The notes under the pieces were generated by a model. The model was not told where the DNA came from, did not search any database, and saw only the letters and a list, made by a program, of their open reading frames with translations. 55,970 bases of DNA from a virus. Both the position numbers and the translations under genes were made by a program. The stretch is taken from the IMG/VR virus record IMGVR_UViG_3300045988_090085, positions 1 to 55,970 of that record; one strand, written 5' to 3'. Positions 1-55,970 of this stretch are shown in pieces; within the stretch, counting starts at the first letter, position 1, and each line of letters opens with the position of its first letter.

Positions 1-119
1 GCTTTTTTTGCTACCTTATCCTGTATTTTTTGCTTAACCTCAGGAAGTTTCTCCTCCGGGACCATTTCTTTAATCTGCTCCTCAACAGATTTCTTATAGT
101 CTCTAAATGCCTGATCTGA
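1..119. repeat. Terminal direct repeat identical to 55852..55970 (circular closure overlap or terminal redundancy)
   Basis: Read directly: bases 1-119 equal 55852-55970 base for base; unique length 55,851 bp. Confidence 0.95.
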
Positions 120-497
120 TACCGTCAACGCGGTCGTGAGCAATGCATTGCGCTTGAGACTCTGATGCGTTCCAAATATAATGCATACCGCTGAACCTAT
201 AGTCGTGAGTACAACTGGTATATAATAAGGTGCCTTTATTTTGAACACCTCACCGGCTGTAAGCGGATCAGGATCGCCTGTCACCCACTTCTGTGAAGCC
301 TCGTCCATGTATACTCGCTTACGGCTCTCCTGTACCTCCGCTAGCTTTGCTTCAGCTTTTTTGCTTGCATGAGCAGTCTGAAATATAGCGGTTACCATGC
401 CTGCTATACCAACACCCACACTGAGCTCGGTGACATGCTGGGAAGCCAATCTACCAATGTTTGCAGCGATAGGCTTCAAAGTGTCAATTACGCTCAT
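1..497 (-). CDS. Membrane protein, N-terminal part of a gene split by the window ends (continues 55851->55503, 281 aa total); paralog of 53493..54410
   Basis: ATG 497 after AAAGGAG RBS (MSVIDTLKPIAANIG..); frame runs off base 1 and joins ORF 55503..55916 in frame through the 119-bp identity (846 nt). Confidence 0.7.
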   Translation of the reverse strand, partial: MSVIDTLKPIAANIGRLASQHVTELSVGVGIAGMVTAIFQTAHASKKAEAKLAEVQESRKRVYMDEASQKWVTGDPDPLTAGEVFKIKAPYYIPVVLTTIGSAVCIIFGTHQSLKRNALLTTALTVSDQAFRDYKKSVEEQIKEMVPEEKLPEVKQKIQDKVAKK

Positions 498-795
498 TTG
501 AATTTCTCCTTTCAATTTCATCAATTAACATGCATTTGATGTCCTCGATCTCCTCAAGCATGTACCTACCATACTTTGTCGGATTGCGATCATCACCGTT
601 CAACAACATCTCGTGTGTCTTTTGCACAATTAGCATCGGGTCGAGATCCGTGTCGATTAACCTCTGCATTACATATTTGCAGACAGATCTGTGATATGAT
701 CGTTCCATAACCTTATACTTAGGCCATATTTTATCAGGCGGAATCATCTGCGCATAATGATCCCTTAAGATTTTAAGTGCTTCTGCGCCGGTCAT
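484..795 (-). CDS. Hypothetical protein (103 aa)
   Basis: ORF track; AAAGGAG RBS 7 nt before ATG; directly downstream of family-A hairpin 811..850. Confidence 0.75.
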   Translation of the reverse strand: MTGAEALKILRDHYAQMIPPDKIWPKYKVMERSYHRSVCKYVMQRLIDTDLDPMLIVQKTHEMLLNGDDRNPTKYGRYMLEEIEDIKCMLIDEIERRNSNERN

Positions 796-810
796 TGTCG
801 CATCTCCTTT

Positions 811-850
811 CAGAAAAGCTAAGAGAGCCTGTTACAGCTCTCCTGCTATT
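811..850 (-). terminator. Family-A hairpin + TTAGCTTTTC tail
   Basis: Minus strand AATAGCAGGAGAGCTGTAACAGGCTCTCTTAGCTTTTCTG; identical 40-mer at 1052 and 2035. Confidence 0.6.
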
Positions 851-862
851 AAGTTGGTTGTC

Positions 863-994
863 TTATCTGTGCTCTTTCTCCCACTCATCGAATCTCTCAT
901 CGATACGCTTCTGTGCTGTCTGCTGTGCATTTAATGTAGTCAGCACGGTACCAATGATACCGACGATCAGTGAAATTATTCCAAGCTTTGTCAT
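863..994 (-). CDS. Small membrane protein (43 aa, 1 TM), below track cutoff
   Basis: Hand translation MTKLGIISLIVGIIGTVLTTLNAQQTAQKRIDERFDEWEKEHR*; GGAGGTGAG RBS; own promoter-like motif and hairpin. Confidence 0.6.
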   Translation of the reverse strand: MTKLGIISLIVGIIGTVLTTLNAQQTAQKRIDERFDEWEKEHR

Positions 995-1007
995 AAGTTC
1001 TCACCTC

Positions 1008-1037
1008 CCTCATATAATAGTATGTTTTGCGCGCGAA
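1008..1037 (-). promoter_or_regulatory. Promoter-like motif copy (short-leader class)
   Basis: Minus TTCGCGCGCAAAACATACTATTATATGAGG; upstream of 863..994. Confidence 0.55.
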
Positions 1038-1051
1038 GTATGTTCAATCTT

Positions 1052-1091
1052 CAGAAAAGCTAAGAGAGCCTGTTACAGCTCTCCTGCTATT
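1052..1091 (-). terminator. Family-A hairpin + T tail
   Basis: Identical 40-mer to 811..850; 3 nt after stop of 1095..1277. Confidence 0.6.
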
Positions 1092-1094
1092 GAG

Positions 1095-1277
1095 TTACTT
1101 CTTGAATGCATCTTTGATGTTCTCAACTGAATCGTATATAGCCTCTGAGTCCTTGCTCCATTCGTCTGGATATTTAGTGCTGCAACGTGCCGCGGCTATA
1201 AGTCCGCGTACCACGCCTGCACAATAGCCTATACCAGCCGCACAGATGAATAAAATCATACCTATTACTTTCTTCAT
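1095..1277 (-). CDS. Small membrane protein (60 aa, 1 TM)
   Basis: ORF track frame trimmed to ATG (MKKVIGMILFICAAG..) 8 nt after GGAGG. Confidence 0.75.
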   Translation of the reverse strand: MKKVIGMILFICAAGIGYCAGVVRGLIAAARCSTKYPDEWSKDSEAIYDSVENIKDAFKK

Positions 1278-1310
1278 GTTAAAAACCTCCAAATAATATA
1301 TTTTGAGTTT

Positions 1311-1340
1311 CCTCATAAGAGAGCGTGTTTTTTACGCGAA
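1311..1340 (-). promoter_or_regulatory. Promoter-like motif copy (long-leader class)
   Basis: Minus TTCGCGTAAAAAACACGCTCTCTTATGAGG; upstream of 1095..1277. Confidence 0.55.
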
Positions 1341-1706
1341 TCAATAGGTTATGATCGTGCATTCCATGCCATCGCCGAGCTTAGTAGCAGTCTGTTCCAT
1401 GCGATATGGAATCCTGTATCTCCGACATATTTCAGCCATGGCGTTACTCATAAGCTTTACTACCGACGGCATTGCCTCGAAGTATTTTTCTGTGATCATA
1501 TCATAGTAGAGCTCGGAAGACTCGTAAGCAATTTTATAGTGTGAAGTTTTTGTCTCAAGTTTCGTATGTGGTCTTAAGGGCCCTTTCTTATCGTTTTTTA
1601 TGACGGAAACAATTGTTGCCTGGAGACCATTTATCACAGCAATAGTAGTTACAACAAGCTCTTTTCCGTCTCCGTACTCACGGGTCATATATAATACATT
1701 GTTCAT
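1341..1706 (-). CDS. Hypothetical protein (121 aa)
   Basis: ORF track; CAGGAGG RBS. Confidence 0.75.
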   Translation of the reverse strand: MNNVLYMTREYGDGKELVVTTIAVINGLQATIVSVIKNDKKGPLRPHTKLETKTSHYKIAYESSELYYDMITEKYFEAMPSVVKLMSNAMAEICRRYRIPYRMEQTATKLGDGMECTIITY

Positions 1707-1707
1707 T

Positions 1708-2022
1708 TCAATCCTCCTGTATAATATAATCTGGATTGCGCCTACAAAGCATTATCAGATACTCAGCACGTCTATTTATGCTCTTTACATTTGTAGGCAA
1801 ATTTGAGCCAGTGGAATGATCGAATCCTTTGAATACATCCGCGTACTCTACCTGTGCTGCTATATCAGGATATTCAGTCTGCAGATCCTCCAATTCAGAC
1901 GCCCATTTTGACCAAGTAGCATCTGAAATAAGATTCTCATTGTATCCATAATAAATAACTGAGTGTGTCCAGACCTGCAATCTTCGCCTGTGGATCAATT
2001 TGGCTATCTCTTCTCTTGACAT
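1708..2022 (-). CDS. Hypothetical protein (104 aa)
   Basis: ORF track; AAAGGAG RBS; directly downstream of hairpin 2035..2074. Confidence 0.75.
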   Translation of the reverse strand: MSREEIAKLIHRRRLQVWTHSVIYYGYNENLISDATWSKWASELEDLQTEYPDIAAQVEYADVFKGFDHSTGSNLPTNVKSINRRAEYLIMLCRRNPDYIIQED

Positions 2023-2034
2023 TATAACTCCTTT

Positions 2035-2074
2035 CAGAAAAGCTAAGAGAGCCTGTTACAGCTCTCCTGCTATT
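2035..2074 (-). terminator. Family-A hairpin + T tail
   Basis: Identical 40-mer to 811..850. Confidence 0.6.
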
Positions 2075-2084
2075 CTCAGCATCC

Positions 2085-2444
2085 TTATTTCTTAAATATG
2101 CTAGTGAATATGTGCTTAAAGGTGCTCGAACAAATCGAGCCCGTTTGCTCAAATATAAACCCCTGTCTGATCCACTCCTGTTTCTTAATAAACTCCGCGA
2201 CCCCAAGGGCTAATCCGCCGACACTGACACCAGTAGTAATACTATTGATGATTGTATCGCGCTTAACCTTGGACTTTTCAGCCTCCGCATCATCACGACT
2301 CTTCTCATAGTCCGTTACCGCCTTTGTCAGATCAGCAATGCCCTTGGACATCTTTGCATAATCATCAGGTCCAAGATTCATATCAGGCAGCTCTTTTGTC
2401 TGTCTTTCGATTTCCTCTCTGATCACCTTGCTAAATTCGTCCAT
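2085..2444 (-). CDS. Hypothetical protein (119 aa), coiled N-terminal half, hydrophobic segment near C-terminus
   Basis: ORF track; AAGGAAG RBS. Confidence 0.7.
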   Translation of the reverse strand: MDEFSKVIREEIERQTKELPDMNLGPDDYAKMSKGIADLTKAVTDYEKSRDDAEAEKSKVKRDTIINSITTGVSVGGLALGVAEFIKKQEWIRQGFIFEQTGSICSSTFKHIFTSIFKK

Positions 2445-2480
2445 ATTTACATCTTCCTTTCAAAAAATATTGGGATGCTC

Positions 2481-2510
2481 TCCCATAAAACAGGTTGATT
2501 TTATCGCGAA
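2481..2510 (-). promoter_or_regulatory. Promoter-like motif copy (long-leader class)
   Basis: Minus TTCGCGATAAAATCAACCTGTTTTATGGGA; upstream of 2085..2444. Confidence 0.5.
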
Positions 2511-2552
2511 AAAAAACTAAGACCCCATGTATTTCTACATAGAGTCTTATTC
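2509..2552 (-). terminator. Family-B hairpin + T8 tract
   Basis: Plus AAGACCCCATGTATTTCTACATAGAGTCTT: outer AGAC/GTCT and inner ATGTA/TACAT stems; minus strand then reads TTAGTTTTTTTTCGCG. Confidence 0.55.
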
Positions 2553-2555
2553 TGA

Positions 2556-2753
2556 TTATTTATGAATATATGCGATTACGTCAGCATACTTATTAGGTCT
2601 AAGTCCCATCATACGGAATCCGGTGCAGAATATCGAATACCCAATCTTACCAATTATATTTAAATCAGTAAACTCATCGGCTTTCCAAAATCCACCCAGG
2701 ACCCACAATTTGGACCCAATTATGCCAAGTATATGACCAATACATTTTTTCAT
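2556..2753 (-). CDS. Small hydrophobic protein (65 aa)
   Basis: ORF track; GAGGAGGTG RBS. Confidence 0.7.
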   Translation of the reverse strand: MKKCIGHILGIIGSKLWVLGGFWKADEFTDLNIIGKIGYSIFCTGFRMMGLRPNKYADVIAYIHK

Positions 2754-2763
2754 ATTATCACCT

Positions 2764-2793
2764 CCTCATATAATAGTATGTTTCAGTCGCGAC
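2764..2793 (-). promoter_or_regulatory. Promoter-like motif copy (short-leader class); overlaps the 3' end of 2783..3007
   Basis: Minus GTCGCGACTGAAACATACTATTATATGAGG; upstream of 2556..2753. Confidence 0.5.
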
Positions 2794-3007
2794 TCACTTT
2801 GAGTATCACCTTGTTTGTGTTCTCGAACTGGGCTGGCGAATCGGCATCAATTTCAATACTGAACATGTCTTTGTTAGGGTCTTTAGTGTTAACATGAAGC
2901 ACACCAAATCTGACCTTTGTACCAAGACCAGAAATCACTACCGTGAGAGCCATACCGCATGCAAGTCCCATCGACCATATGATAACGGCTACTATGTAGA
3001 ATGTCAT
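2783..3007 (-). CDS. Small membrane protein (74 aa, N-terminal TM)
   Basis: ORF track frame trimmed to ATG (MTFYIVAVIIW..) 6 nt after GGAGGTG. Confidence 0.7.
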   Translation of the reverse strand: MTFYIVAVIIWSMGLACGMALTVVISGLGTKVRFGVLHVNTKDPNKDMFSIEIDADSPAQFENTNKVILKVSRD

Positions 3008-3023
3008 TTTGATCACCTCCTTT

Positions 3024-3067
3024 CAGAAAAAGCTAAGAGAGCCTGTTACAGGCTCTCCTGCGTTGAG
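3024..3067 (-). terminator. Family-A hairpin (perfect 9-bp stem, 3-nt loop) + T tail
   Basis: Plus GAGAGCCTG-TTA-CAGGCTCTC; 1 nt after stop of 3069..3239. Confidence 0.6.
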
Positions 3068-3068
3068 T

Positions 3069-3239
3069 TCATTCGATTACCTTATCGATGTCGTCATCAC
3101 TTTCAAGTTTAGCAGAATGATCACGCAGCTGTATGAGACTAAACACACATCCAATAATCGGTAACATAATTACCGCATAGATGATGGTGTCCTTTACAGT
3201 TATCTGATGATTCATAAACTTCATAAACTTTTCTTTCAT
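3069..3239 (-). CDS. Small membrane protein (56 aa, 1 TM)
   Basis: ORF track frame trimmed to ATG (MKEKFMKFMNH..) after GGAGG. Confidence 0.7.
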   Translation of the reverse strand: MKEKFMKFMNHQITVKDTIIYAVIMLPIIGCVFSLIQLRDHSAKLESDDDIDKVIE

Positions 3240-3274
3240 AATAAAAACCTCCAATAATATAGTTTCGGATTTCT

Positions 3275-3304
3275 CCTCATAAAAGAGTGTGTTTATTACG
3301 CGAG
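3275..3304 (-). promoter_or_regulatory. Promoter-like motif copy (long-leader class)
   Basis: Minus CTCGCGTAATAAACACACTCTTTTATGAGG; upstream of 3069..3239. Confidence 0.55.
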
Positions 3305-3340
3305 AAAAAGGAAGAGCGCTTGTTATCGCGCTCCTGCCTG
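3302..3340 (-). terminator. Family-A variant hairpin with compensatory stem (GAGCGC/GCGCTC)
   Basis: Plus GAGCGCTTGTTATCGCGCTC; the stop codon of 3323..3502 lies in the loop. Confidence 0.55.
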
Positions 3341-3502
3341 TTCGAGGATTGTCTCTCTTACAAAATCGAGTTCTTCCATCATTTCTTTCTTAAGTCTTTC
3401 TGCTCTCACCCAATTTACTACGTACATGATTCCTGCTACAATTCCTGAAATTACAGCTGCCACGCCCATAACAATTGTTGCTACCTTAAAAACCTTTTTC
3501 AT
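3323..3502 (-). CDS. Small membrane protein (59 aa, 1 TM)
   Basis: ORF track frame trimmed to ATG (MKKVFKVATIV..) after GGAGTG. Confidence 0.7.
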   Translation of the reverse strand: MKKVFKVATIVMGVAAVISGIVAGIMYVVNWVRAERLKKEMMEELDFVRETILEQAGAR

Positions 3503-3536
3503 AATAAAACACTCCAAATTATATTTTAGGATTTCT

Positions 3537-3566
3537 CCTCATAAAGGAGCATGTAATTTACGCGAA
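3537..3566 (-). promoter_or_regulatory. Promoter-like motif copy (long-leader class)
   Basis: Minus TTCGCGTAAATTACATGCTCCTTTATGAGG; upstream of 3323..3502. Confidence 0.55.
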
Positions 3567-3599
3567 ATGCTAAGAGAGCCTGTTACAGCTCTCGTTCGC
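3564..3599 (-). terminator. Family-A hairpin
   Basis: Plus GAGAGCCTGTTACAGCTCTC, 3 nt after stop of 3602..3748. Confidence 0.55.
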
Positions 3600-3601
3600 T
3601 C

Positions 3602-3748
3602 TCAATTACAAATTTTGTCATACCATATGTCAATAACTTCTTTTACATAGTCCGTGCTTACATCATATTTCACGGCGATATCCTCTATTGAATATCCGTC
3701 GTGATACATGTAACAAACATCTTCCATAAAATTTTTCATTGCTGACAT
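3602..3748 (-). CDS. Small helix-turn-helix-like protein (48 aa), below track cutoff
   Basis: Hand translation MSAMKNFMEDVCYMYHDGYSIEDIAVKYDVSTDYVKEVIDIWYDKICN*; GGAG RBS; YSIEDIAVKYDVSTDYV looks like an HTH. Confidence 0.55.
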   Translation of the reverse strand: MSAMKNFMEDVCYMYHDGYSIEDIAVKYDVSTDYVKEVIDIWYDKICN

Positions 3749-3761
3749 TTTGATCAACTCC

Positions 3762-3791
3762 TTTCATAAGAGAGCGTGATTTTGTCGCGAC
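3762..3791 (-). promoter_or_regulatory. Promoter-like motif copy (short-leader class) containing the 18-bp palindrome ATTTTGTCGCGACAAAAT
   Basis: Minus GTCGCGACAAAATCACGCTCTCTTATGAAA; upstream of 3602..3748. Confidence 0.55.
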
Positions 3792-3830
3792 AAAATTTAG
3801 AGGCCATGTTTCCACAGCCTCATAGAATTA
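3791..3830 (-). terminator. Family-C hairpin (GAGGC/GCCTC)
   Basis: Plus TTTAGAGGCCATGTTTCCACAGCCTCATAGA; overlaps stop of 3828..4034; near-identical copy at 4960. Confidence 0.5.
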
Positions 3831-4034
3831 CTTGTCTAAATCATCGGAATCCCAATCATATTTTGAGATCGCAATGAAAGCGGCTCCCGTAAGTACCGCC
3901 TGAATTGGCCATATCCATGGCCCGTGTAGTAAGTGCCATGAAAGTACCATGGCCCCTCCACTAACCCAGAATATGATCGTTTTCATTGCGATCTTCCAGA
4001 AATCGTTTTTGTACCTTTCCCAAATTTTCTTCAT
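3828..4034 (-). CDS. Small membrane protein (68 aa, 2 TM)
   Basis: ORF track; AAAGGAGG RBS. Confidence 0.75.
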   Translation of the reverse strand: MKKIWERYKNDFWKIAMKTIIFWVSGGAMVLSWHLLHGPWIWPIQAVLTGAAFIAISKYDWDSDDLDK

Positions 4035-4064
4035 AATAAATTCCTCCTTTATTTAGTTGAGTTT

Positions 4065-4094
4065 CCTCATAATAGGAGATGTTCGGTACGCGAA
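4065..4094 (-). promoter_or_regulatory. Promoter-like motif copy (long-leader class)
   Basis: Minus TTCGCGTACCGAACATCTCCTATTATGAGG; upstream of 3828..4034. Confidence 0.55.
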
Positions 4095-4133
4095 AAGCTA
4101 AGACTCCATGTATTTCTACACAGAGTCTGTCGC
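4093..4133 (-). terminator. Family-B hairpin (AGACTC/GAGTCT)
   Basis: Plus AGACTCCATGTATTTCTACACAGAGTCT, then TTAGCTTTTCGCG on the minus strand. Confidence 0.55.
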
Positions 4134-4135
4134 TC

Positions 4136-4360
4136 TTATTTTCGGAATATTGTCTTAAGAAATCTCCTCAGCCCAACATGCTGATAAAGTTCGTAAAGTA
4201 TCTCATCAATATTATGTTCGACCTCATTGGGACTTAACTTGAGATCCGTTGCAATACTTTTAATACTGCGTCTCTCCATAAGTCCTAATAATATCTTACC
4301 ATTTTGATGAGATATCTTCTCTCTCTTTTCAGCTGTTAACGCCCATTTTTCTATAAACAT
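4136..4360 (-). CDS. Small HTH protein (74 aa), LuxR/sigma-region-4-like
   Basis: ORF track frame trimmed to ATG (MFIEKWALT..); SIKSIATDLKLSPNEVEHNIDEILYEL resembles a GerE-type HTH. Confidence 0.55.
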   Translation of the reverse strand: MFIEKWALTAEKREKISHQNGKILLGLMERRSIKSIATDLKLSPNEVEHNIDEILYELYQHVGLRRFLKTIFRK

Positions 4361-4372
4361 ATAAACACATCC

Positions 4373-4402
4373 TTTCATTAAATAGAATGTTTTATGCGCG
4401 AA
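4373..4402 (-). promoter_or_regulatory. Promoter-like motif copy (short-leader class)
   Basis: Minus TTCGCGCATAAAACATTCTATTTAATGAAA; upstream of 4136..4360. Confidence 0.5.
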
Positions 4403-4433
4403 AAAGAAGAGAGCTTGTTAGCTCTCTTTATTG
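4400..4433 (-). terminator. Family-A short hairpin (GAGAGC/GCTCTC)
   Basis: Plus GAGAGCTTGTTAGCTCTC; the stop codon of 4418..4588 is the loop TAA. Confidence 0.55.
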
Positions 4434-4588
4434 TTGTTAAAAAACATGTCCTTAATTACATATAGTAATGTAATCATTCCTAACAATACCTCCGGGATAG
4501 TAGAATCTATTGCCGATGCAATAAACGCAGCTATTCCTATAATTCCTATTGTTATTATTAAAATCATTACCTTCGCTTTTGTTGACAT
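4418..4588 (-). CDS. Small membrane protein (56 aa, 2 hydrophobic segments), below track cutoff
   Basis: Hand translation MSTKAKVMILIITIGIIGIAAFIASAIDSTIPEVLLGMITLLYVIKDMFFNNNKES*; AAAGGGG RBS. Confidence 0.6.
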   Translation of the reverse strand: MSTKAKVMILIITIGIIGIAAFIASAIDSTIPEVLLGMITLLYVIKDMFFNNNKES

Positions 4589-4601
4589 ATAAATCAACCC
4601 C

Positions 4602-4631
4602 TTTCATTAGAGGGTATGTTTTTGTCGCGAA
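4602..4631 (-). promoter_or_regulatory. Promoter-like motif copy (short-leader class)
   Basis: Minus TTCGCGACAAAAACATACCCTCTAATGAAA; upstream of 4418..4588. Confidence 0.5.
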
Positions 4632-4670
4632 AAGCTAAGAGCCCTAGATTTCTCTAAGACTCTCGTTTGA
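4630..4670 (-). terminator. Family-B variant hairpin with compensatory inner stem (TAGA/TCTA)
   Basis: Plus AGAGCCCTAGATTTCTCTAAGACTCT; same architecture as 4093..4133. Confidence 0.5.
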
Positions 4671-4676
4671 GTTTAC

Positions 4677-4898
4677 TCATTTAATACTTTTAAACATTGA
4701 TTCGGCTGCCTTATTATATATCACTGCCAATTTGCGCTTACGCCACATACGCTTTTTGTAAAAATCATTCATATAAAGTGCCATAGTAGCTTGCAAAAGC
4801 ATCCCGGAATCTTCCGTAATGTTAGCAGCCACCAAACAACCTTTAAGAAATTTATTACTCTTTCTAAGTGTTCTGTAAGCCTTAATGCGTTCAAACAT
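4677..4898 (-). CDS. Small basic protein (73 aa)
   Basis: ORF track frame trimmed to ATG (MFERIKAYRTL..) after GGAGG. Confidence 0.7.
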   Translation of the reverse strand: MFERIKAYRTLRKSNKFLKGCLVAANITEDSGMLLQATMALYMNDFYKKRMWRKRKLAVIYNKAAESMFKSIK

Positions 4899-4930
4899 AA
4901 TAATTACCTCCAATAAATTAATTTGAGTTT

Positions 4931-4960
4931 CCTCATAAGAGAGCGTGATTTTGTCGCGAC
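4931..4960 (-). promoter_or_regulatory. Promoter-like motif copy (long-leader class)
   Basis: Minus GTCGCGACAAAATCACGCTCTCTTATGAGG; upstream of 4677..4898. Confidence 0.55.
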
Positions 4961-4999
4961 AAAAATTAGAGGCCATGTTTCCACAGCCTCATAGAGTTA
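4960..4999 (-). terminator. Family-C hairpin (GAGGC/GCCTC)
   Basis: Part of the 74-nt unit 4933..5006, which matches 3764..3837 at 72/74. Confidence 0.5.
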
Positions 5000-5167
5000 C
5001 TTGTCTTTTTTCTTAAAGATCGCTTTAATCAGCATAACAAGTATAAATATCCCGATCACAATATCTGCAATCGGTAACAACAGTAATCCTCCTCCTGAAA
5101 TCAGGACAATGACTCCTACTGTCACCACAATTAATAATGCAATCATGACAATACAAAATGTTATCAT
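4997..5167 (-). CDS. Small membrane protein (56 aa, 2 TM), below track cutoff
   Basis: Hand translation MITFCIVMIALLIVVTVGVIVLISGGGLLLLPIADIVIGIFILVMLIKAIFKKKDK*; TAGGAGG RBS. Confidence 0.6.
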   Translation of the reverse strand: MITFCIVMIALLIVVTVGVIVLISGGGLLLLPIADIVIGIFILVMLIKAIFKKKDK

Positions 5168-5203
5168 AAATCGTACCTCCTATAAAGTAGTTTTAAGATT
5201 TTC

Positions 5204-5233
5204 TCTCATAATACAGGATGTTTCCCACGCGAC
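5204..5233 (-). promoter_or_regulatory. Promoter-like motif copy (long-leader class)
   Basis: Minus GTCGCGTGGGAAACATCCTGTATTATGAGA; upstream of 4997..5167. Confidence 0.5.
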
Positions 5234-5274
5234 GGAAAAAAGCTAAGAGAGCTTGTTACAGCTCTCTTGCGTTG
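5234..5274 (-). terminator. Family-A hairpin (GAGAGCT/AGCTCTC)
   Basis: Plus GAGAGCTTGTTACAGCTCTC immediately after stop of 5275..5556. Confidence 0.55.
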
Positions 5275-5556
5275 TTACTTGTTCGTTATCTCTTTCATCT
5301 TTTCTTTGATTCTTTTATCGATTTTCTCTTCCATTTCTGCTCTAAGCATGTACTGGAATACGTATCGGCTGTTTGTTCTCACATTAAAGAACTCCTCAGT
5401 TCCCTGCCGTCTCAGAGGATTCGTTTTAATCCAGAGTTTTTTCACCCCGGTTTCCGCAACCTCCTGATGACAAAGATCCATAAGCTCGTTAAAGTGCTGA
5501 ACTAGCCATTCGCCATTTCTTTCCCATTCATACATAAGCATATTTTTCTTTTTCAT
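5275..5556 (-). CDS. Hypothetical soluble protein (93 aa)
   Basis: ORF track frame trimmed to ATG (MKKKNMLMYEWERNG..) after GGAGG. Confidence 0.7.
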   Translation of the reverse strand: MKKKNMLMYEWERNGEWLVQHFNELMDLCHQEVAETGVKKLWIKTNPLRRQGTEEFFNVRTNSRYVFQYMLRAEMEEKIDKRIKEKMKEITNK

Positions 5557-5589
5557 AATAAAACCTCCATAAAATTTGATTGAGATTTC

Positions 5590-5619
5590 TCTCATAAGAG
5601 ACCGTGTTTATTACGCGAA
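5590..5619 (-). promoter_or_regulatory. Promoter-like motif copy (long-leader class)
   Basis: Minus TTCGCGTAATAAACACGGTCTCTTATGAGA; upstream of 5275..5556. Confidence 0.55.
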
Positions 5620-5652
5620 AAAGCTAAGAGAGCCTGTTAGCTCTCCTGCTTG
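5617..5652 (-). terminator. Family-A short hairpin
   Basis: Plus GAGAGCCTGTTAGCTCTC; the stop codon of 5637..5834 is the loop TAA. Confidence 0.55.
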
Positions 5653-5834
5653 TTTTCGTCATCCTTACATACTTCGCTGTAGAATAATACTGCGCCACCA
5701 GCCATTATTGATATGCCTAATATAAGTGCAAGTATAGCAATTCCAACGCATCCGCAACATCCTAAAATGAAGCTAATGGTTATCATGCCTGCTCCTACAA
5801 ACATATTAAGTCCGCCTAATAATTGCTTTAACAT
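5637..5834 (-). CDS. Small membrane protein (65 aa, 2 TM, Cys-rich)
   Basis: ORF track frame trimmed to ATG (MLKQLLGGLNMFVGAG..) after AAAGGAGG. Confidence 0.7.
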   Translation of the reverse strand: MLKQLLGGLNMFVGAGMITISFILGCCGCVGIAILALILGISIMAGGAVLFYSEVCKDDENKQES

Positions 5835-5870
5835 AATAAAATCCTCCTTTAAAATTTGTAATAAATTACT

Positions 5871-5900
5871 CTTCATAAAGGAGTATGTAATCAACGCGAA
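5871..5900 (-). promoter_or_regulatory. Promoter-like motif copy (long-leader class)
   Basis: Minus TTCGCGTTGATTACATACTCCTTTATGAAG; upstream of 5637..5834. Confidence 0.55.
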
Positions 5901-5924
5901 AAAAAAGAGTCCATGTAATAGTGA

Positions 5925-5952
5925 AGTGGCTCAGCAAACACGCCAAGCCACT
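5925..5952 (-). terminator. Hairpin after holin gene (AGTGGCT/AGCCACT, 7 bp)
   Basis: Read directly; 12 nt after the holin stop; followed on the minus strand by a remnant of the GAGTCCATGTAA family-B arm and a T8 tract. Confidence 0.45.
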
Positions 5953-5964
5953 AAACCATTTTGA

Positions 5965-6195
5965 TCATTTAGACTTATTACCGTCACCGTCGTAGTAATC
6001 CATACGATCGTGATACTGCTGTGTGCTTATACCCAGAATTATACCCAGGAACGCATCAATAGCAGTAATTGTACCTACCACCTGCTCGCCATAGGGAAGG
6101 TCCCAAATCTGTGCAAGTGCGAAGTACAATGTGCCGAGTGCAGGGAGCAGATACTGTGCAACCCACTTGAGTGCATCATATACCTTGTTACTCAT
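5965..6195 (-). CDS. Holin (Dp-1-like family pattern)
   Basis: 76 aa; VYDALKWVAQYLLPALGTLYFALAQIWDLPYGEQVVGTITAIDAFLGIILGIS gives 2 TM, typical of the Dp-1 type holin family as recalled; no search run. Confidence 0.6.
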   Translation of the reverse strand: MSNKVYDALKWVAQYLLPALGTLYFALAQIWDLPYGEQVVGTITAIDAFLGIILGISTQQYHDRMDYYDGDGNKSK

Positions 6196-6517
6196 CTGCT
6201 TTTTCCTCCTTTGGCGGGTGCGCCACTATATTGAGTTTAACATCTACCTCGTCCATGACCCTTTTAGCAGAGCCATTACCACCCATTTTCTGATAGGGCA
6301 CGTAGAGGTAGTCATGAAGATTTTCATACTCATCTCGAGTAATCCAATCCCCTCTCTCAAGATATGACATGCCCAGATATAATATTCGATCATGTGCAAG
6401 ACCAACGAGCATCTGATTCTTGACGTCTTTCATATCGGCAATTTTCGTAAAAAATGCCCAAAGACCGCTTGATGCCAGCACTGAGCACACAATCGTTATA
6501 ATTGATTCAACGCCCAA
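6188..6517 (-). CDS. Membrane protein (109 aa, N-terminal TM), lysis-module neighbour
   Basis: ORF track frame; TTG start 7 nt after AAGGAGGGG chosen over the RBS-less upstream start. Confidence 0.55.
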   Translation of the reverse strand: MGVESIITIVCSVLASSGLWAFFTKIADMKDVKNQMLVGLAHDRILYLGMSYLERGDWITRDEYENLHDYLYVPYQKMGGNGSAKRVMDEVDVKLNIVAHPPKEEKADE

Positions 6518-6531
6518 GTTTATACCCCTCC

Positions 6532-6915
6532 TTAAGATATCAACCTTTCCAGTTCGCCGGGGATCCATCTCCAAGCGTAATCGCCGTCTACAGTATAAGC
6601 TATTTTGAATAATTGCTCGCCATAGTCAGCGATGAAGTTGCAGACCCATTCCTCAGCCTCAATCCAATACTCAGGTTTTACCATTTGATGTATATCAGCG
6701 AGTAAGTTGAAGCTGATCATAGCACAATGCCCCAGCTCATGGATCAATACGTGGGTAAAGAAGCCACCAGTCAGTTCGCTCGACATATAAATGGTATATG
6801 TAGCGGGGTCTGTAGTAGCAACTGTCAGTCTACCTGTACGATCCACAAGTTGAGGATTAGTTGGGTGTACAATTACAATACGCCACAAATCCCCGTTAAG
6901 GTAAAAGGTATTCAT
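6532..6915 (-). CDS. Zinc metallopeptidase (HExxH; ImmA/IrrE- or SprT-like)
   Basis: HVLIHELGHC motif in a 127-aa ORF. Confidence 0.55.
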   Translation of the reverse strand: MNTFYLNGDLWRIVIVHPTNPQLVDRTGRLTVATTDPATYTIYMSSELTGGFFTHVLIHELGHCAMISFNLLADIHQMVKPEYWIEAEEWVCNFIADYGEQLFKIAYTVDGDYAWRWIPGELERLIS

Positions 6916-6927
6916 GGCGAGAATAAT

Positions 6928-7017
6928 TTAGACGATCATATTTTTAGCCGTAGGATTATTCGCGATCTGCGGATTACGACTCAGGAGAGTCATGGCAAAA
7001 TTGATCATGTTATTCAT
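6928..7017 (-). CDS. Possible micro-ORF (29 aa)
   Basis: Hand translation MNNMINFAMTLLSRNPQIANNPTAKNMIV*; GGAAGGA 11 nt upstream; overlaps the end of 7010..7468 by 8 nt. Confidence 0.25.
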   Translation of the reverse strand: MNNMINFAMTLLSRNPQIANNPTAKNMIV

Positions 7018-7468
7018 TTTGAGCGCCATCCTTCCTGGGAGCATTATCGGTGTTGAACTTAGGCTTGTATCCTGTAGCACGCTTCTGCGCCTTCTCTATA
7101 CGGTCAAGACGTGCCAGAACATCGCTTTGAAACTTACTTTGAGTTGATATATCGTTTGAGTTTGAATTTGAAACCGGCTCATTTTGTACCTCAGGAACAA
7201 ATGTTATAGTCTTAATTGCCCCGTTAGCTGTCCATGCTTTGGCATAGATTTTTGAATAGTCATTCGTTGGGAACAGACTTACACTACCGTCCATAGGTAT
7301 CTCATTGGGCGTAATCTCGTTTTCATTGTTCACGACACGTCCGCCCATACCAGTAACGTTAGGACGCTGCATAGTTTGCTGCATCTGGTTAACTGGCAGC
7401 TGATTGGGCATAACCGGATAGTAAGGGTTATAGTAGTTACCATAAGGATTTTGACCATTGTTCATCAT
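7010..7468 (-). CDS. Hypothetical protein (152 aa) with N/Q/P/Y-rich N-terminus
   Basis: ORF track frame trimmed to ATG 8 nt after AAAGGAG. Confidence 0.7.
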   Translation of the reverse strand: MMNNGQNPYGNYYNPYYPVMPNQLPVNQMQQTMQRPNVTGMGGRVVNNENEITPNEIPMDGSVSLFPTNDYSKIYAKAWTANGAIKTITFVPEVQNEPVSNSNSNDISTQSKFQSDVLARLDRIEKAQKRATGYKPKFNTDNAPRKDGAQNE

Positions 7469-7594
7469 AATAATGACTCCTTTCATGATGTTAAATTATG
7501 TTTGACTCAGAAGATTAGCGCATAGTGCACTGGACTCACCTCCACACAACCTCAAAACTGTAAAGATGTGCTTGTATTTATCAAACAACAGTTA

Positions 7595-8353
7595 TTACTG
7601 CTGGTCGATAGCTTTGTTAGAAATCCAACCACCGAGAGAGGGCACGTAGACCCATCCGGTGGCAACGTTAAGTTCCTGCCCGCCCTTAACCTGCGTAATG
7701 GCAGTGGAATCAGCGGAAGGAAGCTTGCGAATATTCCAGTTACCCTTCTTGATCGTTACCTTTTTGCAGTTCATTTTGATTGTTTTAGAACTGATTCCGA
7801 TAGCAGAAGGGGTACCGGGCTTGTCCGTGGTTTTGCCGTCAATTGTAATGCCAGGATTATCAGTATATGTAAGATAAGGGCACTTACCCCACCACTTCCA
7901 AGGTCTGAGTGCGAGCTTTGTCTTAACAACACCGTACTCGTGACCTCTCGCTTCGATGACTTCACCACCGCCGATATAAACTCCCACGTGACCACTCATG
8001 AATACGAGTACACCAGGAATGTCAGGCATAGTAGATATACCGCCCCTCTCGGAACAGTTAGCCCGCATCATATTTGCAGACACGTCCTGCGAGCTGTTAT
8101 ACTTGGGCGTAGATGTAGGGGTGTCCGACCAGAGATACCCCTTAATCAGACCTACACAATCGTGGACTCTTTTGCCGTACTGGGAGGGGAAGTTATTGTA
8201 AGCAGTCCCTTCCCATTTATAGAACGTAGGCCACTGTTTCTTCTTGGAAACGTACAGGGCTTCCGTTCCGATCTGACCGAATGTGCCATACCAATAGGGG
8301 AGACCCAACTGAGCCTTGGCGTATGCGACCAGACCGTAGTTTGTCTTAACCAT
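7595..8353 (-). CDS. Endolysin: NlpC/P60 cysteine peptidase + C-terminal SH3b-like domain
   Basis: DCVGLIKGY (catalytic Cys context) and GHVGVYIGGGEVIEA (His); C-terminal WNIRKLPS..GWVYV..GWIS; ATG after AAGGAG. Confidence 0.85.
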   Translation of the reverse strand: MVKTNYGLVAYAKAQLGLPYWYGTFGQIGTEALYVSKKKQWPTFYKWEGTAYNNFPSQYGKRVHDCVGLIKGYLWSDTPTSTPKYNSSQDVSANMMRANCSERGGISTMPDIPGVLVFMSGHVGVYIGGGEVIEARGHEYGVVKTKLALRPWKWWGKCPYLTYTDNPGITIDGKTTDKPGTPSAIGISSKTIKMNCKKVTIKKGNWNIRKLPSADSTAITQVKGGQELNVATGWVYVPSLGGWISNKAIDQQ

Positions 8354-8366
8354 TTTGAATTTCTCC

Positions 8367-8576
8367 TTATTCAGTAATTTCATCGTATGTCTTTTCAAAG
8401 ATGTCAGGTTTGCAGGGGTATTTTTCGCCGTTAACCCCGGTGATAATATAGTCACCAACAGAAGCCGTCATATCACCTTCAAGAGTGTGAATTATGATCT
8501 CTTTGTCAGTCTGATACGCTTCTACCACGACTGGCTTTTTGCGATACTTCTTTGCGATCGGATGATCAATGCACAT
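8367..8576 (-). CDS. Hypothetical protein (69 aa)
   Basis: ORF track frame trimmed to ATG after AAAGGAGG. Confidence 0.7.
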
Positions 8577-8593
8577 TGTATTACCTCCTTTCA

Positions 8594-9262
8594 TTATACT
8601 TTAAGTGCATAATTACCAGTTATGCCTATATACGTATCTTCATTGATAGTGAATACACTGCCTCTGGAAGGGCTCTGCATTCCGCCGTCAAGTGACATGA
8701 TGTGATTTGTTATCACGCCCGAAGCGGCGAATGTAAAGGGCTTAACGCAATATGATGCGAAATTTCCAACAGCTTCTTTTCCGTAATACTCAGAGCTGCC
8801 GCTTTTAGTGCCGTTTCCGGTGAACCAAATCAAGTATGAACCACTGGTATCTACCTCGATTCCAAGCTCGGTGCCATCGAACATATTCCCCGTATAAATG
8901 CCCATCATCCACGGCGTTGTTCCGCCTCCGACGCTGATTCCATCGACATCAGATGCAATATATAGAAATGGGTCATTGGTAAGCGGAACCGACTGCGTTG
9001 ACCAAGCCGGAGATTGGTTGCCCGTTTTAGTCGAATAGGTGATATTAGAACCTGACACTTCGATTACAATTGGCTTGCTGTTGATGTTTTCGGCAAGGGG
9101 CGTAAGCGTGCAACCTTTTTCGGTATAAGATATGCTCGCGACCGTTGTGAGTAAATCTTCTACCGAGTGGAGCCAGCTCAGAATTTTAGTAATATAATTC
9201 GCCTCTGTGCGATCCTCTTTGCTCATGCCTAATGTGGGCTGATATTTGTAGAGTTTTCCCAT
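8594..9262 (-). CDS. Tail-fibre-module protein (222 aa)
   Basis: ORF track; AAGGAG RBS; position distal to the fibre gene. Confidence 0.6.
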
Positions 9263-9329
9263 TTTGATTTTCTCCTTTCTTAGAATTTAAAGCAAGTCTT
9301 AGTGGGCTGGTACATTTTTAACTGTCCCA

Positions 9330-9815
9330 TTACCCAATCACCTCACTATCTGCAACTTCTACTGCTTCACCTATGGCATAAATCGGGAGAAGTATGCCCT
9401 CGAATGCAATTCCTCCTGTAACCAGCCCAGAACCGGAGGAAGATTTCTGAGCTAACTTAAAAGGGCTGGCTCCGTCGTCGGTCAGGATAATGCCAAACGT
9501 AGAAGGGCCTTTGAGATAGAATTTATTCTGACCACTGCGAATAGGGATACGGATTGCATCGCCCGCTGCAATAGTCAAATAGTTGCTATCGACTCCCGGG
9601 TCTACATCACTGTCGAGCATAACCTGAGCATCTTTATCAAGGTTTTTAATCCAAGCATAGCGAGGAAGTTTCTTAGGCTGTTCAATTGTTGAAACCTTTA
9701 TATCATACTCTGATGGAATGATGATTGGAGTCGCAACGTTGAGAACAGTGATCGTGTTTATAACGTCTTTTAAGGAGATGTCGATAGTGATATCTCCAAT
9801 ATTAGTATCTGCCAT
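9330..9815 (-). CDS. Tail-fibre-module protein (161 aa)
   Basis: ORF track frame trimmed to ATG after AAAGGAG. Confidence 0.6.
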   Translation of the reverse strand: MADTNIGDITIDISLKDVINTITVLNVATPIIIPSEYDIKVSTIEQPKKLPRYAWIKNLDKDAQVMLDSDVDPGVDSNYLTIAAGDAIRIPIRSGQNKFYLKGPSTFGIILTDDGASPFKLAQKSSSGSGLVTGGIAFEGILLPIYAIGEAVEVADSEVIG

Positions 9816-9829
9816 AAATATCACTCCTT

Positions 9830-11770
9830 TTAATTAGGTGTTATCTGGTGATCGGGCACGTCCGACAAGTCGATGTCTATGGTGGTCTGTCTTAAAACTA
9901 GAGGTCCATTTTTTGTACTAACCCAACCAGTTGCCATATCAGCAGCAAATTCGTAGTCGCTAAGGTCAAAGTCGGGAGCAGTGGGTACTGACCTATGAAG
10001 TGCTATAGATGTAGGGACGTTATACTCTGTGCCCGTCGGATAATTCATCTCAACATCAATTCTTCTAAAATCTCCGTAACTATCAAGAACGGGGGTTACT
10101 GTAAATTTCGAATTGGGAACTTGTGAAAAATCATAGTATTCGACCGGATAATCGCCCGCATTTTGAATTGAGGGGTTGAATATCAAATCCAATGGTATTG
10201 CAAATCCAGTATCGGATATTTGAGTATTCTTTTGGAACCAGTGCTCATGACCATCGTCGACCACTTTATCCCAATGCGACAATGCATCGTTCAATGCTTC
10301 TTGTGCCGGCGGGAACAATCGATCAACAACATCGTTTATTCTAAGTGATAGACAATTCTCCGGAGTATACGGATCCGGACGCCACGGTATATCACCACCG
10401 CCAGACCAGCTTTGTGTGTCGTATACACTCGTACCGGAGCTATCGGAGGGTTTATACTTAAACGAATAACTCGATTCGCTATATGCAACTGATAGTATTG
10501 GAACATTCTCGACAATTCTCTTATCATAGGTTGCACTCACGGGATCATAATTGAAGTAAACATCTACACGGCTCACCGTTTTAACGATACGTGTGACATT
10601 GTAATGATAATCTTGGTCCGACGAGATCGCAGATATCGGGTATGCATTTCCTCGTATAGCCGGTTGTATATTGCGGAGTCCTTCATTGCTTATCATTATT
10701 GTATCGTTATTTTTTACAGCCAATTCTTTTGAGGGCCGTATATATCTAAAACGTTTAGCGTCTAACGTTTTGGCTTCCCAATAACTAAACGTGCTGCCCC
10801 CGAGTGTCAAATGTTTAGGGTCTGTAGTCATCGGATCGTAATCTACGCCTTCTCGTTGATAACATTTATAGTATCCAACCGGCGTCGCAGCTTTCAGCAT
10901 ATCGGATACATCCATTTTGCCACGTAATGTCTGATGGCCTAAACCCATATTATTATAAATGCTTAGGACAACTTTAGTAGTCTGTATTTGACCATTTTTT
11001 ACACACATGTCGTATGGGACGACATTACCACTGGCATTAAATCGGCCGTCGTCAACGTATTGGGCTAGTGTATATGTCCAGTCTGGATCATCAGGCGCAT
11101 ATTGCAAATGGACTCTTTCAGCTTCCGCTTTAACTTCTTCGTATGGCGGATATATGTAATCCCAAACCTCGACACCATCAACATTTGTAAGGTTCGTGCC
11201 GAGATCCACAGTTTGAATATCCACATCAAATGATAATCCTTCATAATCGAAGTCAAAGTAAACCTGCTTAGAGGGTTCTGAGATATAGCCATAGTTGTTA
11301 TACTTGTTGTATTCGCCAGTATATGGGTCAATCGTTCGATCAAAATGATCAACATTAAATGTCATCGATTCGCCGCTCTCGCCGATAACAAGACCTTTTC
11401 CCAATCGCATGACCTTAATGGTATAGGTACCCGCCGGCAATTTCATACTAACATACGTTCCTAAAGTATTCGTCAAAGTAGTACCTCGATAATACGCAGA
11501 ACAATATATCAATGTGTCGCCGTTGTAAATGCCAATTATCGGACCATTATTTGCAGTATAAGGGATTCTAGAATAGTTATACTCAGAGCTCCCAGAAGAA
11601 TTAGGATCGTAATTCGCATTTCGTCCAGTTCGATATCTAAAATAAATAGTGACATTTGTTTTCATTTCCTGATACTGTCGCCACGAATGGTATATGCCGT
11701 ATTCGCTATAGGAATTATGCAGCGATATCAGGGATTGAAAAACTCGCCCTAAAAATTGTCTTCTGTTCAT
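9830..11770 (-). CDS. Putative receptor-binding / tail fibre protein (646 aa)
   Basis: Large ORF downstream of the Dit/Tal genes; assignment by position only. Confidence 0.5.
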   Translation of the reverse strand: MNRRQFLGRVFQSLISLHNSYSEYGIYHSWRQYQEMKTNVTIYFRYRTGRNANYDPNSSGSSEYNYSRIPYTANNGPIIGIYNGDTLIYCSAYYRGTTLTNTLGTYVSMKLPAGTYTIKVMRLGKGLVIGESGESMTFNVDHFDRTIDPYTGEYNKYNNYGYISEPSKQVYFDFDYEGLSFDVDIQTVDLGTNLTNVDGVEVWDYIYPPYEEVKAEAERVHLQYAPDDPDWTYTLAQYVDDGRFNASGNVVPYDMCVKNGQIQTTKVVLSIYNNMGLGHQTLRGKMDVSDMLKAATPVGYYKCYQREGVDYDPMTTDPKHLTLGGSTFSYWEAKTLDAKRFRYIRPSKELAVKNNDTIMISNEGLRNIQPAIRGNAYPISAISSDQDYHYNVTRIVKTVSRVDVYFNYDPVSATYDKRIVENVPILSVAYSESSYSFKYKPSDSSGTSVYDTQSWSGGGDIPWRPDPYTPENCLSLRINDVVDRLFPPAQEALNDALSHWDKVVDDGHEHWFQKNTQISDTGFAIPLDLIFNPSIQNAGDYPVEYYDFSQVPNSKFTVTPVLDSYGDFRRIDVEMNYPTGTEYNVPTSIALHRSVPTAPDFDLSDYEFAADMATGWVSTKNGPLVLRQTTIDIDLSDVPDHQITPN

Positions 11771-11776
11771 TTTGGA

Positions 11777-12088
11777 TTACCCCACATAGAATCCACTGAA
11801 TGAAACATATCCAGTATAGAGACCATCTTTATCGTAGAAATTTAGGGAATTAATCTGCTCATTTGGGGTCCCTTTATTACTAAATGAAACGCCAACTTTT
11901 AAGTCATAAGCATCATCTTTCCCAACATTATAGTGTTCAGTTATCAAACCGTTGTAATTGTCCACATCGGAATACTCAACAAGATCAGGCTTGGGTAATT
12001 CAACGATAGATGTCGATGACGTGGCACTACTATCAGAAGATGATGTTTGGCCGATCATCATAATTCCAGCTGCAGTAGCAATATCCAT
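11777..12088 (-). CDS. Baseplate-module protein (103 aa); N-terminus paralogous to 12090..12458
   Basis: ATG after AAGGAGG; MDIATAAGIMMIGQTSSSDSS versus MTFAEAAMIMMSGGSTPPAPS. Confidence 0.6.
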   Translation of the reverse strand: MDIATAAGIMMIGQTSSSDSSATSSTSIVELPKPDLVEYSDVDNYNGLITEHYNVGKDDAYDLKVGVSFSNKGTPNEQINSLNFYDKDGLYTGYVSFSGFYVG

Positions 12089-12089
12089 A

Positions 12090-12458
12090 TCATCGACCTC
12101 CTTTAGTGTTAAACTGGAACCTATAAGTTTTATTATTGTCTTTGTCAATTATGCCTACGACCTCTTCATCAGCAGTGTCAACATCGTCAATGATAAGCTG
12201 CCAAATACGGTATCGATAGGCATACGCGTTTTTACCGTCGCTGGTTGTCCAAGTAATATAGTAGGTTATAACTAAGCTATCGGCGGGCACTTCACGTGTT
12301 TCGCCGTTAATATATTCACTACCATTATATTCAGTATCACTGATCGTAGTAGAGTAGTTATAATACGTTAAACCACTTGGAAACGTAGGCGGACCAGATG
12401 GTGCCGGAGGAGTTGATCCACCGCTCATCATTATCATAGCCGCCTCAGCGAAAGTCAT
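12090..12458 (-). CDS. Baseplate-module protein (122 aa)
   Basis: ORF track; overlaps the upstream gene by 4 nt. Confidence 0.65.
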   Translation of the reverse strand: MTFAEAAMIMMSGGSTPPAPSGPPTFPSGLTYYNYSTTISDTEYNGSEYINGETREVPADSLVITYYITWTTSDGKNAYAYRYRIWQLIIDDVDTADEEVVGIIDKDNNKTYRFQFNTKGGR

Positions 12459-12700
12459 TCTGAGACCTCCTCTATGACAGATTTGAAATTATACCGCACG
12501 TTGCCTGTTCCGTCAGCTGTGATGGTCTGTTTGTATCGACCGCCTTGGAAATAGGCAACCACGGTGTTATCGTCGATTTTCTGGATCTTGGTCTCATTCT
12601 CAAAGAATAGCTGTTTGCCAGTAATGGCGACTACACCTACTCGAAGTCCCTTGAAAATCTGTTTAAAGGAAAACCGTTTCAGCACGCCTTCTAAATCCAT
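12455..12700 (-). CDS. Baseplate-module protein (81 aa)
   Basis: ORF track; AAAGGAGGG RBS. Confidence 0.65.
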   Translation of the reverse strand: MDLEGVLKRFSFKQIFKGLRVGVVAITGKQLFFENETKIQKIDDNTVVAYFQGGRYKQTITADGTGNVRYNFKSVIEEVSE

Positions 12701-12713
12701 AGCAAACCCTCCT

Positions 12714-14162
12714 TTACATTAAGAATGCCACTCCAACACCATCCGGAACGATATAGAACATGCCATAATTCTCGCCGATAGTAACTTTCTTGCCAGCAGC
12801 CATATTTTGAGCATATTCACTCGAATAGAAGTGTTGGGTCATTGTTTCTGGCGTCATTAAGCCAGGCTCGGAAAACGTATAAGAGTTGTTAGCGGGGTTG
12901 AGGAAGTCAATCGAAGTCTGAGTAATAACGAAAGTCTTGTCCATATTGTGTGGCGCTGACACAACTTCCATACTCTGACCAAGTTCTATCTTATCGACGT
13001 CCACATCAAGCAAACTTAAGTCGACTGCTTTGATTGTAAATGACATCGTTCCTGTACCACCGCCAAGCTGAATGATATTCAGGGCAGCCTGCTCAAGCTT
13101 ACTTCTATCTTCGATCGTATCGAAGTTTATAACCTTGTCGATAGGACCGGAATCGCCTTCTACGCCACCCTGGACATAATATTGTCTGTCTTTCAAATCA
13201 ACATGGGAGTCGAGCGGATCCTTACCGTTATCATTGTAGATATTAAGGCTGCCCGATCCGAGAGGTATGATGTTATTATACAGCTCATCGCCACTTATAA
13301 ATTCCTCAAAGTCGATCAGATTTTTTGCAAATTCTACTTTTTGTGTGCATGCCCCAGATGGAAGCTGACACAATTCGACATTGGTTATTACTCGGCCGTT
13401 CTCGTCAATTGACCACGACGGTATCATCGAGTAATTATAGTCTTCAATAATTCTATTTTGAATTTCTTCGAAGACTGTATCATAAGAGTCGCATCCAGCA
13501 ATATTGGCGTCAGTTCCGAGCGTGATATTAGAGACCATAAATGTAACCTTACGAGCCGCCGAGCACCGATAATTATACACTCCGATTATGTAATCGAGAT
13601 GCTCTTGTTTGGTCTTAGGCTGGACAGTCCATTCTTCTAGTACGTGGGTCTCTTTAAATGTCTCGATCTCATCACCTTTAGCTTGGATTTGCTTATCGAG
13701 TGTCTTAGCTGCAGCTGGTTGTTCATCTTCGTTTATAGCAGCTCGCTTAGTATTAAGAGCTGCAAGTTCTGTTTCCAGAGTGCCAAGAGTAGTTAAGTTA
13801 GCAGTGTAATCGCCACTTTGAATCCAATACTGGTAGGGAGCGAGACATATATCATTTAAGAACGCCAACGCTCCCTCACAAGTAATGACCTTATTTTGGT
13901 AGAAATCTCTTCGAATGCCGAAGACTCGACCAAACCAGACTATCTTATCGTCTCGCTTGATCATTATCTGGGTCTTCAGTTTCTTGAAATCGCCATACCG
14001 AGGATGCGAGTAAGGTATAGTAAGCGTAGCGTCGCCTGCCTGATCCACCTGAGCATTGAATGAACCAGCTGTGAGTACATAACCTTCCTCGACTTTATCG
14101 GGGGAATATACAAGAGCTGGTGTTGTGTCCAGCAGATCGAAATAAGCGTATACGCTATACAT
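12714..14162 (-). CDS. Tail-associated (Tal-like) baseplate hub protein
   Basis: 482 aa immediately after the Dit-like gene; N-terminal region resembles the siphovirus minor-structural/tail-endopeptidase N-domain (recalled pattern). Confidence 0.55.
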   Translation of the reverse strand: MYSVYAYFDLLDTTPALVYSPDKVEEGYVLTAGSFNAQVDQAGDATLTIPYSHPRYGDFKKLKTQIMIKRDDKIVWFGRVFGIRRDFYQNKVITCEGALAFLNDICLAPYQYWIQSGDYTANLTTLGTLETELAALNTKRAAINEDEQPAAAKTLDKQIQAKGDEIETFKETHVLEEWTVQPKTKQEHLDYIIGVYNYRCSAARKVTFMVSNITLGTDANIAGCDSYDTVFEEIQNRIIEDYNYSMIPSWSIDENGRVITNVELCQLPSGACTQKVEFAKNLIDFEEFISGDELYNNIIPLGSGSLNIYNDNGKDPLDSHVDLKDRQYYVQGGVEGDSGPIDKVINFDTIEDRSKLEQAALNIIQLGGGTGTMSFTIKAVDLSLLDVDVDKIELGQSMEVVSAPHNMDKTFVITQTSIDFLNPANNSYTFSEPGLMTPETMTQHFYSSEYAQNMAAGKKVTIGENYGMFYIVPDGVGVAFLM

Positions 14163-14172
14163 TTAACTCACC

Positions 14173-14655
14173 TCATAACATTTTAGTTTTACCGTCAAGA
14201 GTGTATTTATATGGGCCTACATCATAGTCAACGGTTATTTTACTGTAATGTATACTGGAACTTGAATCCCATTTGCTGACCCATACGCGTCCCTCATAGT
14301 AATAATTTGGATCATCGTTAAAGATAATCTTCTTCTTACTACCATTAAGGTACGCCATTACCGTAGAGAACATATCGCTCCATTCCTTAAACCCATTCTG
14401 GACAAGGAACTCGATCGATCCTGTACGGTTATTGTATACTGGTTTGCCTGAGACAACCTCGGATAAATCTATGACACCGTCAGCCCCCGGGATATCGACT
14501 GTGGAAGTCTTCTGCGTCGGGGGATTTATGACGGGTCTTGTCATAGGAACGAGGTGCCAGTCAATCCAAGAATTTTTTGACTCAGTCGCTGACTTAAACG
14601 TTACCGAATGGAAGTTATTGGCCGCGATCTGGTCTATCTCGTCTTTAGTAGGCAT
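14173..14655 (-). CDS. Distal tail protein (Dit-like)
   Basis: 160 aa directly after the tape measure (TAATG overlap); ..VDIPGADGVIDLS.. pattern and position. Confidence 0.55.
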   Translation of the reverse strand: MPTKDEIDQIAANNFHSVTFKSATESKNSWIDWHLVPMTRPVINPPTQKTSTVDIPGADGVIDLSEVVSGKPVYNNRTGSIEFLVQNGFKEWSDMFSTVMAYLNGSKKKIIFNDDPNYYYEGRVWVSKWDSSSSIHYSKITVDYDVGPYKYTLDGKTKML

Positions 14656-17600
14656 TATCCACCTCGTCTTTTCATAGTAGCCCTATCACCAAGTGACTGA
14701 TCAATGCCGCTTGTAAGCTGACCAACGAGTGCACCAGTATCCATAACGACCTGCATATTATCAAGTCTATCATTGATTGTGGTGAACTGTACGTTGACAT
14801 CGTTTCTAAGCTGCATGAGCTCGTTGACAGGATTAATTGTATCGAGTTTACCGCAAATATCAGTGTTCATCTGGTTAACTGCTCCGAGAAGAGCCGCATC
14901 GTTAGCATTAATATTTGCAGTGCTGTTGATAAGGGTATTGGGAACGGCCAGACCGCCAGCACCAAACATGGTATTCAACTGACCCATACCAAGCTGTACC
15001 TGAGAAAGGTCGAGTACAGGAGTGATAACGGGGCTGGTGTTAATTCCATTTTGAATTGCGGCGTTAAGCTTGCTTACGATGTTGTTCATCGTGTCAATGC
15101 TCGTCTGAGTGTTCACGTCGAGTATACCAAGATCAGTAGATACATAGTTGCCAATACCGTTTGCAAACTTGTTCAATTCGTCGGTAAAGCCTTCGATGAG
15201 ACCTCGAGCAAGATATCTACCAACTTCGTCACGCATTACGGTAGACGGAGAATGGATACCGAAGAGCTCCTTGAGACTATCAGTGATCTTAGCACCGCTC
15301 ATGTCGATAAGGCTAAGAGATGCCTCAGTCTCATCAGAGAATCCGTTAGCAAGACCGGCTGCGATGTTAACGCCAATGGTCTTAGCAGAATCAGGAAGAT
15401 CCTTGACAGTATCGAGAACATCCTGTACATATGCCTCAGTAGCAGACTGAAGCTGATCGCCGTAGAGAGTCTTAGCGAGTTCATTACCTGCGTTCTGGTA
15501 TTTCTCATAGTTATGAGCCAGAGCGGCAAGTTGTTCGTCAGTCTCGGACAAGAGGTAATTTGCAGTAGCAGTGCCCTTTTCGACGTCCATGCCCTCGAAG
15601 AGAGACATAAGTGCGTCAGAGCCACTTCTCTTCTGCAATTCTTTCAGCTTATCATTATATTCATTGATAGCTGTAGTGCCTTTACGTATCTTATCGGTGA
15701 ACCTAGCATCGACAATTGTATCGTCGCCCTTAGCGGATTCATTGGCTTCCTTATAGGCCGTGATTTCCTTCTCAAGAGACTTGATATTCCTTTCAAGTTG
15801 AATAACCTGGTTGGATTCCTCACCATATCTTGCAATGGCGGCATCCTTCTGATCGTTAAGCTCCTGAAGTCTTGTTTCCAAGGGTTCAAGGCCTTGCTCG
15901 TAAAGATCGTTCTTTGTAGTGAACGTCATTAGATCGGCCATATCTTTGTTTACATTACCCTTGAGCTTATCGATCTTGGACTGGATAGTCTTAATCGTAT
16001 TCTCAAAGTCTTTATTCAGGTTATCCATGTTCTTCTGAACATAGTCGGACATCTTATCCTGAGCATAGCCAATAAGACCGACCTGATCCTGGGTATACTT
16101 CTTGAGAAGCGTTGTGTACTTGGCATCATACTCACTTTGCGTAATACGGCCGTCCTTGTAATCTTCTATGATAGCGTCATATTCGGATTTAGCCGTTTGT
16201 AGCGTAGAGCTATATTCGACACCAAGATCTTTGTAGTATTTGGTTATATCGGACTGGGCGACGGAGAGATCGCCCGTGATCAAACCACTGAGATCACCAA
16301 CACCGAACATGCTAGCTATACTCGTGGTGTCCCCTGTTGTGAGAGCGGAGAAGAAATTAGTAGCAGTATCCTTGATACCATTCAACTTATCCTTGCCAGT
16401 ATTTACGAGGGTATCTAAGAAGTTTCCGGATTCCTTTTCAGTCTCGGCTGCAGCCTTAGCATTGCTGGCGTTTACTTCGGCGGTTGCCATTTCAGTTTCC
16501 TTCTTAGCGTCACGAGTTATCTTCCGAGTAGTCTTTGTATACTCATTGACTTCCTTCCGACGCTGTTTGAGAGATGCTTTCAGTTTCCGCTTGCCAGTTT
16601 TAGCACTATCCGATCCGCCAATGAGACTAACGGTTGTAAGCTGTTGGAATGTGCTTACAATATCTGCATATTTCTTTATGTCGGAGTCGCTTATACTACC
16701 AGCGTTTTTGATCATAGCCACCAGAGAGTCAACCATTGAGATGTGTCCGCTAAGTGTTCCACTATCGAGCGATGACATGGTGGTATAGAATCCGCTTGCA
16801 GCAAATGTTATTGAATTGAGGAGGGTCTTGAAATTCTTAATACCAGCTGACTTGTCATCGTTGAGGATACTGTCAGCGACATTTTGAATTATTTTAGTAA
16901 GCGTCTCAGCTGCGGTCTCTGTACTAGCAAGATTGGTAAGTTCCGCATCTGTAACACCAGATATATAGCCAAAAGAGGTACTAAGACCCTGAAGATTACC
17001 TTGCAGTATCGTCCAGTTTACGTTATCAGATGCAAGACCGATATCACGAATGGACGAAGCAAGATTTATGAGTTTGGATATAGAAGTCAGCGCCGAGTTA
17101 ACAGCACTGAAGTTCACGTTTCCGTCAGACAGAGTGCTTGCAAAAGTCATAAGAGACTCGGCGTATGCATTTAAACCATTGCCAAGTTTACTCCAATCAA
17201 CCTTTGTGTTACCCCAGAGCTTATCCCACCAAGAATCGTCCTCGGGAAGGGTCTCATAGAGGTCGATGAGCACAGCTGTACCATCAACGCCATTCTGCAT
17301 CTGAGTAGCATTGATGGATTTGGATTTGATCGAGAATGATTGGAGCGCAGTTGCATAGCTACTAAGTCCCGCCGAGAAGTTGGACCAACTCTTATCGCCG
17401 AACCATTCACCAAGTTTACCACCAGTTTCGGGTATTTCGTCGTTCACAGCGGCAAGTTTCTTAGTAGCATCAACGCCGTTCTCCAAGCCAGTAGCGTCAA
17501 TGTGTTTACAAGCTATCGAGAATACGACGAGTGTACGAGCGTACTGGGATAAACCATCCCGGAAATCATTCCATGTATTATCACCCACAATAGCAGCAAG

Positions 17601-20600
17601 GAAACCGCCGGTATTAGGTATACTTCCAGCTGCTTCAGCAAGTGAGTCAGTAGCATTTACGCCAGCTTCCATACCCGCTGAATCAATACCGGTACCCTGT
17701 TTACTAAATTCAACGAGAGCTTCGCCGTATGATTTTAAGCCAGTGCCGAACTTTGTAAGGTCACTGTTGCCATCTTTCGGACTGTCAGTAAGTGTCTGAA
17801 CCGCCCACAGATCGTTAACAATAAATCCAGCCATTTCAACAAGGGCTTCAGTTCCGGCCTTAGCTTTATTGAGACCACTTGTGTCGATAGATTTACACTG
17901 CTCTGCAAAGTCGTTAAGTACTGGAGTAAGCAACGCCATGGAAGATGAGAGTTTGACCATCATCTTCTTATTATCTTCGAGTTTGTCGATTTTAAACTTC
18001 CCACTAAAAAGAGTAGAAAGAGTTGTGATCAGACTATCTATTGCTTCGATTCTGTCTACAGACAGACTTGCACAACCATCAAGGAAGCCTTGGAGATTAT
18101 CCATGAATTCACTCAGGATATTTCCTATTTCAGGAAGACCTGAGATTGTAGCCACGACTGACTCAGCGAACAATTCCCCGAGACCGACGAAGAGTTTCTT
18201 GAGAGCATCGATTCCGGTATCAATCAAGGCACCGTCATCGCCGATTGCCTCCACTAGCATGCCCATCAACGTAACCACACCTGCTAAACCGGCAATAAGT
18301 GTGAGTAATCCACCTACACCAGCGAGGAGCGTTCCATAATTAAACATACCAGCTATACCGAGTATAACCATAGCCGCTGACAGCGCAAGGAGCATTGAGG
18401 ATATTCCTTGAATAGTGTCAAGTGATGTCTTAAGATCAAATTTTTTCTCTATTGCGGAGATAGCGATTATAAGTGTGCTTATAGCAGCCATGACGCCAGC
18501 CATCTCAATAAGAGCAACGGTCATAGTGCCCATTACGCCCTTCGTATTAGCCATTGCCTTCGAAACCAGACCAATAGCAGCGAATGAAGCAGCAAGAGCG
18601 GCCATGATTATTCCAAGTGCTGTAGCTGCCTTTATCATGGCGTCCTGATCGAAGAGACTAGACGACAAGATGCCCAAACCAACCGTCATACCAACAAGAA
18701 GTGTGGTTATGACTATAAGAGATTTGAATGCATTTTCAGCAAGTTTGGAAACTGCTATAAGGGCTGTCATAACAAGACCTATAGACTGAACTGCCTGTAT
18801 ACCTTGTTTAAGACCCTCTGGATTCATCAAACTGAACGCTGCAACAGCTGCTGTGAGAGCCACTACTGCACCAGAGAATGCGAGAAGCAATACACCAGCC
18901 TTATGAGATGCTTCACCAGCAAGTTTAGAAACTGCTATAAGGGCTATGGCGACAAAGCCAAATTCCCAAATAACGCCGATTCCCTTACTCGCTTCGGATG
19001 TCTTGATCGAACCAAGCATTCGTATACCGACAGCCAAAAGACCTAGGGATGCACTAAATGCGAGTATAGATACGCCTATTTTATTTGTATGACGACCTGC
19101 AAGTTTCGATACTGCAATCATGGCAGTAACGATGCCCGCAAATGTCACGACTATTGTCATGCCTTTTCCAACTTGAGTAGCGCTTGGGAGATTGTTAAAC
19201 GCTGCTGCTATTAACAGAAGCGAACCCGAGAATGCGAGCATCTGAACACCGAATGAGGCTATTTCTTTACCGGTTAGTGATTTTGCCATCAGAGCAAACA
19301 CGCCTATGAAAGACATCAATTCAAGTATGACAGCTGGATTAACAAACTTCACGCTGCTAAGTAATTTTAGTGCACCAGCAAGTACAACACACGAAGCAGC
19401 AATCGATATCATAAAACCAGCTGCTTTGTTTAGTTCTTTGGACACCGTTCCAGAATAATATATAACCGCTGCTATACCACCAAGCATTACACCTAATCCA
19501 GTTATAACATCGGTGGTACCCATCATATCCAGACTCTGGAATGTCTTAGCGAGCTTATCGCATGCGGTGGCTAACAGATTAACTGCTATACCTAATGCGA
19601 TTATAGTGAGCGTTGTGTTGTTGATTACTTTAGCTTCACCACTTACTTTAGTCAGTGCCACTGATAAAACACCAATTGAGCCCATGAGGACCACCATAGC
19701 ACCCAATAATCCAAGTGCTTTACCTATTTTGTCAGGATCTATTGAAGCGAGTAATGTAAGTGATAATGCTAATACACCAACTGCGGCTGCCATTTCAAGG
19801 GTTGCCTCTGCCTGGGTTTTGAACGCCTGTTGTTTAAGTACACCAGTAAACGCCTTTATAGTACCCTTTATGGATTTAAGTATGCCCTTAACCGGATCAA
19901 ATAATTCGACTGCCGATGATAATGCAGTTGATATCCTTTCGACCGTCTTAACAACAATAACAGCATTAGCAGCAGCAAATACAACGCCCCAGTTAAGCTG
20001 AGAGAACGTCTTCTTTATGGCGTCAACTATCATGGATGCTTCCGATAAGAAACTATCGAGAGGCCCTCTTACCTTAGCTAAGCTGCTTTGAAGCGAACCG
20101 ATAAGATTTGTCTTGAGATACGTTCCGAAGTCTGTAAAGTCGACTTCCATTTTGAATAATTCGTCGACCACCATCTCTCGAAACGATGCAAACAGTTTGG
20201 GAAGGTCGCTAATGTCTATATGGCCTAACGATTTCACGTACTGTATAAAATTCTTGATAAGAGTAATGGCGTTGCCGAAATGCTCATTCATGAACTTTCC
20301 GACATTCTTTGCACCAGCCTGAATTTTAGCGAATACAGTCTGTGCTACCTCAGTTTCCATTATCTTATCCTTGAATTCACCGAGATATGTCCATGCATTA
20401 GCAATCGCATCACGTATCTTCTCAAGAGATGATTGGATAACATTATGCTCTTTCATCCACTTACGGAATGCTACGATGTTGTCACCAATGGAGGCAGTAA
20501 ATCCAAGTATATTACCAGCATCGACATCAACTACTTTACCGAGTTCTTGTAATGCAAACTTAAGAACTCCACCTGCAATATCACCAACAATGCCGAAGAG

Positions 20601-22586
20601 CGAGAAGAGTCCCGAAAATGTACGCATAAGTTCGTTTGAGTAGTAACCCACCTTAGCAAATGCCGCCGTGAGTTTGTTCAATGTGGTAAGAAATGTCTTT
20701 ATGGGTTTAGCACCAGTATTGAAAGTTTGTTTGAACGCAATCTTTACAGATTTAGCAATAGCGAGTATGCCGGTTAAAGTGTTCTTGATACTCTCGATAA
20801 GGAGTTGACGTCCGCTCTTTTCGGACATATTTTGAATCATCTCATTGAGCGTTGTGCCACTCGTACGAGCTTCTTCAGCTAATGCTTTATAAGCCTGAAT
20901 CTGATCATCCGTGAGACCTAGATTCTTGAGCTGTGCATTAGACAGTTCATCATAATTTATTTTCTCACCAGCAATGGTTCTGTTAACTAAATCTTGAACG
21001 ACACTGTATTCATATCCAGCGTCTGTCAGTGATTTAACTCGAGCGGAACCATCGCCGTATACACCCTGAATAACGGCGTTAACAACTGACTGATAAGATG
21101 CTATCTTCTGAGCCGCCGCTGCAGCCTCGGTTCCTGTACCGTCGAGCTTACCTGCAAAACCGTCAAGTGTATTGAGAAGACGATCATCAGTAAGCCATCC
21201 ACGCTGAAGTGTTGCTTCAAACGAGCCATCGATCTCTATCCACTTATCAATCGCAAGACCACTCTTACGAGCATCATCTACGAGTTTCTGACGGAATGTA
21301 TCAACTGAAAGTCCCGCATCCTGAAGAGTAGAACTGAACTTACTCCAGTTCGATGTCATGGCATCATTAACGATAGCATTTCGAGCATCACTGGCATCGT
21401 TGATTACTCCACTAAGCATATCCGATATATCGGTGAAGAATCCCTTAGCCTCTTCGAAATCGCCAACAATTAGCTGCCACGTCATGGTCCAACCAGAACC
21501 TACTGCTTCAGTAAGAGTGTCTATGAGCTGAGTAAATGTCTTAACCTTGGTTGCGGCATTCTCCGCTGTGGTTGACATATTAAGAAGCTGATAAGCCTGA
21601 TCTTCGCTTATCTTGCCTGATTTAGCAAGTTCCGCCGCCATTTTATGATATTGCTCGGTTACATCAGAAGAGGCGAGTGCGTTTTTACGCATTGCTTCCA
21701 CTGTTTGTAAACTTGTACCAGTAACCTTTGCAAGATATTCGTTAACGCCAGAAGTAGTAAACTTAGAAAGGGTCTCTGTAAGAATTTCAGAAGTTATCCA
21801 GCCTTCCTTAAGAGACTCTCTAAACGAGCCAGCTTTCTCGATTATCTCGTCGACTGCTACGCCGTATGTTTTAGCAGTATCTTTTAAAGCATTTTGAAAT
21901 ACTTCACCACCCATGCCGGCATTAACGACCGAGTTCCAGTCCTGAAGCTTCAGTGCGCCTGCCGCAAGGGCCTGAGAAAGCTGATACATTGCTGTGGAAG
22001 CCTGCTGAGATGTCGAACCCGATACGGCTGCCAGGTTAGCGATACCCTGAATAGCCCGTGTTGAAGTTTCAAGATCGATACCAGCTGCGGTAAACGTACC
22101 GATGTTACGAGTCATCTCGGTGAAGTTATAAATAGTCAAGTCAGCATATTTGTTCAGCTCATTTAAGGACTTGTTAACGTCATCCAGTGTGGATCCCTTA
22201 GACGAAGTATTAGCCAAAATTGTCTGAATAGCGCCCATCTGGGTTTCGTACTCTTCGAAGCCTGCTGTAATAGGAGCTACAGTAAACATCTCAGCATACT
22301 TTTTGCCAGTATCGACAATTTTATTAGCAATACGGTCCATCACATTGTCAACGGTCCTGTATAGTAAATTAAAAGACTCTCGAACAGTTGCAACAGAATT
22401 CTCAAGCGGCTTAAGTGTTATTGATTCAATTGCACTCGTTAGAACGCTAATCGATTTTGCACTATCTTTGAAATCTAAATCTGACTTAAACTGATTAAGT
22501 GATTGCTGTGATTTCTTTATGTTCTTTTCGAACTTAGAATTATCAAACGAAAGTTCGACGACTTTGCGGTCGACTTCTGTACTCAT
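14655..22586 (-). CDS. Tail tape measure protein (2643 aa)
   Basis: Giant ORF between the chaperone genes and Dit; coiled-coil ends, ~585-aa hydrophobic core, internal tandem repeats. Confidence 0.9.
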   Translation of the reverse strand: MSTEVDRKVVELSFDNSKFEKNIKKSQQSLNQFKSDLDFKDSAKSISVLTSAIESITLKPLENSVATVRESFNLLYRTVDNVMDRIANKIVDTGKKYAEMFTVAPITAGFEEYETQMGAIQTILANTSSKGSTLDDVNKSLNELNKYADLTIYNFTEMTRNIGTFTAAGIDLETSTRAIQGIANLAAVSGSTSQQASTAMYQLSQALAAGALKLQDWNSVVNAGMGGEVFQNALKDTAKTYGVAVDEIIEKAGSFRESLKEGWITSEILTETLSKFTTSGVNEYLAKVTGTSLQTVEAMRKNALASSDVTEQYHKMAAELAKSGKISEDQAYQLLNMSTTAENAATKVKTFTQLIDTLTEAVGSGWTMTWQLIVGDFEEAKGFFTDISDMLSGVINDASDARNAIVNDAMTSNWSKFSSTLQDAGLSVDTFRQKLVDDARKSGLAIDKWIEIDGSFEATLQRGWLTDDRLLNTLDGFAGKLDGTGTEAAAAAQKIASYQSVVNAVIQGVYGDGSARVKSLTDAGYEYSVVQDLVNRTIAGEKINYDELSNAQLKNLGLTDDQIQAYKALAEEARTSGTTLNEMIQNMSEKSGRQLLIESIKNTLTGILAIAKSVKIAFKQTFNTGAKPIKTFLTTLNKLTAAFAKVGYYSNELMRTFSGLFSLFGIVGDIAGGVLKFALQELGKVVDVDAGNILGFTASIGDNIVAFRKWMKEHNVIQSSLEKIRDAIANAWTYLGEFKDKIMETEVAQTVFAKIQAGAKNVGKFMNEHFGNAITLIKNFIQYVKSLGHIDISDLPKLFASFREMVVDELFKMEVDFTDFGTYLKTNLIGSLQSSLAKVRGPLDSFLSEASMIVDAIKKTFSQLNWGVVFAAANAVIVVKTVERISTALSSAVELFDPVKGILKSIKGTIKAFTGVLKQQAFKTQAEATLEMAAAVGVLALSLTLLASIDPDKIGKALGLLGAMVVLMGSIGVLSVALTKVSGEAKVINNTTLTIIALGIAVNLLATACDKLAKTFQSLDMMGTTDVITGLGVMLGGIAAVIYYSGTVSKELNKAAGFMISIAASCVVLAGALKLLSSVKFVNPAVILELMSFIGVFALMAKSLTGKEIASFGVQMLAFSGSLLLIAAAFNNLPSATQVGKGMTIVVTFAGIVTAMIAVSKLAGRHTNKIGVSILAFSASLGLLAVGIRMLGSIKTSEASKGIGVIWEFGFVAIALIAVSKLAGEASHKAGVLLLAFSGAVVALTAAVAAFSLMNPEGLKQGIQAVQSIGLVMTALIAVSKLAENAFKSLIVITTLLVGMTVGLGILSSSLFDQDAMIKAATALGIIMAALAASFAAIGLVSKAMANTKGVMGTMTVALIEMAGVMAAISTLIIAISAIEKKFDLKTSLDTIQGISSMLLALSAAMVILGIAGMFNYGTLLAGVGGLLTLIAGLAGVVTLMGMLVEAIGDDGALIDTGIDALKKLFVGLGELFAESVVATISGLPEIGNILSEFMDNLQGFLDGCASLSVDRIEAIDSLITTLSTLFSGKFKIDKLEDNKKMMVKLSSSMALLTPVLNDFAEQCKSIDTSGLNKAKAGTEALVEMAGFIVNDLWAVQTLTDSPKDGNSDLTKFGTGLKSYGEALVEFSKQGTGIDSAGMEAGVNATDSLAEAAGSIPNTGGFLAAIVGDNTWNDFRDGLSQYARTLVVFSIACKHIDATGLENGVDATKKLAAVNDEIPETGGKLGEWFGDKSWSNFSAGLSSYATALQSFSIKSKSINATQMQNGVDGTAVLIDLYETLPEDDSWWDKLWGNTKVDWSKLGNGLNAYAESLMTFASTLSDGNVNFSAVNSALTSISKLINLASSIRDIGLASDNVNWTILQGNLQGLSTSFGYISGVTDAELTNLASTETAAETLTKIIQNVADSILNDDKSAGIKNFKTLLNSITFAASGFYTTMSSLDSGTLSGHISMVDSLVAMIKNAGSISDSDIKKYADIVSTFQQLTTVSLIGGSDSAKTGKRKLKASLKQRRKEVNEYTKTTRKITRDAKKETEMATAEVNASNAKAAAETEKESGNFLDTLVNTGKDKLNGIKDTATNFFSALTTGDTTSIASMFGVGDLSGLITGDLSVAQSDITKYYKDLGVEYSSTLQTAKSEYDAIIEDYKDGRITQSEYDAKYTTLLKKYTQDQVGLIGYAQDKMSDYVQKNMDNLNKDFENTIKTIQSKIDKLKGNVNKDMADLMTFTTKNDLYEQGLEPLETRLQELNDQKDAAIARYGEESNQVIQLERNIKSLEKEITAYKEANESAKGDDTIVDARFTDKIRKGTTAINEYNDKLKELQKRSGSDALMSLFEGMDVEKGTATANYLLSETDEQLAALAHNYEKYQNAGNELAKTLYGDQLQSATEAYVQDVLDTVKDLPDSAKTIGVNIAAGLANGFSDETEASLSLIDMSGAKITDSLKELFGIHSPSTVMRDEVGRYLARGLIEGFTDELNKFANGIGNYVSTDLGILDVNTQTSIDTMNNIVSKLNAAIQNGINTSPVITPVLDLSQVQLGMGQLNTMFGAGGLAVPNTLINSTANINANDAALLGAVNQMNTDICGKLDTINPVNELMQLRNDVNVQFTTINDRLDNMQVVMDTGALVGQLTSGIDQSLGDRATMKRRGG
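17045..17756 (-). repeat. Four tandem ~62-aa repeats inside the tape measure (F..GL..Y...L..F ... GV ... IP.TGG ... W)
   Basis: Read from the translation: FGTGLKSYGEALVEF / FRDGLSQYARTLVVF / FSAGLSSYATALQSF / LGNGLNAYAESLMTF. Confidence 0.8.
18738..19124 (-). repeat. Three tandem 180-nt (60-aa) hydrophobic repeats inside the tape measure (..ALIAVSKLAG..)
   Basis: Plus-strand GCAAGTTT(G/A/C)GA(A/T)ACTGC(T/A)AT recurs at 18740, 18920 and 19100, exactly 180 nt apart. Confidence 0.8.
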
Positions 22587-22960
22587 CTACTTATAACCTC
22601 CTTCCACATATTATTTGCCAGCTCCTCAAATAAAGGCCGAATAGAGGGATTGATGTAATCGATTCCTTCTACCCATCCCCCGTCACGAGTTGCATGGCCA
22701 GTTTGCAATATTATTGCTATAGGTACACCATTGTGTACGTTTGAGTTGTAGAACGATAACGAGACGGAATTGCGGGTTCGCTCAATGGTATAATACCACG
22801 AATTTGCCGTCATACCAGTGTCTACTGGTGTAGCCGCCCGAAGAGCTTCCACGCCTTTCCGTCCGTATTCGTCAAGTTTGCTTATATACAGGCCCTCTTT
22901 AGCCCGCTCGAAAAAGTTATCAAGGTGTTTGAAGTTTCCGTGTCCTATCAACTGAATCAT
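22583..22960 (-). CDS. HK97 gp10-like tail-completion / head-tail joining protein
   Basis: ..ALRAATPVDTGMTANSWYY.. matches the gp10-family TPvDTG pattern (recalled); ATGA overlap with the TMP start. Confidence 0.55.
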   Translation of the reverse strand: MIQLIGHGNFKHLDNFFERAKEGLYISKLDEYGRKGVEALRAATPVDTGMTANSWYYTIERTRNSVSLSFYNSNVHNGVPIAIILQTGHATRDGGWVEGIDYINPSIRPLFEELANNMWKEVISR

Positions 22961-22979
22961 ACGGGTTGGACCTCCTTAT

Positions 22980-23525
22980 TTATCCTTTTGTGTGCATTTT
23001 AGCACGACGTTCAGCATTGAGTCGCGCGTTTCGCTCCCATATCTCACGATTACTCATTTTCTTAGGAGGTGAGTTCTTTAAACCGCATACCTCTATCAAA
23101 GTCATAAGGCGATTTATATGCCAATACTGACACTCGAAAGGTATGTTAGCAGAAATCATCCACTGATAAATCTCTTCATTAGTAATGATTTTCTTCTTAT
23201 TGGTTTCTTTCGTATTTGCTGGGAGTATAGTTGCAGTAGCAGGGTCATCCATGTATTTATTTATGGTATCAATGTCTTTGCTGGTTAAGCGAGCATATAC
23301 CTCGTCGCTAAACGGGCCGTTAAGTGTCATAAATCTAATGTAATCATACATTTCAGTAGTAGACTTATCACGAGTCGCTATGAATGATTTATGATACTTC
23401 TGTTCCCATTTTGAAATTGAGACGAGGGAGTGCTCGAGCTGCATGACCACTTCGGGGCATTCTATGAATTCGTTAGTTGTTTCGTTGAAACACGCTCCGA
23501 GATTGGGCAATTTTAGTTCTAACAT
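22980..23525 (-). CDS. Tail assembly chaperone, second (gpT-position) protein
   Basis: 181 aa between the first chaperone and TMP; own ATG overlapping the upstream stop (TAATG). Confidence 0.55.
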   Translation of the reverse strand: MLELKLPNLGACFNETTNEFIECPEVVMQLEHSLVSISKWEQKYHKSFIATRDKSTTEMYDYIRFMTLNGPFSDEVYARLTSKDIDTINKYMDDPATATILPANTKETNKKKIITNEEIYQWMISANIPFECQYWHINRLMTLIEVCGLKNSPPKKMSNREIWERNARLNAERRAKMHTKG

Positions 23526-23944
23526 TACTTGACCATCTCGATGGTCTTCTTAGCAGTGTTAGCATCGACATTAGGCATCTTAGGCATGATGCCTGCAACA
23601 AACTTAGCAGCGGCGTCAGCATCAGTAGCGAGCTTCATATAAAGTTCAGAGAATGCGGCAGATGCTTCGAAATTCCTGCACAGAGGTCTACCCTCGTCAT
23701 CAGTCTTTCTGAAGTATTTACCGTCAGCAGACTTTTCGCCATACGCTCTGAGGATGAGTCCCTTGAATATGGTGACAATGTTCTTGTTATCTTTGGTCTT
23801 GATAATCTCTTCGATCATCTTAGAAAGACCGCCCTCGACATCGAGTTCCATTGCCATGAGTTCAGGCTGTGTAATATGGAACCAGAAGTCCTCAGTACGG
23901 GTAACACCATTGTAATCTTCGTAAGTAATAGGCATGTTAATCAT
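23525..23944 (-). CDS. Tail assembly chaperone (gpG-position)
   Basis: 139 aa acidic protein directly after the major tail gene; position plus recalled family pattern. Confidence 0.6.
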   Translation of the reverse strand: MINMPITYEDYNGVTRTEDFWFHITQPELMAMELDVEGGLSKMIEEIIKTKDNKNIVTIFKGLILRAYGEKSADGKYFRKTDDEGRPLCRNFEASAAFSELYMKLATDADAAAKFVAGIMPKMPNVDANTAKKTIEMVK

Positions 23945-23987
23945 TAGAATTTCTCCTTTACGTAATTTATAGTCATTTTGAATTTAA

Positions 23988-24028
23988 AGAGTCTTGGAGG
24001 GCCAACTTAATGACCCTCACGTGACTCT
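23988..24028 (-). terminator. Hairpin after major tail gene
   Basis: Plus AGAGTC..GAGGG-N12-CCCTC..GACTCT (outer 6 bp + inner 5 bp); minus strand continues TTTAAATTC. Confidence 0.5.
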
Positions 24029-24039
24029 GATCGATTATA

Positions 24040-24699
24040 TTAACCAGCGTTAGTTGCGATAATCTGAAGAATCTCAGCAGGTGTAGGCAGGGTAGCTCCG
24101 TCAGTTTCATCGCCGTAGAGCTTCTTCTCGATTGCGTCAAGGATAGCCTTCTTTGTCTTGGTGCTGTCGATGATGATGCAAGAAGTAGGCTTATGACCCT
24201 CGACAGGTACGGGTGTGGTTGTAACTTCCCAAGAGAATGTTACTGCATCAGGGGAGTCGTTGATAGTGGAATAGGACTTCTCGGAAGGAGTAGCCTTAGC
24301 ACCGTAAACGATATGCAGCTTGTAGCCATATGCGTTACCCTGGGTATCGTTACCGAGAGTGGTTCTGTAGCAGAAGCCAAAAGACTTTCTGTCCTGCTGA
24401 CCGATAGTAATGCCTTCGGTGAGTGATGCGGAACCATCACACTCTGCAAACTCGTCGGGATATGTGTAAGCTTCGATTGTAGCGCCGAACTCCTCGAGAG
24501 AAGTAAGATCAAGATACTTGATGTCATCCGCATAAAGCTTTGTGGATTCTGCACCAGATGGTGACTCGGTAACAGCAGTAAGACCATTCCAAGCAACACC
24601 AGCGCCGTAGCCAGATTCGGTCATGGGGTAAAGAACACCCATCTTCGTACCGGTTTCGTAAAGCTTCTTGCCTTCAGTATCCCAGGTAAGTCTAGCCAT
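24040..24699 (-). CDS. Major tail (tube) protein
   Basis: 219 aa; ..GVAWNGLTAVTESPSGAE..YADDIKY..IEAYTYPDEF..CDG pattern typical of siphovirus tail tube proteins; position. Confidence 0.8.
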   Translation of the reverse strand: MARLTWDTEGKKLYETGTKMGVLYPMTESGYGAGVAWNGLTAVTESPSGAESTKLYADDIKYLDLTSLEEFGATIEAYTYPDEFAECDGSASLTEGITIGQQDRKSFGFCYRTTLGNDTQGNAYGYKLHIVYGAKATPSEKSYSTINDSPDAVTFSWEVTTTPVPVEGHKPTSCIIIDSTKTKKAILDAIEKKLYGDETDGATLPTPAEILQIIATNAG

Positions 24700-24713
24700 G
24701 AAAAATTCCTCCT

Positions 24714-25019
24714 TTAATAATAAATTGTGAATACATCGTGATTCAATCCGTCCGCGGTATAATGTCGCTGATAGTGTGAGGACGGAATCTTTGACACTCT
24801 ATCAACTACTACACTATCAGGATTTTTGTCTATGACAATAACTTCATAAGAATGATTTTGAGCATAGACATTATCATTCGCGAAAGTGTTTTCTATATTC
24901 AACCTTGAGTAACGAATGGCGGGGTATTTCATTCGTACCGATGATGGAGCCTGATAGTAGACATTTTTACTACCGAGGCACTCTTCAAGCAATTTCTGAA
25001 AACCTAATCTATCAGCCAT
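24714..25019 (-). CDS. Head-tail joining / tail terminator-position protein (101 aa)
   Basis: ORF track frame trimmed to ATG after GGAGGGG; position between capsid and tail tube. Confidence 0.5.
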   Translation of the reverse strand: MADRLGFQKLLEECLGSKNVYYQAPSSVRMKYPAIRYSRLNIENTFANDNVYAQNHSYEVIVIDKNPDSVVVDRVSKIPSSHYQRHYTADGLNHDVFTIYY

Positions 25020-25332
25020 TATATACCCCTCCAATCGTGATGTTGAGACGAGGAGGCGCAACATCAACGTCCGTGACGCACCACTTAGCTCCTCTAAACT
25101 CAACGTACCTCATGAGGTGAATATGATCGATGAGATACGGGTCCGCAACAACGCTAATCTCATTGGACACGTTGACATCTGGATTGACACGGTCGGCGGT
25201 AGCATTTGACCAGAAATGCCGCAGAAGATCGCCACTATAGTGTCTCTCCTCGATATCTTCAACATAGACGCCAGAATCTTCCGATTCCAAACGTTGTGTT
25301 GCGAACCCGATTATTCCATGAAATTTAGCCAT
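25012..25332 (-). CDS. Head-tail joining-position protein (106 aa)
   Basis: ORF track; position immediately after the capsid gene. Confidence 0.5.
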   Translation of the reverse strand: MAKFHGIIGFATQRLESEDSGVYVEDIEERHYSGDLLRHFWSNATADRVNPDVNVSNEISVVADPYLIDHIHLMRYVEFRGAKWCVTDVDVAPPRLNITIGGVYNG

Positions 25333-25344
25333 TTTGAATTAGCC

Positions 25345-27108
25345 TCAGGTATTGTCTTCGGTGCCGGGATCAGAAGATGCTTTAGCAGTTTCGATGGCAA
25401 TAGCAGAATAGGGCTTGATGAGCGCACCGGAGATTCTGGTCTCGATCAGATACTTCTGCTGGTTGTAGTCGATGTCGAAGTCATCAAACATGTTGATAGC
25501 TCCGCCCTTATCAGCACCAACGTTGTAGTCGGAGAGGTTTACGATAATGCCGAGCAGATCGCCGCCGTTCTTACCCTTGGCGCCTTCCATAACAGGTACA
25601 GTAACGATAGCGGAAACTCTGAGCTTCTTAGCGAGCTGAGCCTCATCGTTGTAGATGGTACGGCCGGTGGTGTCCTCGATGAGGAGCATAGAAGTAAGCA
25701 TGTCTTCAGTAGTGTAAAGAATAGGAGCGCCGCTGCCCTTATAGTCCTTACGAGATCTGATAGCGGCAACAATAAATGCCTTAGCCTTATCGATATCAGA
25801 AGCGCCGTCTGCAGTAGTAACAGTAACCTTGATGGTATACAGATCATCATCGTTGAAGATAGGTCTTACGTGAGACTCCTGAATCTTGTCTTCAGCAGAA
25901 GAGAGTCTTCCGTCACCGATGAGAATAGCTCTTGCAAGTTCCTCGTTGAGCATCATACGCATCTCGGACTTAACCCAAGATACAACGTCGAATGAGGTGA
26001 TGTCAATGAGATCATCTCTGTCGAACTTCTGCTTCTTGTAGACAGTCTGAGGGTCAGTGGTTCTCTTGAGGAGTGTGAATACCTGCTCCTTCTTGAGCTT
26101 ACCCTTGATATAACCCTTTGCGCGAGCTTCGTCAGCGGTAATGTTAGCGAAGATAGACTTGATGCGGCTGAAGGGAGTGTGATGTACGCCATTGAGAACG
26201 CCGTCAACCCAGCTGGTATCACGCTTGATGAAACCGGGGATAGTGTCGATGGTCTTGTAGTCGGGGAACAGATAATCAATGTTAGTGATAGAGTGAGCGA
26301 TGCAGGACTCCTTCATGGAACCGTAACGCTTCATATCACTGATTGCGGCAGCCATGTCTTCATGAGAAATGGTATCGCCGGTAGTGAGTGTGCTCTGGTC
26401 AAATACATTATAAGGCATTTCATTTTCCTCCTTAATAGAATGAATTATATCTTCAGGGTCGCTGAGGTCGAGATCAAGACCGTCGAGCACATCTCCTGAA
26501 TCGTATGAATGTTCAATGTCTGTAGATCCTTCATCGAGAGCATGAGCAACGAGTGCCGTCACTACATCGCGCTGCTTGTCAGTAAGGGTCACAAGGACGT
26601 CGGCAACGGTCTCTTCCTTTGAATCAGGAGTGCCGTCTGCGGAATGGCAAATGATGGATTCACCGAAATAGATAACACCTTCTTCGCTCAGATCTTCACC
26701 ATGAGAAACGACGGTATCGATTGTTGCGGCAGGATTAGCCCCAACTGCTACAAGGCTGACTTCACAGATATTTCCATGAGTTACGTCAGCGCCGAACTGG
26801 TGAATATCATTTGCGAAAATGGAAAGGGATTTGAGGTCACCGTGCATAACCGCCTTGTGAGCATCAATGCCCTTTGTGGTGTCATTGAACTTACAGTAAG
26901 CATACACGCCCTCTGGACGATTCTCAAGCAGTGCATGCCCAAGAATATTGGATACATCCTTGTGCTGATGGGACCAAACGAGAGGCACGATCTTACCGTT
27001 GCAATGCGCGAATGCATCCTTCTTGATGGTTCTGCCATCGGAGCATCTCACATCATTCTTGGTTGCCCATCCACAAAAGTCATAGTCATTACTGCTGACT
27101 GTTGCCAT
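25345..27108 (-). CDS. Prohead protease (HK97 S78 family) fused to major capsid protein (HK97 fold)
   Basis: N-terminus ..VWSHQH..GHALLENRPEGVYAY..HGDLKSLSIFA..ICEVSLVAVGANPAATI; C-terminus ..DRDDLIDITSFDVVSW..EELARAILIGDGR; ATG after GGAGG. Confidence 0.8.
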   Translation of the reverse strand: MATVSSNDYDFCGWATKNDVRCSDGRTIKKDAFAHCNGKIVPLVWSHQHKDVSNILGHALLENRPEGVYAYCKFNDTTKGIDAHKAVMHGDLKSLSIFANDIHQFGADVTHGNICEVSLVAVGANPAATIDTVVSHGEDLSEEGVIYFGESIICHSADGTPDSKEETVADVLVTLTDKQRDVVTALVAHALDEGSTDIEHSYDSGDVLDGLDLDLSDPEDIIHSIKEENEMPYNVFDQSTLTTGDTISHEDMAAAISDMKRYGSMKESCIAHSITNIDYLFPDYKTIDTIPGFIKRDTSWVDGVLNGVHHTPFSRIKSIFANITADEARAKGYIKGKLKKEQVFTLLKRTTDPQTVYKKQKFDRDDLIDITSFDVVSWVKSEMRMMLNEELARAILIGDGRLSSAEDKIQESHVRPIFNDDDLYTIKVTVTTADGASDIDKAKAFIVAAIRSRKDYKGSGAPILYTTEDMLTSMLLIEDTTGRTIYNDEAQLAKKLRVSAIVTVPVMEGAKGKNGGDLLGIIVNLSDYNVGADKGGAINMFDDFDIDYNQQKYLIETRISGALIKPYSAIAIETAKASSDPGTEDNT

Positions 27109-28345
27109 TTTGAATTTCCTCCTTCTTATTATTTGTAGTGTCATTGGAAGGAGTTTGTGCAACTTCTTCGGCAGACTTATTGAGGTTCTTGTTTCTAAGT
27201 TCATCCGCATTCGGGTCGCTGGAGGGTTTCATACCTGCAATCTGGCGAACTTCATTAGATGTAAGAATCTCGTTTCTTGTAAACTTATCCGCAATATCAG
27301 CAAGATTACTGATAGGAACAAGCTTAAAGGGATCTCTGAAGTATACAATGTCTTGACGCTGACTACGCGCCGTCTTGGATAAGAACTTAACACGCATAGC
27401 ATCAACTATAGCAGCTACAATTGGTTCGATTGTACGGCTGTTGTAGTTTAACATTGTACTTTCATCGGCGGAACCATTGAGAACTTCGGTTGTGATACCT
27501 AACTGGGCATAAAACTGTGAAGTGAGGTATTCAATCTGGGCCTGGAGATTGTTCTCAAGGGGACGGTTAAGTTGAGTAATCTTCTCAGTGCCATCCGTGT
27601 ACGCAATACCATACTTTGAACCTGAAAGTTGGACTTCAATTTCTCTACGTCTTTCCTCAGCCTGCTTCTTTCTGGCTTCGGATTTGATAACATAAGGTAA
27701 CTGAATGATAAGGTCTAACTTACCAGCACTATTTTGAGCGTCAATAGCGTCAAGCATAGATATTTTTCGCATAAGACGCTGCATAGTGCTGTTTGGTTCA
27801 TTTATTATGGCATACAGGGGATTTGGAACGATCGCGACACAACGTTTCGGAAGCATTATCTCATGATGCTGACCATCGTTTTCGTTGTAAAGATCTATCT
27901 TAACATACTGAGGTCGCCATTCAACTATCTTACCAACTCGCATACTAAGCACGTCGTAAGAATCTGTGAACGTTATATCATTTGTAGCTTTGACCGGAAC
28001 AATTGCAATCGAACCGTTTGTAAACATACTCAGCACGCAGTCTTGAACGAAAGCCCTAGATGTCTGATCGATATTAGCCTCTTGTGTCAAGCAATAATTC
28101 AGGCCATCATTAATGGTTTCTGAATATCTGTCATTTTCGTCAAGACGTACGTGCTGTATCACAACGGACGCAACATCCAGTGCGATACGATTATAGACAG
28201 CCATAATGGTTGTCGTTTCTGACCCCTGATAGTATCTTGCATAGTTGGGTGAGTAGTACGACGCGGGGCCGTAGTCGTACGGGGTAGGATCTCGACCCAT
28301 AAAAACGTTCCAGGCGTGTTTAGCCCGGGATATTAATGAAGCCAT
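27089..28345 (-). CDS. Portal protein
   Basis: 418 aa between the TerL-side genes and protease-capsid; assigned by size and position. Confidence 0.7.
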   Translation of the reverse strand: MASLISRAKHAWNVFMGRDPTPYDYGPASYYSPNYARYYQGSETTTIMAVYNRIALDVASVVIQHVRLDENDRYSETINDGLNYCLTQEANIDQTSRAFVQDCVLSMFTNGSIAIVPVKATNDITFTDSYDVLSMRVGKIVEWRPQYVKIDLYNENDGQHHEIMLPKRCVAIVPNPLYAIINEPNSTMQRLMRKISMLDAIDAQNSAGKLDLIIQLPYVIKSEARKKQAEERRREIEVQLSGSKYGIAYTDGTEKITQLNRPLENNLQAQIEYLTSQFYAQLGITTEVLNGSADESTMLNYNSRTIEPIVAAIVDAMRVKFLSKTARSQRQDIVYFRDPFKLVPISNLADIADKFTRNEILTSNEVRQIAGMKPSSDPNADELRNKNLNKSAEEVAQTPSNDTTNNKKEEIQNGNSQQ

Positions 28346-28360
28346 AAACAGCTCTCCTGA

Positions 28361-29905
28361 TTATCGACGCATTGCGTTTTGTATATTACTGATGATATTA
28401 TTGAATGTATCCATATTCATATCGATCTCTCCCCCGGTGTTTATCTTAGATATTTCACCGGCGCCATCCGAAATACGTTCAAGCTTATTACGTAAGGCAG
28501 TCTTCTGCATGTCGCTTATATTTGCAGCGTCGATATCGGAATCGATTTTATTATACGCGGTTTCCCACATTTTATATTTACCCTCAGCTAACGTTACATT
28601 CTTTTTTGTGTTTCGAGCTGCTGATATCATGCTTTCGTAGCTTGTCCGCAGGTTACGTGCCAAGTTTATCAGATCCTGTGTAGATTTATAGAACTGATCC
28701 AATTTGTTATTGAGGCTGTTGTACGCATTGTTATTTGCTATAGGTTTCGGAACAGCCGCATGCTCGATAAAATCGTCAGTAGGCATGTCGAAATATGACT
28801 GCTTGATTCTCTGATTGGGATTAGGGTAAGATACGACTTCATAGGGAATAAATATGGATCTTGCTTTCATCAATCTCATTGAATTTCGTTTTGAGGTAGT
28901 TGGGTATGCAGAAACATCAATAGCTTTAACGTCGTCCAGGAGTTTTTTCTGGGCATCGACATTGACCTTCATTTGTGCATGGTAAGAATCAGCTTCACTC
29001 TTGGCGTCTGAAGCTTTTTTTCTAGCTTCCCATATCCACTTCTCGTAATTTTGAGTAGCTTTTAAAGGGTGGCCGTACTTCGATGCTGACGATGCTCGGA
29101 TACCCTCATAACTTCCCGCATTATTCATGTAATTATAATACGACTTCATAGACCGATTATAATCATTCAAGATAGTTTTGTACTCGCTCTTGAGTTTCTT
29201 CATTTTTTCTGCATAAGCATTTATCAGACGAATATCTGCATCATACTGCGGACTTCCCGTGGGAACCAAGCTGGCATGCGAAAGAGTGTTATTAGCATAC
29301 GCTCTACTTGAACCGGATCCCTGGTAGTCAAGCCAATCGTTCATTGACATGCCTCTTTTTTCGGCATGTCGAACGCTATTCACATACGGTCCGTCATATT
29401 CACGGGTATGTTTAGAACGCTGCTGCCGGTATTTATCATATTTAACTTGTGCAATGGAGAGCCTTCTTTTAGCATCAGAAAGACCGTTTTTTGCGTATTC
29501 AAGTTGTTTATTGAGATCCTCAAGATGCAATTTTTGGTTCTTTTCTCGGCGAGTCGATTCCTGAAATGCCTTTAATGGAGAAGCGACTGCAGCTTTCTTT
29601 CGTTCTGCTTCGATATCAGCTGCTTGTTTTTCGACTTCTTTTATACGTTTCTCGATTTCTTCAACTTGCTTTGTATATCGTTCGATATCCATTTCGGCAC
29701 TTCTTTTTTCACGCCAGGTCTTCTCAACAGCATAATCATCGGCATCGTCCTGTTCGATTCGTGCACGAACTTTCTTTTCGTCGAGTTCTTCTTTGTCTTT
29801 TTTACCAAAAAGTTTCGACGGATCCCATTTCATGCCCTTTACGCCATAGTGAGCAATATACGCTTTACTTGAACCCGATCCCTGATAGTCAAGCCAATCG
29901 TTCAT
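28361..29905 (-). CDS. Coiled-coil head-module protein (514 aa) with duplicated N-terminal tag MNDWLDYQGSGSS
   Basis: ORF track frame trimmed to ATG after GAGGTGG; a 47-nt repeat (29860..29906 vs 29299..29345) places a second in-frame ATG behind a GAGG. Confidence 0.65.
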   Translation of the reverse strand: MNDWLDYQGSGSSKAYIAHYGVKGMKWDPSKLFGKKDKEELDEKKVRARIEQDDADDYAVEKTWREKRSAEMDIERYTKQVEEIEKRIKEVEKQAADIEAERKKAAVASPLKAFQESTRREKNQKLHLEDLNKQLEYAKNGLSDAKRRLSIAQVKYDKYRQQRSKHTREYDGPYVNSVRHAEKRGMSMNDWLDYQGSGSSRAYANNTLSHASLVPTGSPQYDADIRLINAYAEKMKKLKSEYKTILNDYNRSMKSYYNYMNNAGSYEGIRASSASKYGHPLKATQNYEKWIWEARKKASDAKSEADSYHAQMKVNVDAQKKLLDDVKAIDVSAYPTTSKRNSMRLMKARSIFIPYEVVSYPNPNQRIKQSYFDMPTDDFIEHAAVPKPIANNNAYNSLNNKLDQFYKSTQDLINLARNLRTSYESMISAARNTKKNVTLAEGKYKMWETAYNKIDSDIDAANISDMQKTALRNKLERISDGAGEISKINTGGEIDMNMDTFNNIISNIQNAMRR

Positions 29906-29916
29906 TTTACCACCTC

Positions 29917-31659
29917 TCAAAAATTATCTCGATTGTGTTTGTATGCCACAAAAGCGTCCATCATTGCCGAGACAGAATCAATCTTCTGTTCGCGATGAGA
30001 CTTAAGCAGCTTTCGGTTTCCGTTAGTATCCTCTAGTGTGATGCAGTTTCCCATAGCGAACTGCATAAGGGCTTCGTCAAAGAGAAGCATACGCTTTTCA
30101 CTAAGATGCTTTAACTCACCAAGAGGAACTGACTCTGTACGTGCTCCCTGGATAACTTTCTCAACACCGAATTCGGAGTTCTCAGATACATAAAGATCTA
30201 CGAACTCTTTAGCATTATATGGGTCGTAACCAAAGCAACGTACATCATATTCGCACATTTGTATATGTGTATCGAGGTCCTGATATACCTGTGTCATGTC
30301 AAGTATAGAACCTTCCATGATTATAAGACTACCTTCATCCATGAATTCCTGGTATTTACTCCTCATTGCCAACGGCAACTTAGCAAGAGTAAATGAGGTT
30401 ATGTAAGCTCGAGTCTTTATTCCGAAAGCACCGTTATCAAGCGGAAACAGGAATGTAAACGCACAGAAGTCATCGCCAAGTGACATATCACCACCAAGCG
30501 AACACGCCATTCCGTTATAATACTGCTTACGATGGGGTATAGTTTCCTCGTATGAAAAGTAATATGTGTAACCCTCCATCGGTAAACCGAACCTCTTAGC
30601 AAGAATATCATTACGGGTAGCGGGAGCTTTCTCGGCACGTTCTACGTCGAGTTGATAAGCTTCATAACTTACGGTCTTTCCTATATTAGGCTGGGCCTTT
30701 ATCCACATCTCCGGATTACCAACTTCATCAATAGAATCGAGTTGATACCACCAGATAGATACATGAGGATTGATGTACTCGCCTTTAAGGATATCCATCA
30801 ATTCCATTTTGATTGTATCGCCCGGGCCATTACGAACCGTACCTTCTGAACTTACTGCAATGATAAGATAGTCATCATTCTTGGATGCACCCTGTTCAAG
30901 CGCACCTATTACATCCTCTCGGATATCGCCTGAAAGCCATTCGTCGACCGTATTGATACGGCTGTTAAGTCCCTGCAACTTGTCAATAGTCATGGGACGA
31001 ATCTCGACAATGGATCCAGTGATGAAATTCTCGATACCCTTCTTTGTAGCTACAAGTTTAGGTCGACTAGCCTTTGAACCAGTAGTGTTATTGATAGAGC
31101 CTTCTGTCAAGAAAGTATACAACGGTCCTCGGGATCTAGCCATGGCAGTTTTCATAGGCATGGTGACCTCTTCTGCCTGCTTCATAGTCGGAGCGGTGTG
31201 TACACCACGTGTGGTTGTAACATCGCAGCTTAAGAAGTAACTCTGTATGTAGCTCTCATACTGCGATTTAGCTGCGCCTCGTCCTACAATAAGGTATTGT
31301 TTGTTGATGAGTCTTTTCTTGACTCTTCGACGGACATAGTGACCGGTGTTGTTTTTACCGGGTTTGTATACGTGCTTTTCAACGAAGTAATACCAACCAA
31401 ACACCTGCTCTCCCCAGAGCTTAAACGTATCCAGAAGCTTAAGATCAGAACCATCTGTAAGAGTTAACTCATTCTCACAAAACTGTATCCATCCTTCAAC
31501 CTTTCCCGGATCGTAATACACTCCCGGATTTCGAATCAGGTCATCTATGCGATTCATCTCCATCGAAATCTTCTGATTAACAGGTATCTCGCCGCGCATT
31601 ACTGCGTCACGAAATTCACCGTAATACTTAGGAACGGCAGTGTTTGATAACCTACTCAC
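29917..31659 (-). CDS. terL: Terminase large subunit
   Basis: 580 aa; P-loop-like LIVGRGAAKSQ, nuclease-type C-terminal half, position; GTG start overlaps the upstream stop (GTGA). Confidence 0.85.
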   Translation of the reverse strand: MSRLSNTAVPKYYGEFRDAVMRGEIPVNQKISMEMNRIDDLIRNPGVYYDPGKVEGWIQFCENELTLTDGSDLKLLDTFKLWGEQVFGWYYFVEKHVYKPGKNNTGHYVRRRVKKRLINKQYLIVGRGAAKSQYESYIQSYFLSCDVTTTRGVHTAPTMKQAEEVTMPMKTAMARSRGPLYTFLTEGSINNTTGSKASRPKLVATKKGIENFITGSIVEIRPMTIDKLQGLNSRINTVDEWLSGDIREDVIGALEQGASKNDDYLIIAVSSEGTVRNGPGDTIKMELMDILKGEYINPHVSIWWYQLDSIDEVGNPEMWIKAQPNIGKTVSYEAYQLDVERAEKAPATRNDILAKRFGLPMEGYTYYFSYEETIPHRKQYYNGMACSLGGDMSLGDDFCAFTFLFPLDNGAFGIKTRAYITSFTLAKLPLAMRSKYQEFMDEGSLIIMEGSILDMTQVYQDLDTHIQMCEYDVRCFGYDPYNAKEFVDLYVSENSEFGVEKVIQGARTESVPLGELKHLSEKRMLLFDEALMQFAMGNCITLEDTNGNRKLLKSHREQKIDSVSAMMDAFVAYKHNRDNF

Positions 31660-32120
31660 TTCTTATCACTCTGTCCCTTCTTAGGATTTACAATATCCTG
31701 TCCCACGGCCTTGTTTATAGCGGTGCCGAGGGCATATGTTACCGCTTGGGTTCCAATATTTTCGAGTGACTTATCGAGTACATTCTTACCAATCTTACTG
31801 ATCCAATCAACTGCACGCTTCTTCTTAGACGGTGCTGCTGCCATAGACTTTTCGAGATCGGCAAGAGACTGCTCGAGCTTGAGACGAGATATGCGGTTCT
31901 GTATCTCCTCGTCAGTCATCTCAGAAACCTTTTTCTTCTTGGGAGTTTCATCCTCAGCTTTTGTTTTGCTGGTTGAAATCTTCTTGCGTCCGCCATGGAA
32001 ACCAAGACTCTGAAATGGACGAAGACCAGAGCCCCATTTAAATCGTCCCGATCTACGAGGTTTGCCATAGTGGGCAATGAAATCCTCATAAGGCATATTC
32101 GTTATAGACGTGACATCCAC
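31656..32120 (-). CDS. Basic protein (154 aa) carrying the N-terminal HYGKPRRSGRFKWGSG motif
   Basis: GTG start 5 nt after GGAGGAG; motif shared with 34207..36975. Confidence 0.65.
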   Translation of the reverse strand: MDVTSITNMPYEDFIAHYGKPRRSGRFKWGSGLRPFQSLGFHGGRKKISTSKTKAEDETPKKKKVSEMTDEEIQNRISRLKLEQSLADLEKSMAAAPSKKKRAVDWISKIGKNVLDKSLENIGTQAVTYALGTAINKAVGQDIVNPKKGQSDKK

Positions 32121-32479
32121 TATGACTCCTCCTTTTGATAGAGTTTATCAGAGATAGCATTGATGCGCCATTCGAGTTCAGCGATTGTCTGATCGAGGGC
32201 ATCAACCGCGCTACTATTTGTAGGCGGATCAAACTGTTTACGAACTTTGGCGGTGACATAAGACTTCACCAGGTTACGAGTCTTCTCGTCAGGTATAAGT
32301 TCAGTCCACGTTTCATTTATACCAGTGACAAACATTGTGTTTGGCATGCTATCGCCGATCTGATCCAAGATAACAAGCACACTGTTTATGTACATAATGA
32401 GATCTGGATCATAGTAATCATCTTCTACGTTTCCAGTCAGGAACTTTCGCATTGACTGGAGGATGCTGTCAGTATTCAT
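32120..32479 (-). CDS. Hypothetical protein (119 aa), possibly head-tail connector-like
   Basis: ORF track; weak recalled resemblance to gp6-like connector proteins, position atypical. Confidence 0.5.
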   Translation of the reverse strand: MNTDSILQSMRKFLTGNVEDDYYDPDLIMYINSVLVILDQIGDSMPNTMFVTGINETWTELIPDEKTRNLVKSYVTAKVRKQFDPPTNSSAVDALDQTIAELEWRINAISDKLYQKEES

Positions 32480-32721
32480 CGACGGCCTCCTATCTTGTGA
32501 TCTCGTATCTCTACGTGATCGCGTTCAGTATAACCTATTACGCCATAATCGGCTTTGATGAAGTAGTACCTGTCCGACGATTTTGAGTAGTCTACCGTGA
32601 CCATAGATCCTTCTGAGATTATACCAACAGTATAAGACGTGTCAATCGGTTTCACTCGAATAATCGTGTTAAAACAGTTGGTAACGAAACCTGTAGCTAC
32701 TTTTTGATCAGTCTCAGACAA
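32476..32721 (-). CDS. Small SH3-like beta protein (81 aa)
   Basis: TTG start 7 nt after GGAGG preferred over the upstream ATG at 32754. Confidence 0.5.
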   Translation of the reverse strand: MSETDQKVATGFVTNCFNTIIRVKPIDTSYTVGIISEGSMVTVDYSKSSDRYYFIKADYGVIGYTERDHVEIRDHKIGGRR

Positions 32722-32725
32722 GCTT

Positions 32726-33157
32726 TTACCTCCTCTTCCAGGGGCAAGTATCATAAGGTTTGCGTTCCACTGGTCGGATATTGAGTTGATCCAGATTCCC
32801 GTAGTGTATGGCCTTATGTGTTGTTACCCTAACTGATATGAGATACTCTGGATCCATAAGGAACCTTGTACCGTTACGAATATCATCCATAGTAATCGGA
32901 TTCATATGATGGATTATGATCATCTCGCCAGGAGTAAACTCATGACCTTCAACGCCTAAGTCGCAGCCCATATCACGGGTTATAACTTGCGGTCTGACGA
33001 TTGACCATTCTCTTGAATGATAAAACATCTGATTAAAGATTCTGTCTACGCCGAAAGTATCGCTTGCTACGACCCCTGGAAGTTTCAAATACTCGAATCG
33101 CTCCTCGAATGTAGCAAGCTGGGATAGTTCAGTATAACTCCTGATCATCTTCATCAT
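32726..33157 (-). CDS. HNH endonuclease (terminase-associated type)
   Basis: ..IIIHHMNPITMDDI..LISVRVTTHKAIHYG = H-N-H pattern; start uncertain (33148-33184). Confidence 0.65.
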   Translation of the reverse strand: MMKMIRSYTELSQLATFEERFEYLKLPGVVASDTFGVDRIFNQMFYHSREWSIVRPQVITRDMGCDLGVEGHEFTPGEMIIIHHMNPITMDDIRNGTRFLMDPEYLISVRVTTHKAIHYGNLDQLNIRPVERKPYDTCPWKRR

Positions 33158-33473
33158 CGTTTCCACTATATCTTCGCATAGCATCGATTACCTTTTGGAA
33201 CAGTTCTTCATTCCTTTTCTCGGACTTTATGGCCTCGGTCTTTGCCCTAAGAAGTTTGTTCTCTTCTTCAAGCTTTTCTCTTTCGAGCCGATCTCGAGAC
33301 CCGGCCATTTTTAAGTAGTGGGTAATGACCTGTGACGATGCGGTGCCATCCCTTAGCTGCTGTTCGGCACGGTCTACTGCTAACGCAATGAGCTGTGCTT
33401 CACGAGCTTCAGGCGTATATGCTGGGGTCGTCTCGTAATTTACATCACTACCGTTAACTTTACCTCGTCTCAA
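33129..33473 (-). CDS. Putative terminase small subunit
   Basis: 114 aa; TTG start 8 nt after AAGGAGG; first gene after a 476-bp non-coding region, upstream of HNH and TerL; function by position only. Confidence 0.4.
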   Translation of the reverse strand: MRRGKVNGSDVNYETTPAYTPEAREAQLIALAVDRAEQQLRDGTASSQVITHYLKMAGSRDRLEREKLEEENKLLRAKTEAIKSEKRNEELFQKVIDAMRRYSGNDDEDDQELY

Positions 33474-33490
33474 AGTAGTTTCCTCCTTAA

Positions 33491-33569
33491 GCCCTAGTAG
33501 GAGATTGCACGTACTCGACACCTATTGAAAGGAGAAAGTTAAGTATCGCCTGCAACCTCTTACTAGGGC
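33491..33569 (-). promoter_or_regulatory. Long imperfect hairpin (19-bp outer stem + 6-bp inner stem) abutting the RBS of the first late gene
   Basis: Minus GCCCUAGUAAGAGGUUGCA..UGCAAUCUCCUACUAGGGC (1 mismatch, 1 G-U), inner CGAUAC/GUGUCG; 3' arm ends 1 nt before UUAAGGAGG. Confidence 0.6.
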
Positions 33570-33590
33570 TTAAAAGTGATTTTAAGCAAA

Positions 33591-33658
33591 CCTCCCCCGG
33601 GGAATTCTCGAGGAGGCGCGCGATAAGAGAGGGGGTGTATTTTGAAAGACCCCTCCCC
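33591..33658. promoter_or_regulatory. GC-rich palindrome cluster (candidate cos/pac or regulatory site)
   Basis: CCTCC-CCCCGGGG-AATT-CTCGAG-GAGG, GCGCGC, then GAGGGGGT-N12-ACCCCTCC, inside otherwise AT-rich DNA. Confidence 0.4.
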
Positions 33659-33949
33659 ATGTTCATATGTTTGCAATGTCCTTTGCTTTCTTCTTTCATT
33701 TCTGTTCGTTGAACAATAACAAAAGCTTAAACAATTTGTTAGACAAAGCAAACACATTAAACATGAGAAACGTTTTGCTGTTTACTGACCAAACAACAAA
33801 GCGCTTTAAAGTTCTTATCCTTGTAAATAGAATTCAAAGATTATCGATCAGCTTCTTTAATCATTCATGTATCGAATCCAATTGTGTGGGTAGGCATAGA
33901 TTCCATAAACTATATCTGCAAGTCCAGTCAATTAATCTAAGAATTATAT

Positions 33950-34201
33950 TCAAGTATTATTTGGAGCGTTACGACTAACGACTTTGAAGATGTCTAAAGG
34001 ATCTTCAATAACAACTTGATTGCAAGCTCTTTGAATTTCCTTATTGTATTCTTCAGGAGTCATTGTGTCATCTGTGAACGCAACTCTTGCGAGACGTTCA
34101 CACGTCTTATAACCATGAGCGATATCATAGTTCCACCACTGATCAAACTTATCAAATGGTGAATAAGGATTATCTTTCGTGGTTAATGCGAATTCTTTCA
34201 T
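33950..34201 (-). CDS. Hypothetical protein (83 aa)
   Basis: ORF track frame, ATG 8 nt after AGGAG; last gene of the nuclease/RNAP operon. Confidence 0.7.
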   Translation of the reverse strand: MKEFALTTKDNPYSPFDKFDQWWNYDIAHGYKTCERLARVAFTDDTMTPEEYNKEIQRACNQVVIEDPLDIFKVVSRNAPNNT

Positions 34202-34206
34202 TGCGT

Positions 34207-36975
34207 TCACTCCTTTCCTTTAACATAAGCAGAAACAGTTGATGAAGATACCCCAAGTGCTTCTGCAATTTCAGCAACTGTATAACCAGAGGTATTCATT
34301 GCTTTAAGTTTATTGATCTTTGCATCAGAGAGAGTTGTTGCAGCTCTTGGTGTAGCGCGCTTTCTTAAATCCTCAGAATCAACATACTTAAATATTTTAC
34401 CGAGTTTGCTGTCCGAAATTGCGCCTGCTTGAATCGCTTCCCATTCACGATCTGAGATCTTGATGTTGGTACGCTTAGCTCCCACCTGGATACGGGCCTT
34501 AGTAAGCTGTCTCTGACTTTCTTTCTTGATTTCACCCTTTGTCATATAGGGATTCGATGCCTTCTTAGCATCCACTGCCATGCGGGCTATGATCTGAGCT
34601 TGCCTTTCACGAGGAGCATTACGGGCTGCAGTCTTATACTGAGCCTCAAGGTTAGCTACCTCAGATGCATACTTCTTATTTGCTTCCGGACTATAGGTAA
34701 GTCGAGGCGTGTACACAGAAGCCTTGCGTGCTTCGTTTGCCAATGTCTTAAGATCATTAGCATAGTTTGCATACATATCTTCGACAACAGTTCCTGAAGA
34801 TAAAGTACGAGCATCGCGTGTTTCAGCCATCTTGGTGGAAACCTGCTGACGATGGACGGTCTCACCCTTTTTATTCACGTAAGTAGCAGGGTCTGTTGCC
34901 TGTATTTCAGCACCTTCCGGAAGTGAAGGATCATACCAAGGCTTGTCTTTCTGATTGATATGAACAGAGCCTTTTCGTTTATCTACACGTTTGTCACTCT
35001 TTGCTCGAGATATAAGTGTAGACGCACCTTCATGATATTTACCATCATCTTCATCAATGTGTCCCTGATACTTAGCTTTAAGTGCTGCTATTCTATTATC
35101 AGCTTCGGACTGCTTATAGTTCAGTCCATGCTTCTCGGCATCGATTACAACCATCGAATGTCGAACTGCACAAGCAAGTTCGTCATCGTTAGCGCCCTTC
35201 AATGTCATGTCAGTGATGAGGTTTGAAACAACACCCATTTCCTTCTGGGTCTGACCTTTGGTCATTCGTTTCATTCCTTCGATTGCAGGATATGCCATCT
35301 TAGGATCGAAGCCCTTGAGTCCAGGAAGTTCCTCTCTTGATGTTATCTTAACACCTGTATTCTTTCCATTACCAGCTGTAGGGATAACCATTACAGTATC
35401 ACCATCGAAGTCCGCTCCCGAAAGTCGATCAGCTACATCTTTTGAGATACCAACAGCATCGAGTGCATTGCCGTATGTATTTTTGCCTTGCTTATTCTTA
35501 TTATTGACTGTGAGTATAGGTATCTCAAACGTACCACCATGTGGAAATCGTATAAGCGCTACCTTTTCGCCGTCCTGATAAGTAGGCGCATAAACCTCAT
35601 CGTTCTTTATATCGGTTAGGGGTAAGATTACTTTGTAGTTCTGCCTAGGAAGTGCTGCTGCGTCAAGATGAACTGCAGTTGAATCACAGTCCGAGGCAAA
35701 GCTCGCGAGGAGCTCTCTTTTAACAACAGGATTATCCAGAGAAAGTATTTCATCAAGATCTTCCTGTCGATTCTTTATAGACAAATCAAGCTGCTTTGAA
35801 ATAAGCTGCTTATTCTGTTTGGATAAGAACTGTGCAGGAAGATGATCAGACCATTCTTCCCAATCGCCTTCCTCTCGGGTCTTATTAATAAGACTCTGCT
35901 GCTCTTTTCCATTGTCATCAGTGTACCAAGACTGACCACCACGCTCCTTGAGGAGAGCGCCGAACGGATTTTCGGGATCATCCTTGATTTTCTTGAGAAC
36001 GTCCATCTTAGGCACGTCTTTGGTTTTGTTTGTGTTGAAACGGACATCGACTCCATCAGGAAGATCGTCAGCGTAGACTGCCATTCCCTTCAGGTATCTA
36101 TTTCCGTCAACCAGAATTCGAACCTGCGCATAATGTGAATTGCCGAGGTCCAAATCTGCTACACCTCTACGGAGCTCGATTACGCCATCCTTGTTGACGC
36201 CACCGTCTTCGGCGTAGTTGATCATCAAACGCTTAGAATCCATAGATTTAGGATAAGCAAATGCCTTTTTGAACGAATCACCCTGATCATAGGAAATATA
36301 GTTCTCAACCGAATGAATTTCGTCGAAATTGAATATTTCCTTGTGTTCTGTACCAGGAGGACAGAGCGCTTTAACAGTAGTGAACTTACCAGGATTAGTA
36401 ACCTGCTCCATTCGACCATTATAAGTCGGATAACCTTCGAGTTCAAGAATATAGAGCGCAGTTTTCATCATTTCTGGCGAAACACCTAGCTGCTCAGCAA
36501 CACCTGAACCGACATCCAGTTTACCATCTTCGGCGACTCTCTTTTTGAGGAAGTCAGCTGTCTTCTGGGCCTGGTTCATGCGAGCTTCAGATGCTTCATT
36601 CAAGAGCGATCGTACTGTTGACTCAGCAATACCGCCCATACGTCTTCCGATCTCAGTAGCTCCATAACCCTTTTCAGAAAGTCTTCTTGCAGTCTCAACC
36701 TGAATAGCTCTTTCTTCGTTCTTGGCGAGAGATCGCTGAGTTCTGAACTGCGAAGTTGTAAGACCCATAGATTTAGCAACCTCGGTATCTGTCATACCAG
36801 TAGCCTTTAGTTCCTTTATACGACTGAGAAAATCACCTGCGTGCTGATAGGGATTCTCGCCAGATCCGTAAGGCCACCGACCAGATCGTCTTGGCATTCC
36901 GTAATGCTCGATAAGCCAAGGCTCTCTGTCAAGTTCCTCTTCAAAGTAGGCAAGATCTTCCATGCCCCAGATCAT
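34207..36975 (-). CDS. Putative single-subunit double-psi beta-barrel RNA polymerase (YonO / RdRP-like) with N- and C-terminal HTH modules
   Basis: aa 472-533 VALIRFPHGGTFEIPILTV..LSGADFDGDTVMVIP parallels beta-prime ..NRAPTLH..NADFDGD.. and the RdRP DbDGD loop (DFDGD = 35398..35412); HTH-like aa ~55-125 and ~893-922. Confidence 0.6.
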   Translation of the reverse strand: MIWGMEDLAYFEEELDREPWLIEHYGMPRRSGRWPYGSGENPYQHAGDFLSRIKELKATGMTDTEVAKSMGLTTSQFRTQRSLAKNEERAIQVETARRLSEKGYGATEIGRRMGGIAESTVRSLLNEASEARMNQAQKTADFLKKRVAEDGKLDVGSGVAEQLGVSPEMMKTALYILELEGYPTYNGRMEQVTNPGKFTTVKALCPPGTEHKEIFNFDEIHSVENYISYDQGDSFKKAFAYPKSMDSKRLMINYAEDGGVNKDGVIELRRGVADLDLGNSHYAQVRILVDGNRYLKGMAVYADDLPDGVDVRFNTNKTKDVPKMDVLKKIKDDPENPFGALLKERGGQSWYTDDNGKEQQSLINKTREEGDWEEWSDHLPAQFLSKQNKQLISKQLDLSIKNRQEDLDEILSLDNPVVKRELLASFASDCDSTAVHLDAAALPRQNYKVILPLTDIKNDEVYAPTYQDGEKVALIRFPHGGTFEIPILTVNNKNKQGKNTYGNALDAVGISKDVADRLSGADFDGDTVMVIPTAGNGKNTGVKITSREELPGLKGFDPKMAYPAIEGMKRMTKGQTQKEMGVVSNLITDMTLKGANDDELACAVRHSMVVIDAEKHGLNYKQSEADNRIAALKAKYQGHIDEDDGKYHEGASTLISRAKSDKRVDKRKGSVHINQKDKPWYDPSLPEGAEIQATDPATYVNKKGETVHRQQVSTKMAETRDARTLSSGTVVEDMYANYANDLKTLANEARKASVYTPRLTYSPEANKKYASEVANLEAQYKTAARNAPRERQAQIIARMAVDAKKASNPYMTKGEIKKESQRQLTKARIQVGAKRTNIKISDREWEAIQAGAISDSKLGKIFKYVDSEDLRKRATPRAATTLSDAKINKLKAMNTSGYTVAEIAEALGVSSSTVSAYVKGKE

Positions 36976-37529
36976 ATTACTCCTCCTTCCTGTTTAGTTA
37001 TGATATCAGAGAATCGTATTGCCTTATCCATAATATATTTTATGCGCTCTGGCTCAGGATTATGAATCACAACCTGATTGTTCTGATATATGCGTAATTC
37101 CATCTCAAGATCAGCCGGATTCTTCTTATACTCCAGACAGAACAAAGCTGCATATATTTCAAGCTGCTCCATGTGTGCTGGAACTACCCCAGTCTTGAGA
37201 TCATGTATTCTCAGCATATTTTTTCGGAAACTTATGGCATCAGCCGTTCCAAAACAATAAGGAGAATAATATAATATTCTCTCAGGTGTCATCTTGTAGC
37301 CAATTGCGTCATTGACATAAAGATTGAGAGTCGCGTTGGTTTTCTGCAGCTTTACGCCAAGCTTAATACACTGTGCTGCAAGAGCGTGAAGTTCAGTTCC
37401 CTGAGCAGCTGCAAGGAAATTATTGCGAGTTTCCATGAGCTTGTCTTCGTCATAGTTTACCCAAGAATATTTACTCGCCGAGAGAAAGGCATGTTTACCT
37501 TCAAGCTTGGAATGATCGTTCCATATCAT
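36972..37529 (-). CDS. PD-(D/E)XK nuclease (RecB/Cas4-like core, no Cys cluster)
   Basis: GTADAISF..LRIHDLKTG..HMEQLEIYAALF = D..DxK..QxxxY; ATG after AAGGAGG. Confidence 0.6.
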   Translation of the reverse strand: MIWNDHSKLEGKHAFLSASKYSWVNYDEDKLMETRNNFLAAAQGTELHALAAQCIKLGVKLQKTNATLNLYVNDAIGYKMTPERILYYSPYCFGTADAISFRKNMLRIHDLKTGVVPAHMEQLEIYAALFCLEYKKNPADLEMELRIYQNNQVVIHNPEPERIKYIMDKAIRFSDIITKQEGGVI

Positions 37530-37812
37530 TGAGTACGGCCTCCTTATTCTCAGGGTAAATAAATGATGCATAGGACATGTTGTTCATCGTATCAACATAA
37601 TAATCCTGATTGGGTTGATGAGACGCTTCGGCATCTCTCTTACATTCAAGAGCTGCCCAGTGTCCTTGATGTAAAACAAGTAAATCTGGGATACCCTGAA
37701 TGTGATTTGGATCAGTCTTTAAAACCAGGCATCCTTCGAACCGATGCTTGATCTCTTTGACTAAACCAGATTGGAAGTCTCGTTCCAATTTGTTAGGGGA
37801 TCGTCCTTTCAT
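37501..37812 (-). CDS. VRR-NUC domain nuclease
   Basis: ERDFQSGLVKEI..GIPDLLVL..ALECKR pattern; ATG after AAAGGAG. Confidence 0.65.
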   Translation of the reverse strand: MKGRSPNKLERDFQSGLVKEIKHRFEGCLVLKTDPNHIQGIPDLLVLHQGHWAALECKRDAEASHQPNQDYYVDTMNNMSYASFIYPENKEAVLNDMERSFQA

Positions 37813-37832
37813 GAAAATTCTCCTTTCAAATA

Positions 37833-37947
37833 TTTTGAGCAGGACCCAGCAGGTTGAAAGAGGAAGATAAGATGGAGGTCCAAACCATGGGTCGTCAGGG
37901 ATTGGAGGATATATCAACATATGGAGGTCGCCAAGTCCTGCTCAAAA
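37833..37947 (-). promoter_or_regulatory. Leader element: perfect 13-bp inverted repeat (TTTTGAGCAGGAC/GTCCTGCTCAAAA) enclosing 89 nt with three CCTCCA motifs
   Basis: Read directly; 3' arm ends 4 nt before TTGAAAGGAG, the RBS of 37501..37812. Confidence 0.55.
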
Positions 37948-37982
37948 GATAAGAGAGAAAGTAGTTATTGTCTCTTTCTCTC
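37943..37982 (-). terminator. Leader hairpin (9 bp GAGAGAAAG/CTTTCTCTC) + TTATCTTTT: attenuator-like
   Basis: Starts inside the 3' end of promoter-like copy 37980..38009. Confidence 0.45.
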
Positions 37983-38009
37983 CATAAAAGACCATGTTTC
38001 GCGCGCGGA
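37980..38009 (-). promoter_or_regulatory. Promoter-like motif copy heading the nuclease/RNAP operon
   Basis: Minus TCCGCGCGCGAAACATGGTCTTTTATGGAG. Confidence 0.45.
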
Positions 38010-38023
38010 CATTTATCAATCTT

Positions 38024-38446
38024 CTACCTGACGATTGGAGGCTCTGGATAGGTCAAATCTTCGACCCTAACATCCAGCGCGTTTGCTATTTTGAACATAT
38101 TACCCAGAGAAGGGCAACATGTTGCATGCATATAATTTGATATTGTTGGTTGAGATATACCCGTCTTAACCGAGAGGTCTGTCTGACTCATGCGTTTACG
38201 TGCCATGTGTCGGTTGAGTCTTAGAGCAAAACTCCTGAGATATTCATCCTCGGTATAACCTTCTTCAATGTCAACAGCAAGTACGTCAAGTCTGAAGTTC
38301 CTTCCATTCTCAGTATAGACCATTCGCTTGCCATGCATTGTGAATACAATCTCCCCATACCTAGCGTCGATGACGTCTGTAATCTCAATACCCTGCTGTA
38401 GATACTTGTCCATGTCCATCCAGAATACTTCCATTGTATAACCCAT
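38024..38446 (-). CDS. XRE-family HTH transcriptional regulator (C-terminal HTH)
   Basis: MSQTDLSVKTGISQPTISNYMHA..NMFKIANALDVRVEDL; ATG after AAGGAAGG. Confidence 0.7.
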   Translation of the reverse strand: MGYTMEVFWMDMDKYLQQGIEITDVIDARYGEIVFTMHGKRMVYTENGRNFRLDVLAVDIEEGYTEDEYLRSFALRLNRHMARKRMSQTDLSVKTGISQPTISNYMHATCCPSLGNMFKIANALDVRVEDLTYPEPPIVR

Positions 38447-38549
38447 AAAATAGCCTTCCTTTCTTGATTTGTATGAATTTTTGATAAATTGCGGTAAAAT
38501 CACAAAAATTTTAAAAATCTTTAATTAGCAACCGAAAAAATGGCATTTT

Positions 38550-38565
38550 TATTAATTTATTTATA
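38550..38565. promoter_or_regulatory. Operator-like palindrome O1 (imperfect)
   Basis: TATTAAT-TT-ATTTATA. Confidence 0.5.
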
Positions 38566-38568
38566 GCC

Positions 38569-38584
38569 TATTAATATATTAATA
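38569..38584. promoter_or_regulatory. Operator-like palindrome O2
   Basis: TATTAAT-AT-ATTAATA, perfect 7-bp arms. Confidence 0.55.
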
Positions 38585-38640
38585 AAAATGGAAATTCACG
38601 TAGGAGAAATAAAACAATATTTTTTATTTTTATCAAAAAT

Positions 38641-38656
38641 TATTAATAAATTAATA
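38641..38656. promoter_or_regulatory. Operator-like palindrome O3
   Basis: TATTAAT-AA-ATTAATA, perfect 7-bp arms. Confidence 0.55.
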
Positions 38657-38659
38657 GCC

Positions 38660-38675
38660 TATTAATAAATTAATA
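38660..38675. promoter_or_regulatory. Operator-like palindrome O4
   Basis: TATTAAT-AA-ATTAATA; 19 bp centre-to-centre from O3. Confidence 0.55.
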
Positions 38676-38704
38676 GAATATTGTTCAATCTTCGCCCAAC
38701 AATC

Positions 38705-38920
38705 TCACAAAACTCGCCCATTACGACTGGTCTTGAGGACATAATCTCGGACCATCCTCTTGTCATCAGGCTTTGAAACTACTAGCTTTTTATTACAATC
38801 GATTGCTGAACAGCCTCTCAACTCACCCGTCATCAACATATAATGGCAGCACTTCTGATGATTACACCTACCAATATCTCTCCAATAAAAGCACCCTGCA
38901 CAACTATTTTTACTTGCCAT
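38705..38920 (-). CDS. Cys-rich small protein (71 aa), probable zinc-binding
   Basis: ATG 9 nt after AAGGAG (MASKNSCAGCFYWRDIGRCNHQKCCHY..GC..DC); the longer track ORF would read through a terminator hairpin. Confidence 0.6.
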   Translation of the reverse strand: MASKNSCAGCFYWRDIGRCNHQKCCHYMLMTGELRGCSAIDCNKKLVVSKPDDKRMVRDYVLKTSRNGRVL

Positions 38921-38950
38921 TTCAACCAACTCCTTAAATTCAAACATAAT

Positions 38951-38985
38951 TTTAATAAAACGAAGAGTCCATGTAAGACTCCTCG
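38951..38985 (-). terminator. Family-B-related intrinsic terminator (9-bp stem + UUUUAUUAAAAUU)
   Basis: Minus CGAGGAGUC-UUACAUG-GACUCUUCG; the one non-WC pair is G-U only on the minus-strand RNA. Confidence 0.65.
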
Positions 38986-38991
38986 TTTGCA

Positions 38992-39165
38992 TTACAAATC
39001 ATCCCAGAAAATATGCTTTCCTGAAATCAACAATGTGGGAGTTGCTAATATATCAAGTATCACTGTTAACCATGTACAACGATCTTCTATTGTTAAGATC
39101 GCCGAACAAGCTAACATAAATACCGCTAACATCAGCATAGTCCCATCAAGTCTTTTTCCGTTCAT
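38992..39165 (-). CDS. Small membrane protein (57 aa), below track cutoff
   Basis: Hand translation MNGKRLDGTMLMLAVFMLACSAILTIEDRCTWLTVILDILATPTLLISGKHIFWDDL*; GGGAGG RBS. Confidence 0.6.
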   Translation of the reverse strand: MNGKRLDGTMLMLAVFMLACSAILTIEDRCTWLTVILDILATPTLLISGKHIFWDDL

Positions 39166-39191
39166 AATATATTCCTCCCTAATGAAATGTT

Positions 39192-39221
39192 CTTCATAAA
39201 GGAGTATGTATTAATCGCGTG
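39192..39221 (-). promoter_or_regulatory. Promoter-like motif copy
   Basis: Minus CACGCGATTAATACATACTCCTTTATGAAG; upstream of 38992..39165. Confidence 0.5.
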
Positions 39222-39225
39222 TATC

Positions 39226-39543
39226 TTACTTTATATCATCCTCGTCCGAATCAACCGGATAAATGATCTCAGCGCCATCTTCTTCGTCCTCCGAGTCGTC
39301 TACATACTCAAAGAAGCATTCATCATCTTTAAATCCAACGAGGCCACGTATAGACCCGAATAGACCCACCACAATGAATGCAACCGCCGGTGTAATATCC
39401 TTAGCAATAGGGTCTATCTTAACCATGCACCAGCCAATGAGTACGCCAAGCACAATCATCGTCAGACCCTGAAAGAATAAACTCATGTCAGGCAGTCGCT
39501 TAGGACCATCAGATTTCTTTACTCTTACTTTCCATCGTTTCAT
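39226..39543 (-). CDS. Membrane protein (105 aa) with acidic C-terminal tail
   Basis: ORF track frame trimmed to ATG after GGAGGG; ATGA overlap with the upstream gene. Confidence 0.7.
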   Translation of the reverse strand: MKRWKVRVKKSDGPKRLPDMSLFFQGLTMIVLGVLIGWCMVKIDPIAKDITPAVAFIVVGLFGSIRGLVGFKDDECFFEYVDDSEDEEDGAEIIYPVDSDEDDIK

Positions 39544-39833
39544 ATTAACCCTCCTCTGCAATGATATGGCCGCCCGTTACCAGCATGCTTCTCACCGCCA
39601 ATTGACTCATTAGGAGCATACCCGCGCTCGCGCAGATATCCTTCGAGTGAATCAATACAATCAGCATTAGCCATGGAAGACGATAGTCTCATTTCACCGC
39701 CCATATTTGTGCCACGATATGTAAGATATACCCGACCGTGGTATTCCTCATCCGTTATCAAGGAGCAAACTTGATCGAAAACAATTTTAGGGACGTACAT
39801 ATAATATGCCGATCTTGAGTTAAGCCTTGCCAT
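39540..39833 (-). CDS. Hypothetical protein (97 aa)
   Basis: ORF track frame trimmed to ATG after GGGAGG. Confidence 0.65.
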   Translation of the reverse strand: MARLNSRSAYYMYVPKIVFDQVCSLITDEEYHGRVYLTYRGTNMGGEMRLSSSMANADCIDSLEGYLRERGYAPNESIGGEKHAGNGRPYHCRGGLI

Positions 39834-40182
39834 CGTGTCTCGCCTCCCAATCAGCATCAAACTTCTCGATGACTTTACTAGCCTCGAAAAGAGCCTTAAC
39901 ATCGATCTTATACTCCTTAAGAGTTTTTTCGATGCACACCATGTAATCGTGGATCTTAGACTCGTTTGTTTTCATCTCAATGTAACCAGACTTAGCTTCC
40001 TCATCGAGGTCGCCAAAGCAGATATCTTTCATTTCCTCATCAAGCTTTTCACCAAGATGAAGCAGCAAACGTCCCTCTGTGTATTCTTCAATCATTCTTC
40101 TTATAAGTTCCTTGTGAAAATGTGCATTAAGCTTCTCGTTAAGCTCCCTTGCGACATCATTATTCATTTCCTTCTTATCCAT
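39820..40182 (-). CDS. Hypothetical acidic protein (120 aa)
   Basis: ORF track; AAGGAG RBS; downstream of hairpin 40212..40247. Confidence 0.7.
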   Translation of the reverse strand: MDKKEMNNDVARELNEKLNAHFHKELIRRMIEEYTEGRLLLHLGEKLDEEMKDICFGDLDEEAKSGYIEMKTNESKIHDYMVCIEKTLKEYKIDVKALFEASKVIEKFDADWEARHDGKA

Positions 40183-40211
40183 ACCGATTTTCTCCTTTCA
40201 AAATTCAAATA

Positions 40212-40247
40212 AGAAAAGCTAAGAGAGCCTGTTATAGCTCTCTTTGC
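40212..40247 (-). terminator. Family-A hairpin
   Basis: Plus GAGAGCCTGTTATAGCTCTC; the stop codon of 40232..40603 lies in the loop. Confidence 0.55.
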
Positions 40248-40603
40248 TTTAAAGATATAAATAATTTAGAGTTGTTAATAAATGGTATATAACCCACTAT
40301 ATCACCATACTCATCTATTTTAAACTTGAAAACCATCGATTTTTGATTAATGGCATCGTCTATTATCGGTTGTATTGCATTTTGTATATATTTAACATAT
40401 GCCGGATTAACGTCTTCTAGATACTCCCCGAACGAAAATGGTTCGCCGGTTTTTCTCCATTCCTTATTAACACCGTCAATTGCTTCGTTAAAAATTTTAG
40501 CAACCGCATTATGATGCCCCATAAACCAATTAGTCATGGGTTTCCGTAAAATTTTTGGTATGTTGTTATAATGATAAAATACCTTGAATAACGATTCTTT
40601 CAT
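40232..40603 (-). CDS. Hypothetical protein (123 aa)
   Basis: ORF track; AAAGGAGG RBS. Confidence 0.7.
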   Translation of the reverse strand: MKESLFKVFYHYNNIPKILRKPMTNWFMGHHNAVAKIFNEAIDGVNKEWRKTGEPFSFGEYLEDVNPAYVKYIQNAIQPIIDDAINQKSMVFKFKIDEYGDIVGYIPFINNSKLFISLKQREL

Positions 40604-40617
40604 TATATTACCTCCTT

Positions 40618-40647
40618 TCTCATAAGAGGCAGTGTTTTCTTCGCGGA
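40618..40647 (-). promoter_or_regulatory. Promoter-like motif copy (short-leader class)
   Basis: Minus TCCGCGAAGAAAACACTGCCTCTTATGAGA; upstream of 40232..40603. Confidence 0.5.
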
Positions 40648-40965
40648 CTACTCAAACGTCCCAACATATTTGCCAACTACCCCTGCTGAGTCCTTTGAGT
40701 CGGTAGCTTTGAAGTATGCACCTTCTTTACGAGGATACATAAATTCGAACATGAGATAGTTCATAGCATCGAGAAGATATTCGGTATTACCTGTCTCCTC
40801 ATATTTCTCAATACATCTCTGACAAGTAGGTATGGCCTTTACTCCATTAGGCTGAGTAAAGTTATCCGCAGCAGAGCCGTATTTGTAGAATGAGGTCTCA
40901 ACTCGGTTTTTTCTTAGTTGATCTGCGCGTAGAGAGTATTCTTTGTTCAGATCAAACTTCGTCAT
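40648..40965 (-). CDS. Hypothetical protein (105 aa)
   Basis: ORF track frame trimmed to ATG after AAGGAGGAG. Confidence 0.65.
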   Translation of the reverse strand: MTKFDLNKEYSLRADQLRKNRVETSFYKYGSAADNFTQPNGVKAIPTCQRCIEKYEETGNTEYLLDAMNYLMFEFMYPRKEGAYFKATDSKDSAGVVGKYVGTFE

Positions 40966-41428
40966 CAGACTTCTCCTCCTTAATCCATTTCTCGAAGACA
41001 TTGTAGTAAGAGCCGGTATTGCCCATCGTCTTCTTAGTAATTGCCATAGCCAGACCCTTCTCAGGATCAAACTTGTCCCCAGGCTGGCACTTCACAACTG
41101 TCTTAGTGCCGTCACTCCAGAATACGATAGTAGCAGGGTCGTTAAAGATGACATTCTTGATATAAATAGGTGATCTCGATACAACATCACCATCAAAGTC
41201 TGCACCAAGAGCCCCAATGCCATAAAGGGAATTAAGAAACCTCTTACATTCGAGTACATTGCTCTTACCCAAAGCTCGTGATGTTGTGATAACATCATTC
41301 ATAATATAACGACGTATATCTTCGGGTATAATCTGAATATTATCAGTATCCAGTGTATATGTCTTGCCCGGCTTACACTTCTGAATCAGGTCGTACTTTG
41401 TGATCGGAATCATGTGATGAATTATCAT
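40952..41428 (-). CDS. Hypothetical protein (158 aa); contains an isolated GADFDGD heptapeptide
   Basis: ORF track frame trimmed to ATG after GGAGG; C-terminal ..IVFWSDGTKTVVKC..FDPEKGLAMAITKK is a recurrent phage motif (recalled). Confidence 0.65.
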   Translation of the reverse strand: MIIHHMIPITKYDLIQKCKPGKTYTLDTDNIQIIPEDIRRYIMNDVITTSRALGKSNVLECKRFLNSLYGIGALGADFDGDVVSRSPIYIKNVIFNDPATIVFWSDGTKTVVKCQPGDKFDPEKGLAMAITKKTMGNTGSYYNVFEKWIKEEKSDDEV

Positions 41429-41494
41429 AATAAAAACCTCCAATTTTTTGTGTAATTTTATAAATATATGCCTAAAAATCTCTTAGTTGATTAC

Positions 41495-42148
41495 TTACTT
41501 CTCCTTTCCAGTAATCAGCTCAGAATATGGTAAACTCTCAATCCAGTCGCAGAAAGCCTTCCACTCATCAAGCTTATGACCTTTACGAGACTTGTACATA
41601 TTTGCGAGAACTTCATAGTTAAGCATGATCGTACGCTTTTGATTATATGAACTAGGAAGAAGCTGAATTATTTGCCACCAGATATCTTTTTTTGAAAATT
41701 CAGCTTTGTATTCGTCCGTTTGCTTATCGTAGTTATTATAAATATCCCGATAGATGTTCAGTTCGTTAATAACAGATTCCAGCAAGCAATCGCTAATCAA
41801 ATGCTCACAACTGAAATCATCCAGAGTAAGCTCCTTCTCTGCAATTTTATGCATGGTCGAACACGAGTTGGCAACCGTGCCGACCTTATATGTGTCGTAT
41901 TCTTTCCACCAGTATACTGGTGCGTTTATATCCATTGATACCATGATCATGCGACGGAACTTGCAGTGATCGGTACCCGCGGCGCAGAGCTTCTTCATCA
42001 GAGCAAGATCATTGGGGCCAATAACTGGTAACCCGCTTCCTGACATATCGAATTCACTATCACTCTTATCCCAAGAGTTATAAGAGTTTCTCATGCCACG
42101 GATAGCCTCTTCCCATCCGTAAGTCTTTATTTTGGTTATCTCAATCAT
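41495..42148 (-). CDS. ThyX-like (flavin-dependent thymidylate synthase fold) protein, divergent
   Basis: ..GTDHCKFRRMIMVSMDINAPVYWWKEYDTYKVGTVANSCSTMHK.. aligns by eye to the ThyX core, but the RHR..S..S.RY residues are replaced. Confidence 0.35.
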   Translation of the reverse strand: MIEITKIKTYGWEEAIRGMRNSYNSWDKSDSEFDMSGSGLPVIGPNDLALMKKLCAAGTDHCKFRRMIMVSMDINAPVYWWKEYDTYKVGTVANSCSTMHKIAEKELTLDDFSCEHLISDCLLESVINELNIYRDIYNNYDKQTDEYKAEFSKKDIWWQIIQLLPSSYNQKRTIMLNYEVLANMYKSRKGHKLDEWKAFCDWIESLPYSELITGKEK

Positions 42149-42635
42149 TTTTATTCTCCTCCTTCATTTCTGTTCTCCAAGTAGTATTACCATCGCCCGC
42201 ATACTCAATAGTGGTTTTATTTTCCTCCTCATCTTTCTCCTGGCTCAGGATTTTCTTAAGTGTGGCCATACCATGTTCAATACCGCGAACCCCATTCCAA
42301 CAACGACTGCAAGCTCCAAACGCCACTGCGTCCGATATTACACTCATATTGCGGGATATTTCTTTTAAGGTTTCCAACTCTTCCGCGGATTTACACAATA
42401 TTGGTTCCTTGGGTGTCGGTCTATCGATTACCGGCTTGCACTTATCTGAGGCCACCTTCTCGACTCCGTATAACACAGCAAGGGCGAACTGATTTGCGTA
42501 AGTGTTAAATGTGAGCGGCGCAAATTTTATATCGATGACCTCTACGCTATCATTTTGTCTCATCCAAGTATTAAATTTTTCTGCAATCTCGACGAGCTCG
42601 CCTTTAAAGGTAACCATTCGATAATTAGTTGTCAT
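42141..42635 (-). CDS. Hypothetical protein (164 aa), Cse60-like N-terminal domain
   Basis: ORF track; N-terminus resembles that of 42635..42820 (..F..W......V.VIDIKF..). Confidence 0.6.
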   Translation of the reverse strand: MTTNYRMVTFKGELVEIAEKFNTWMRQNDSVEVIDIKFAPLTFNTYANQFALAVLYGVEKVASDKCKPVIDRPTPKEPILCKSAEELETLKEISRNMSVISDAVAFGACSRCWNGVRGIEHGMATLKKILSQEKDEEENKTTIEYAGDGNTTWRTEMKEENKND

Positions 42636-42820
42636 TATATAGTCCTCTCTTTCTCTCTATAGAAGATAACAAGCACTTCTTCGCCGTCTCTAGAGAATCT
42701 ACTCTCACGAAATTCGGTATTGATAATCTCTATACGATTGTCGTTTCTCACAAAGGTGTTGAAACGTCTTATGAGATCATCTATATAACCTACTATAATA
42801 ATCTTATGATAATTTTTCAT
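42635..42820 (-). CDS. Small Cse60-like protein (61 aa)
   Basis: ORF track frame trimmed to ATG after AAAGGTGG. Confidence 0.55.
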   Translation of the reverse strand: MKNYHKIIIVGYIDDLIRRFNTFVRNDNRIEIINTEFRESRFSRDGEEVLVIFYREKERTI

Positions 42821-42833
42821 AGTGATCCACCTT

Positions 42834-43487
42834 TCATACTCCAATTATCTGTGATGCGATCATATCAGCAGTGTGAGTATAGAGAACATTATGATATATC
42901 TTAACAGCAGCCGAGTAGCACTGCCAATTCTCCTTGTCGTCAAACGCTCCCATATGCCAACGGATACAATACATTTCTTCATCAGTCAGTCCGCCCTGAA
43001 CTGGCGTCATAACCTGCTGAGCCATCAGGGCACTCTTATCGCCGTGACCTGGCAGAAGCTTATTTTTATTGTAAGTCCATACTCCTTCATCATTTAAAAT
43101 GTAGTCATCGCATTTACAAAGATCATGCAACATGCCAACAGTAATAGGGCTGCCTGAATGAGCCCAACGCAGCCCAAGTCTGTCAGTGAGGTTCCGTAAC
43201 TCAGTAGCAACCTGCTTTGAATGATCGTAGAGTCCACCAATATAATTGCCATGATGACTAATTGCTGCTGGAGCTGTAAAGTAGCCGAGTTCGTCGAGGA
43301 AATTACTCAGTACGATAGGGTTGTTGACTCGGTTCAGCATAAATTCCCGGAAGTCCTTTATGTTCTTATCTCTTACTTCTTTCATCTCCGCCTCAACTTT
43401 AGACCTAGTTACAGATGGATCTTCGGTGGCCTTCTTAGTCTCGGTCTCGTCAACCTCAATTACCTTATAGATCTTTTCATTACTCAT
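42834..43487 (-). CDS. HD-superfamily phosphohydrolase
   Basis: ..ISHHGNYIGGLYDHSKQV.. and ..GMLHDLCK.. motifs. Confidence 0.7.
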   Translation of the reverse strand: MSNEKIYKVIEVDETETKKATEDPSVTRSKVEAEMKEVRDKNIKDFREFMLNRVNNPIVLSNFLDELGYFTAPAAISHHGNYIGGLYDHSKQVATELRNLTDRLGLRWAHSGSPITVGMLHDLCKCDDYILNDEGVWTYNKNKLLPGHGDKSALMAQQVMTPVQGGLTDEEMYCIRWHMGAFDDKENWQCYSAAVKIYHNVLYTHTADMIASQIIGV

Positions 43488-43923
43488 TGCTATTCTCCTT
43501 TTCAGATATTATTTTCACCTTATAACCGAGTTCTTTTTCTACCTCGGACAGGGTCATTTCCTTAGATGGCTCATTTATTATGCAACTCGCCATCGCCACA
43601 GGTGTATTGGTTTTGTTATTAGGGAGATAAGTGAGTTCGCCAAGTAACAGATTAGCAGAACCAATAGGCATAGTTATATCGTACGATACTGGACCCGTCC
43701 AATCTGAATGAAGTGTCGGCAACACGTTAACAGGAAACACATTAACAACCCTGGGAAATTCGACAAGCCACTCAAGTCCATCCTTCGCATAGCATCTATA
43801 CACGAGGTCGAAATACCCTTCATCGGTATGAAAATCTGCCTTTTCTAACACAACCTTAGTGATATCCGATTCTTTTATATTCTTAGGGTTTATTACACCT
43901 CTTAACATTTTACCATTTATCAT
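43480..43923 (-). CDS. Hypothetical protein (147 aa)
   Basis: ORF track frame trimmed to ATG after AAAGGAG; downstream of hairpin 43938..43978. Confidence 0.65.
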   Translation of the reverse strand: MINGKMLRGVINPKNIKESDITKVVLEKADFHTDEGYFDLVYRCYAKDGLEWLVEFPRVVNVFPVNVLPTLHSDWTGPVSYDITMPIGSANLLLGELTYLPNNKTNTPVAMASCIINEPSKEMTLSEVEKELGYKVKIISEKENSNE

Positions 43924-43937
43924 AATATTTCTCCTTT

Positions 43938-43978
43938 CCGAAAAGCTAAGAGAGCTTGTTACAGCTCTCCTGCTTTCG
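43938..43978 (-). terminator. Family-A hairpin (GAGAGCT/AGCTCTC)
   Basis: Immediately after stop of 43979..44167. Confidence 0.55.
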
Positions 43979-44167
43979 TTAACCAAACCTTTTAATATCG
44001 AATACAATTACTCCAAAAGCCAACCAGTTTATAATAGCTGGAATAACTAAACTGGCTATTGGACCGCCCTGTGCGACGACAGCAAATGCTGCCAATGTGC
44101 AGAGTGTCGCCAATATACAGCTGGTAATTCCCTGAATTATTAAAAATACTTTAAATACTTTTTTCAT
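43979..44167 (-). CDS. Small membrane protein (62 aa, 2 TM)
   Basis: ORF track; AAAGGAGG RBS; shares its MKKVFKV start with 3323..3502. Confidence 0.75.
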   Translation of the reverse strand: MKKVFKVFLIIQGITSCILATLCTLAAFAVVAQGGPIASLVIPAIINWLAFGVIVFDIKRFG

Positions 44168-44197
44168 AATAAATTCCTCCTTTAATTAGTTGAGTTT

Positions 44198-44227
44198 CCT
44201 CATAAAGGAGTATGTAATTTACGCGAT
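44198..44227 (-). promoter_or_regulatory. Promoter-like motif copy (long-leader class)
   Basis: Minus ATCGCGTAAATTACATACTCCTTTATGAGG; leader nearly identical to that of 3828..4034. Confidence 0.55.
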
Positions 44228-44382
44228 TATTCCTTAGCCTCAAAGTTAATAGGCTTATGGGAATTTATATTCCACGGCCTACTGAGGCACCTGTTGCACG
44301 GTTCCTCAGACTCTGACTGCTTATACCACTTACACTTGGGACAGTAGTCGGTATAGTAGCATTCCTTAGTTGGTGTTTCCAT
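44227..44382 (-). CDS. Small zinc-ribbon protein (51 aa), below track cutoff
   Basis: Hand translation METPTKECYYTDYCPKCKWYKQSESEEPCNRCLSRPWNINSHKPINFEAKE*; GGAGGAGG RBS; TAATG overlap with the MazG-like gene. Confidence 0.6.
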   Translation of the reverse strand: METPTKECYYTDYCPKCKWYKQSESEEPCNRCLSRPWNINSHKPINFEAKE

Positions 44383-44744
44383 TATATTTGATCCTCCTCC
44401 ATTTTAAGATTATCTGGCAGACGATCATACGCACGATTGAGTTTGATATCGCACGCCCTATCAATCTGCTCACTAGTAAATAATTCACTTAACTCAATCA
44501 CATATATTGTAACGAGAACGTCAGCAAATTCTTCAAGAACGCCGTAACCATTTTCGTCAAGACCACGGTTGTACTTAGATATTGCCTGTATCAGCTCTGC
44601 GCACTCTTCCTGAAGAATGCAAAGGTTTTCCTTTGCGGTCACGGAATGTGCAATGCACTCCGCTTTAGCAATGTATGTTGCGGGGGAATTGTGTTCACTT
44701 TTGTCGTCATTAGTCATGCGCCTTATAAATTCCTCACAATCCAC
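44382..44744 (-). CDS. MazG-like nucleotide pyrophosphohydrolase
   Basis: ..LQEECAELIQAI.. and ..LEEFADVLVTIY.. (EExxE / ExxD helices); GTG start. Confidence 0.55.
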   Translation of the reverse strand: MDCEEFIRRMTNDDKSEHNSPATYIAKAECIAHSVTAKENLCILQEECAELIQAISKYNRGLDENGYGVLEEFADVLVTIYVIELSELFTSEQIDRACDIKLNRAYDRLPDNLKMEEDQI

Positions 44745-44746
44745 AA

Positions 44747-45034
44747 TTACACATCCTTTCTTTTGTTCTTAACGTATCCCCAAATTATATTAAGAGCACG
44801 ATCGTGATAGTTGAGATGGGCTTCATATCCAGCCTGATTGAGTATGTCGATTGTCTGATCAAGAACAACCTTATCAGTGTCGTTAAAGGTAATGTAGCAT
44901 TCTGGTTTGCCTTCCCCGGCAGCCTCGTCGATTTTTGCCGCAATCTTCTCAACAAAACTGTCAAGTCCTTTTTTGCGAACAATCTCAGTAGCCTGAATCT
45001 GTACGTCTATAGCTTTCCTCAACATTATTTCCAT
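44747..45034 (-). CDS. Hypothetical protein (95 aa); paralog-like to 45036..45293
   Basis: ORF track; ..LNQAGYEAHL.. versus ..LDGAGYKYHI.. Confidence 0.65.
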   Translation of the reverse strand: MEIMLRKAIDVQIQATEIVRKKGLDSFVEKIAAKIDEAAGEGKPECYITFNDTDKVVLDQTIDILNQAGYEAHLNYHDRALNIIWGYVKNKRKDV

Positions 45035-45035
45035 A

Positions 45036-45293
45036 TTATTCTTCCTCCTTATTAAAATATATGTGCATCACTCTGTCAATTTCGCCAACCTCAGTCGACG
45101 ATGGCGTGGATGAGATGTGATATTTGTATCCCGCCCCATCAAGATTTTCTTTGAGCTTATCTATAAGGTCCTCACCAACATCCGATATATCAACATATAT
45201 CTCGCTCGTCGTATCCTTGTCAACTATCTCGATATAGGACATTATGCATGCAACGAGACGAATATCGCGAATGATTTTCGTAGCGTCAGTCAT
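45036..45293 (-). CDS. Hypothetical protein (85 aa)
   Basis: ORF track frame trimmed to ATG after AAGGAGG. Confidence 0.65.
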   Translation of the reverse strand: MTDATKIIRDIRLVACIMSYIEIVDKDTTSEIYVDISDVGEDLIDKLKENLDGAGYKYHISSTPSSTEVGEIDRVMHIYFNKEEE

Positions 45294-45534
45294 GATCGTC
45301 CTCCTTATAGTCACGATCCACACAATAGTAGGATACCCAAGTTACATATCCGCAGCAATCGCACATATAACCTCTTCCACCTTGAGAATCCTCATCGAAT
45401 TTCCTCAACTTTCTCTCACAATGTGGGCATATACCGTGATTGTAATCAACTTCCTCCCTGCGAATGAAAAGAAGTACCATTACTACCACAAAGATCAATG
45501 AGCACAAGAGCACAATACAACCTACTATAGGCAT
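45286..45534 (-). CDS. Membrane-anchored zinc-ribbon protein (82 aa)
   Basis: N-terminal TM, then CPHC..CDCC. Confidence 0.65.
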   Translation of the reverse strand: MPIVGCIVLLCSLIFVVVMVLLFIRREEVDYNHGICPHCERKLRKFDEDSQGGRGYMCDCCGYVTWVSYYCVDRDYKEDDHD

Positions 45535-45540
45535 CTCGAT

Positions 45541-45759
45541 TCACCTCCTTTCGCATGAGAAACTTATTCTCTCGTTAGCGGGCTGAACCCACCAGAATCT
45601 TTGCACAGTAGCGTCTTTATTACCGTCGAACATTTTATGGGCGGCAAGTACAGCACTACCGCGTTTTTTGTAATGTTGGGGATATAAGGACAATCCCTTG
45701 AATTCGTTATTTACTATGGTAATATGATAAATTACCCAATATTTGGTTTCTGTGTCCAT
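45541..45759 (-). CDS. Hypothetical protein (72 aa)
   Basis: ORF track; AAAGGAG RBS. Confidence 0.65.
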   Translation of the reverse strand: MDTETKYWVIYHITIVNNEFKGLSLYPQHYKKRGSAVLAAHKMFDGNKDATVQRFWWVQPANERISFSCERR

Positions 45760-45791
45760 ACCAATATTCTCCTTTCAAAAATAAAAGACTT

Positions 45792-45863
45792 AAAAGACCT
45801 TGGGAATCGAACCCAAGAACTCTCGATCAACTCGAACGTGTTACCATAGTTACACCAGTCTTC
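45792..45863 (-). tRNA. tRNA-like gene, best read as tRNA-Gln(UUG) with a non-canonical anticodon loop
   Basis: Minus GAAGACT-GG-TGTA-ACTATGGT-AACA-C-GTTCG-AGTTGAT-CGAGA-GTTC-TTGGG-TTCGATT-CCCAA-GGTCTTT-T; canonical T arm and GG D-loop; G at positions 8 and 33. Confidence 0.6.
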
Positions 45864-47117
45864 TCATAATACACCATGCATTTTTCGCGAATTATTGTTG
45901 AAGGACTCGTAGAATCGTCCTTCATTGAATTTACCCTTAGCCTTCAAAGCTCTGGTTATTGCCCTGTCGATTGGACTTCTCGATACAAGATGATAATACC
46001 ACAGATTCATATAAGGCGTATTGAGGCGATCAATTCGTCCCTGTGCTTGGTTCATTATTCGCCAACTATAATTCTGAGAGTAGAATATTATAGTATCGGT
46101 AGTGATACAATTCCAACCCTCGGCACCTGCAGCATAATTGACCAAATAAACCCATTTACTTGATGTAGGGACGGGTTCGTGCTTATGCCCATTCCACTCA
46201 GCAATTTCTATGTCATCGCCATAATCAATAGACTTGAGTATATCCAACTCGAAATCATAATTGTAGAAGATGATGGCAGTGGGATGCTTCTCAATCAATT
46301 CAAGTAGAGCTACCACGCGACTCTCATCACTAAAAGTAATCTGTCGAAGAACACTACAGAATTGTGCAGCATTTTCTATAGGCTCTCCTTCCAAATTTTG
46401 CCGTGTCTTAATGACTTGCGTTATCAACTCGCCATCATATCTAACAGCAATTTCTTCGTGGTGAGAGGTTGTCTTCCGCTTGAAATCCATATCCACAAGT
46501 AATTCATCTCGATGCTGGATAAGCAATTCGACATTTATATATTGCAGCACTTGAGGGAATGTGGTTCTCGGATTATAGACAATGTGATAATACTCGAACT
46601 CGCTTTTATTTCGGTAGAACCCATTGGCAATGAATACCGCCATGTAGTCCTCCCATTTGTCGCCAGGAGTAGCGGATAACAGTACCCATTCGTTATTCCT
46701 AGCAATCTTTATAAAGGTTTTTGCCCATTTTCCGTATCCAACGACACGCTGTTCGTCAAATATGAAGAAGGCATCTTTAACATTGACATATTTTTCTATA
46801 TTATTCCAACTGTCAACAATTACTTGATTATCGTATTCATTAGCATCTGGATGTGGAGACAGCAAGAATGGTGCCATATCGACCGACCATTCTGCCGTAT
46901 CTCTCTTCCTAGCAGTTGTAATAATATATAAGTCTTTTGGGCGGGTCATCATAGAAAACTTCTTAGAAGTGTCATACAAATCACCACCCATTCGACTGTA
47001 ATAGTATGCCAACGATGTCCGGCTTTTACCAGAGCCAACTCCGCCACAGAGAATGCAACCATTATGCATTTTTCTTATAGCATCGAGTTGATAATCATAC
47101 ATTGGTACACTACTCAT
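45864..47117 (-). CDS. SF2 (SNF2/DEAD-like) helicase
   Basis: GGVGSGKS (Walker A), FIFDEQ (DExx box), ..QAQGRIDR.. (motif VI). Confidence 0.75.
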   Translation of the reverse strand: MSSVPMYDYQLDAIRKMHNGCILCGGVGSGKSRTSLAYYYSRMGGDLYDTSKKFSMMTRPKDLYIITTARKRDTAEWSVDMAPFLLSPHPDANEYDNQVIVDSWNNIEKYVNVKDAFFIFDEQRVVGYGKWAKTFIKIARNNEWVLLSATPGDKWEDYMAVFIANGFYRNKSEFEYYHIVYNPRTTFPQVLQYINVELLIQHRDELLVDMDFKRKTTSHHEEIAVRYDGELITQVIKTRQNLEGEPIENAAQFCSVLRQITFSDESRVVALLELIEKHPTAIIFYNYDFELDILKSIDYGDDIEIAEWNGHKHEPVPTSSKWVYLVNYAAGAEGWNCITTDTIIFYSQNYSWRIMNQAQGRIDRLNTPYMNLWYYHLVSRSPIDRAITRALKAKGKFNEGRFYESFNNNSRKMHGVL

Positions 47118-47365
47118 CTATGCAAAAACACCCGATTCCTTCTGCGGCAAACGTGAACATTGTTGTAGCCATCTCTTCTTATTGCATTATCGTATGACGC
47201 CGCACAAGAAGTGGCATTGCGATAGGGACCCACATCAATCTCAACGGCAGCATAATCTGATGCAAGAAAATCATCAAGAGTACCTACAACATCATGATAG
47301 CAGGACTTCTCTTCTCTCATGTCATACCTAGTAGGTATGACGTCGATGGGTGTCATTCTTGGCAT
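47114..47365 (-). CDS. Hypothetical protein (83 aa)
   Basis: ORF track; AAAGGAG RBS. Confidence 0.65.
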   Translation of the reverse strand: MPRMTPIDVIPTRYDMREEKSCYHDVVGTLDDFLASDYAAVEIDVGPYRNATSCAASYDNAIRRDGYNNVHVCRRRNRVFLHR

Positions 47366-47393
47366 AACAATTTTCTCCTTTCATTTTTTAGCA

Positions 47394-47858
47394 TTAGTGA
47401 TGCATGTACTTCATAGCAAAGGGATCCGCAGCCAGGTCCTGTGTGACGTACATAGTGTTGACATAGAGTGTCTTACCCCGGTCCCATACACGAGGGTTGA
47501 GGAAGACATCAACATTTGACGCTCTGATAGTATCGAGCACACTCACACTCTCCGGATCAAGCAGTACCGGCTCGTTATCGCCCACAACGAGGAATATGCG
47601 AGGAGGGAACTTAGACTCATAGTTGATTATCACAGATACAAAGAATGTGGGGATAAAGCCCTCTTCTTCGCCCTCACGAGGCACCGTCTGCTTGACATTA
47701 AAGCCTTCCTCGATCATCTGCATAGCAAGGTTATGATCAGGAATGATGACATTTGCCTTGCGCTGATTGCTCTTGAACCTGTCTCGGTTGGGGTCACCGG
47801 CGAAGTTAGTGTCAAAGATAAAATGAGTATTTTCGAGAATGATACGATTGTTTTCCAT
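47394..47858 (-). CDS. Hypothetical replication-module protein (154 aa); ssDNA-binding role only guessed
   Basis: ORF track; AAAGGAG RBS; directly downstream of the replicase. Confidence 0.6.
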   Translation of the reverse strand: MENNRIILENTHFIFDTNFAGDPNRDRFKSNQRKANVIIPDHNLAMQMIEEGFNVKQTVPREGEEEGFIPTFFVSVIINYESKFPPRIFLVVGDNEPVLLDPESVSVLDTIRASNVDVFLNPRVWDRGKTLYVNTMYVTQDLAADPFAMKYMHH

Positions 47859-47897
47859 AATAAAATTCTCCTTTAACTTATAAAATATTTATTTTGA

Positions 47898-50800
47898 TCA
47901 GAAGGGGAGCGCCCCGGGAATTTCCCCGAAGTACCCCTCATCCGATGCAAACCAACCTGCATCACAATAGAGCGAGATCGACTCTATTGCGTCGTTGACA
48001 AGCTTTATATAATACGACTTATCAACCTTATCCTGAAGACCAAGCTGTTCGACCTGTTCAGTCTCCATCCATAGGTAATCCTTGGTACCGCCGATAGAAT
48101 AATATTTACCATCGGCTTCACGATAGAGTTTACCTGCACCTACACCCTCCTGCATAGGACAGAACAACCCAACTTTACCAACGAAGATGTAGCTGTGTTC
48201 ACCCTCGGGAAGACCCTCGCACATGTCAAGGTATATCGACCCACGGCACTCCTTTGTCTCACACATATCCTCGAACGCTATCTCCTCTTTACTAAACAGG
48301 GTCTTGAATACATATGGTACGGCAAACTGAGTGCCAGTTGCAGTCCATTCGCCACTATTTTTGTGGTTCTTGCCAGGACAATAGCCGTAGAGAGACATGC
48401 ATTTCTCCTCGGTAGCATATTTGGCAATGTAGACTGCATTGTTTACCAGACACATCTTCTCGTAAGTGGCCTCGTGTTCGAAGGTATAGCCATAGCTTAA
48501 GCCATAGTTATACACGAAGTCAATTATCTCAGGAGTAGCATCAGGTATTTTGATCGAGTCGGTCTTGATATGAGCAACCTTGAAGCCACGCGCCTCAACC
48601 TCGTTCTTCAAATTAACCATGAAGAGAGCGCCACGCTTGGCAACAATGTTGTCTATATTTCTGGCATCCTTGAACGGGTTCTCAAACTTGGCCGATGTGA
48701 GACCATATACGGAGTTGATAGCAGTCTTCAACGCATTCGCCAGTGAGCCTGAGGTCATTTCGCCGCTCAGTACTTTCTGGATATAAGGTGCCAGCTTGCC
48801 ATCAAGCATGCCGTTTACAATGTCCCAAGCCTCGTGCTTGATTGATACACGACCCTCGACAATATCACGGAATGCTCGAGTGAACCTTGGTCCAAACAGA
48901 CATTCTGCAATTGCAGAATGAGGGTGCATGGATGATATGTCGAGTAACGCCACATTACCATACGCATCCGGCTTAGCGAATACCCAACCTCCCTCACCAA
49001 CGACCTCTCCACGATAAGTTGATTTACCGAATTTGAATTCGTAGCCTGGGAAGTAAGGCAGAAGTGACTCTCTCTTATCACCGCTACCCTCATATCCGTA
49101 ATGCTTCTTAGACATCATCTCAGGGCATGCTTCCTTGAGAAACGCCTCGACTTCAGGATCCATGCAGGTGACTGGTTCAGCAAGATTTCTGTAACAGAAT
49201 TCATTCTGAGGTTTACGATTTGTACCAAAGATGATTCTCGTTGTGAGACTATTGGTCGAATCGTTTACGGTCATTTCTGCTAAGTCAGCCAGAATTTCTC
49301 TTGCTGTCCAGTCGGCTTCAAGGTAGTGGAATGCAGCCTTAGTTGCCCTAACATCGTTCTTACAATATTTTACAACCTTAGGCCATAACTCCTCAGGTAC
49401 GGGCTTGTCCCAAGGCAGACCGAGTTCCTGATGGTGAATACCCATTTTGATCTCAAGCTTCTTAAGGCTCATTTTATTGCTTGCTGAAGCGAAGTCGTAG
49501 ATATCCGTGTAACTCAGGTTATATGCCTCACGGAATTTGCCGTCCTTATGGTTGCCGATGATAAGACCAGATTGCTGATATATTTGATCATTGTCATATC
49601 CTAACATTCTCGCATAAAGAATGTGGTTGTCATAATTTCTGTTATTAAAGCCCACAAGTTTGGTAGATGTGAGCTTATTTATGTCTTCTGCTGTTGGGTT
49701 GATTAATGCAGATACTTCGTCTGAGTCATCGGACATGAAACATACAACAAAGAGATTAGGAAAGACTTCCACATCATAAAATACGATGGGCTTCTCGTCC
49801 TTTAACTCTGCGTTATCCAACACAAACTCGTCAGCCGACTTGAACTGCATCTTGTTAACCATTTTGATACAATAGTCAGCATGATTAGTCGAGCCGGCCG
49901 CGAATGCCAGCACAGCATTTCTTAAATCTCTGACATCATACTGAGTGCCCGCCTTATAAGCATCGTCCAGTATCTTGTAGATAAAGTCAATACTTGGCTT
50001 GGTGCCTGGATGATACTCTTTCTCCAGGTTTCTAAGAATGAGAGTACGAATTGCCTTTTCATTCTTAATAGTATCTTGATTTACCACCTTGTCATCTCCT
50101 TTCAATGGTAAACCTGAACTGATATTGGCGATAGGAAGATTGTTACACTTGGTGAGCTTTCTTCTTAATGCCTGCTTACCGGTGAATACTTTTATCTCAA
50201 CATTTTCTGAATAGATTCTGCTGAGTTTAGTCGGATCACCAGTGTAGATGTAATGCAGATGTACGCCGCAGCCAGACTTACTCAGTTCCGCATAAGTAGC
50301 CGGCCATTTAGCAGCCTCTGCAAGATTTGCTTCGAGACTCTTCTTACCATCGACCTTTAAATCGAAGTCTATTACAATATGATGTATGTCTGAGAACAGC
50401 ACATAATGCAATAAAGAGGTGTCAATATCCGACAATTTGGTGGTTACGTTATCCCATTTTGATCGAGGGGCGCCTTCCTCGGATGCATACTGGGCATAGC
50501 AATCTGCACACATTTTGTCGAATATTGAGATATTTGAGTCTAATATCAGGGTTTTGGAGCCATTTTGAGCAGGTGCAGTGATAGAAGTATCATTTGATTC
50601 GTATCTATCGCCTCTAAAACCCTTATAATAGCCCCTCGCATTGGTACCATCAGCTAAGGTATACTTATCAAGGTATTCGTCAAAGTAATTCTTCAACTCT
50701 TCCTTGAATACTCGCTGTGGGAATGGATAAGCTACCTTTGCATATTCACAATAGTTCTTATACATCTCCCAAGCTATTTTGAGAGATACGCCGTTGTCCC

Positions 50801-51890
50801 TTGAGAAGATCAAATAACTATCCATAACGAAGTTGTAGAAGTCATTCGATGCCCCCATCATACCAACAGGGATATAGTCATCGTAGGCATGCTTGTCGTC
50901 TAGATACACATTCAAGCACTCATTAGCAATACCCCCGAGCTCGAATGGGATCATGCCTTTGAGTCTATCATAATCTGCACGATTAAGAAGCCTACCAGAT
51001 GGTGACACGTCAATGAGTCGTCTTATCAACCCTGATTTAGCATCGGTAATTTTTACTGGCTTGTTTGTACCCATAAATAGGAAACACTTGAAGTCAGTAG
51101 CATAAGTTGATTTAAACTTCTCATTGACTGTCATCTTCTCATGTGACACTAAGGAATTTAATCGAGTATTGTCCTCGATTCTGGAAAGGTCACCATCATG
51201 CTGAATAGCAACCAACGGGTTTGATTTGAAAGCCTCAAGCGCAAACTGATTGCTTGATGAACCCAAGGATTTCGCATCAAATACCGAATAGTAACCCTGG
51301 AACAATTGTTCTACAATGTTGAGGATTGTTGATTTACCCGTACCCTGTGCACCATAGAGAACCATAAATTTCTGAATCCTTTTGGAATCACCGGACACGA
51401 TAGCGCCGATCGCCCACATCAATTTGTGAGCTTCCTCCTCATCATAGAGGGTATGTATCATCTGATCAAATGCTGGTGTTGGAGCATTCTCGAGTGGATA
51501 AGGTAACCTCTTGCTCGCGTAATCCTCTTTTTTCACAGGACTGTTTGCAAAGACAAGAGTCTCGTCTAATGGGTGAAATGAGTCTCGCATCTGACGCTGA
51601 CAATATCTATGCCATGCATCAATCATGTTTGACTCTGCATCGCACATGTAAAGCACGATTGCCCCATGCTCGATATTCTTTTCAGCAAGATACTTGTCAA
51701 TCTCGGCATCAATCAGATCAAGCGCGTCTTGTTCATCAGTGCTCCAACGCCCCTGCTCGTCAAGCCAGATGGCATAGAAATCCCCGCCTCGAATCATCAA
51801 GTCTTTTGACTTAGTAATTCTGAAGCGAGGATATACGACTGTACGACCTTTCGAGTCCGTTCGAGTAGACACTCTGAAGAAGTCTAGCAT
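47898..51890 (-). CDS. Fusion replicase: SF3 (D5/P4-type) helicase + archaeo-eukaryotic primase + family-B DNA polymerase with 3'-5' exonuclease
   Basis: YGAQGTGKST (aa 179-188); VIDFD + SGCGVHLHY (aa 506-547); exo FYDVEVF / NRNYDNH / YCKNDV; pol DISSMHPHS / KTAINSVYG / IKTDS. Confidence 0.8.
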   Translation of the reverse strand: MLDFFRVSTRTDSKGRTVVYPRFRITKSKDLMIRGGDFYAIWLDEQGRWSTDEQDALDLIDAEIDKYLAEKNIEHGAIVLYMCDAESNMIDAWHRYCQRQMRDSFHPLDETLVFANSPVKKEDYASKRLPYPLENAPTPAFDQMIHTLYDEEEAHKLMWAIGAIVSGDSKRIQKFMVLYGAQGTGKSTILNIVEQLFQGYYSVFDAKSLGSSSNQFALEAFKSNPLVAIQHDGDLSRIEDNTRLNSLVSHEKMTVNEKFKSTYATDFKCFLFMGTNKPVKITDAKSGLIRRLIDVSPSGRLLNRADYDRLKGMIPFELGGIANECLNVYLDDKHAYDDYIPVGMMGASNDFYNFVMDSYLIFSRDNGVSLKIAWEMYKNYCEYAKVAYPFPQRVFKEELKNYFDEYLDKYTLADGTNARGYYKGFRGDRYESNDTSITAPAQNGSKTLILDSNISIFDKMCADCYAQYASEEGAPRSKWDNVTTKLSDIDTSLLHYVLFSDIHHIVIDFDLKVDGKKSLEANLAEAAKWPATYAELSKSGCGVHLHYIYTGDPTKLSRIYSENVEIKVFTGKQALRRKLTKCNNLPIANISSGLPLKGDDKVVNQDTIKNEKAIRTLILRNLEKEYHPGTKPSIDFIYKILDDAYKAGTQYDVRDLRNAVLAFAAGSTNHADYCIKMVNKMQFKSADEFVLDNAELKDEKPIVFYDVEVFPNLFVVCFMSDDSDEVSALINPTAEDINKLTSTKLVGFNNRNYDNHILYARMLGYDNDQIYQQSGLIIGNHKDGKFREAYNLSYTDIYDFASASNKMSLKKLEIKMGIHHQELGLPWDKPVPEELWPKVVKYCKNDVRATKAAFHYLEADWTAREILADLAEMTVNDSTNSLTTRIIFGTNRKPQNEFCYRNLAEPVTCMDPEVEAFLKEACPEMMSKKHYGYEGSGDKRESLLPYFPGYEFKFGKSTYRGEVVGEGGWVFAKPDAYGNVALLDISSMHPHSAIAECLFGPRFTRAFRDIVEGRVSIKHEAWDIVNGMLDGKLAPYIQKVLSGEMTSGSLANALKTAINSVYGLTSAKFENPFKDARNIDNIVAKRGALFMVNLKNEVEARGFKVAHIKTDSIKIPDATPEIIDFVYNYGLSYGYTFEHEATYEKMCLVNNAVYIAKYATEEKCMSLYGYCPGKNHKNSGEWTATGTQFAVPYVFKTLFSKEEIAFEDMCETKECRGSIYLDMCEGLPEGEHSYIFVGKVGLFCPMQEGVGAGKLYREADGKYYSIGGTKDYLWMETEQVEQLGLQDKVDKSYYIKLVNDAIESISLYCDAGWFASDEGYFGEIPGALPF

Positions 51891-51905
51891 CTGGACTCCC
51901 CCTTT

Positions 51906-52277
51906 TTATTCTTCTGTTGTGTCAGTTTTGGTTTTCTCATTATAGAGATTAAGTTCAACGTTATCAAGCCTGTCTTTGAGTTCCTTGGCTCTTGTGTTGG
52001 CCAGTGATGCGGTTACGAGACCAATTACGCCGAATACGACACCAACTGTGCAACCAACATTGAGACGAGATACATTTTTGTCAAGGAGGCCGATAGCTCT
52101 GTCCATAATGTTCATGTCGTCGGCCATTGCTTTAACGCAGCTGGTCAGCCCTTTGATGCAATCGGAGTTGTTATTGATATGCACGGTAGCATCATGAGAC
52201 CAAGCCACAGTATCACAGATGAAACCAAGCACCTTCTCGGTAACATTTCCATTGTTCATTGTAGTAATTTCGTTCAT
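51906..52277 (-). CDS. Hypothetical protein (123 aa) with C-terminal TM
   Basis: ORF track frame trimmed to ATG 8 nt after GGAGG. Confidence 0.65.
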   Translation of the reverse strand: MNEITTMNNGNVTEKVLGFICDTVAWSHDATVHINNNSDCIKGLTSCVKAMADDMNIMDRAIGLLDKNVSRLNVGCTVGVVFGVIGLVTASLANTRAKELKDRLDNVELNLYNEKTKTDTTEE

Positions 52278-52293
52278 AGTTATATCCTCCATT

Positions 52294-52830
52294 TTATTTA
52301 AGTGTATTAAGATAGCGCATTGCCTGGTACCATATTTCCAGGTTACGCATATCCACGGTGGGATCCGCAACGGTGAATAAGCCACCTCGTCCAGATGGCA
52401 TGTACTCACCTGCTTCAAACCTGTTTATTATTTCCTGTACATCGACAGGGTTGTAATGTTTGTCATCATACCCGTCAAGGCCTAATGACACGATCATAGC
52501 ATAGAACCACACACCCGTTCTGTCACCTTCAGCATCATCGGCCATAATCTGCTCCTCGATGCGGAGTGCGAGTGCCACCATCATCTCGAGCATTGAGCAG
52601 CCGTCATTTTGATCAAGGATTGTTGTTATCTCAGATGGCGTAAGGCCTATCTCATGTCCGAAACGCTGTCTCATGGCCCGTCCATCCGACTCTCGGTTTT
52701 CGTCCATACGGTTCTGATATACAAATCGTATGTCATGAAGCTGTGTACAGAGCTTCTTGTAGAACTGGAGTCCAGTCTTATCTACGAGCCATTTGACATA
52801 GTCGCGTTCCTGGTGTGGATGAATTCTCAT
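52294..52830 (-). CDS. Hypothetical protein (178 aa)
   Basis: ORF track frame, ATG 6 nt after GAGGTG. Confidence 0.65.
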   Translation of the reverse strand: MRIHPHQERDYVKWLVDKTGLQFYKKLCTQLHDIRFVYQNRMDENRESDGRAMRQRFGHEIGLTPSEITTILDQNDGCSMLEMMVALALRIEEQIMADDAEGDRTGVWFYAMIVSLGLDGYDDKHYNPVDVQEIINRFEAGEYMPSGRGGLFTVADPTVDMRNLEIWYQAMRYLNTLK

Positions 52831-52840
52831 TTTGATCACC

Positions 52841-53482
52841 TCACTTTACATCTAGCGGGTTGTCCGGAAAGGCATTGTCATAGTCAGGCGGTAAATCTGA
52901 ATAATTCATATCCTTTCGATTTATCTCGTAATCGATCATACGAGCATCGTTACGTACCCATATTTGTACCGTATTGAAGTCATCGAATGCATGGATAGCA
53001 TCAAGTCCGATTACAGTTTCGGGGTGCTCGATCTTAACGCCCCAGCTATCAGCTAAGACCCCGTCATCATACCAATCAAGGTCAAGTAGCTCATAGTCAT
53101 CGCAGTCACCCACCTGATTTGGATCGATGAGATAAGGCTTGTCTTCTGCATCGGGATTGGATACAGATTTCTCCATAAGAATCTCGCCTACGCCAGGTTC
53201 AACAACACCTTCTTCTTTCTTCTCAGGCTGTGAATAATTTGTATACTCATTCACCTGACGAGTGTATTTGTTGAACTCGGGATCATCCTTGTCACTGTCA
53301 ACGTAATTAGCTATTGCACCGTCTTCACGATACTTATGAATTACCCCATAAGCAGCTTTGACGCCAGCAATATCTCGATAAGCTTTTTCAGCGTATTTCT
53401 TCTCGAAGTATTTCATTGTGGAGACTACACCAACGGCAGCCCCCACAATAAACGCCAATACAACCTTAACTGTATTGTTCAT
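52841..53482 (-). CDS. Membrane-anchored acidic protein (213 aa)
   Basis: ORF track frame, ATG 6 nt after GAGGTG; N-terminal TM VVLAFIVGAAVGVVS. Confidence 0.65.
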   Translation of the reverse strand: MNNTVKVVLAFIVGAAVGVVSTMKYFEKKYAEKAYRDIAGVKAAYGVIHKYREDGAIANYVDSDKDDPEFNKYTRQVNEYTNYSQPEKKEEGVVEPGVGEILMEKSVSNPDAEDKPYLIDPNQVGDCDDYELLDLDWYDDGVLADSWGVKIEHPETVIGLDAIHAFDDFNTVQIWVRNDARMIDYEINRKDMNYSDLPPDYDNAFPDNPLDVK

Positions 53483-53492
53483 TTTGATCACC

Positions 53493-54410
53493 TCACCACT
53501 TTACTCGAGACATGATGTTGTCTGAGCAGTTGAAGTTTAGCCATACACCCTCGCGACCGCTATCCGTTACAAAGTTAGCAGCAGAGGGGTTATTGTAATC
53601 AAAGATGCCGAAAGATATCTGATGAGTAGGTCCATCGGGATCAAATATCCAGCCGGAGAACTGTCCTTCAGGTGTTCTGTCGAGACCGAGATCGTCTCTT
53701 ACCTCGTTTTCGAACATGAAGCCGGTTGCACGAAGTTTATCATTCGCTGCCTGCTCGTGTGCTTTAAGGAACATAAGATTGTAATTATTGTAGGGGTCAC
53801 GCTCATAGTTTACATTGCATTCATCAAAGAGTGCAGTATGAGGCGCCTTGTCGATCTTCTTGACTTCCTTGGTTTCAGTCTTTACCTCGCCGGTCTCAGG
53901 ATCGACGGTCTCGGTCTGTTCAAGCTCAACGCGCTCATTACGATAAAGCTTCATCTCTGCTTCATCACCGATAGCACCAGCAACACGCTTACGATATTCT
54001 CTGAATGATGTATCAACAGCAGTAAACGCAGCCGACAGCGCCGCATTTCTGCGCATCATAATGTTATTGGATCCGAGCATGCATGTGATAGAAGTTGCAG
54101 ACAGAAGAATTGTAGGTGCATATACCTTAGTGAGATACCATGCGGTGTCGAGATATACCTTTGTCATAGCCTGAGCATCTTCCTTACTCAGCTCGGCTTT
54201 TTCGTTACCCTCTTCATCGAGGTGAATTTCTTCGATTTTGATCTTGGCTTCCTCGATAACAGGAATAGCCTTCTTTGTACCCATAATAGCGCCGACGATA
54301 GCACCCGCACCTGCCACGATAGCACCCGCGATAAGAAGCTTAGGTGAGTTTTCGATTGCTGCAAACTTAACGTTTGTCATAAATTTACCGATAGTGTTCA
54401 TGATTTCCAT
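53493..54410 (-). CDS. Two-TM membrane protein (305 aa); paralog of the wrap-around gene 1..497 + 55503..55970
   Basis: ORF track; GGAGG RBS; shared blocks YAPTILLSATSITCMLGS..ALSAAFTAVDTSFREYRKRV. Confidence 0.7.
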   Translation of the reverse strand: MEIMNTIGKFMTNVKFAAIENSPKLLIAGAIVAGAGAIVGAIMGTKKAIPVIEEAKIKIEEIHLDEEGNEKAELSKEDAQAMTKVYLDTAWYLTKVYAPTILLSATSITCMLGSNNIMMRRNAALSAAFTAVDTSFREYRKRVAGAIGDEAEMKLYRNERVELEQTETVDPETGEVKTETKEVKKIDKAPHTALFDECNVNYERDPYNNYNLMFLKAHEQAANDKLRATGFMFENEVRDDLGLDRTPEGQFSGWIFDPDGPTHQISFGIFDYNNPSAANFVTDSGREGVWLNFNCSDNIMSRVKW

Positions 54411-54428
54411 ATTATTTTCCTCCTTGAA

Positions 54429-55034
54429 TTATTTATTGATGGGATAGGGGTTCGGCAGCTTAACAATGTAACAATTGCCATAAGAAACTACACGTGCATC
54501 TCTTATATCTGTCCAACCCCATTTGTTATCATTATAGTTGGGAATGATTCCAGCAGACTGATAGAAATCGCCTACAGATGCAATACCATACTCGGCGATC
54601 AACTCGAACATCTGGTCAAGCACCTTTTCGGCATCGACTCTTGTTGGGAATTGCACTGACTGATAATCAAATACAGATCCGGTTCTCGCAGGTGTTGGTG
54701 GACCGTTATACGATGCATAATAAGGTGTCACTTGAGCCTGCTTGTAATATCCTCCGTATGATGTATATGGGCTTCCACTATACCCTCCATATCCGTATCC
54801 ACGATTATTATGTCGAGCCTCGCCGAACAGTAGCATATCAACGCCGTTTGATATAATACTTGATGCCAGCTGTTTGAGGCCTGGTACAATCCAGTCTCTG
54901 AATATGGTGCCACTGACCGTTTTCAGGTCTGTTGTAATAAACTTGCCAGGATTAGCAGTAGGTTTCTTAACCGCCTGCGCCACAGCTTTAATTTCCTTCT
55001 TAGGGGTATTTGTTGGCATATTTGCCTGTGCCAT
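54429..55034 (-). CDS. Hypothetical protein (201 aa) with G/Y/S-rich low-complexity centre
   Basis: ORF track; AAGGAG RBS; downstream of hairpin 55057..55095. Confidence 0.7.
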   Translation of the reverse strand: MAQANMPTNTPKKEIKAVAQAVKKPTANPGKFITTDLKTVSGTIFRDWIVPGLKQLASSIISNGVDMLLFGEARHNNRGYGYGGYSGSPYTSYGGYYKQAQVTPYYASYNGPPTPARTGSVFDYQSVQFPTRVDAEKVLDQMFELIAEYGIASVGDFYQSAGIIPNYNDNKWGWTDIRDARVVSYGNCYIVKLPNPYPINK

Positions 55035-55056
55035 TGTATCATCTCCTTATTTTGAT

Positions 55057-55095
55057 CAGAAAAGCTAAGAGAGCCTGTTACAGCTCTCTCGCTTG
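55057..55095 (-). terminator. Family-A hairpin + T tail
   Basis: Plus CAGAAAAGCTAAGAGAGCCTGTTACAGCTCTC, 6 nt after stop of 55102..55434. Confidence 0.6.
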
Positions 55096-55101
55096 ACATC
55101 T

Positions 55102-55434
55102 TTACTTTGTTTCAGTCTCCTCATTTTCTGTCTGAACCTGAATGTCGGGAGCTTCGGTTGTTTCAGTTTTAACTGTTGCCTGTTCCGCCGATACCTGCTT
55201 TGACTCCTTCTTAGCTTTGATCCTAGCCGCAATAGCTTTGCCACCCTTGAATGCCAGCTTGACGAGTGCTGCTACACCCACGCCTGCCAGCACCGAGATG
55301 CCAATGCCCACAGCGACTGTACCCTTGTCAAGACCTTCGTCTTCGTCACAAGTGTCTTCGGATACAGGAACAATATCTGTTGCCTCTACCTCAGTCTCGT
55401 TCTCCATTACTTCGTTGTTCATCATTTCTTCCAT
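55102..55434 (-). CDS. Acidic single-TM protein (110 aa)
   Basis: ORF track frame trimmed to ATG after GGAGG. Confidence 0.7.
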   Translation of the reverse strand: MEEMMNNEVMENETEVEATDIVPVSEDTCDEDEGLDKGTVAVGIGISVLAGVGVAALVKLAFKGGKAIAARIKAKKESKQVSAEQATVKTETTEAPDIQVQTENEETETK

Positions 55435-55472
55435 GATTAAAACCTCCAATAAAATTTAATTTTTGAGATGTC

Positions 55473-55502
55473 TCTCATAAGAGAGTGTGTTTTTATCGCG
55501 AA
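55473..55502 (-). promoter_or_regulatory. Promoter-like motif copy (long-leader class)
   Basis: Minus TTCGCGATAAAAACACACTCTCTTATGAGA; upstream of 55102..55434. Confidence 0.55.
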
Positions 55503-55970
55503 TTACAGAACATGCCTAAAGTCTGTTCTTGGCGGTATTTCAAAATCGACCGTCATCGCAAGTCGATTATCTGCTGTGAGCGTGGACCCAAATATTGGAT
55601 CGATGTATCCGCGGTCTATGTGCCAGCCAAGTTCGTGACCCAAGGCAGTTTCTTCAAGTCCTACTTCGTAATAGAACTCATTGAGAGATATATAATTATC
55701 ATCTCTCATCTGCCGATTTAGGTCATTGCAGGCTTTTTTGATATCCTCCATTGTAGAGTAAAAGTATCTACCTGAGTAGCGCTCATAGCAAAGAAGTTTG
55801 CCATCTGCATTAGCAATAGCCACAGGAGCAGGTGTCGTAGATGCATCAACTGCTTTTTTTGCTACCTTATCCTGTATTTTTTGCTTAACCTCAGGAAGTT
55901 TCTCCTCCGGGACCATTTCTTTAATCTGCTCCTCAACAGATTTCTTATAGTCTCTAAATGCCTGATCTGA
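55503..55970 (-). CDS. C-terminal part of the wrap-around membrane protein gene (see 1..497)
   Basis: ORF 55503..55916 stays open to the window end; 55852..55970 duplicates 1..119. Confidence 0.7.
   Translation of the reverse strand, partial: SDQAFRDYKKSVEEQIKEMVPEEKLPEVKQKIQDKVAKKAVDASTTPAPVAIANADGKLLCYERYSGRYFYSTMEDIKKACNDLNRQMRDDNYISLNEFYYEVGLEETALGHELGWHIDRGYIDPIFGSTLTADNRLAMTVDFEIPPRTDFRHVL
55852..55970. repeat. Terminal direct repeat identical to 1..119
   Basis: Read directly. Confidence 0.95.

Follow-up and report, generated by a model that had tools for sequence, protein, structure and literature searches.

Organization of the small-gene array

The window, by which we mean the whole stretch of 55,970 nt analysed here, is a complete, circularly assembled 56-kb genome with an exact terminal repeat of 119 bp, so that the array described below runs on past the window start. 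The phage is best read as a siphophage of the "1706 / FP_oengus / actinophage AM-AU-BI-DJ" supercluster, and the array region as the beginning of its early, hyperplastic genome arm. All array genes lie on the minus strand (484-5960). An earlier note on this DNA had described about 19 tiny ORFs of 43-121 aa; the array is there, but with starts placed at the SD-preceded ATG we counted 18 ORFs in this size range from the holin to position 484. The order within a cassette is an RNA hairpin with T tract, a 30-nt motif, a leader and a small ORF, usually for a membrane protein. Leaders are either short, with the SD right at the inferred transcript 5' end, or long (25-45 nt). The coordinates of all features are collected in Table 1.

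Kyte-Doolittle profiles (19-residue window) gave nine ORFs with a segment at or above 1.6 and three others with weaker segments. The nine ORFs previously named as hydrophobic all proved to be so, ORF 3828 weakly, whereas the two called HTH proteins (3602 and 4136) gave sub-threshold HTH matches or none. The payload may include candidates for host takeover, superinfection exclusion or anti-defence, as the earlier note proposed; only one array ORF contains a recognisable domain, namely a stand-alone NAD-ligase Ia domain. Beyond the closest relatives the payload genes are ORFans, whereas both DUF6353 and the motif occur widely. The pN/pS ratio of array ORFs against two relatives was 0.09-0.12, and ORF 4136-4360 differs from its counterpart in relative L015 by 17 synonymous and 2 non-synonymous changes. 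This comparison shows that the array ORFs are real genes, kept by purifying selection.

The array contains 15 elements with a hairpin and T tract, and a scan of positions 1-8000 found 24 terminator-like sites against 5.1 +/- 2.3 expected. Four array ORFs have a hairpin upstream but no promoter, so the hairpins cannot terminate with full efficiency.

Table 1 Features of the array and of related sites elsewhere in the window.
Feature	Position	Strand	Evidence	Remark
Holin	5965..6195	-	Pfam Phage_holin_Dp1, E=8e-33	Last late-block gene; upstream boundary of array
DUF6353 gene (281 aa), 5' part	1..497	-		Spans circular junction, resumes at 55851-55503
DUF6353 gene, 3' part	55503..55851	-
Two-barrel (YonO/RdRP-like) RNA polymerase, 922 aa	34207..36975	-	phrog_4291, E=0	Presumed motif reader
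tRNA-like element	45791..45864	-	ARAGORN, relaxed threshold only	Marginal; begins at position 28 of motif copy 16
Motif copy 1	5871..5900	-	PWM 38 bits	TTCGCGTTGATTACATACTCCTTTATGAAG
Motif copy 2	5590..5619	-	PWM
Motif copy 3	5204..5233	-	PWM
Motif copy 4	4931..4960	-	PWM	In duplicated terminator-promoter unit
Motif copy 5	4602..4631	-	PWM	Short leader
Motif copy 6	4373..4402	-	PWM	Short leader
Motif copy 7	4065..4094	-	PWM
Motif copy 8	3762..3791	-	PWM	Short leader
Motif copy 9	3537..3566	-	PWM
Motif copy 10	3275..3304	-	PWM	Entire cassette missing in L016
Motif copy 11	2764..2793	-	PWM	Short leader; overlaps stop of ORF 2783-3007
Motif copy 12	2481..2510	-	PWM
Motif copy 13	1311..1340	-	PWM
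Motif copy 14	1008..1037	-	PWM	Short leader
Motif copy 15	55473..55502	-	PWM	Ahead of ORF 55102-55434 (110 aa, 1 TM)
Motif copy 16	45862..45891	-	PWM	Immediately ahead of tRNA-like element
Motif copy 17	44198..44227	-	PWM	Ahead of ORF 43979-44167 (62 aa, hydrophobic)
Motif copy 18	40618..40647	-	PWM	Short leader; ahead of ORF 40232-40603
Motif copy 19	39192..39221	-	PWM	Ahead of ORF 38992-39165 (57 aa, hydrophobic)
Motif copy 20	37980..38009	-		Head of nuclease-nuclease-RNAP operon
Hairpin	5925..5952	-		3' of holin gene
Terminator-like hairpin	5626..5647	-		Loop holds stop codon of ORF 5637-5834
Terminator-like hairpin	5245..5268	-
Terminator-like hairpin	4969..4990	-		GAAA loop
Hairpin	4637..4664	-		GAGAAATC loop, then TTAGCTTTT
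Terminator-like hairpin	4407..4428	-
Terminator-like hairpin	4101..4128	-
Terminator-like hairpin	3800..3821	-
Hairpin	3572..3593	-		GAGAGCTGTAACAGGCTCTCTT
Terminator-like hairpin	3312..3335	-		T tract is one L016 deletion junction
Terminator-like hairpin	3035..3059	-		RBS directly after, no motif; T tract is other L016 deletion junction
Terminator-like hairpin	2518..2549	-
Terminator-like hairpin	2045..2068	-		RBS directly after
Terminator-like hairpin	1062..1085	-
Terminator-like hairpin	821..844	-		RBS directly after
Leader hairpin + T tract	37944..37983	-		From inferred +1 of motif copy 20; candidate attenuator
ORF, 65 aa	5637..5834	-		2 TM
ORF, 93 aa	5275..5556	-		Soluble; 47-48%-identical allele in relatives, flanks conserved
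ORF, 56 aa	4997..5167	-		TM
ORF, 73 aa	4677..4898	-		Unrelated ORF in its place in L015
ORF, 56 aa	4418..4588	-		TM
ORF, 74 aa	4136..4360	-		phrog_1058 match only
ORF, 68 aa	3828..4034	-		Two weak hydrophobic segments
ORF, 48 aa	3602..3748	-		Sub-threshold HTH matches
ORF, 59 aa	3323..3502	-		TM
ORF, 56 aa	3069..3239	-		TM; missing in L016
ORF, 74 aa	2783..3007	-		TM; without own motif
ORF, 65 aa	2556..2753	-		Missing in L015 and L016
ORF, 119 aa	2085..2444	-		phrog_15866 (function unknown)
ORF, 104 aa	1708..2022	-	PF22745, E=4e-24	Stand-alone NAD-dependent-ligase Ia domain
ORF, 121 aa	1341..1706	-
ORF, 60 aa	1095..1277	-		TM; 41-44%-identical allele in relatives
ORF, 43 aa	863..994	-		TM
ORF, 103 aa	484..795	-

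A 30-nt motif precedes most small genes

The motif, tTCGCG-N6-ACA-N5-yTnTTATGAGr, occurs 20 times genome-wide, 14 times within the array. The PWM scores of these copies were 30.7-46.6 bits, everything else on both strands scored at most 8 bits and shuffled sequences reached at most 9.8 bits; a strict sub-pattern of the motif matched 7 times against 0.02 expected. Each of the 20 copies lies on the coding strand, and none falls within the RNAP-to-lysis block. The view that nearly every ORF has its own promoter-like motif and hairpin stands for the motif in 14 of the 18 array ORFs, alongside the 15 hairpins, but not for ORFs 2783-3007, 1708-2022, 1341-1706 and 484-795 (starts 3007, 2022, 1706 and 795), which have no motif. 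Likewise, the conserved module reaches into the first codons in some cassettes but not in the others. The same design was correctly said to recur at 38992, 40232, 43979 and 55102; these are ORF ends, and the ORFs are preceded by the motif copies at 39221, 40647, 44227 and 55502. A 74-nt terminator-promoter unit is duplicated at 97% (3764-3837 and 4933-5006), and the repeated regulatory DNA is more conserved than the genes it flanks. The site of motif copy 20 is kept in relatives, and a leader hairpin equivalent to the one after it follows the polymerase-operon motif in FP_oengus, loci L003-L004 and Secretariat.

Single cassettes are lost, gained and replaced

We compared the array with two relatives, L015 and L016, which are roughly 93% identical to it (about 88-97%). 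Both lack the cassette of ORF 2556-2753, with a crossover within the promoter motif, and the resulting hybrid motif is composed of the 5' half of copy 2793 and the 3' half of copy 2510. Homologs of this ORF were found in none of the fetched loci. In L016 the cassette with ORF 3069-3239 is deleted, and the junction falls within the T tracts of hairpins 3312-3335 and 3035-3059. The comparison further revealed one additional inserted cassette and one swapped ORF, where homology stops at the ATG and returns at the terminator tail, GCTCTTAGCTTTTCGCG. At two other ORFs the alleles are ~60% identical, and the sequences on either side of them ~90-97%. Junctions are thus located within the motif, in the terminator T tract or at the start codon. 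These alignments show the regulatory repeats as the crossover points for deletion, insertion and replacement of single cassettes, which bears out the PeSL-like, sequence-unrelated shuffling that the earlier note had proposed.

The motif follows a phage lineage

The motif was found in register (TTCGCR at 1-6, ACA at 13-15, T21, T23, ATGAG at 25-29) in Faecalibacterium, Arthrobacter and Gordonia phages, with 14 sites in FP_oengus, 8 in Arthrobacter phage Cheesy, 10 in Arthrobacter phage Caterpillar and 10 in Gordonia phage Secretariat; Lactococcus phage 1706 has a diverged version. At least 72 IMG/VR loci carry 2-14 sites each, always on a single strand. FP_Lagaffe, a phage of the same host species as FP_oengus, has 0 sites (maximum 1.7 bits) and no annotated polymerase of the two-barrel YonO type. 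Such a polymerase, with HTH domains, is encoded by all motif-bearing isolates examined, and the polymerase is present in 17 of the loaded IMG/VR pieces with the motif. By this distribution, the motif is specific to a lineage and not to a host.

Arthrobacter phages of clusters AM and AU and Rhodococcus phages Pepy6/Poco6 have been described as carrying arrays of small-membrane-protein genes after the tail genes (PMC5513430), and in cluster AU a 32-bp intergenic "boundary repeat" has been reported to promote rearrangements (bioRxiv 10.1101/2020.01.10.891226). We found that this repeat belongs to the same motif family. The small-gene cassette array is therefore not peculiar to the present phage. 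We found no earlier report in the literature that assigns the repeat as a promoter.

Start-site geometry and a candidate polymerase

The motif lacks a -35/-10 pair spaced by 16-18 nt, and sigma-70-type sites were not enriched. The SD starts before position 27 in 0/404 sites and lies at positions 27-31 in 64 sites, and 9/10 tRNA(-like) genes in phages with the motif begin at positions 28-31. Because SD sites and tRNA-like genes start 1-5 nt after G27, the start site would be inside the motif, and the tRNA-like genes put it at or before about position 28. From these SD and tRNA-like positions we infer a transcription start either on G27 of ..TTATG(A/G)R or beside it. Were a -10 hexamer located at 21-26 or 24-29, +1 would fall at position 32 or beyond. 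At positions 25-28, 5' stem-loops were only modestly enriched (64 vs 40 in the control). The SPbeta amplicon used for mapping the YonO start site, to our knowledge the only known one, contains GTCATTTATGAGGGTG, which equals the 3' core of the motif, a match of only ~9 nt.

Residues 880-921 of the polymerase match Sigma70_r4_2 and HTH_23, indicating a C-terminal sigma-region-4-like HTH, and its DFDGD loop (ADFDGD) aligns with the catalytic loop of YonO. An HHpred link to PF05183 has been reported (bioRxiv 10.1101/842583). The similarity to YonO is remote (BLAST E=0.55), and in a Foldseek search with the poor AF2 model (pLDDT 63) the matches to RNAP large subunits fell short of significance. Homologs of motif-bearing phages are 44-50% identical. 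Depositors annotated the homolog in Lactococcus phage 1706 (orf75 of EU081845) as "structural protein" and ReqiPoco6 gp106 as structural, by similarity, suggesting that the polymerase is probably injected with the DNA.

We consider it reasonably probable that the cassettes of the early hyperplastic region are driven by the phage's own polymerase. The motif would be read by this single-polypeptide two-barrel enzyme (34207-36975), not by the host sigma-A holoenzyme. The recognition elements would be TCGCG (about -25 to -21) and ACA (about -14 to -12), for which the HTH domains of the polymerase are natural candidate readers. The yTnTTAT segment would melt, and transcription would start at or adjoining G27 in a T7-like compact geometry. 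The enzyme would enter with the DNA and transcribe the early cassettes at once, and motif copy 20 with its leader hairpin before the polymerase operon may provide feedback or attenuation.

Alternative readings of the motif

That the motif is instead an early promoter for host sigma-A RNA polymerase seems unlikely to us. The host enzyme would act either alone, the motif being a "-10 + discriminator" promoter (TWTWAT-GRRA) that lacks a -35, or together with a phage activator or sigma-appropriation factor on TCGCG/ACA, like T4 MotA boxes. The phage polymerase would then serve the late block only, using a separate promoter close to the end of the genome, like SPbeta YonO. We keep this reading, perhaps with an activator, because positions 21-26 and the following G-R-R-A (G27-A-R-A) resemble a sigma-A -10 and discriminator; the actinophages have TATAAT at 21-26, and 45% of IMG/VR sites have TATTAT there. 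Early phage genes are mostly transcribed by the host, the polymerase operon itself lies behind a motif copy, and the synteny of polymerase, small gene, long non-coding region and late genes parallels SPbeta. However, the -11-equivalent A is absent in 15/20 window sites, the TTCGCG box is 14 nt, not 17, from the hexamer, and TCGCG and ACA, which are not sigma-A boxes, are kept across two bacterial phyla. A start 6-8 nt past position 26 would leave about 20% of sites without their SD and fall inside 9 tRNA-like genes. Furthermore, FP_Lagaffe has no site in the host species of FP_oengus, and the polymerase is the only conserved activator known in the supercluster. A generic early, host-type promoter thus fits poorly with a lineage-specific motif whose geometry is not sigma-70-like and which co-occurs with a phage RNA polymerase.

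The stoperators of Cluster A mycobacteriophages are also intergenic and oriented on one strand, and the strict orientation and intergenic location of the repeat would suit such a binding site. Nevertheless, we regard as very improbable a role purely as a DNA-binding-protein site (stoperator-like or partition-type) or recombination "boundary sequence" with no promoter function, the latter being how the cluster AU preprint reads its 32-bp repeat (bioRxiv 10.1101/2020.01.10.891226). The motif is always 3' of a hairpin and T tract and a fixed short distance 5' of an SD or tRNA-like end, is retained both by temperate FP_oengus and by actinophage clusters that are strictly lytic, and is conserved well past the needs of homologous recombination, across polymerases of the stated divergence. 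If long polycistronic transcripts carried the motif as an RNA-level element, for processing or as a 5'-UTR signal, this would account for tRNA-like 5' ends and SDs adjoining the motif 3' end and for the 5' stem-loops of some leaders, but such a reading is hardly credible given three conserved blocks with fixed-length non-conserved spacers, no covarying pairing (permutation p = 0.56-0.79), no Rfam family match and a conserved part that mostly comes right after a terminator-like hairpin.

Comparison with known systems

The array shares with the PeSL of T4-type phages the principle of small genes flanked by promoter and stem-loop and shuffled as modules; the sequences are unrelated. If the phage polymerase reads the motif, the inferred geometry would be like that of T7-type promoters, which are compact and have the start within the promoter. 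Its proposed entry with the DNA for early transcription would be like that of N4 vRNAP and crAss-like gp66. In SPbeta, YonO uses a single promoter, from which it transcribes late genes (PMC5467207); unlike that late promoter, the present motif occurs in the early/middle arm only, with none in the structural block.

Small genes and repeated elements of the array

The run of small ORFs between the holin gene and the window start, which the earlier note took to be an array of cassettes coding mostly for membrane proteins, proved to be real: with starts set at the ATG preceded by a Shine-Dalgarno (SD) sequence, 18 ORFs of 43-121 aa lie in 484-5894. A hydrophobic helix was strong in nine of these and weaker in three more. 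Judged by their sequence the array ORFs are genes; against two relatives, pN/pS was 0.09 and 0.12 (~0.12 for the small ORFs alone), synonymous changes being about tenfold more frequent per site than non-synonymous ones. Pfam and PHROGs were informative for only two of the small ORFs (Nlig-Ia and DUF6353). Among the 145 loci compared, 17 of the 18 ORFs had no homolog, or one or two weak ones, beyond the closest relatives, whereas DUF6353 and the repeated motif described below were widespread. A 104-aa ORF at 1708-2022 (-), which sits in the array without its own promoter, is a stand-alone NAD+-binding Ia domain of NAD-dependent DNA ligase (PF22745, E=4e-24; phrog_6466); its possible roles are binding of NAD+ or NMN, or interference with either the host ligase or NAD-based defence.

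Between the ORFs stand two kinds of repeated element. One is a hairpin of RNA type, in many cases GAGAGC-TGTAAC-AGGCTCTC or a GAAA-capped stem, with TTAGCTTTT after it. The array holds 15 such hairpin and T-tract elements, and a scan of 1-8000 found 24 terminator-like sites against 5.1 ± 2.3 expected. In three cassettes (hairpins 5626-5647, 4407-4428 and 3312-3335, minus strand) the last codons of the ORF form the 5' arm of the terminator and the stop codon lies in the loop, the overlapping ORF ends reading ..QES, ..KES and ..GAR before the stop; the exchangeable module therefore takes in C-terminal residues.

The second element is a 30-nt promoter-like motif with the consensus tTCGCG-N6-ACA-y-N4-yTnTTATGAGr. 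When its PWM was run over the whole genome, exactly 20 sites of 30.7-46.6 bits were found, 20/20 on the coding strand, and nothing else exceeded 8 bits on either strand (shuffle maximum, 9.8). Fourteen sites are inside the array and the other six at 55502, 45891, 44227, 40647, 39221 and 38009; the same scan found none between the polymerase gene and the holin. Motif copies precede the ORFs ending at 38992, 40232, 43979 and 55102, where the same cassette design had been claimed to recur. Within the array, 11 of the 14 copies come after a hairpin and T tract, most of them at 0-10 nt (23 nt at copy 1037, named by its 5' coordinate), and 14 of the 18 ORFs have a motif of their own. The remaining four have a hairpin alone or nothing upstream, and because they depend on read-through, the hairpins cannot terminate with full efficiency. 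One terminator-promoter unit of 74 nt is present twice in the window, 97% identical, between unrelated ORFs.

Turnover of cassettes between close relatives

The shuffling of cassettes that the earlier note had likened to the PeSL (promoter-early stem-loop) system was borne out by two IMG/VR contigs, L015 and L016, which are 88-97% identical to the window across the array. They differ from it by whole cassettes, and the junctions fall within the motif, within the T tract of the terminator, or at the ATG together with the terminator tail. Both lack ORF 2556-2753 and its terminator and carry one single hybrid motif, whose first 15 nt are those of window copy 2793 and whose last ~20 nt are those of copy 2510; the crossover was therefore between the ACA and TTATG boxes. 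L016 also lacks the unit made of promoter 3304, ORF 3069-3239 and a hairpin, and here the junction is in the CTTTTTCT tails of two hairpins, which explains the promoter-less cassettes of hairpin, RBS and ORF. In L015 there is one additional cassette (promoter, 59-aa membrane ORF, hairpin), and an unrelated ORF replaces 4677-4898, homology stopping at the ATG and restarting at GCTCTTAGCTTTTCGCG. For ORFs 5275-5556 and 1095-1277 the relatives' alleles are 41-48% identical at the protein level between flanks that are ~90-97% identical. The junctions of indels and replacements between close relatives were thus resolved at the nucleotide level, and the same behaviour, turnover at regulatory repeats, has been described for the PeSL cassettes of T4-type phages (PMC2839356, PMC4122927). 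A megablast of the array region against INPHARED phages gave no hit.

Position of the array in the genome

The first and last 119 bases of the window (1-119 and 55852-55970) are exactly identical; the window is a complete phage genome, circularly assembled, with a unique length of 55,851, and its minus strand carries all the genes. In circular order, the helicase is followed by a small-gene stretch, two nucleases and a 922-aa polymerase-like protein, then by a structured non-coding region of 430 nt and by the packaging, head, tail and lysis genes. The array after the holin continues over the window junction as far as the replication genes. From this circular order, the array is the start of the early arm and no appendix of the lysis genes. 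The identical layout is seen in Faecalibacterium phage FP_oengus, whose array is at the left end after the integrase. The head-maturation-protease and major-capsid genes of the window are fused (25345-27210, minus strand; phrog_3270 and phrog_10), a fusion previously noted in clusters AM and AU (PMC5513430).

Coordinates of features in the window and of corresponding features in related phages
Feature	Genome or locus	Position (strand)	Remark
Primase-polymerase	Window	47898-51890 (-)	
Helicase	Window	45864-47117 (-)	
922-aa polymerase-like protein	Window	34207-36975 (-)	After two nucleases
Dp-1-type holin	Window	5965-6195 (-)	End of lysis genes
DUF6353 gene	Window	497->1 and 55851->55503 (-)	281 aa; spans circular junction, next after the 18 array ORFs
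Hairpin and T tract after operon-heading motif	Window	37944-37983 (-)	
Hairpin and T tract after operon-heading motif	FP_oengus (L012)	~27710	
Hairpin and T tract after operon-heading motif	L003	~8930	
Hairpin and T tract after operon-heading motif	L004	~5365	
Hairpin and T tract after operon-heading motif	L021	~35760	
tRNA-like gene	Window	45791-45864 (-)	
tRNA-like gene	FP_oengus (L012)	2935-3006	
tRNA-like genes	L047, L067, L120, L031, L079, L086		
Motif sites	FP_oengus	Coding strand	14 sites
Motif sites	Arthrobacter phage Cheesy	Coding strand	8 sites
Motif sites	Arthrobacter phage Caterpillar	28-33 kb, coding strand	10 sites
Motif sites	Gordonia phage Secretariat	Coding strand	10 sites
Motif sites	ReqiPoco6	Coding strand	One site (short piece scanned)

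The non-coding region that separates the late genes from the polymerase module (33521-33950, minus strand) is GC-rich and strongly self-complementary (GGGGAGGGG..CACCCCCTC and TTAAGCCCTAGTA..TACTAGGGCTTAA). Because the contigs and genomes of relatives stop 300-700 bp past the polymerase gene and the cos end of ReqiPoco6 is there too, this region is probably where the genome physically ends (cos), and a late promoter may lie there as well. Upstream of the packaging genes, a perfect extended sigma-70 consensus, TTGACA-16-TGnTATAAT, lies within ORF 32476-32754 at 32645-32618 (-). The relative with 99% identity matches it at 11/12 positions and remoter relatives lack it; it could be a late promoter for the host polymerase or a chance occurrence. 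Another sigma-70-like site (11/12, TTGATA-17-TATAAT; 51939-51967, minus strand) was seen 49 nt upstream of the primase-polymerase start. Rfam at gathering thresholds found nothing in the whole window.

The motif and a large polymerase occur together

Among PHROGs, the 922-aa protein hits 4291 ('RNA-dependent RNA polymerase') at E=0, and its ADFDGD loop is invariant in 24 homologs. Its C-terminal HTH is above the Pfam thresholds for Sigma70_r4_2 and HTH_23; the Pfam RdRP match (E=0.005) is below the cut-off. BLAST against YonO aligned the two proteins over the catalytic loop with E=0.55, suggesting a remote link. According to a preprint (bioRxiv 10.1101/842583), its gene is the signature of a phage supercluster that spans Actinobacteria and Firmicutes, and the protein itself, which carries HTH domains at either end, is a two-barrel RNA polymerase of the YonO/crAss-like type (HHpred 95.7%). 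A PDB sequence search with the polymerase gave no hit. An AF2 model built with 24 close homologs (pLDDT 63, pTM 0.37) was too poor to confirm the fold, and the top Foldseek matches of this low-confidence model were RNAP large subunits and LuxR-type HTHs, all with E of 0.14 or more and so too weak to use. Homologs 44-50% identical over 97% of the length are present in 251 isolate genomes, among them phages of Arthrobacter, Gordonia and Streptomyces, Lactococcus 1706-like phages, Rhodococcus Pepy6/Poco6 and FP_oengus, and at least 8000 were found in metagenomes.

The homolog in phage 1706, orf75, is annotated 'structural protein' in the original GenBank record, and the ReqiPoco6 record carries a 'structural' annotation for gp106, by similarity. 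The polymerase (aa 23-44, 36891 region) and ORF 31656-32120 (aa 20-40, 32057 region), which adjoins the large terminase on its upstream side, have in common an N-terminal HYGxPRRSGR(W/F)xxGSGxxP(Y/F)Q; HYGxxRxSGRYPWGSG is found in the polymerases of FP_oengus, 1706, Cheesy and Secretariat. This shared motif could target proteins to the virion or bind DNA in the manner of an AT-hook.

A PWM built from IMG/VR sites found the 30-nt motif in the identical gapless register in phages of differing hosts, where it precedes small ORFs and the nuclease-polymerase operon; the repeat is thus conserved across phages of two bacterial phyla. Lactococcus phage 1706, whose polymerase is the most divergent (39% identity), has a diverged form, TTCGCA-N5-TTACAT-N5-TATAGTAG. 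In all, the motif was present in 6/6 of the polymerase-encoding isolates examined (FP_oengus, Cheesy, Caterpillar, Secretariat, ReqiPoco6 with one site, and 1706 with the diverged form). In FP_Lagaffe, which has the same host species as FP_oengus and no such polymerase annotated, the PWM found no site (best 1.7 bits). An exact-pattern scan of IMG/VR returned at least 119 loci; 72 of those listed bear 2-14 sites each, invariably on one strand, and 17 of the partial loci with the motif also contain the polymerase, these being pieces and not whole contigs. Upstream of the polymerase gene of 1706 (L020 2135-3082) we also observed 450 nt of non-coding DNA in which CTATCACGAAAAAACTTCGGGAAAACTTCGGGATT occurs three to four times; this region may be an origin or a regulatory array.

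The motif copy heading the nuclease-polymerase operon is followed, directly from the inferred +1, by a hairpin and T tract in the window, FP_oengus, L003-L004 (two related loci) and Secretariat, which suggests attenuation of, or feedback on, polymerase synthesis.

Probable start of transcription and proposed reading of the motif as a promoter

To place the start of transcription, we used 404 unique motif sites. The ATG positions are bimodal with a sharp lower limit: in short-leader sites the ATG is at motif positions 40-48, in long-leader sites at 50-72. Six window cassettes, with ORFs under purifying selection, are of the short-leader type. The SD never starts before position 27, and in 64 sites it starts at 27-31, overlapping G27-A-R-A. 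Of ten tRNA or tRNA-like genes found by ARAGORN in these phages, nine start at positions 28-31, i.e., 1-4 nt past G27, among them the FP_oengus gene at 2935 and the window element at 45864. The recurrent tRNA-like genes have irregular anticodon loops and are reported as 'tRNA-???' or seen only at a relaxed threshold. The window's own element is marginal: it has a perfect T arm, yet ARAGORN at default and Rfam at gathering thresholds found nothing there, and relaxed searches gave tRNA-Gln(ttg) with ARAGORN and tRNA-Sec with Rfam (16 bits, E=1.1). A decoy, an odd suppressor or an RNA stabiliser are candidate roles for these genes.

From the SD and tRNA-like positions we infer that transcription starts at about A25-G27, at or before position 28, right after the conserved TTAT. 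5'-terminal stem-loops were in modest excess (19/34 against 11 expected; 64 against 40 in a second count) and lend this start weak support.

We hold, with slightly better than even confidence, that a two-barrel RNA polymerase made of a single polypeptide, bearing sigma-4-like HTH domains and delivered in the virion, has the motif as its cognate promoter, which would be conserved from Clostridia phages to actinophages. The start would lie inside the block, as in T7, and transcription of the early genes would be private to the phage, while the promoter-terminator repeats would serve as a recombination scaffold for constant turnover of accessory genes. If the 'structural' annotation of 1706 orf75 reflects virion proteomics, the polymerase would be injected with the DNA and could then read the ~20 early units at once.

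Reading of the motif by host sigma-A, possibly with a phage factor, seems improbable to us but stays a live rival, because the actinophage motif holds a perfect TATAAT followed by GAGA. TTCGCG and TATGAG are 17 nt apart, yet TATGAG never ends in T (no T at -7). Only 14 nt separate TTCGCG from the hexamer at 21-26, which reads TATAAT in actinophages and yyTTAT in the window, where most copies lack A at the second position. Furthermore, the inferred +1 directly adjoins the conserved block, whereas a sigma-70-type -10 at 21-26 or 24-29 would place the RNA start at position 32 or later, inside the tRNA-like genes and downstream of the SDs. The standard sigma-70 register was rejected, as no -35/-10 pair at 16-18 nt is present and the SD and tRNA-like positions put +1 at or before 28; sigma-70 consensus scans gave counts near the shuffle expectation, with a small excess in the AT-rich array, and no match coincided with the cassettes. 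An N4-like promoter hairpin (CTCTC-TTATG-GAGAG) was also rejected, its arms being conserved without covariation and complementarity within sites being no higher than between sites (p = 0.56-0.79).

For the cognate-polymerase reading, SPbeta offers a lead. The published primers with which the sole known YonO start was mapped bracket 243 nt in SPbeta (supplement of PMC5467207), and this amplicon includes TCATTTATGAGGG, which is the motif's 3' core. GTCATTTATGAGGGTG lies in the amplicon ~106 nt upstream of the 5' end of the extension primer, with a second copy 157 nt further up. The two TCATTTATGA(A/G)GG copies (SPbeta locus L022, 4444 and 4601, minus strand) are between yonN and yonK, one inside the mapping amplicon and both within a 1.7-kb non-coding region containing the YonO start site. 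Two exact-pattern scans of the contigs of a representative genome for the published start, B. subtilis 168 position 2225998, gave no match, so this genome evidently lacks SPbeta. In the 24-kb SPbeta stretch no PWM site reached 14 bits, so the TCGCG and ACA boxes are absent. Because the match is short and the start is bracketed by primers rather than placed exactly, we treat the likeness as a lead only.

Implications

The PeSL principle in T4-type phages, the membrane-gene arrays and the AU boundary repeat are already known. Our literature search, outside which lay older subscription papers on Pepy6/Poco6 and 1706, found no report of the repeat as a promoter, of its two-phylum conservation with the polymerase, of the start-site geometry or of nucleotide-level junctions. 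For YonO-type polymerases, Forrest et al. (2017) left open the promoter that is recognised and any need for helper factors (PMC5467207). With ~20 aligned sites per genome, hundreds across relatives, a start base inferred from the sites and three boxes that are candidates for recognition, this lineage makes the question directly testable with one protein and a 40-bp template. If our reading is true, it would give the YonO/RdRP-like phage polymerases, a very large family, their first promoter consensus. The enzyme, if orthogonal to that of the host, would be a new, compact tool for expression in Gram-positive bacteria. At nucleotide resolution, the array shows promoter/terminator repeats driving the turnover of gene cassettes outside T4-like phages too, and it joins the scattered earlier notes on membrane-gene arrays and a 'boundary repeat'. 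The early small membrane proteins of the cassettes form a well-delimited pool that changes quickly, from which candidates for screens of host takeover, exclusion or anti-defence could naturally be drawn.

Comparison with known systems

The motif resembles T7/T3/SP6-type promoters in being compact (~25 bp), with a conserved block up to the start site, an AT-rich TTAT/TATA before the +1 G, a purine-rich initial transcript (inferred for the motif) and many copies in one orientation. The likeness is in architecture only: the T7-type polymerase is of the right-hand type and the one here would be two-barrel, from unrelated families, and one contiguous block there corresponds to three separated boxes here.

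N4 vRNAP and gp66 of the crAss-like phage phi14:2, a two-barrel enzyme, are virion-delivered early RNA polymerases. They share with our proposal a polymerase in the particle (here by the 'structural' annotation of 1706 orf75) and early phage-specific promoters. N4 promoters, however, are DNA hairpins, whereas the motif has no covarying hairpin, and the polymerase here has ~900 aa with HTH domains and is no giant multidomain protein. Morons of lambdoid phages are likewise autonomous promoter-gene-terminator units inserted between genes, but they are scattered, use host promoters and have no common flanking repeat, unlike the window cassettes.

Small membrane-protein gene arrays in ReqiPepy6/Poco6 were reportedly described by Summer et al. 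in 2011. Such arrays after the tail genes are known for Arthrobacter AM/AU and Rhodococcus ReqiPepy6/Poco6 (PMC5513430); genome position, gene type and phage supercluster are shared, but these reports concern gene content alone, without regulatory cassettes or turnover. The 32-bp intergenic 'boundary' repeat of cluster AU (Giantsbane preprint, bioRxiv 10.1101/2020.01.10.891226) belongs to the same motif family: Caterpillar, compared in that preprint, has 10 PWM sites. It too borders small genes prone to insertion, deletion and translocation. The preprint reads it as a recombination boundary within one cluster, the words 'promoter' and 'RNA polymerase' occurring 0 times, whereas here the junctions are placed at the nucleotide level and tied to transcription geometry and a polymerase.

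With YonO of SPbeta (Forrest et al. 2017, PMC5467207) the polymerase would share a single-polypeptide two-barrel architecture and the DxDGD loop; the homology is only remote, and one late promoter, P_YonO, contrasts with ~20 early/middle copies here. In the PeSL cassettes of T4-type myoviruses (Arbiol et al. 2010, PMC2839356; Comeau et al. 2014, PMC4122927), as here, a composite of stem-loop terminator and promoter is repeated between small ORFan genes of hyperplastic regions, and the repeats hold the junctions of indels and replacements between close relatives. A further PeSL trait is the recombination of adjacent repeats into encapsidated mini-circles. The two systems have no sequence similarity, and ours is in a siphovirus of Gram-positive hosts. 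The PeSL promoter is a strong sigma-70-like early one, whereas the motif is not sigma-70-like, is probably read by the phage polymerase and is conserved across phages of two bacterial phyla.

Follow-up and report, generated by a model that had tools for sequence, protein, structure and literature searches.

A recurrent 30-bp element on the coding strand

The window, meaning the whole 55,970-nt stretch of viral DNA that was analysed, assembles as a circle whose ends overlap by 119 bp. Its minus strand contains 20 copies of a 30-bp element of the form TTCGCG-N16-TTATGAGG, all co-oriented with the genes on this coding strand, and 19 of the 20 occupy the intergenic gap upstream of a gene. The initial annotation had counted 19 copies; each of its coordinates proved to be the low end of a real minus-strand site, and one more copy, overlapping the last codons of a 417-aa helicase-like ORF (45862-45891), had been missed. 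The skeleton CGCG-N7-CA-N9-ATG, already described there as invariant, matches the minus strand of the whole window 20 times and the plus strand not once, compared with 0.22 ± 0.44 (maximum 2) in dinucleotide shuffles. A weight-matrix scan of the genome, of the kind that the annotation had proposed, was bimodal: the 20 sites scored 30.7-46.6 bits, the strongest match after them reached 5.1 bits, and shuffle maxima were no higher than 9.9 bits. With CGCG at positions 0-3, the profile consists of T at -1, an A-rich segment at 7-10, CA at 11-12, a pyrimidine at 13, CTCTYTTATGA at 15-25 and exclusively purines at 25-29, while each of the columns from -12 to -7 has under 0.5 bit. Conservation is position-specific with variable columns between, unlike the blanket identity of a repeat.

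Fourteen of the 20 sites lie in a small-gene array at 1.0-5.9 kb, which opens with the site at 5871..5900 and continues through 5590..5619, 5204..5233, 4931..4960, 4602..4631, 4373..4402, 4065..4094, 3762..3791, 3537..3566, 3275..3304, 2764..2793, 2481..2510, 1311..1340 (the top matrix score, 46.6 bits) and 1008..1037. Because the assembly is circular, the array runs directly on into a further site at 55473..55502 (44.5 bits), which precedes a 110-aa ORF (55434..55102). Thirteen hairpin and T-run terminators separate the small genes on the same strand between 821 and 5647 (821-844, 1062-1085, 2045-2068, 2518-2549, 3035-3059, 3312-3335, 3800-3821, 4101-4128, 4407-4428, 4969-4990, 5052-5074, 5245-5268 and 5626-5647), and minus-strand copies of the same terminator family are found beyond the array at 40221..40244 and 55067..55090. 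The terminator scan found 24 sites where 3.4 were expected, and terminator-like sites numbered 18 on the minus strand and 3 on the plus strand. Most array terminators directly abut the following motif at its T(T)CGCG, so that every small gene would form its own transcription unit. About half of the small ORFs checked, in the array and behind other motif sites, encode a transmembrane-like hydrophobic segment.

The remaining minus-strand sites are at 45862..45891, ahead of a tRNA-like gene, at 44198..44227, 40618..40647 and 39192..39221, and at 37980..38009. This last, 'late' site lies about 1 kb upstream of a gene for a 922-aa RNA polymerase (RNAP)-like protein (34207..36975, minus strand). It heads an operon of endonuclease (phrog_93; 37501..37920, minus strand), exonuclease (phrog_3953, DUF2800; 36972..37571, minus strand), RNAP, terminase and onward to the tail genes, and adjoins a gene for an XRE-type HTH product (38024..38503). 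As the initial annotation had stated, no copy occurs inside the 32-kb structural block; its parallel statement for the replicase region does not hold, since the site at 45.86 kb lies at that region's edge. Most sites have an intrinsic terminator immediately upstream and a Shine-Dalgarno sequence (SD) or gene downstream. The co-orientation with genes, this placement between terminator and SD, and the empty structural block support the earlier proposal that the 30-bp element is a promoter.

Leaders and the predicted transcription start

The two spacing classes noted initially were recovered: the start codon lies 14-18 nt past the G of the motif ATG at six sites and 30-42 nt past it at twelve. 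In the short-leader class the SD begins 0-4 nt past the G, namely at the G itself (1008..1037 and 2764..2793, the latter with the shortest leader and its start codon at +14), 2 nt past it (3762..3791, 4373..4402 and 4602..4631) or 4 nt past it (40618..40647, start codon at +18). Long leaders include those at 39192..39221 (30 nt) and 44198..44227 (34 nt to the ATG of a 62-aa transmembrane-like ORF). The leader block GAGGAAACTCAA, initially reported to open most long leaders, is present, but as an exact copy in only four of them.

Two structured RNAs add further constraints. The tRNA-like gene (45792..45863, minus strand), whose anticodon loop is 2 nt short, matched Rfam RF00005 at 29.7 bits (gathering score 29), and an ARAGORN search for tRNAs found nothing there. 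Its first nucleotide lies 2 nt past the G of the motif ATG, setting a bound on where transcription can start, and a tRNA-like gene in the Faecalibacterium phage FP_oengus begins 1 nt past that G. At the late site, a hairpin GGAGAGAAAG-N12-CTTTCTCTC followed by TTATCTTTT (37944..37983, minus strand) begins from the G of the ATG. An equivalent hairpin with its 5' arm at +1 to +4 was present in 45 of 61 relatives; the corresponding frequency was 7 of 120 for the remaining motif sites and 3 of 61 for shuffles. The position of the hairpin suggests a promoter-proximal terminator, an attenuator or a 5' stabiliser. Position 24, the candidate +1, is G or A among relatives. The SDs, tRNA-like 5' ends and leader hairpin together support transcription starting at the G of the ATG, in agreement with the initial proposal of a start at or near ATGA. 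The sigma-70-like layout pointed out earlier, TTCGCG-17 nt-TATGAG, does mimic sigma-70 spacing, but the likeness is coincidental, as the start would be misplaced, either downstream of the SD or within the tRNA-like gene.

The 922-aa polymerase-like protein

The initial annotation had named the 922-aa single-chain protein as the candidate reader of the motif. Its N-terminal region contains two HTHs and a winged HTH (residues ~60-205), its core a GADFDGD metal loop (520-526) and its C-terminus a sigma-70 region-4-like HTH (895-919). The metal loop is invariant across 50 aligned homologues, and about 600 core residues are conserved in a family of more than 900 clusters. Over its full length the protein matches phrog_4291, 'RNA-dependent RNA polymerase'. 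Among seven diverse members of the family, Sigma70_r4 and Sigma70_r4_2 were matched in all seven and the Pfam RdRP profile PF05183 weakly in five (best E 7e-5). An AlphaFold2 model (pLDDT 77.7) matched a phage 'RNA dependent RNA polymerase' model in BFVD (E 7e-7, 980 columns) and also DPBB (RlpA-like) domains; against the PDB, RNAP beta'/Rpb1/RpoA chains made up 8 of the 12 top hits, none of them significant. PDB sequence searches returned HTH proteins only. Profile comparison with YonO, the sole biochemically proven single-chain two-barrel RNAP, gave no match (probability <1%). Koert et al. reported an HHpred match to RdRP at 95.7% and HTHs at both ends (bioRxiv 10.1101/842583), and a 2021 prediction made the phrog_4291 protein a polymerase and named no promoter for it. 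From the motifs and the weak profile and fold matches we infer that the 922-aa protein is an active DNA-dependent RNAP.

The element in related phages and bacterial genomes

Metagenomic relatives were represented by 80 viral contigs encoding polymerases 48-64% identical to that of the window. The window matrix matched at least one site in 72 of the 80, always on the polymerase strand and never on the opposite one, and a relaxed regular expression hit the polymerase strand 118 times and the opposite strand 3 times. A strong site lies ~950 bp upstream of the polymerase gene in nearly all of these loci that contain the upstream flank; of all sites in the window, the late site is the best conserved in relatives. 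The motif geometry is unchanged in cultured relatives with polymerases 39-50% identical: Faecalibacterium FP_oengus (14 sites), Lactococcus 1706 (10), Gordonia Secretariat (10-11), Arthrobacter Mudcat (7), Streptomyces OlympicHelado (5) and a Rhodococcus ReqiPoco6 fragment (1). Nearly all relatives have one copy upstream of the endonuclease-exonuclease-polymerase genes. These phages, known to share the polymerase and a few replication and structural genes (bioRxiv 10.1101/842583), infect Firmicutes and Actinobacteria. The elements conserved across hosts, (Y)RC(R) at 0-3, ACA at 10-12 and T-R at 23-24, differ from the host -35/-10 consensus. Many of the relatives are prophages or temperate, and FP_oengus carries an integrase. 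In representative genomes of 185,579 bacterial species the strict motif occurred at just six loci, two of them phage-like contigs (arrays of 12 and 7 sites) and four singletons.

Candidate readers of the element

The co-occurrence of the 922-aa protein with an unchanged motif geometry in phages of two bacterial phyla argues, at the level of sequence, that this protein rather than a host enzyme reads the motif. A scan of 40 ORFs for a competing reader found no sigma-70 region 2/3 domain. With a probability of roughly 0.7, the element (-26 to +6) is a compact promoter, and its reader is the polymerase that the phage itself encodes and may carry in its virion. It would be a promoter not described before for this polymerase. 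No clean covariation was seen between the recognition helix of the C-terminal HTH and the CGCG/CGCA dialect in seven phages.

An unlikely alternative is that the phage redirects the host's RNA polymerase by means of a factor of its own, on the model of T4 MotA/AsiA sigma appropriation: sigma-A would read an A/T-rich, -10-like segment, and a phage protein bound to the CGCG and ACA boxes, either the 922-aa protein as a mere HTH activator or another small protein, would replace the -35 contact. HTH matches do dominate the 922-aa protein in Pfam, and most deposited genomes annotate its homologue as 'HTH DNA-binding protein'; the invariant GADFDGD and ~600 conserved core residues are hard to square with a mere activator. 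The actinophage dialect has a perfect TATAAT at 18-23 and some window sites have TATTAT there, but the late site reads TTTTAT and just 3 of 20 sites in Firmicute phages have A at position 19, so the essential -11 A is missing in these phages. A -10 at 18-23 would also place the start near position 30, a point past the SD at six sites and internal to the tRNA-like genes. The other candidate hexamer, CAYRCT at 11-16, invariably begins with C instead of T, and its final T is gone in the late site and in all actinophages. At the actinophage sites, no short leader or tRNA was found that would exclude a -10-only start by host sigma-A; such a start would lie ~6 nt further downstream.

Redirection would, in addition, explain how a prophage starts transcription without a virion enzyme. 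If the phage polymerase reads the motif, an induced prophage lacking virion enzyme, with its polymerase gene behind the motif, needs another source of the first polymerase. No convincing sigma-A promoter was found.

An ordinary host promoter, read by sigma-A or by an alternative, for example sporulation, sigma factor, is very unlikely. The TTCGCG-17-TATGAG spacing resembles that of sigma-70, but the hexamers match at 3/6 and 4/6 positions and lack the key bases. CATACT at 11-16, with a purine 8 nt on, resembles the -10 element of sigma-E/G/K, the sporulation sigma factors, whose consensus is CATAC-like; no -35 is conserved at the spacing this requires. The same geometry recurs in phages of Lactococcus, Faecalibacterium and four actinobacterial genera with differing sigma repertoires, and bacterial chromosomes lack the strict motif apart from the four singletons. 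In the array region, sigma-70-type matches (29) were only modestly above the shuffle mean (19.7 ± 4.5) and mostly on the non-coding strand.

It is barely plausible that the element is not a promoter but an operator for a small HTH repressor, as the XRE-family gene beside the late site might suggest, or a cassette-boundary or recombination sequence spreading with the terminator, as the near-identical terminator and motif modules might, because the motif is asymmetric and transcription-oriented in every genome examined, is conserved by position rather than as a block, keeps fixed distances to SDs, tRNA-like 5' ends and the leader hairpin, has no HTH- or XRE-labelled gene near the late sites of FP_oengus and Gordonia Secretariat as annotated, and is the only promoter that the terminator-flanked monocistronic small genes would have.

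Proposed mechanism

In the proposed mechanism, the product of 34207..36975 would use the element as its promoter, with +1 at the G of the invariant ATG. T-CGCG then occupies -25 to -21; the A-rich tract that closes with the invariant ACA, -16 to -12; the segment CTCYYTTAT, rich first in pyrimidines and then in A/T, -9 to -1; and an initial transcribed sequence of purines only, G-A-R-R-R-R, +1 to +6. The three conserved blocks are ~10 bp apart and would thus lie on the same helix face. The HTH and winged-HTH modules of the polymerase may read the duplex CGCG and ACA blocks, much as sigma region 4 reads the -35 element, and the segment from ACA to TTAT would melt and load into a two-barrel core with the GADFDGD metal loop.

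Fourteen monocistronic cassettes of terminator, promoter, leader and gene would then yield small proteins, a few promoters lie in the replication region, one of them driving the tRNA-like RNA, and a single promoter would drive a ~32-kb operon of endonuclease, exonuclease, polymerase and then all structural genes. Since a single promoter class would serve the late operon as well as the small-gene cassettes, timing needs an extra factor. The terminator-like hairpin at +1 of the late promoter makes gating of late expression by read-through or antitermination probable, by analogy with lambda PR'-tR'. The homologue of the 922-aa protein in Lactococcus 1706, orf75, is labelled 'structural protein' in GenBank EU081845, which raises the possibility that the enzyme travels with the virion and begins transcription on the injected DNA. 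Precedents are P23-45, whose virion and non-virion two-barrel RNAPs use separate promoter motifs, and the AR9 nvRNAP, with the promoter AACA-N6-U-R(+1).

A fixed-geometry motif on the coding strand

The element described in the initial annotation, with the skeleton CGCG-N7-CA-N9-ATG, was borne out: 20 copies were found in the window, all on the minus strand, which is also the strand of the genes called there. The count, also made with an independent script, compares with 0.22 ± 0.44 expected from dinucleotide-preserving shuffles, whose maximum was 2. All 19 positions in that annotation are the low ends of genuine 30-bp sites, and the tally was short by one, at 45862-45891. A weight matrix derived from the window's own motif sites gave 30.7-46.6 bits for the 20 sites and no more than 5.1 bits for any other position on the two strands, and the top score on shuffled sequence was at most 9.9 bits. 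Counting the C of CGCG as index 0, the profile consists of T at -1, CGCG at 0-3, an A-rich stretch at 7-10, an invariant CA at 11-12, a pyrimidine at 13, C-T-C-T-Y-T-T-A-T-G-A at 15-25 and exclusively purines at 25-29. Fixed columns are interleaved with variable ones, so the conservation is position-specific and not plain repeat identity. No inverted repeat is conserved in the motif; pairing of GCG...CGC was seen in some sites only.

The sites lie in intergenic gaps directly upstream of a gene in 19 of 20 cases. Positions 1-119 and 55852-55970 of the window are an identical 119 bases, an overlap indicating that the contig was assembled as a circle (or is terminally redundant) and that its unit measures 55,851 bp; in this assembly the 14-site array (5.9-1.0 kb) runs on into the 55.5-kb site. 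A transmembrane-like hydrophobic segment was seen in roughly half of the small ORFs that were checked within the array and downstream of other motif sites. Two DUF6353 paralogues (53493-54410 and 55503-55916, minus strand) are located in the early/replication region; the Faecalibacterium phage FP_oengus has three.

Proposed placement of the transcription start

At six sites the leader is short, with the start codon 14-18 nt past the G at index 24 and the Shine-Dalgarno (SD) sequence (GAGGAGG, AAGGAG or AAGGGG) starting 0-4 nt past it. The 20th site is followed, 2 nt past its G, by a tRNA-like gene (45792-45863, minus strand) that matched the entire Rfam tRNA model at 29.7 bits with an anticodon loop 2 nt short; ARAGORN made no call for this gene. 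A gene annotated as 'tRNA-???' in FP_oengus (2935-3006), with a 2-base 'anticodon', starts 1 nt past the G of one of that phage's motif copies. These motif-fused tRNA-like genes could serve as a decoy, a primer or a processing signal. In relatives index 24 is G and at times A (ATA and GTA variants), after an invariant T. A pyrimidine at -1 and a purine at +1 is the usual start-site pattern.

The short-leader SDs, the 5' ends of the tRNA-like genes and the hairpin of the late leader (described below) bound the start at or near the ATGA, as had been proposed. From these bounds and the T/purine step at 23-24, +1 is placed, on sequence grounds, at about index 24, give or take 1-2 nt, and the promoter would then span about -26 to +6. 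The sigma-70 layout considered previously, TTCGCG-17-TATGAG, is excluded: with TATGAG as the -10 element transcription would begin 8-10 nt beyond the G, a point that lies past the SD at six sites and falls within the tRNA-like genes. A leaderless mRNA beginning at the A of ATG was also rejected. By our own arithmetic on motif-to-gene distances, the ATG shares the reading frame of the gene that follows at only about one third of the sites, and ATA or GTA replaces it in relatives.

Terminators, cassettes and the late operon

Units of the array (1-5.9 kb) follow the order previous gene, hairpin and T-run terminator, motif, leader, SD and gene, the terminators usually abutting the T(T)CGCG of the next motif directly. 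A scanning tool found 24 terminator-like sites in the window against 3.4 expected. Our own terminator scan gave 18 on the minus strand versus 3 on the plus strand, with 13 within 0.8-5.7 kb, and no credible terminator in the 6-37.9 kb structural block. One terminator, AGGAGAGCTGTAACAGGCTCTCTTAGCTTTT, is present in at least eight near-identical copies on the minus strand (821-844, 1062-1085, 2045-2068, 3035-3059, 5245-5268, 5626-5647, 40221-40244 and 55067-55090), and such identical modules suggest duplication or exchange of cassettes. Three of the copies (ending at 844, 2068 and 3059) precede an SD and a gene without a motif; the genes behind them would be served either by partial termination or by dependence on read-through.

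The late site (37980-38009) heads an operon of about 32 kb in the order endonuclease, exonuclease, polymerase, terminase, portal, protease-capsid, tail, a 2643-aa tape measure and the rest, and over these ~32 kb neither a further motif copy nor a credible terminator was found. From the G of this site the sequence reads GGAGAGAAAG-N12-CTTTCTCTC-TTATCTTTT, a hairpin at 37944-37983 (minus strand). The late hairpins of relatives have other sequences and keep the design (e.g., GAAGAGAGAGGG...CCATTCTCTCTTTTATTTT and AGGGAGAAGATAATATA...TATTATCTTTTT). A hairpin starting at +1 to +4, closing 25-65 nt downstream and followed by at least four T in the next 8 nt was present at 45 of 61 unique late sites, 7 of 120 other motif sites and 3 of 61 shuffles. 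The late site carries a promoter-proximal, terminator-like hairpin in an arrangement of the lambda PR'-tR' type, and we infer from this arrangement that late expression may be gated by read-through of the hairpin, which could instead act as a 5' stabilizer. Rhodococcus phage ReqiPoco6 has cos ends, with termini given in its annotation; its polymerase gene lies at the far right end and its terminase near the left, so that a late transcript must cross the joined ends; the layout of Gordonia phage Secretariat is the same.

Six polymerase-bearing contigs of relatives (L056, L068, L069, L073, L076 and L077) have a tRNA-Met gene between the late promoter and the polymerase, starting ~56 nt past the promoter's G in L056 and L068. 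Besides its TMP_3 domain, the tape measure (14655-22586, minus strand) has at residues 501-536 a cell-wall-binding repeat of the CW_7 type; it showed no polymerase-like region.

Co-occurrence of the motif and the polymerase-like protein

Eighty viral contigs encoding a homologue 48-64% identical to the 922-aa polymerase-like protein (34207..36975, minus strand) were oriented with the polymerase on the plus strand. Matches to the window matrix above 12 bits were all on the plus strand, with none on the minus strand, and at least one was present in 72 of the 80 metagenomic loci. Almost every locus that extends over the upstream flank has a strong site ~950 bp ahead of the polymerase gene; its consensus is CGCGCGAAAAAAACATGCCCTTTTATGAAGAG, and it is the counterpart of 37980-38009 in the window. 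Arrays of 7-14 sites were found on some of these contigs, and a relaxed regular expression gave 118 plus-strand versus 3 minus-strand matches across the metagenomic relatives. A megablast of 20 kb against the phage collection returned no match.

The same geometry, confined to the coding strand, was found in cultured phages whose polymerases are 39-50% identical over the full length. FP_oengus has 14 sites (GACGCGAAAAATRCAGCCTCCTTTATGGAAGG), Secretariat 10-11 (TTCGCAnnnATTACAYGCCCTATAATGAGACC), Streptomyces phage OlympicHelado five in the Gordonia dialect, Arthrobacter phage Mudcat seven (TTCGCGTAAATTACAMGGGCTATAATGAGA), Lactococcus phage 1706 ten ((C)GCAnGTTTTACATAYACTATAGTAGAAAG) and a 6-kb fragment of ReqiPoco6 one, of the late type. 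A copy directly upstream of the endonuclease-exonuclease-polymerase genes is present in FP_oengus, Secretariat, Mudcat and ReqiPoco6; in OlympicHelado and 1706 no copy was detected at this place. Across Firmicute and actinobacterial hosts the constant parts are (Y)RC(R) (0-3), ACA (10-12) and T-R (23-24), the last with purines after it; what the dialects keep is not the -35/-10 consensus of the host.

A check for the motif in unrelated genomes, called for in the initial annotation, was run with a strict 18-base motif on genomes of 185,579 bacterial and archaeal species, one per species, and returned only six loci, comprising two phage-like contigs binned into metagenome-assembled genomes (MAGs), with 12- and 7-site arrays, and four isolated matches at chance level. 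Bacteria do not appear to use the motif for their own genes. The two MAG-binned contigs, L091 (CALFDJ010000037.1, from a 'Collinsella' MAG) with 12 copies and L093 (CAJGCM010000003.1, 58 kb, from a Clostridia MAG) with seven, in each case on a single strand, are probably phage genomes of this polymerase family and not host DNA.

The 922-aa polymerase-like protein

The 922-aa protein contains the sequence S-G-A-D-F-D-G-D-T (from residue 519), and its GADFDGD (residues 520-526) is invariant in 50 aligned homologues with identities down to 46%. The largest subunit of cellular RNA polymerases (RNAPs) has this sequence as its metal-binding loop, and bacterial beta' has the same word as NADFDGD. The protein thereby carries the catalytic DxDGD loop of two-barrel (DPBB) RNA polymerases, a group comprising beta'/Rpb1, QDE-1/RdRP, YonO, crAss gp66 and P23-45 gp64/gp96. 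Pfam RdRP (PF05183) matched it around the metal loop with an E-value of 0.005, below the gathering score, and matched five of seven homologues from seven host genera (best E-value 7e-5). Sigma70_r4 and Sigma70_r4_2 matched the C-terminal helix-turn-helix (HTH) of the window protein, and both were found in all seven homologues. The full-length match to phrog_4291 provides the name 'RNA-dependent RNA polymerase' as a family annotation only. At 50% identity and E ≤ 1e-30 the polymerase family comprises 933 clusters, the best 150 of which are mostly full length. The Pol I-fold RNAP domain (PF00940) was unmatched in the 40 window ORFs scanned, and a sigma region 2 or 3 domain was likewise absent from them.

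An AlphaFold2 model was predicted with a pLDDT of 77.7 and a pTM of 0.63, from an alignment of 50 sequences of gut and actinophage clades that had been diversified by a search seeded with a Gordonia homologue; 10 close homologues alone gave a pLDDT of 54. The best match of the model in BFVD was a phage 'RNA dependent RNA polymerase' (E-value 7e-7, 980 columns, 10% identity), followed by RlpA-like DPBB domains. In the PDB, eight of the 12 top structural matches were beta', Rpb1 or archaeal RpoA, but no match reached significance, the best E-value being 0.12 and the TM-scores low. PDB sequence searches with the protein and with a seven-sequence profile returned HTH proteins only. Aligned by hhalign with YonO of the Bacillus subtilis prophage SPbeta, profiles of seven and 50 sequences gave probabilities of 0.5-0.9%, YonO being a single sequence and the sensitivity limited.

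According to the model and the alignment, residues ~60-205 comprise two HTHs plus a winged HTH, and a further HTH occupies 895-919. An invariant E-S-x-x-R is carried by the second N-terminal HTH. Residues 24-39 read H-Y-G-x-x-R-x-S-G-R-x-P-x-G-S-G in all clades and are disordered in the model (pLDDT <50); this segment could be a packaging, ejection or processing signal. Covariation of the C-terminal recognition helix with CGCG or CGCA was followed in seven phages, the residue before 'ST' being polar with CGCG and hydrophobic with CGCA except in 1706, which breaks the pattern; the covariation was discarded as evidence.

The family has been noted before. Koert et al. flagged the protein as a possible RNAP in FP_oengus, 1706-like and actinophage genomes, reporting a DxDGD loop, HTHs at the two termini and a 95.7% HHpred match to RdRP, and described it as a signature of the group with promoters unmentioned (bioRxiv 10.1101/842583). 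A literature search on this polymerase family returned that study only.

Proposed mechanism and alternative readers

The case for the motif being a promoter is strong, and that for the 922-aa protein as its reader is good but unproven. In the proposed mechanism the three conserved blocks, at about -22.5, -13 and -3, would lie one helical turn apart on the same face of the DNA, and HTH modules of the polymerase would bind CGCG and the A-tract/ACA as duplex. The ACA may mark the upstream edge of the bubble, comparable with the -12/-11 junction of sigma-70 promoters and the AACA of phage AR9; the A/T-rich segment from -6 to -1 would melt, and synthesis would begin with G-A-R-R-R-R. The E-S-x-x-R helix is a natural candidate for reading the invariant ACA, and the CGCG/CGCA dialects may be read by the C-terminal HTH, which varies more.

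The fullest reading is that a two-barrel core of about 100 kDa with its own sigma-region-4-like and other HTH modules, in effect a holoenzyme in one chain, is carried in the virion and runs the whole programme from one 30-bp promoter class without the host polymerase, with late genes gated by a +1 terminator, in more than 900 clusters of Firmicutes and Actinobacteria phages. Taken jointly, these parts are tentatively assigned a probability of about 0.4. If the reading is true, the phages sharing the system would include abundant human-gut phages and hundreds of cultured SEA-PHAGES isolates.

The strongest rival, in which a phage activator redirects the host polymerase to the motif, is considered unlikely. 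In its favour, positions 18-23 read a perfect TATAAT in the actinophage dialect, and no start-site constraint was found in actinophage genomes; against it stand the start-site bounds and the missing -11 A in Firmicute phages (A occupies the second position of segment 18-23 in only 3 of 20 window sites), and it offers no account of the conserved catalytic loop. That host sigma-A or a sporulation-type sigma reads the motif directly appears improbable in view of the poor hexamers (TTCGCG matches sigma-70 at 3/6 positions and TATGAG at 4/6, with G as the last base), the lack of a -35 element, the persistence of the motif across hosts with different sigma sets and its absence from bacterial chromosomes. 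Sigma-70-type consensus matches in the window were modestly above the shuffle mean, the best being on the wrong strand or within genes. For the alternative hexamer CAYRCT the motif profile has no conserved block at the -35 distance, and a sporulation-sigma reading with CATACT as the -10 was dropped on the same grounds as the host-sigma reading in general. That the motif is an operator or a cassette boundary is very improbable given its strict orientation, its constant spacing from functional 5' ends and the fact that no partner repressor is conserved.

Under the preferred reading by the phage polymerase, the source of the first enzyme molecules matters, the polymerase gene itself being located behind one of its own motif promoters. 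The homologue in phage 1706, orf75, is labelled 'structural protein' in GenBank EU081845. Small ORFs dispersed among the non-structural genes bear this label too, a pattern that suggests an experimental basis for the label and not synteny. Garneau et al. in 2008 reportedly obtained the structural labels of 1706 from mass spectrometry of virions. The 'structural protein' label of ReqiPoco6 gp106 was given by similarity. Virion-carried RNAPs are found in N4, crAss-like phages and P23-45. Carriage in the virion would solve the start-up problem for infection and not for prophage induction, where such an enzyme would be of no help; FP_oengus has an integrase and many homologues lie on contigs of 100-500 kb.

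Comparison with characterized systems

A close parallel may be drawn with Thermus phage P23-45, which has a virion RNAP fused to the tape measure (gp96), a non-virion RNAP (gp64), and two promoter motifs, one rich in AT and one in GC, for which ONT-cappable-seq and ChIP-seq provided the mapping (Nat Commun 2024, PMC10770324). Both are siphoviruses, P23-45 encoding an RdRP/YonO-like two-barrel polymerase and the window a putative one; both have an upstream motif assigned to the enzyme partly by co-occurrence in relatives, and a virion-carried polymerase starts the programme in P23-45 and may do so in the window phage. The window protein showed no sequence similarity to the solved PDB chains. 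The window differs in having one enzyme and one promoter class, not two, and a polymerase that is separate from the tape measure and has built-in HTH modules; the P23-45 promoters were mapped experimentally, whereas that of the window family is predicted from sequence.

For YonO, the closest functional analogue, the promoter and the need for extra factors were open at the time of the study by Forrest et al. (2017, PMC5467207). The window protein resembles YonO as a predicted single-chain, multisubunit-RNAP-related enzyme of about 100 kDa with a DxDGD loop, and both systems have a long late operon, that of YonO opening with a non-coding RNA followed by an exonuclease gene, terminase and portal. 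Unlike the window polymerase gene, which lies behind its own promoter, yonO is upstream of its promoter, and SPbeta has one mapped YonO-dependent start versus about 20 sites in the window. HTH fusions of YonO were not noticed, the domain scan being limited to the window family.

The late promoter of the AR9 non-virion RNAP is 5'-A(-11)ACA-N6-U-A/G(+1) (PMC5449584). Like AR9 and phiKZ promoters, the window motif is short, without a -35/-10 pair, and has an AACA word upstream of a T-purine start, reading AACA at -15 to -12, N10, T(-1) and R(+1); its spacer is 10 nt versus 6, and a conserved CGCG is added one turn of the helix further upstream. In AR9 the polymerase consists of five subunits, recognizes the template strand and depends on uracil DNA; the resemblance may be due to chance. 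As in T7, the promoter is phage-specific, of ~25-30 bp, repeated and contiguous with the start, with a purine-rich initial transcript (CTCTTAT|GAGGAA in the window, CACTATA|GGGAGA in T7). The window enzyme differs in its GADFDGD two-barrel signature in place of a Pol I fold, and its promoter reaches further upstream, to -26. The motif shows no conserved counterpart of the DNA hairpin (5-7 bp stem, 3-nt loop) that precedes the start in the N4 virion RNAP early promoters.

In phage lambda, PR' is followed by the terminator tR', which is read through with Q, and the late operon crosses cos. The window resembles lambda in a late promoter directly followed by a hairpin and T-run, and ReqiPoco6 in the crossing of joined ends; unlike in lambda, the hairpin is at +1, the terminated RNA would be ~40-60 nt, and the polymerase is phage-encoded.

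Insofar as phage polymerases with private promoters are known (T7, N4, phiKZ/AR9, P23-45) and the present family was predicted in 2021, the system is not a new kind. A literature search for the motif strings found no relevant work. Three features have no apparent precedent within the literature searched, namely a promoter with family-wide fixed geometry and dialects, a start site placed from sequence features and a +1 terminator at the late promoter. A further difference from every characterized relative is the combination, in one chain, of a putative two-barrel core with built-in HTHs. How single-chain two-barrel RNAPs find their promoters is an open question, and a sharp ~30-bp promoter with natural dialects is offered here for a large sister family. 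Because the putative DNA-recognition modules are in the same chain, the proposal is testable with one purified protein and short templates. Cultured, genetically accessible systems are available in Lactococcus phage 1706, FP_oengus, and Gordonia, Arthrobacter and Streptomyces phages. The promoter would account for the terminator-promoter cassettes of small membrane-protein genes and would allow annotation of transcription units in hundreds of database genomes that still list the enzyme as an 'HTH DNA-binding protein'. It could also provide a compact orthogonal expression system for Gram-positive bacteria.

Further observations

In SPbeta (L094), the yonN-yonK gap contains two copies of TCGRMTAATRKTCATTTATGARGG ~160 bp apart, at ~10448 and ~10605 (minus strand). 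The second copy lies within the 245-bp interval bracketed by the primer-extension primers of Forrest et al. and ends in the motif word TTATGAGG, with an upstream spacing ~6 nt shorter. A half-site matrix scored both copies at 8-10 bits, at chance level in 70 kb, and the two copies are a lead only.

An XRE-type HTH product (38024..38503, minus strand) is the sole other clear HTH protein among the ORFs scanned. Upstream of its gene (38446..38024) is a very AT-rich gap of 260 bp (38450-38710, minus strand), in which no motif copy and no clear sigma-A promoter were found. The gap holds two copies of TTAATAGGCTAT(T/A)AAT(T/A)(T/A)ATTAATAA and could be an operator set or a replication origin.

Follow-up and report, generated by a model that had tools for sequence, protein, structure and literature searches.

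The window analysed here, a ~56-kb stretch of phage DNA (55,970 nt), encodes three proteins that carry a related short peptide near the N-terminus, and one of the three is an RNAP-like protein. Our working hypothesis, which we regard as reasonably probable, is that this tag is a partner-binding peptide that recruits cargo, the polymerase included, into the capsid for ejection. If true, transcription of phage genes by this polymerase could proceed independently of the host enzyme, and the host could be the target of other cargo. The three proteins (P1, P2, and P3) and their tags are:

34207..36975, minus strand: P1, a 922-aa RNAP-like protein of the 1706/YonO-like family (phrog_4291, E = 0, residues 22-921)
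36841..36918, minus strand: tag on P1, RNAP form, WLIEHYGMPRRSGRWPYGSGENPYQH, residues 20-45
31656..32120, minus strand: P2, a 154-aa protein encoded directly upstream of terL (phrog_7021, E = 3e-11)
32007..32084, minus strand: tag on P2, RNAP form, DFIAHYGKPRRSGRFKWGSGLRPFQS, residues 13-38
28361..29905, minus strand: P3, a 514-aa protein encoded between terL and portal
29822..29863, minus strand: tag on P3, DUF7211 form, AYIAHYGVKGMKWD (Pfam PF23847)

In all three proteins the block lies within ~45 residues of the N-terminus and in the open reading frames that the original prediction had named. The His codons of the HYG core start at 36906 (P1, H24), 32072 (P2, H17), and 29851 (P3, H19 with the ATG at 29905 as codon 1), which accounts for the upper coordinates first assigned to the blocks. 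The P1 and P2 blocks are identical at 15 of 26 aligned residues, one more than originally counted, and because 13 of these 15 residues differ in their codons, the block is conserved at the protein level. The relatedness of the three blocks was confirmed by BLASTP of P1(1-151) against P2 (E = 6e-10, identities 27/78), by the match of P3 to Pfam DUF7211 (PF23847; E = 1.2e-6 for the whole protein and 7e-8 for the N-terminal 60 aa), and by the profile comparison described below. The accompanying claim that the proteins are unrelated outside the block is roughly correct, but the similarity between P1 and P2 continues weakly into an 'MTDxE' helix. HMMs of both forms of the tag, with training sets that included the three window copies, detected no further copy when the window was translated in all six frames.

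The two forms differ in length. P3 carries the DUF7211 form (..L.HYGVKGMKWGVRRYQ..., with the Pfam core HYGVKGMKW), while P1 and P2 carry the longer RNAP form (HYGxPRRSGRxxxGSGxxPxQ), which in RNAPs typically reads ..L.HYGxPRRSGRYPWGSGxxPYQ.... Neither P2 (E = 0.45) nor P1 (no match) reached the Pfam threshold for DUF7211. When a profile of RNAP N-termini was compared with the DUF7211 profile using hhalign, the two matched with 93.6% probability and E = 2e-7 over 'D.L.HYG(M/V)'; the global alignment paired HYGVKG----MKWGV--RRYQ with HYGMPRRSGRYPWGSG..PYQ, giving the P1/P2 form one 4-residue and one 2-residue insertion relative to DUF7211. Moreover, P2 shares a homologous C-terminal body with proteins that occupy the same position and bear the DUF7211 form. 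P2 homologues comprise 635 representatives; of the 150 best P2-family representatives, the DUF7211 form is present in 93 and the RNAP form in at least 19. Judged from the profile comparison and the homologous bodies, both forms are one family, and they are interchangeable, as P2-family bodies carry either. The motif could have turned out to be a widespread domain whose function is established and of another kind; instead, it corresponds to a Pfam DUF for which Pfam gives no function and on which our literature search found no paper, and the search likewise found no paper describing the tag as a cargo signal.

In AlphaFold (AF2) models the tag is a low-confidence coil in both P1 (pLDDT < 50 for residues 1-33) and P2, in which the helix at residues 70-94 reaches a pLDDT of ~96. 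The block is thus predicted to be a short, intrinsically unstructured peptide, and a low-confidence coil despite conservation, as seen here, is typical of peptides that acquire their fold on binding a partner. Both the motif and the sequence flanking it have a strongly basic composition (KGMKWGVRRYQNKDG..GKKR). In P2 the tag is followed by a K/S-rich linker, the conserved helix (MTDEEIQNRISRLKLEQ), a NIGTQ..TY..G.A.NK segment, and a C-terminal VNPKKGQ.DK.

P1 carries the tag at its N-terminus, HTH domains in its N- and C-terminal parts, and GADFDGD at 520-526, in which D522, F523, D524, G525, and D526 are invariant among homologues. The 1706 family of YonO-like proteins, to which P1, with its invariant DFDGD, belongs, comprises two-barrel RNAP relatives with a DxDGD loop (Iyer et al. 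2003; Ruprich-Robert and Thuriaux 2010, PMC2919709; Koert et al., bioRxiv 10.1101/842583). The papers on the YonO family mention HTH domains and mention neither an N-terminal tag nor a link to the head module (PMC2919709; bioRxiv 10.1101/842583). In tblastn against 50,697 phage records, P1 homologues (38-50% identity) were present in 251 records, and the RNAP form was found at the RNAP N-terminus in 250 of these; metagenomic homologues number at least 8000. Tag residues H24, G26, S31, G32, R33, G37, S38, G39, P42, and Q44 were invariant in 22 homologues. Because the tag is near-invariant while the N-terminal 150 residues of RNAP homologues as a whole are mostly ~55-70% identical, selection on the RNAP tag is, by sequence comparison, strong. 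Searching with P2 also led back to the polymerase: in tblastn its tag matched the N-termini of RNAP genes in Gordonia and Rhodococcus phages.

The DUF7211 consensus was found at 435 places in 224 phage records with a genus profile almost that of the RNAP, so that the search for the motif confined this form to the same lineage. This lineage comprises 1706-like phages, Oengus-like phages, and a large actinophage supercluster, and the hosts are all Gram-positive, either Bacillota or Actinomycetota. Wherever a metagenomic, IMG/VR, or GTDB locus among those examined extended far enough upstream of terL, it contained the RNAP (L011-L014, L016, L017, L026-L028, L032, L035, and L039). Because tag and RNAP both mark the same lineage, their co-occurrence may reflect shared ancestry instead of a link in function.

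In the window, tagged genes flank terL on either side. The head-module genes are:

25345..27210, minus strand: fusion of prohead protease (S78) and HK97-type MCP (Peptidase_S78 + Phage_capsid; phrog_3270, E = 1.6e-211)
27089..28345, minus strand: portal (Pfam Phage_portal, E = 4e-16; phrog_12)
29917..31659, minus strand: terminase large subunit, terL (Pfam TerL_nuclease, E = 1.6e-29; phrog_9, E = 4e-100)
32120..32479, minus strand: Phage_connect_2 connector (Pfam PF24829, E = 1.2e-22)

Pfam and PHROG searches recognised no separate scaffold gene in the window. In all related loci the connector gene lies ahead of a tagged gene, and tagged ORFs, of which there are 1 to 8 per genome, cluster at the connector gene, terL, and portal. 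Their number and identity vary widely among close relatives; among related loci terL is 57-75% and portal 39-62% identical. The tag is common to at least 13 PHROG families. With few exceptions it lies inside the first ~50 residues of the ORF, followed by K/S/G-rich linkers. Its fusion partners in relatives are GNAT plus Gln_amidase, LigT, and DUF5662 plus Ntox50. Most tagged genes lie in the head module, but a few occur outside it (in L011-L013, in L017, where it encodes the Ntox50 protein, and in L030). Because the tag is internal in LigT-tag-body fusions and because 1706 orf7 and Mudcat gp7 have second copies, it is not a strict N-terminal signal.

That the polymerase is delivered by the virion, as originally proposed, is supported by homology. 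In the record of Lactococcus phage 1706 (GenBank EU081845) the depositors labelled orf75 (the RNAP homologue), orf7, which bears two tags, and orf6, the homologue of the connector, as 'structural protein'. The ReqiPoco6 record repeats this 1706 label for its own RNAP homologue, and the tag-bearing family phrog_35934 is annotated 'virion structural protein'. These labels suggest that P1 is a virion protein, which may then be ejected. Similarly, lineage-wide conservation, clustering, fusions, and disorder all argue for a packaging or ejection tag, and we infer that the tag may bind a head component, have a causal role in packaging, and lead to ejection and early transcription. Specifically, we suggest that the tag would dock on a conserved multi-copy head-assembly component during procapsid assembly; candidate binding partners are the portal and the protease-MCP fusion, the latter by its inner face or protease part. 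Tag carriers would thereby be trapped inside the head, here the YonO-like RNAP, P2 with its helical C-terminus, and P3, and in relatives acetyltransferases, LigT-type phosphoesterases, Ntox50 and glutamine-deamidase toxin domains, and Ala/Gly-rich membrane-like proteins. At infection, the cargo would leave the head together with the DNA.

Several known systems resemble this arrangement in part. The capsid targeting sequence (CTS) of T4 internal proteins IPI-III, on which Mullaney and Black reportedly worked, is said to be a short start peptide on unrelated injected head-internal proteins. CTS carriers include anti-host enzymes, and the CTS binds the scaffold core and is removed by gp21. The present tag is likewise short and stands at the beginning of several proteins that are otherwise unrelated, here predicted cargo, and the same 25-residue Pfam model, DUF7211 (PF23847), marks tagged proteins in all related phages examined; it differs from the CTS in having no sequence similarity to it and in that it can be internal or duplicated, and the present phages, in contrast to T4, are siphoviruses that infect Gram-positive hosts, have their protease fused to the MCP, and show no recognised scaffold. 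Encapsulin cargo-loading peptides, said to have been described by Sutter et al. in 2008, reportedly dock on the shell interior. By analogy these peptides are the closest mechanistic match to the proposed role of the tag, being short, conserved, and disordered, carried by diverse enzymes, and encoded next to an HK97-fold shell gene; unlike the tag, they are usually C-terminal and of other sequence, and they load a non-viral shell that ejects nothing. The MuF (SPP1 gp7-like) polymorphic toxins of temperate phages, reportedly described by Jamet et al. in 2017, share with the tagged proteins a constant head-associated N-terminal module, variable toxin/effector C-termini, and genes adjoining portal, but their module is a folded domain of ~100-300 aa rather than a ~25-residue peptide, and Pfam detected no MuF domain here. 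Finally, N4 vRNAP gp50, crAss-like gp66, and phiKZ vRNAP are carried in the particle and start transcription on delivery. The crAss-like and phiKZ enzymes are two-barrel too, but all three belong to podo- or myoviruses of Gram-negative hosts and are giant or multisubunit, whereas P1 is a 922-aa single chain from a siphovirus lineage, with a putative virion presence suggested by the annotation of a homologue.

Several considerations speak against a packaged, tag-recruited polymerase. FP_oengus encodes an integrase and related prophages exist, and it would be unusual for a temperate siphovirus to carry an RNAP in its virion. The long tail would have to let a ~105-kDa protein through, and the basic residues that follow the motif are also compatible with binding to nucleic acid. 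YonO of the Bacillus prophage SPbeta transcribes SPbeta late genes, and to our knowledge this characterised distant relative is not known as packaged.

We therefore considered other roles for the tag. It might be an assembly or anchoring motif for portal, connector, or capsid, with carriers that are scaffold-like, head-completion, or internal structural proteins that are not injected, and with an RNAP that is only incidentally virion-associated or late-acting like YonO in SPbeta. We consider this unlikely, although it agrees with the lack of a recognised separate scaffold gene, the fusion of the protease to MCP, the 'structural protein' label of 1706 orf7, the exact place of head-assembly genes that tagged genes occupy, and the position between terL and portal of P3 and several relatives, which are long, charged, and coiled-coil-like. 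Toxin and effector fusions (Ntox50, Gln_amidase, GNAT, LigT) make little sense on purely structural proteins, the tagged set varies unlike core structural genes, and a head-locked polymerase would be without access to template. Still less probable in our view is a tag that acts post-entry or intracellularly. Bound to nucleic acid or to a host component (cell envelope, RNAP, ribosome), such a tag would bring diverse phage proteins to one cellular site or to phage DNA. The basic motif and flank, the exclusively Gram-positive hosts, the location of some tagged genes in early or replication regions, and the HTH domains that adjoin the tag in the RNAP would suit this role; yet most tagged genes lie between terL and portal, among genes whose expression is normally late, the 1706 tagged proteins are labelled virion proteins, and the preservation of the motif across hosts as distant as Lactococcus, Faecalibacterium, and Streptomyces argues for a partner that is encoded by the phage and conserved, as terL and portal are, rather than a host partner.

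The block could also be a propeptide that is recognised and cut off by the S78 prohead protease and shared through head maturation. Internal proteins of T4 and phiKZ have N-terminal propeptides that the head protease removes, and here the fusion to MCP places the protease in every subunit. We rate this as improbable, as cleavage at internal or duplicated tags would cut carriers to pieces; moreover, it is compatible with recruitment of cargo, the T4 targeting sequence also being a cleaved propeptide. That the blocks share no function and are chance similarities or recombination relics between gene starts agrees with the short core and the DUF7211 scores of P1 and P2 below threshold, but is effectively refuted by near-invariance of the tag over thousands of homologues, the pairwise (6e-10) and profile-profile (2e-7) E-values, the differing codons, and the tblastn link from P2 to RNAP N-termini of distant actinophages, and we give it next to no credence.

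P3, which is charged and rich in K, E, R, Q, A, and L, had no PHROG match and no tblastn match among phages. Translation of P3 probably begins at the ATG at 29905, which has GAGGTGG ahead of it. Two further features lie within its gene:

29297..29345, minus strand: in-frame 49-nt repeat of the P3 gene start, 94% identical to 29858..29906
28751..28777, minus strand: candidate degenerate tag remnant DDFIEHAAV, P3 residues 377-385

The repeat recreates MNDWLDYQGSGSSRAY at residue 188, a copy of the first 16 residues without the HYG core, and the internal ATG at the repeat has AGAGG 7 nt upstream. As a weak lead, DDFIEHAAV fits the DUF7211 pre-motif consensus D-D-F-L-x-H and may be a further, degenerate copy.

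The original prediction held that an N-terminal HYG motif shared by the 922-aa RNAP-like protein (P1), the 154-aa protein adjoining terL (P2), and the 514-aa protein in the terL-portal interval (P3) might be a capsid-targeting tag and the RNAP virion-delivered. The three related blocks themselves were borne out: in a six-frame scan, I(A/E)HYG occurred only three times, each near the N-terminus of P1, P2, or P3; the upper coordinates originally assigned to the blocks fall exactly on the His codons (36906, 32072, and 29851, respectively); and HMMs of both forms of the motif found no further copy in the window. The similarity of the P1 and P2 blocks also stands, with 15 of 26 residues identical instead of the 14 first counted. 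Thirteen of these 15 residues are encoded by different codons, and in BLASTP the N-terminal 151 residues of P1 matched P2 with E = 6e-10. P3 scored as Pfam DUF7211 (PF23847), a 25-position model with a curated gathering threshold of 27 bits and no assigned function in Pfam (28.3 bits for the whole protein; 32.1 bits for the N-terminal 60 aa, residues 18-32). On the P1 and P2 blocks this model stayed below threshold (P2, 10.4 bits, E = 0.45; P1, no match). A profile of RNAP N-termini, compared with the DUF7211 profile in hhalign, matched with 93.6% probability and E = 2e-7, and the global alignment placed HYGVKG----MKWGV--RRYQ opposite HYGMPRRSGRYPWGSG..PYQ. Because of this match, and because both forms are swapped on homologous P2-family bodies, we relate the P1 and P2 blocks to DUF7211; judged by sequence, the three blocks are one motif, here called the tag, in two forms, the DUF7211 form (P3) and a longer RNAP form (P1 and P2). 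Chance similarity is ruled out by the BLASTP and hhalign E-values together with the codon divergence. Resemblances of RYQNKDGTLT to YD/Rhs repeat hairpins and of KWG to WXG or GW modules were considered and dropped as unsupported.

P2 represents a family of small proteins (635 representative clusters) laid out as tag, K/S-rich linker, a conserved helix (MSDxELxxxIxRLxLEKxY), NIGTQ..TY..G.AVNK, and a C-terminal IVNPKKGQKDK, and its C-terminal body is homologous to same-position proteins of other phages that carry the DUF7211 form. Among the best 150 P2-family representatives, 93 carry the DUF7211 form and at least 19 the RNAP form, and intermediates such as HIGxxxSGRYPWGSG also occur; the two forms are interchangeable. 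Because the RNAP form is nearly restricted to the RNAP among isolated phages, P2 of the window is an unusual carrier. The body of P3 is an orphan, unmatched in PHROG and, by tblastn, among 50,697 phage records, and Pfam recognised no enzyme domain in the bodies of P2 and P3. We note that the P3 gene contains a 49-nt in-frame direct repeat (29297..29345 and 29858..29906, minus strand; 94% identical, 561 nt apart), through which the opening 16 codons and their ATG recur at codon 188, with AGAGG 7 nt upstream of the internal ATG. The repeat could provide an internal start giving a tag-less 327-aa isoform or be a relic of tandem duplication, as in the two-tag proteins of Lactococcus phage 1706 and the actinophage Mudcat.

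The window is apparently a whole ~56-kb siphovirus genome with nearly all genes on the minus strand. In transcription order, the genes around terL are:

36972..37571, minus strand, Cas4/DUF2800-like nuclease, first in transcription order and directly upstream of P1
34207..36975, minus strand, P1, the 922-aa RNAP-like protein
between P1 and P2, minus strand, five small genes, the last being the Phage_connect_2 connector (32120..32479; Pfam E = 1e-22)
31656..32120, minus strand, P2, the 154-aa protein
29917..31659, minus strand, TerL, downstream of P2
28361..29905, minus strand, P3, the 514-aa protein, after TerL and before the portal
27089..28345, minus strand, portal, downstream of P3
25345..27210, minus strand, prohead-protease (S78)/HK97-type major-capsid (MCP) fusion in a single ORF

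The protease-MCP ORF as listed shares ~120 nt with the end of the portal gene, and the real start is therefore probably an internal ATG (MATVSS...). The connector gene lies in an odd position, upstream of terL and not behind the capsid gene, and a tagged gene always comes after it; this placement is kept in most related loci covering the region upstream of terL and also in 1706 (orf6, 'structural protein'). Likewise, a block of three genes, the DUF2800/Cas4-like nuclease, the RNAP, and a small ~85-aa gene immediately downstream (33950..34210), is kept across gut Clostridia phages, Lactococcus 1706, and actinophages. Megablast of the 10-kb region against phages gave no match.

Of 251 phage records with the RNAP, 250 have the RNAP form at its N-terminus, one per genome, and this form is nearly invariant in metagenomic RNAP homologues. 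The DUF7211 consensus was found at 435 places in 224 phage records with a genus profile nearly equal to that of the RNAP, and therefore the two mark the same lineage among isolated phages; their co-occurrence may reflect shared ancestry alone. Tagged proteins in isolated relatives include:

Lactococcus phage 1706 (GenBank EU081845) orf7, two tag copies, directly upstream of terL
Faecalibacterium phage FP_oengus gp69, tagged, between terL and portal
actinophage Mudcat gp7 (two copies) and gp9, tagged, around terL/portal
actinophage Secretariat gp12, gp14, and gp15, tagged, around terL/portal
phage Rainydai gp6 and gp8, tagged, around terL/portal

We also examined seven metagenomic, 16 IMG/VR, and eight GTDB loci. 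In most of them terL, portal, and protease-MCP are homologous to those of the window, with one to eight tagged ORFs packed among the connector gene, terL, and portal, and a tagged RNAP is present in every locus with enough sequence upstream. The GTDB matches are Clostridia prophages or contigs, one complete genome included, and two matches from other phyla are tiny MAG contigs. Complete or near-complete genomes of Clostridiales bacterium CCNA10 (AP018533.1; locus L039) and Muriventricola aceti (locus L035) carry prophages of the lineage with a tagged RNAP and four DUF7211 genes. Because of these prophages, the lineage is at least partly temperate, as the FP_oengus integrase also suggests. Tagged genes are not confined to the head module, the few exceptions being a 62-aa DUF7211 ORF that sits with replication genes (L011-L013, 10001..10189), a DUF5662-DUF7211-Ntox50 protein in an early region (L017, 3412..4338), and a 228-aa tagged protein adjoining tail-like genes (L030, 10010..10696).

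The bodies joined to the tag are diverse. In nearly all tagged ORFs the tag begins no further than ~50 residues from the N-terminus; it is followed by low-complexity, basic or Ser/Gly-rich linkers, and heads at least 13 PHROG families, all of 'unknown function' except phrog_35934 ('virion structural protein'). Domain architectures, taken from the loci, include 2xDUF7211-GNAT-Gln_amidase (acetyltransferase plus papain-fold glutamine deamidase) in Secretariat gp15, a tag joined to a LigT/2H phosphoesterase in Secretariat gp12 and Rainydai gp6, DUF5662-DUF7211-Ntox50 in L017, and DUF7211-GNAT in L016; many further tagged bodies have no Pfam match, several of them with Ala/Gly-rich hydrophobic stretches. 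The tag is not strictly terminal, being internal in the LigT-tag-body proteins Secretariat gp12 (residue 351) and Rainydai gp6, and second, internal copies occur in 1706 orf7 and Mudcat gp7. In AF2 models the tag is a low-confidence coil in P1 (residues 1-33, pLDDT <50; rest of the tag, ~57 mean) and in P2 (tag region, mean 53-64), where one helix reaches a pLDDT of ~96. Thus, the tag is predicted to be disordered on its own, and a near-invariant unstructured peptide would be as expected of a ligand that folds on its partner.

P1 matched phrog_4291 (annotated RNA-dependent RNA polymerase) with E = 0 and belongs to the '1706 family' of YonO-like proteins. Homologues 38-50% identical to P1 occur in FP_oengus, in Lactococcus 1706-like phages, and in ~230 actinophages with Arthrobacter, Gordonia, Streptomyces, Rhodococcus, Microbacterium, and Curtobacterium hosts. 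Metagenomes contain at least 8000 homologues. GADFDGD (residues 520-526) corresponds to the putative catalytic DxDGD metal-binding loop, and D522 to D526 do not vary among 22 homologues. The match to Pfam RdRP (PF05183) is weak, scoring 16 bits (E = 0.0049) where the cutoff is 23.8. The AF2 model, built with 22 homologues, is mediocre (pLDDT 64.6, and <50 over residues 439-549, the catalytic region); Foldseek of this model against the PDB returned nothing at E < 0.3, only wHTH-like noise, and sequence and profile searches of PDB chains with P1 gave no match. The 1706 family has been placed among two-barrel RNA polymerases by HHpred and PSI-BLAST (PMC2919709; bioRxiv 10.1101/842583), with an HHpred match of 95.7% (Koert et al., bioRxiv 10.1101/842583). 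The two-barrel identity of P1, taken from published profile work, is therefore putative. Earlier publications also describe this RNAP family and show that it is conserved in actinophages and Bacillota phages alike. Helix-turn-helix domains lie at each end of P1 (residues ~46-150 and 880-922), the C-terminal one with a strong HTH_23/Sigma70_r4 match, and because of these domains most database records call the protein just 'helix-turn-helix DNA-binding protein' or 'transcriptional regulator'.

For virion presence we relied on GenBank labels of the 1706 homologues. The depositors called orf6 (connector homologue), orf7 (twice tagged), and orf75 (RNAP homologue) 'structural protein', a label also given to a few proteins scattered across non-structural regions, and the ReqiPoco6 record describes its RNAP homologue as 'similar to 1706_gp75 structural protein'. 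In the 1706 paper by Garneau et al. from 2008, structural proteins were reportedly identified by SDS-PAGE and LC-MS/MS. No usable virion proteomics on 1706-like or Arthrobacter phages turned up in literature searches.

The best-supported reading is recruitment into the head via the tag and exit with the DNA: the tag would bind a conserved head component and bring its carriers into the assembling head, and the tagged proteins, polymerase included, would leave the head with the DNA. The candidate partners are the portal and the protease-MCP fusion, both conserved, multi-copy, and present in every tagged genome. In its widest form, which we put just short of an even chance, the proposal is that the DUF7211 and RNAP forms serve as cargo-loading peptide in a very large lineage of siphoviruses with Gram-positive hosts (gut Clostridia, lactococci, and Actinomycetota). 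The peptide would load into the capsid a fast-changing set of effector enzymes and small membrane-active proteins, along with a two-barrel RNAP of one chain, for delivery through a long non-contractile tail. Internal or duplicated tags and the few tagged genes outside the head module count against a cargo tag, and the existence of some temperate relatives counts against it and against a virion RNAP. For YonO itself no packaging is known, which also counts against virion delivery of the RNAP. In a rival reading the tag would serve only structure or scaffolding; the window has no recognised separate scaffold gene. Alternatively, the tag might bind the host or DNA once entry has taken place, or be a protease-recognition propeptide.

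In its proposed way of working, the tag would resemble the capsid-targeting sequence of T4 and the cargo-loading peptides of encapsulins, and it is, like MuF polymorphic toxins, associated with variable effector fusions. What we found is a short peptide common to proteins that are otherwise unrelated and whose genes accompany the head genes; a constant module with variable toxin/effector C-termini is seen in relatives and not in the window, and P1, P2, and P3 gave no match to Phage_Mu_F (MuF/SPP1 gp7). By sequence and by the families' defining tests, the tag is not a member of the T4 capsid-targeting, encapsulin, or MuF families.

We found no text in the literature that mentions the motif, that it occurs on the RNAP, or that it is linked to the terL-portal gene array. 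If true, the proposal would describe the first virion RNAP system in siphoviruses and would point to host-independent early transcription in them, carried out by an enzyme described as enigmatic in its role since 2003-2010. It would also supply a portable ~25-residue tag with which foreign proteins could be packaged into phage heads, a practical tool for phage protein delivery. A Pfam DUF that occurs in thousands of proteins would gain a function, as would at least 13 PHROG families whose function is unknown. The proposal would further account for the variable gene array between terL and portal in this lineage, whose isolated members number over 200 (SEA-PHAGES actinophages, Lactococcus 1706-like, and Faecalibacterium Oengus-like) and which also includes abundant human-gut prophages. 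Because cultivable, genetically tractable relatives exist, the idea is directly testable.

Several tagged cargo proteins (in L029, L021, L032, L014, and others) share an unannotated ~250-aa C-terminal domain with the motif GY(D/N)A(V/I/L)(I/L)D.ND...KP.I(L/V) and no Pfam match, often after a hydrophobic Ala/Gly-rich stretch. Locus L014 (10001..10758) also contains a 50-aa DUF7211 ORF with a 4-nt overlap with a 202-aa ORF that has a faint Gln_amidase match; a frameshift or an assembly error may have split a tagged deamidase into this pair. At the same position in the L035 and L039 prophages, the tagged ORF is ~190 aa (stop-to-stop), not 50.
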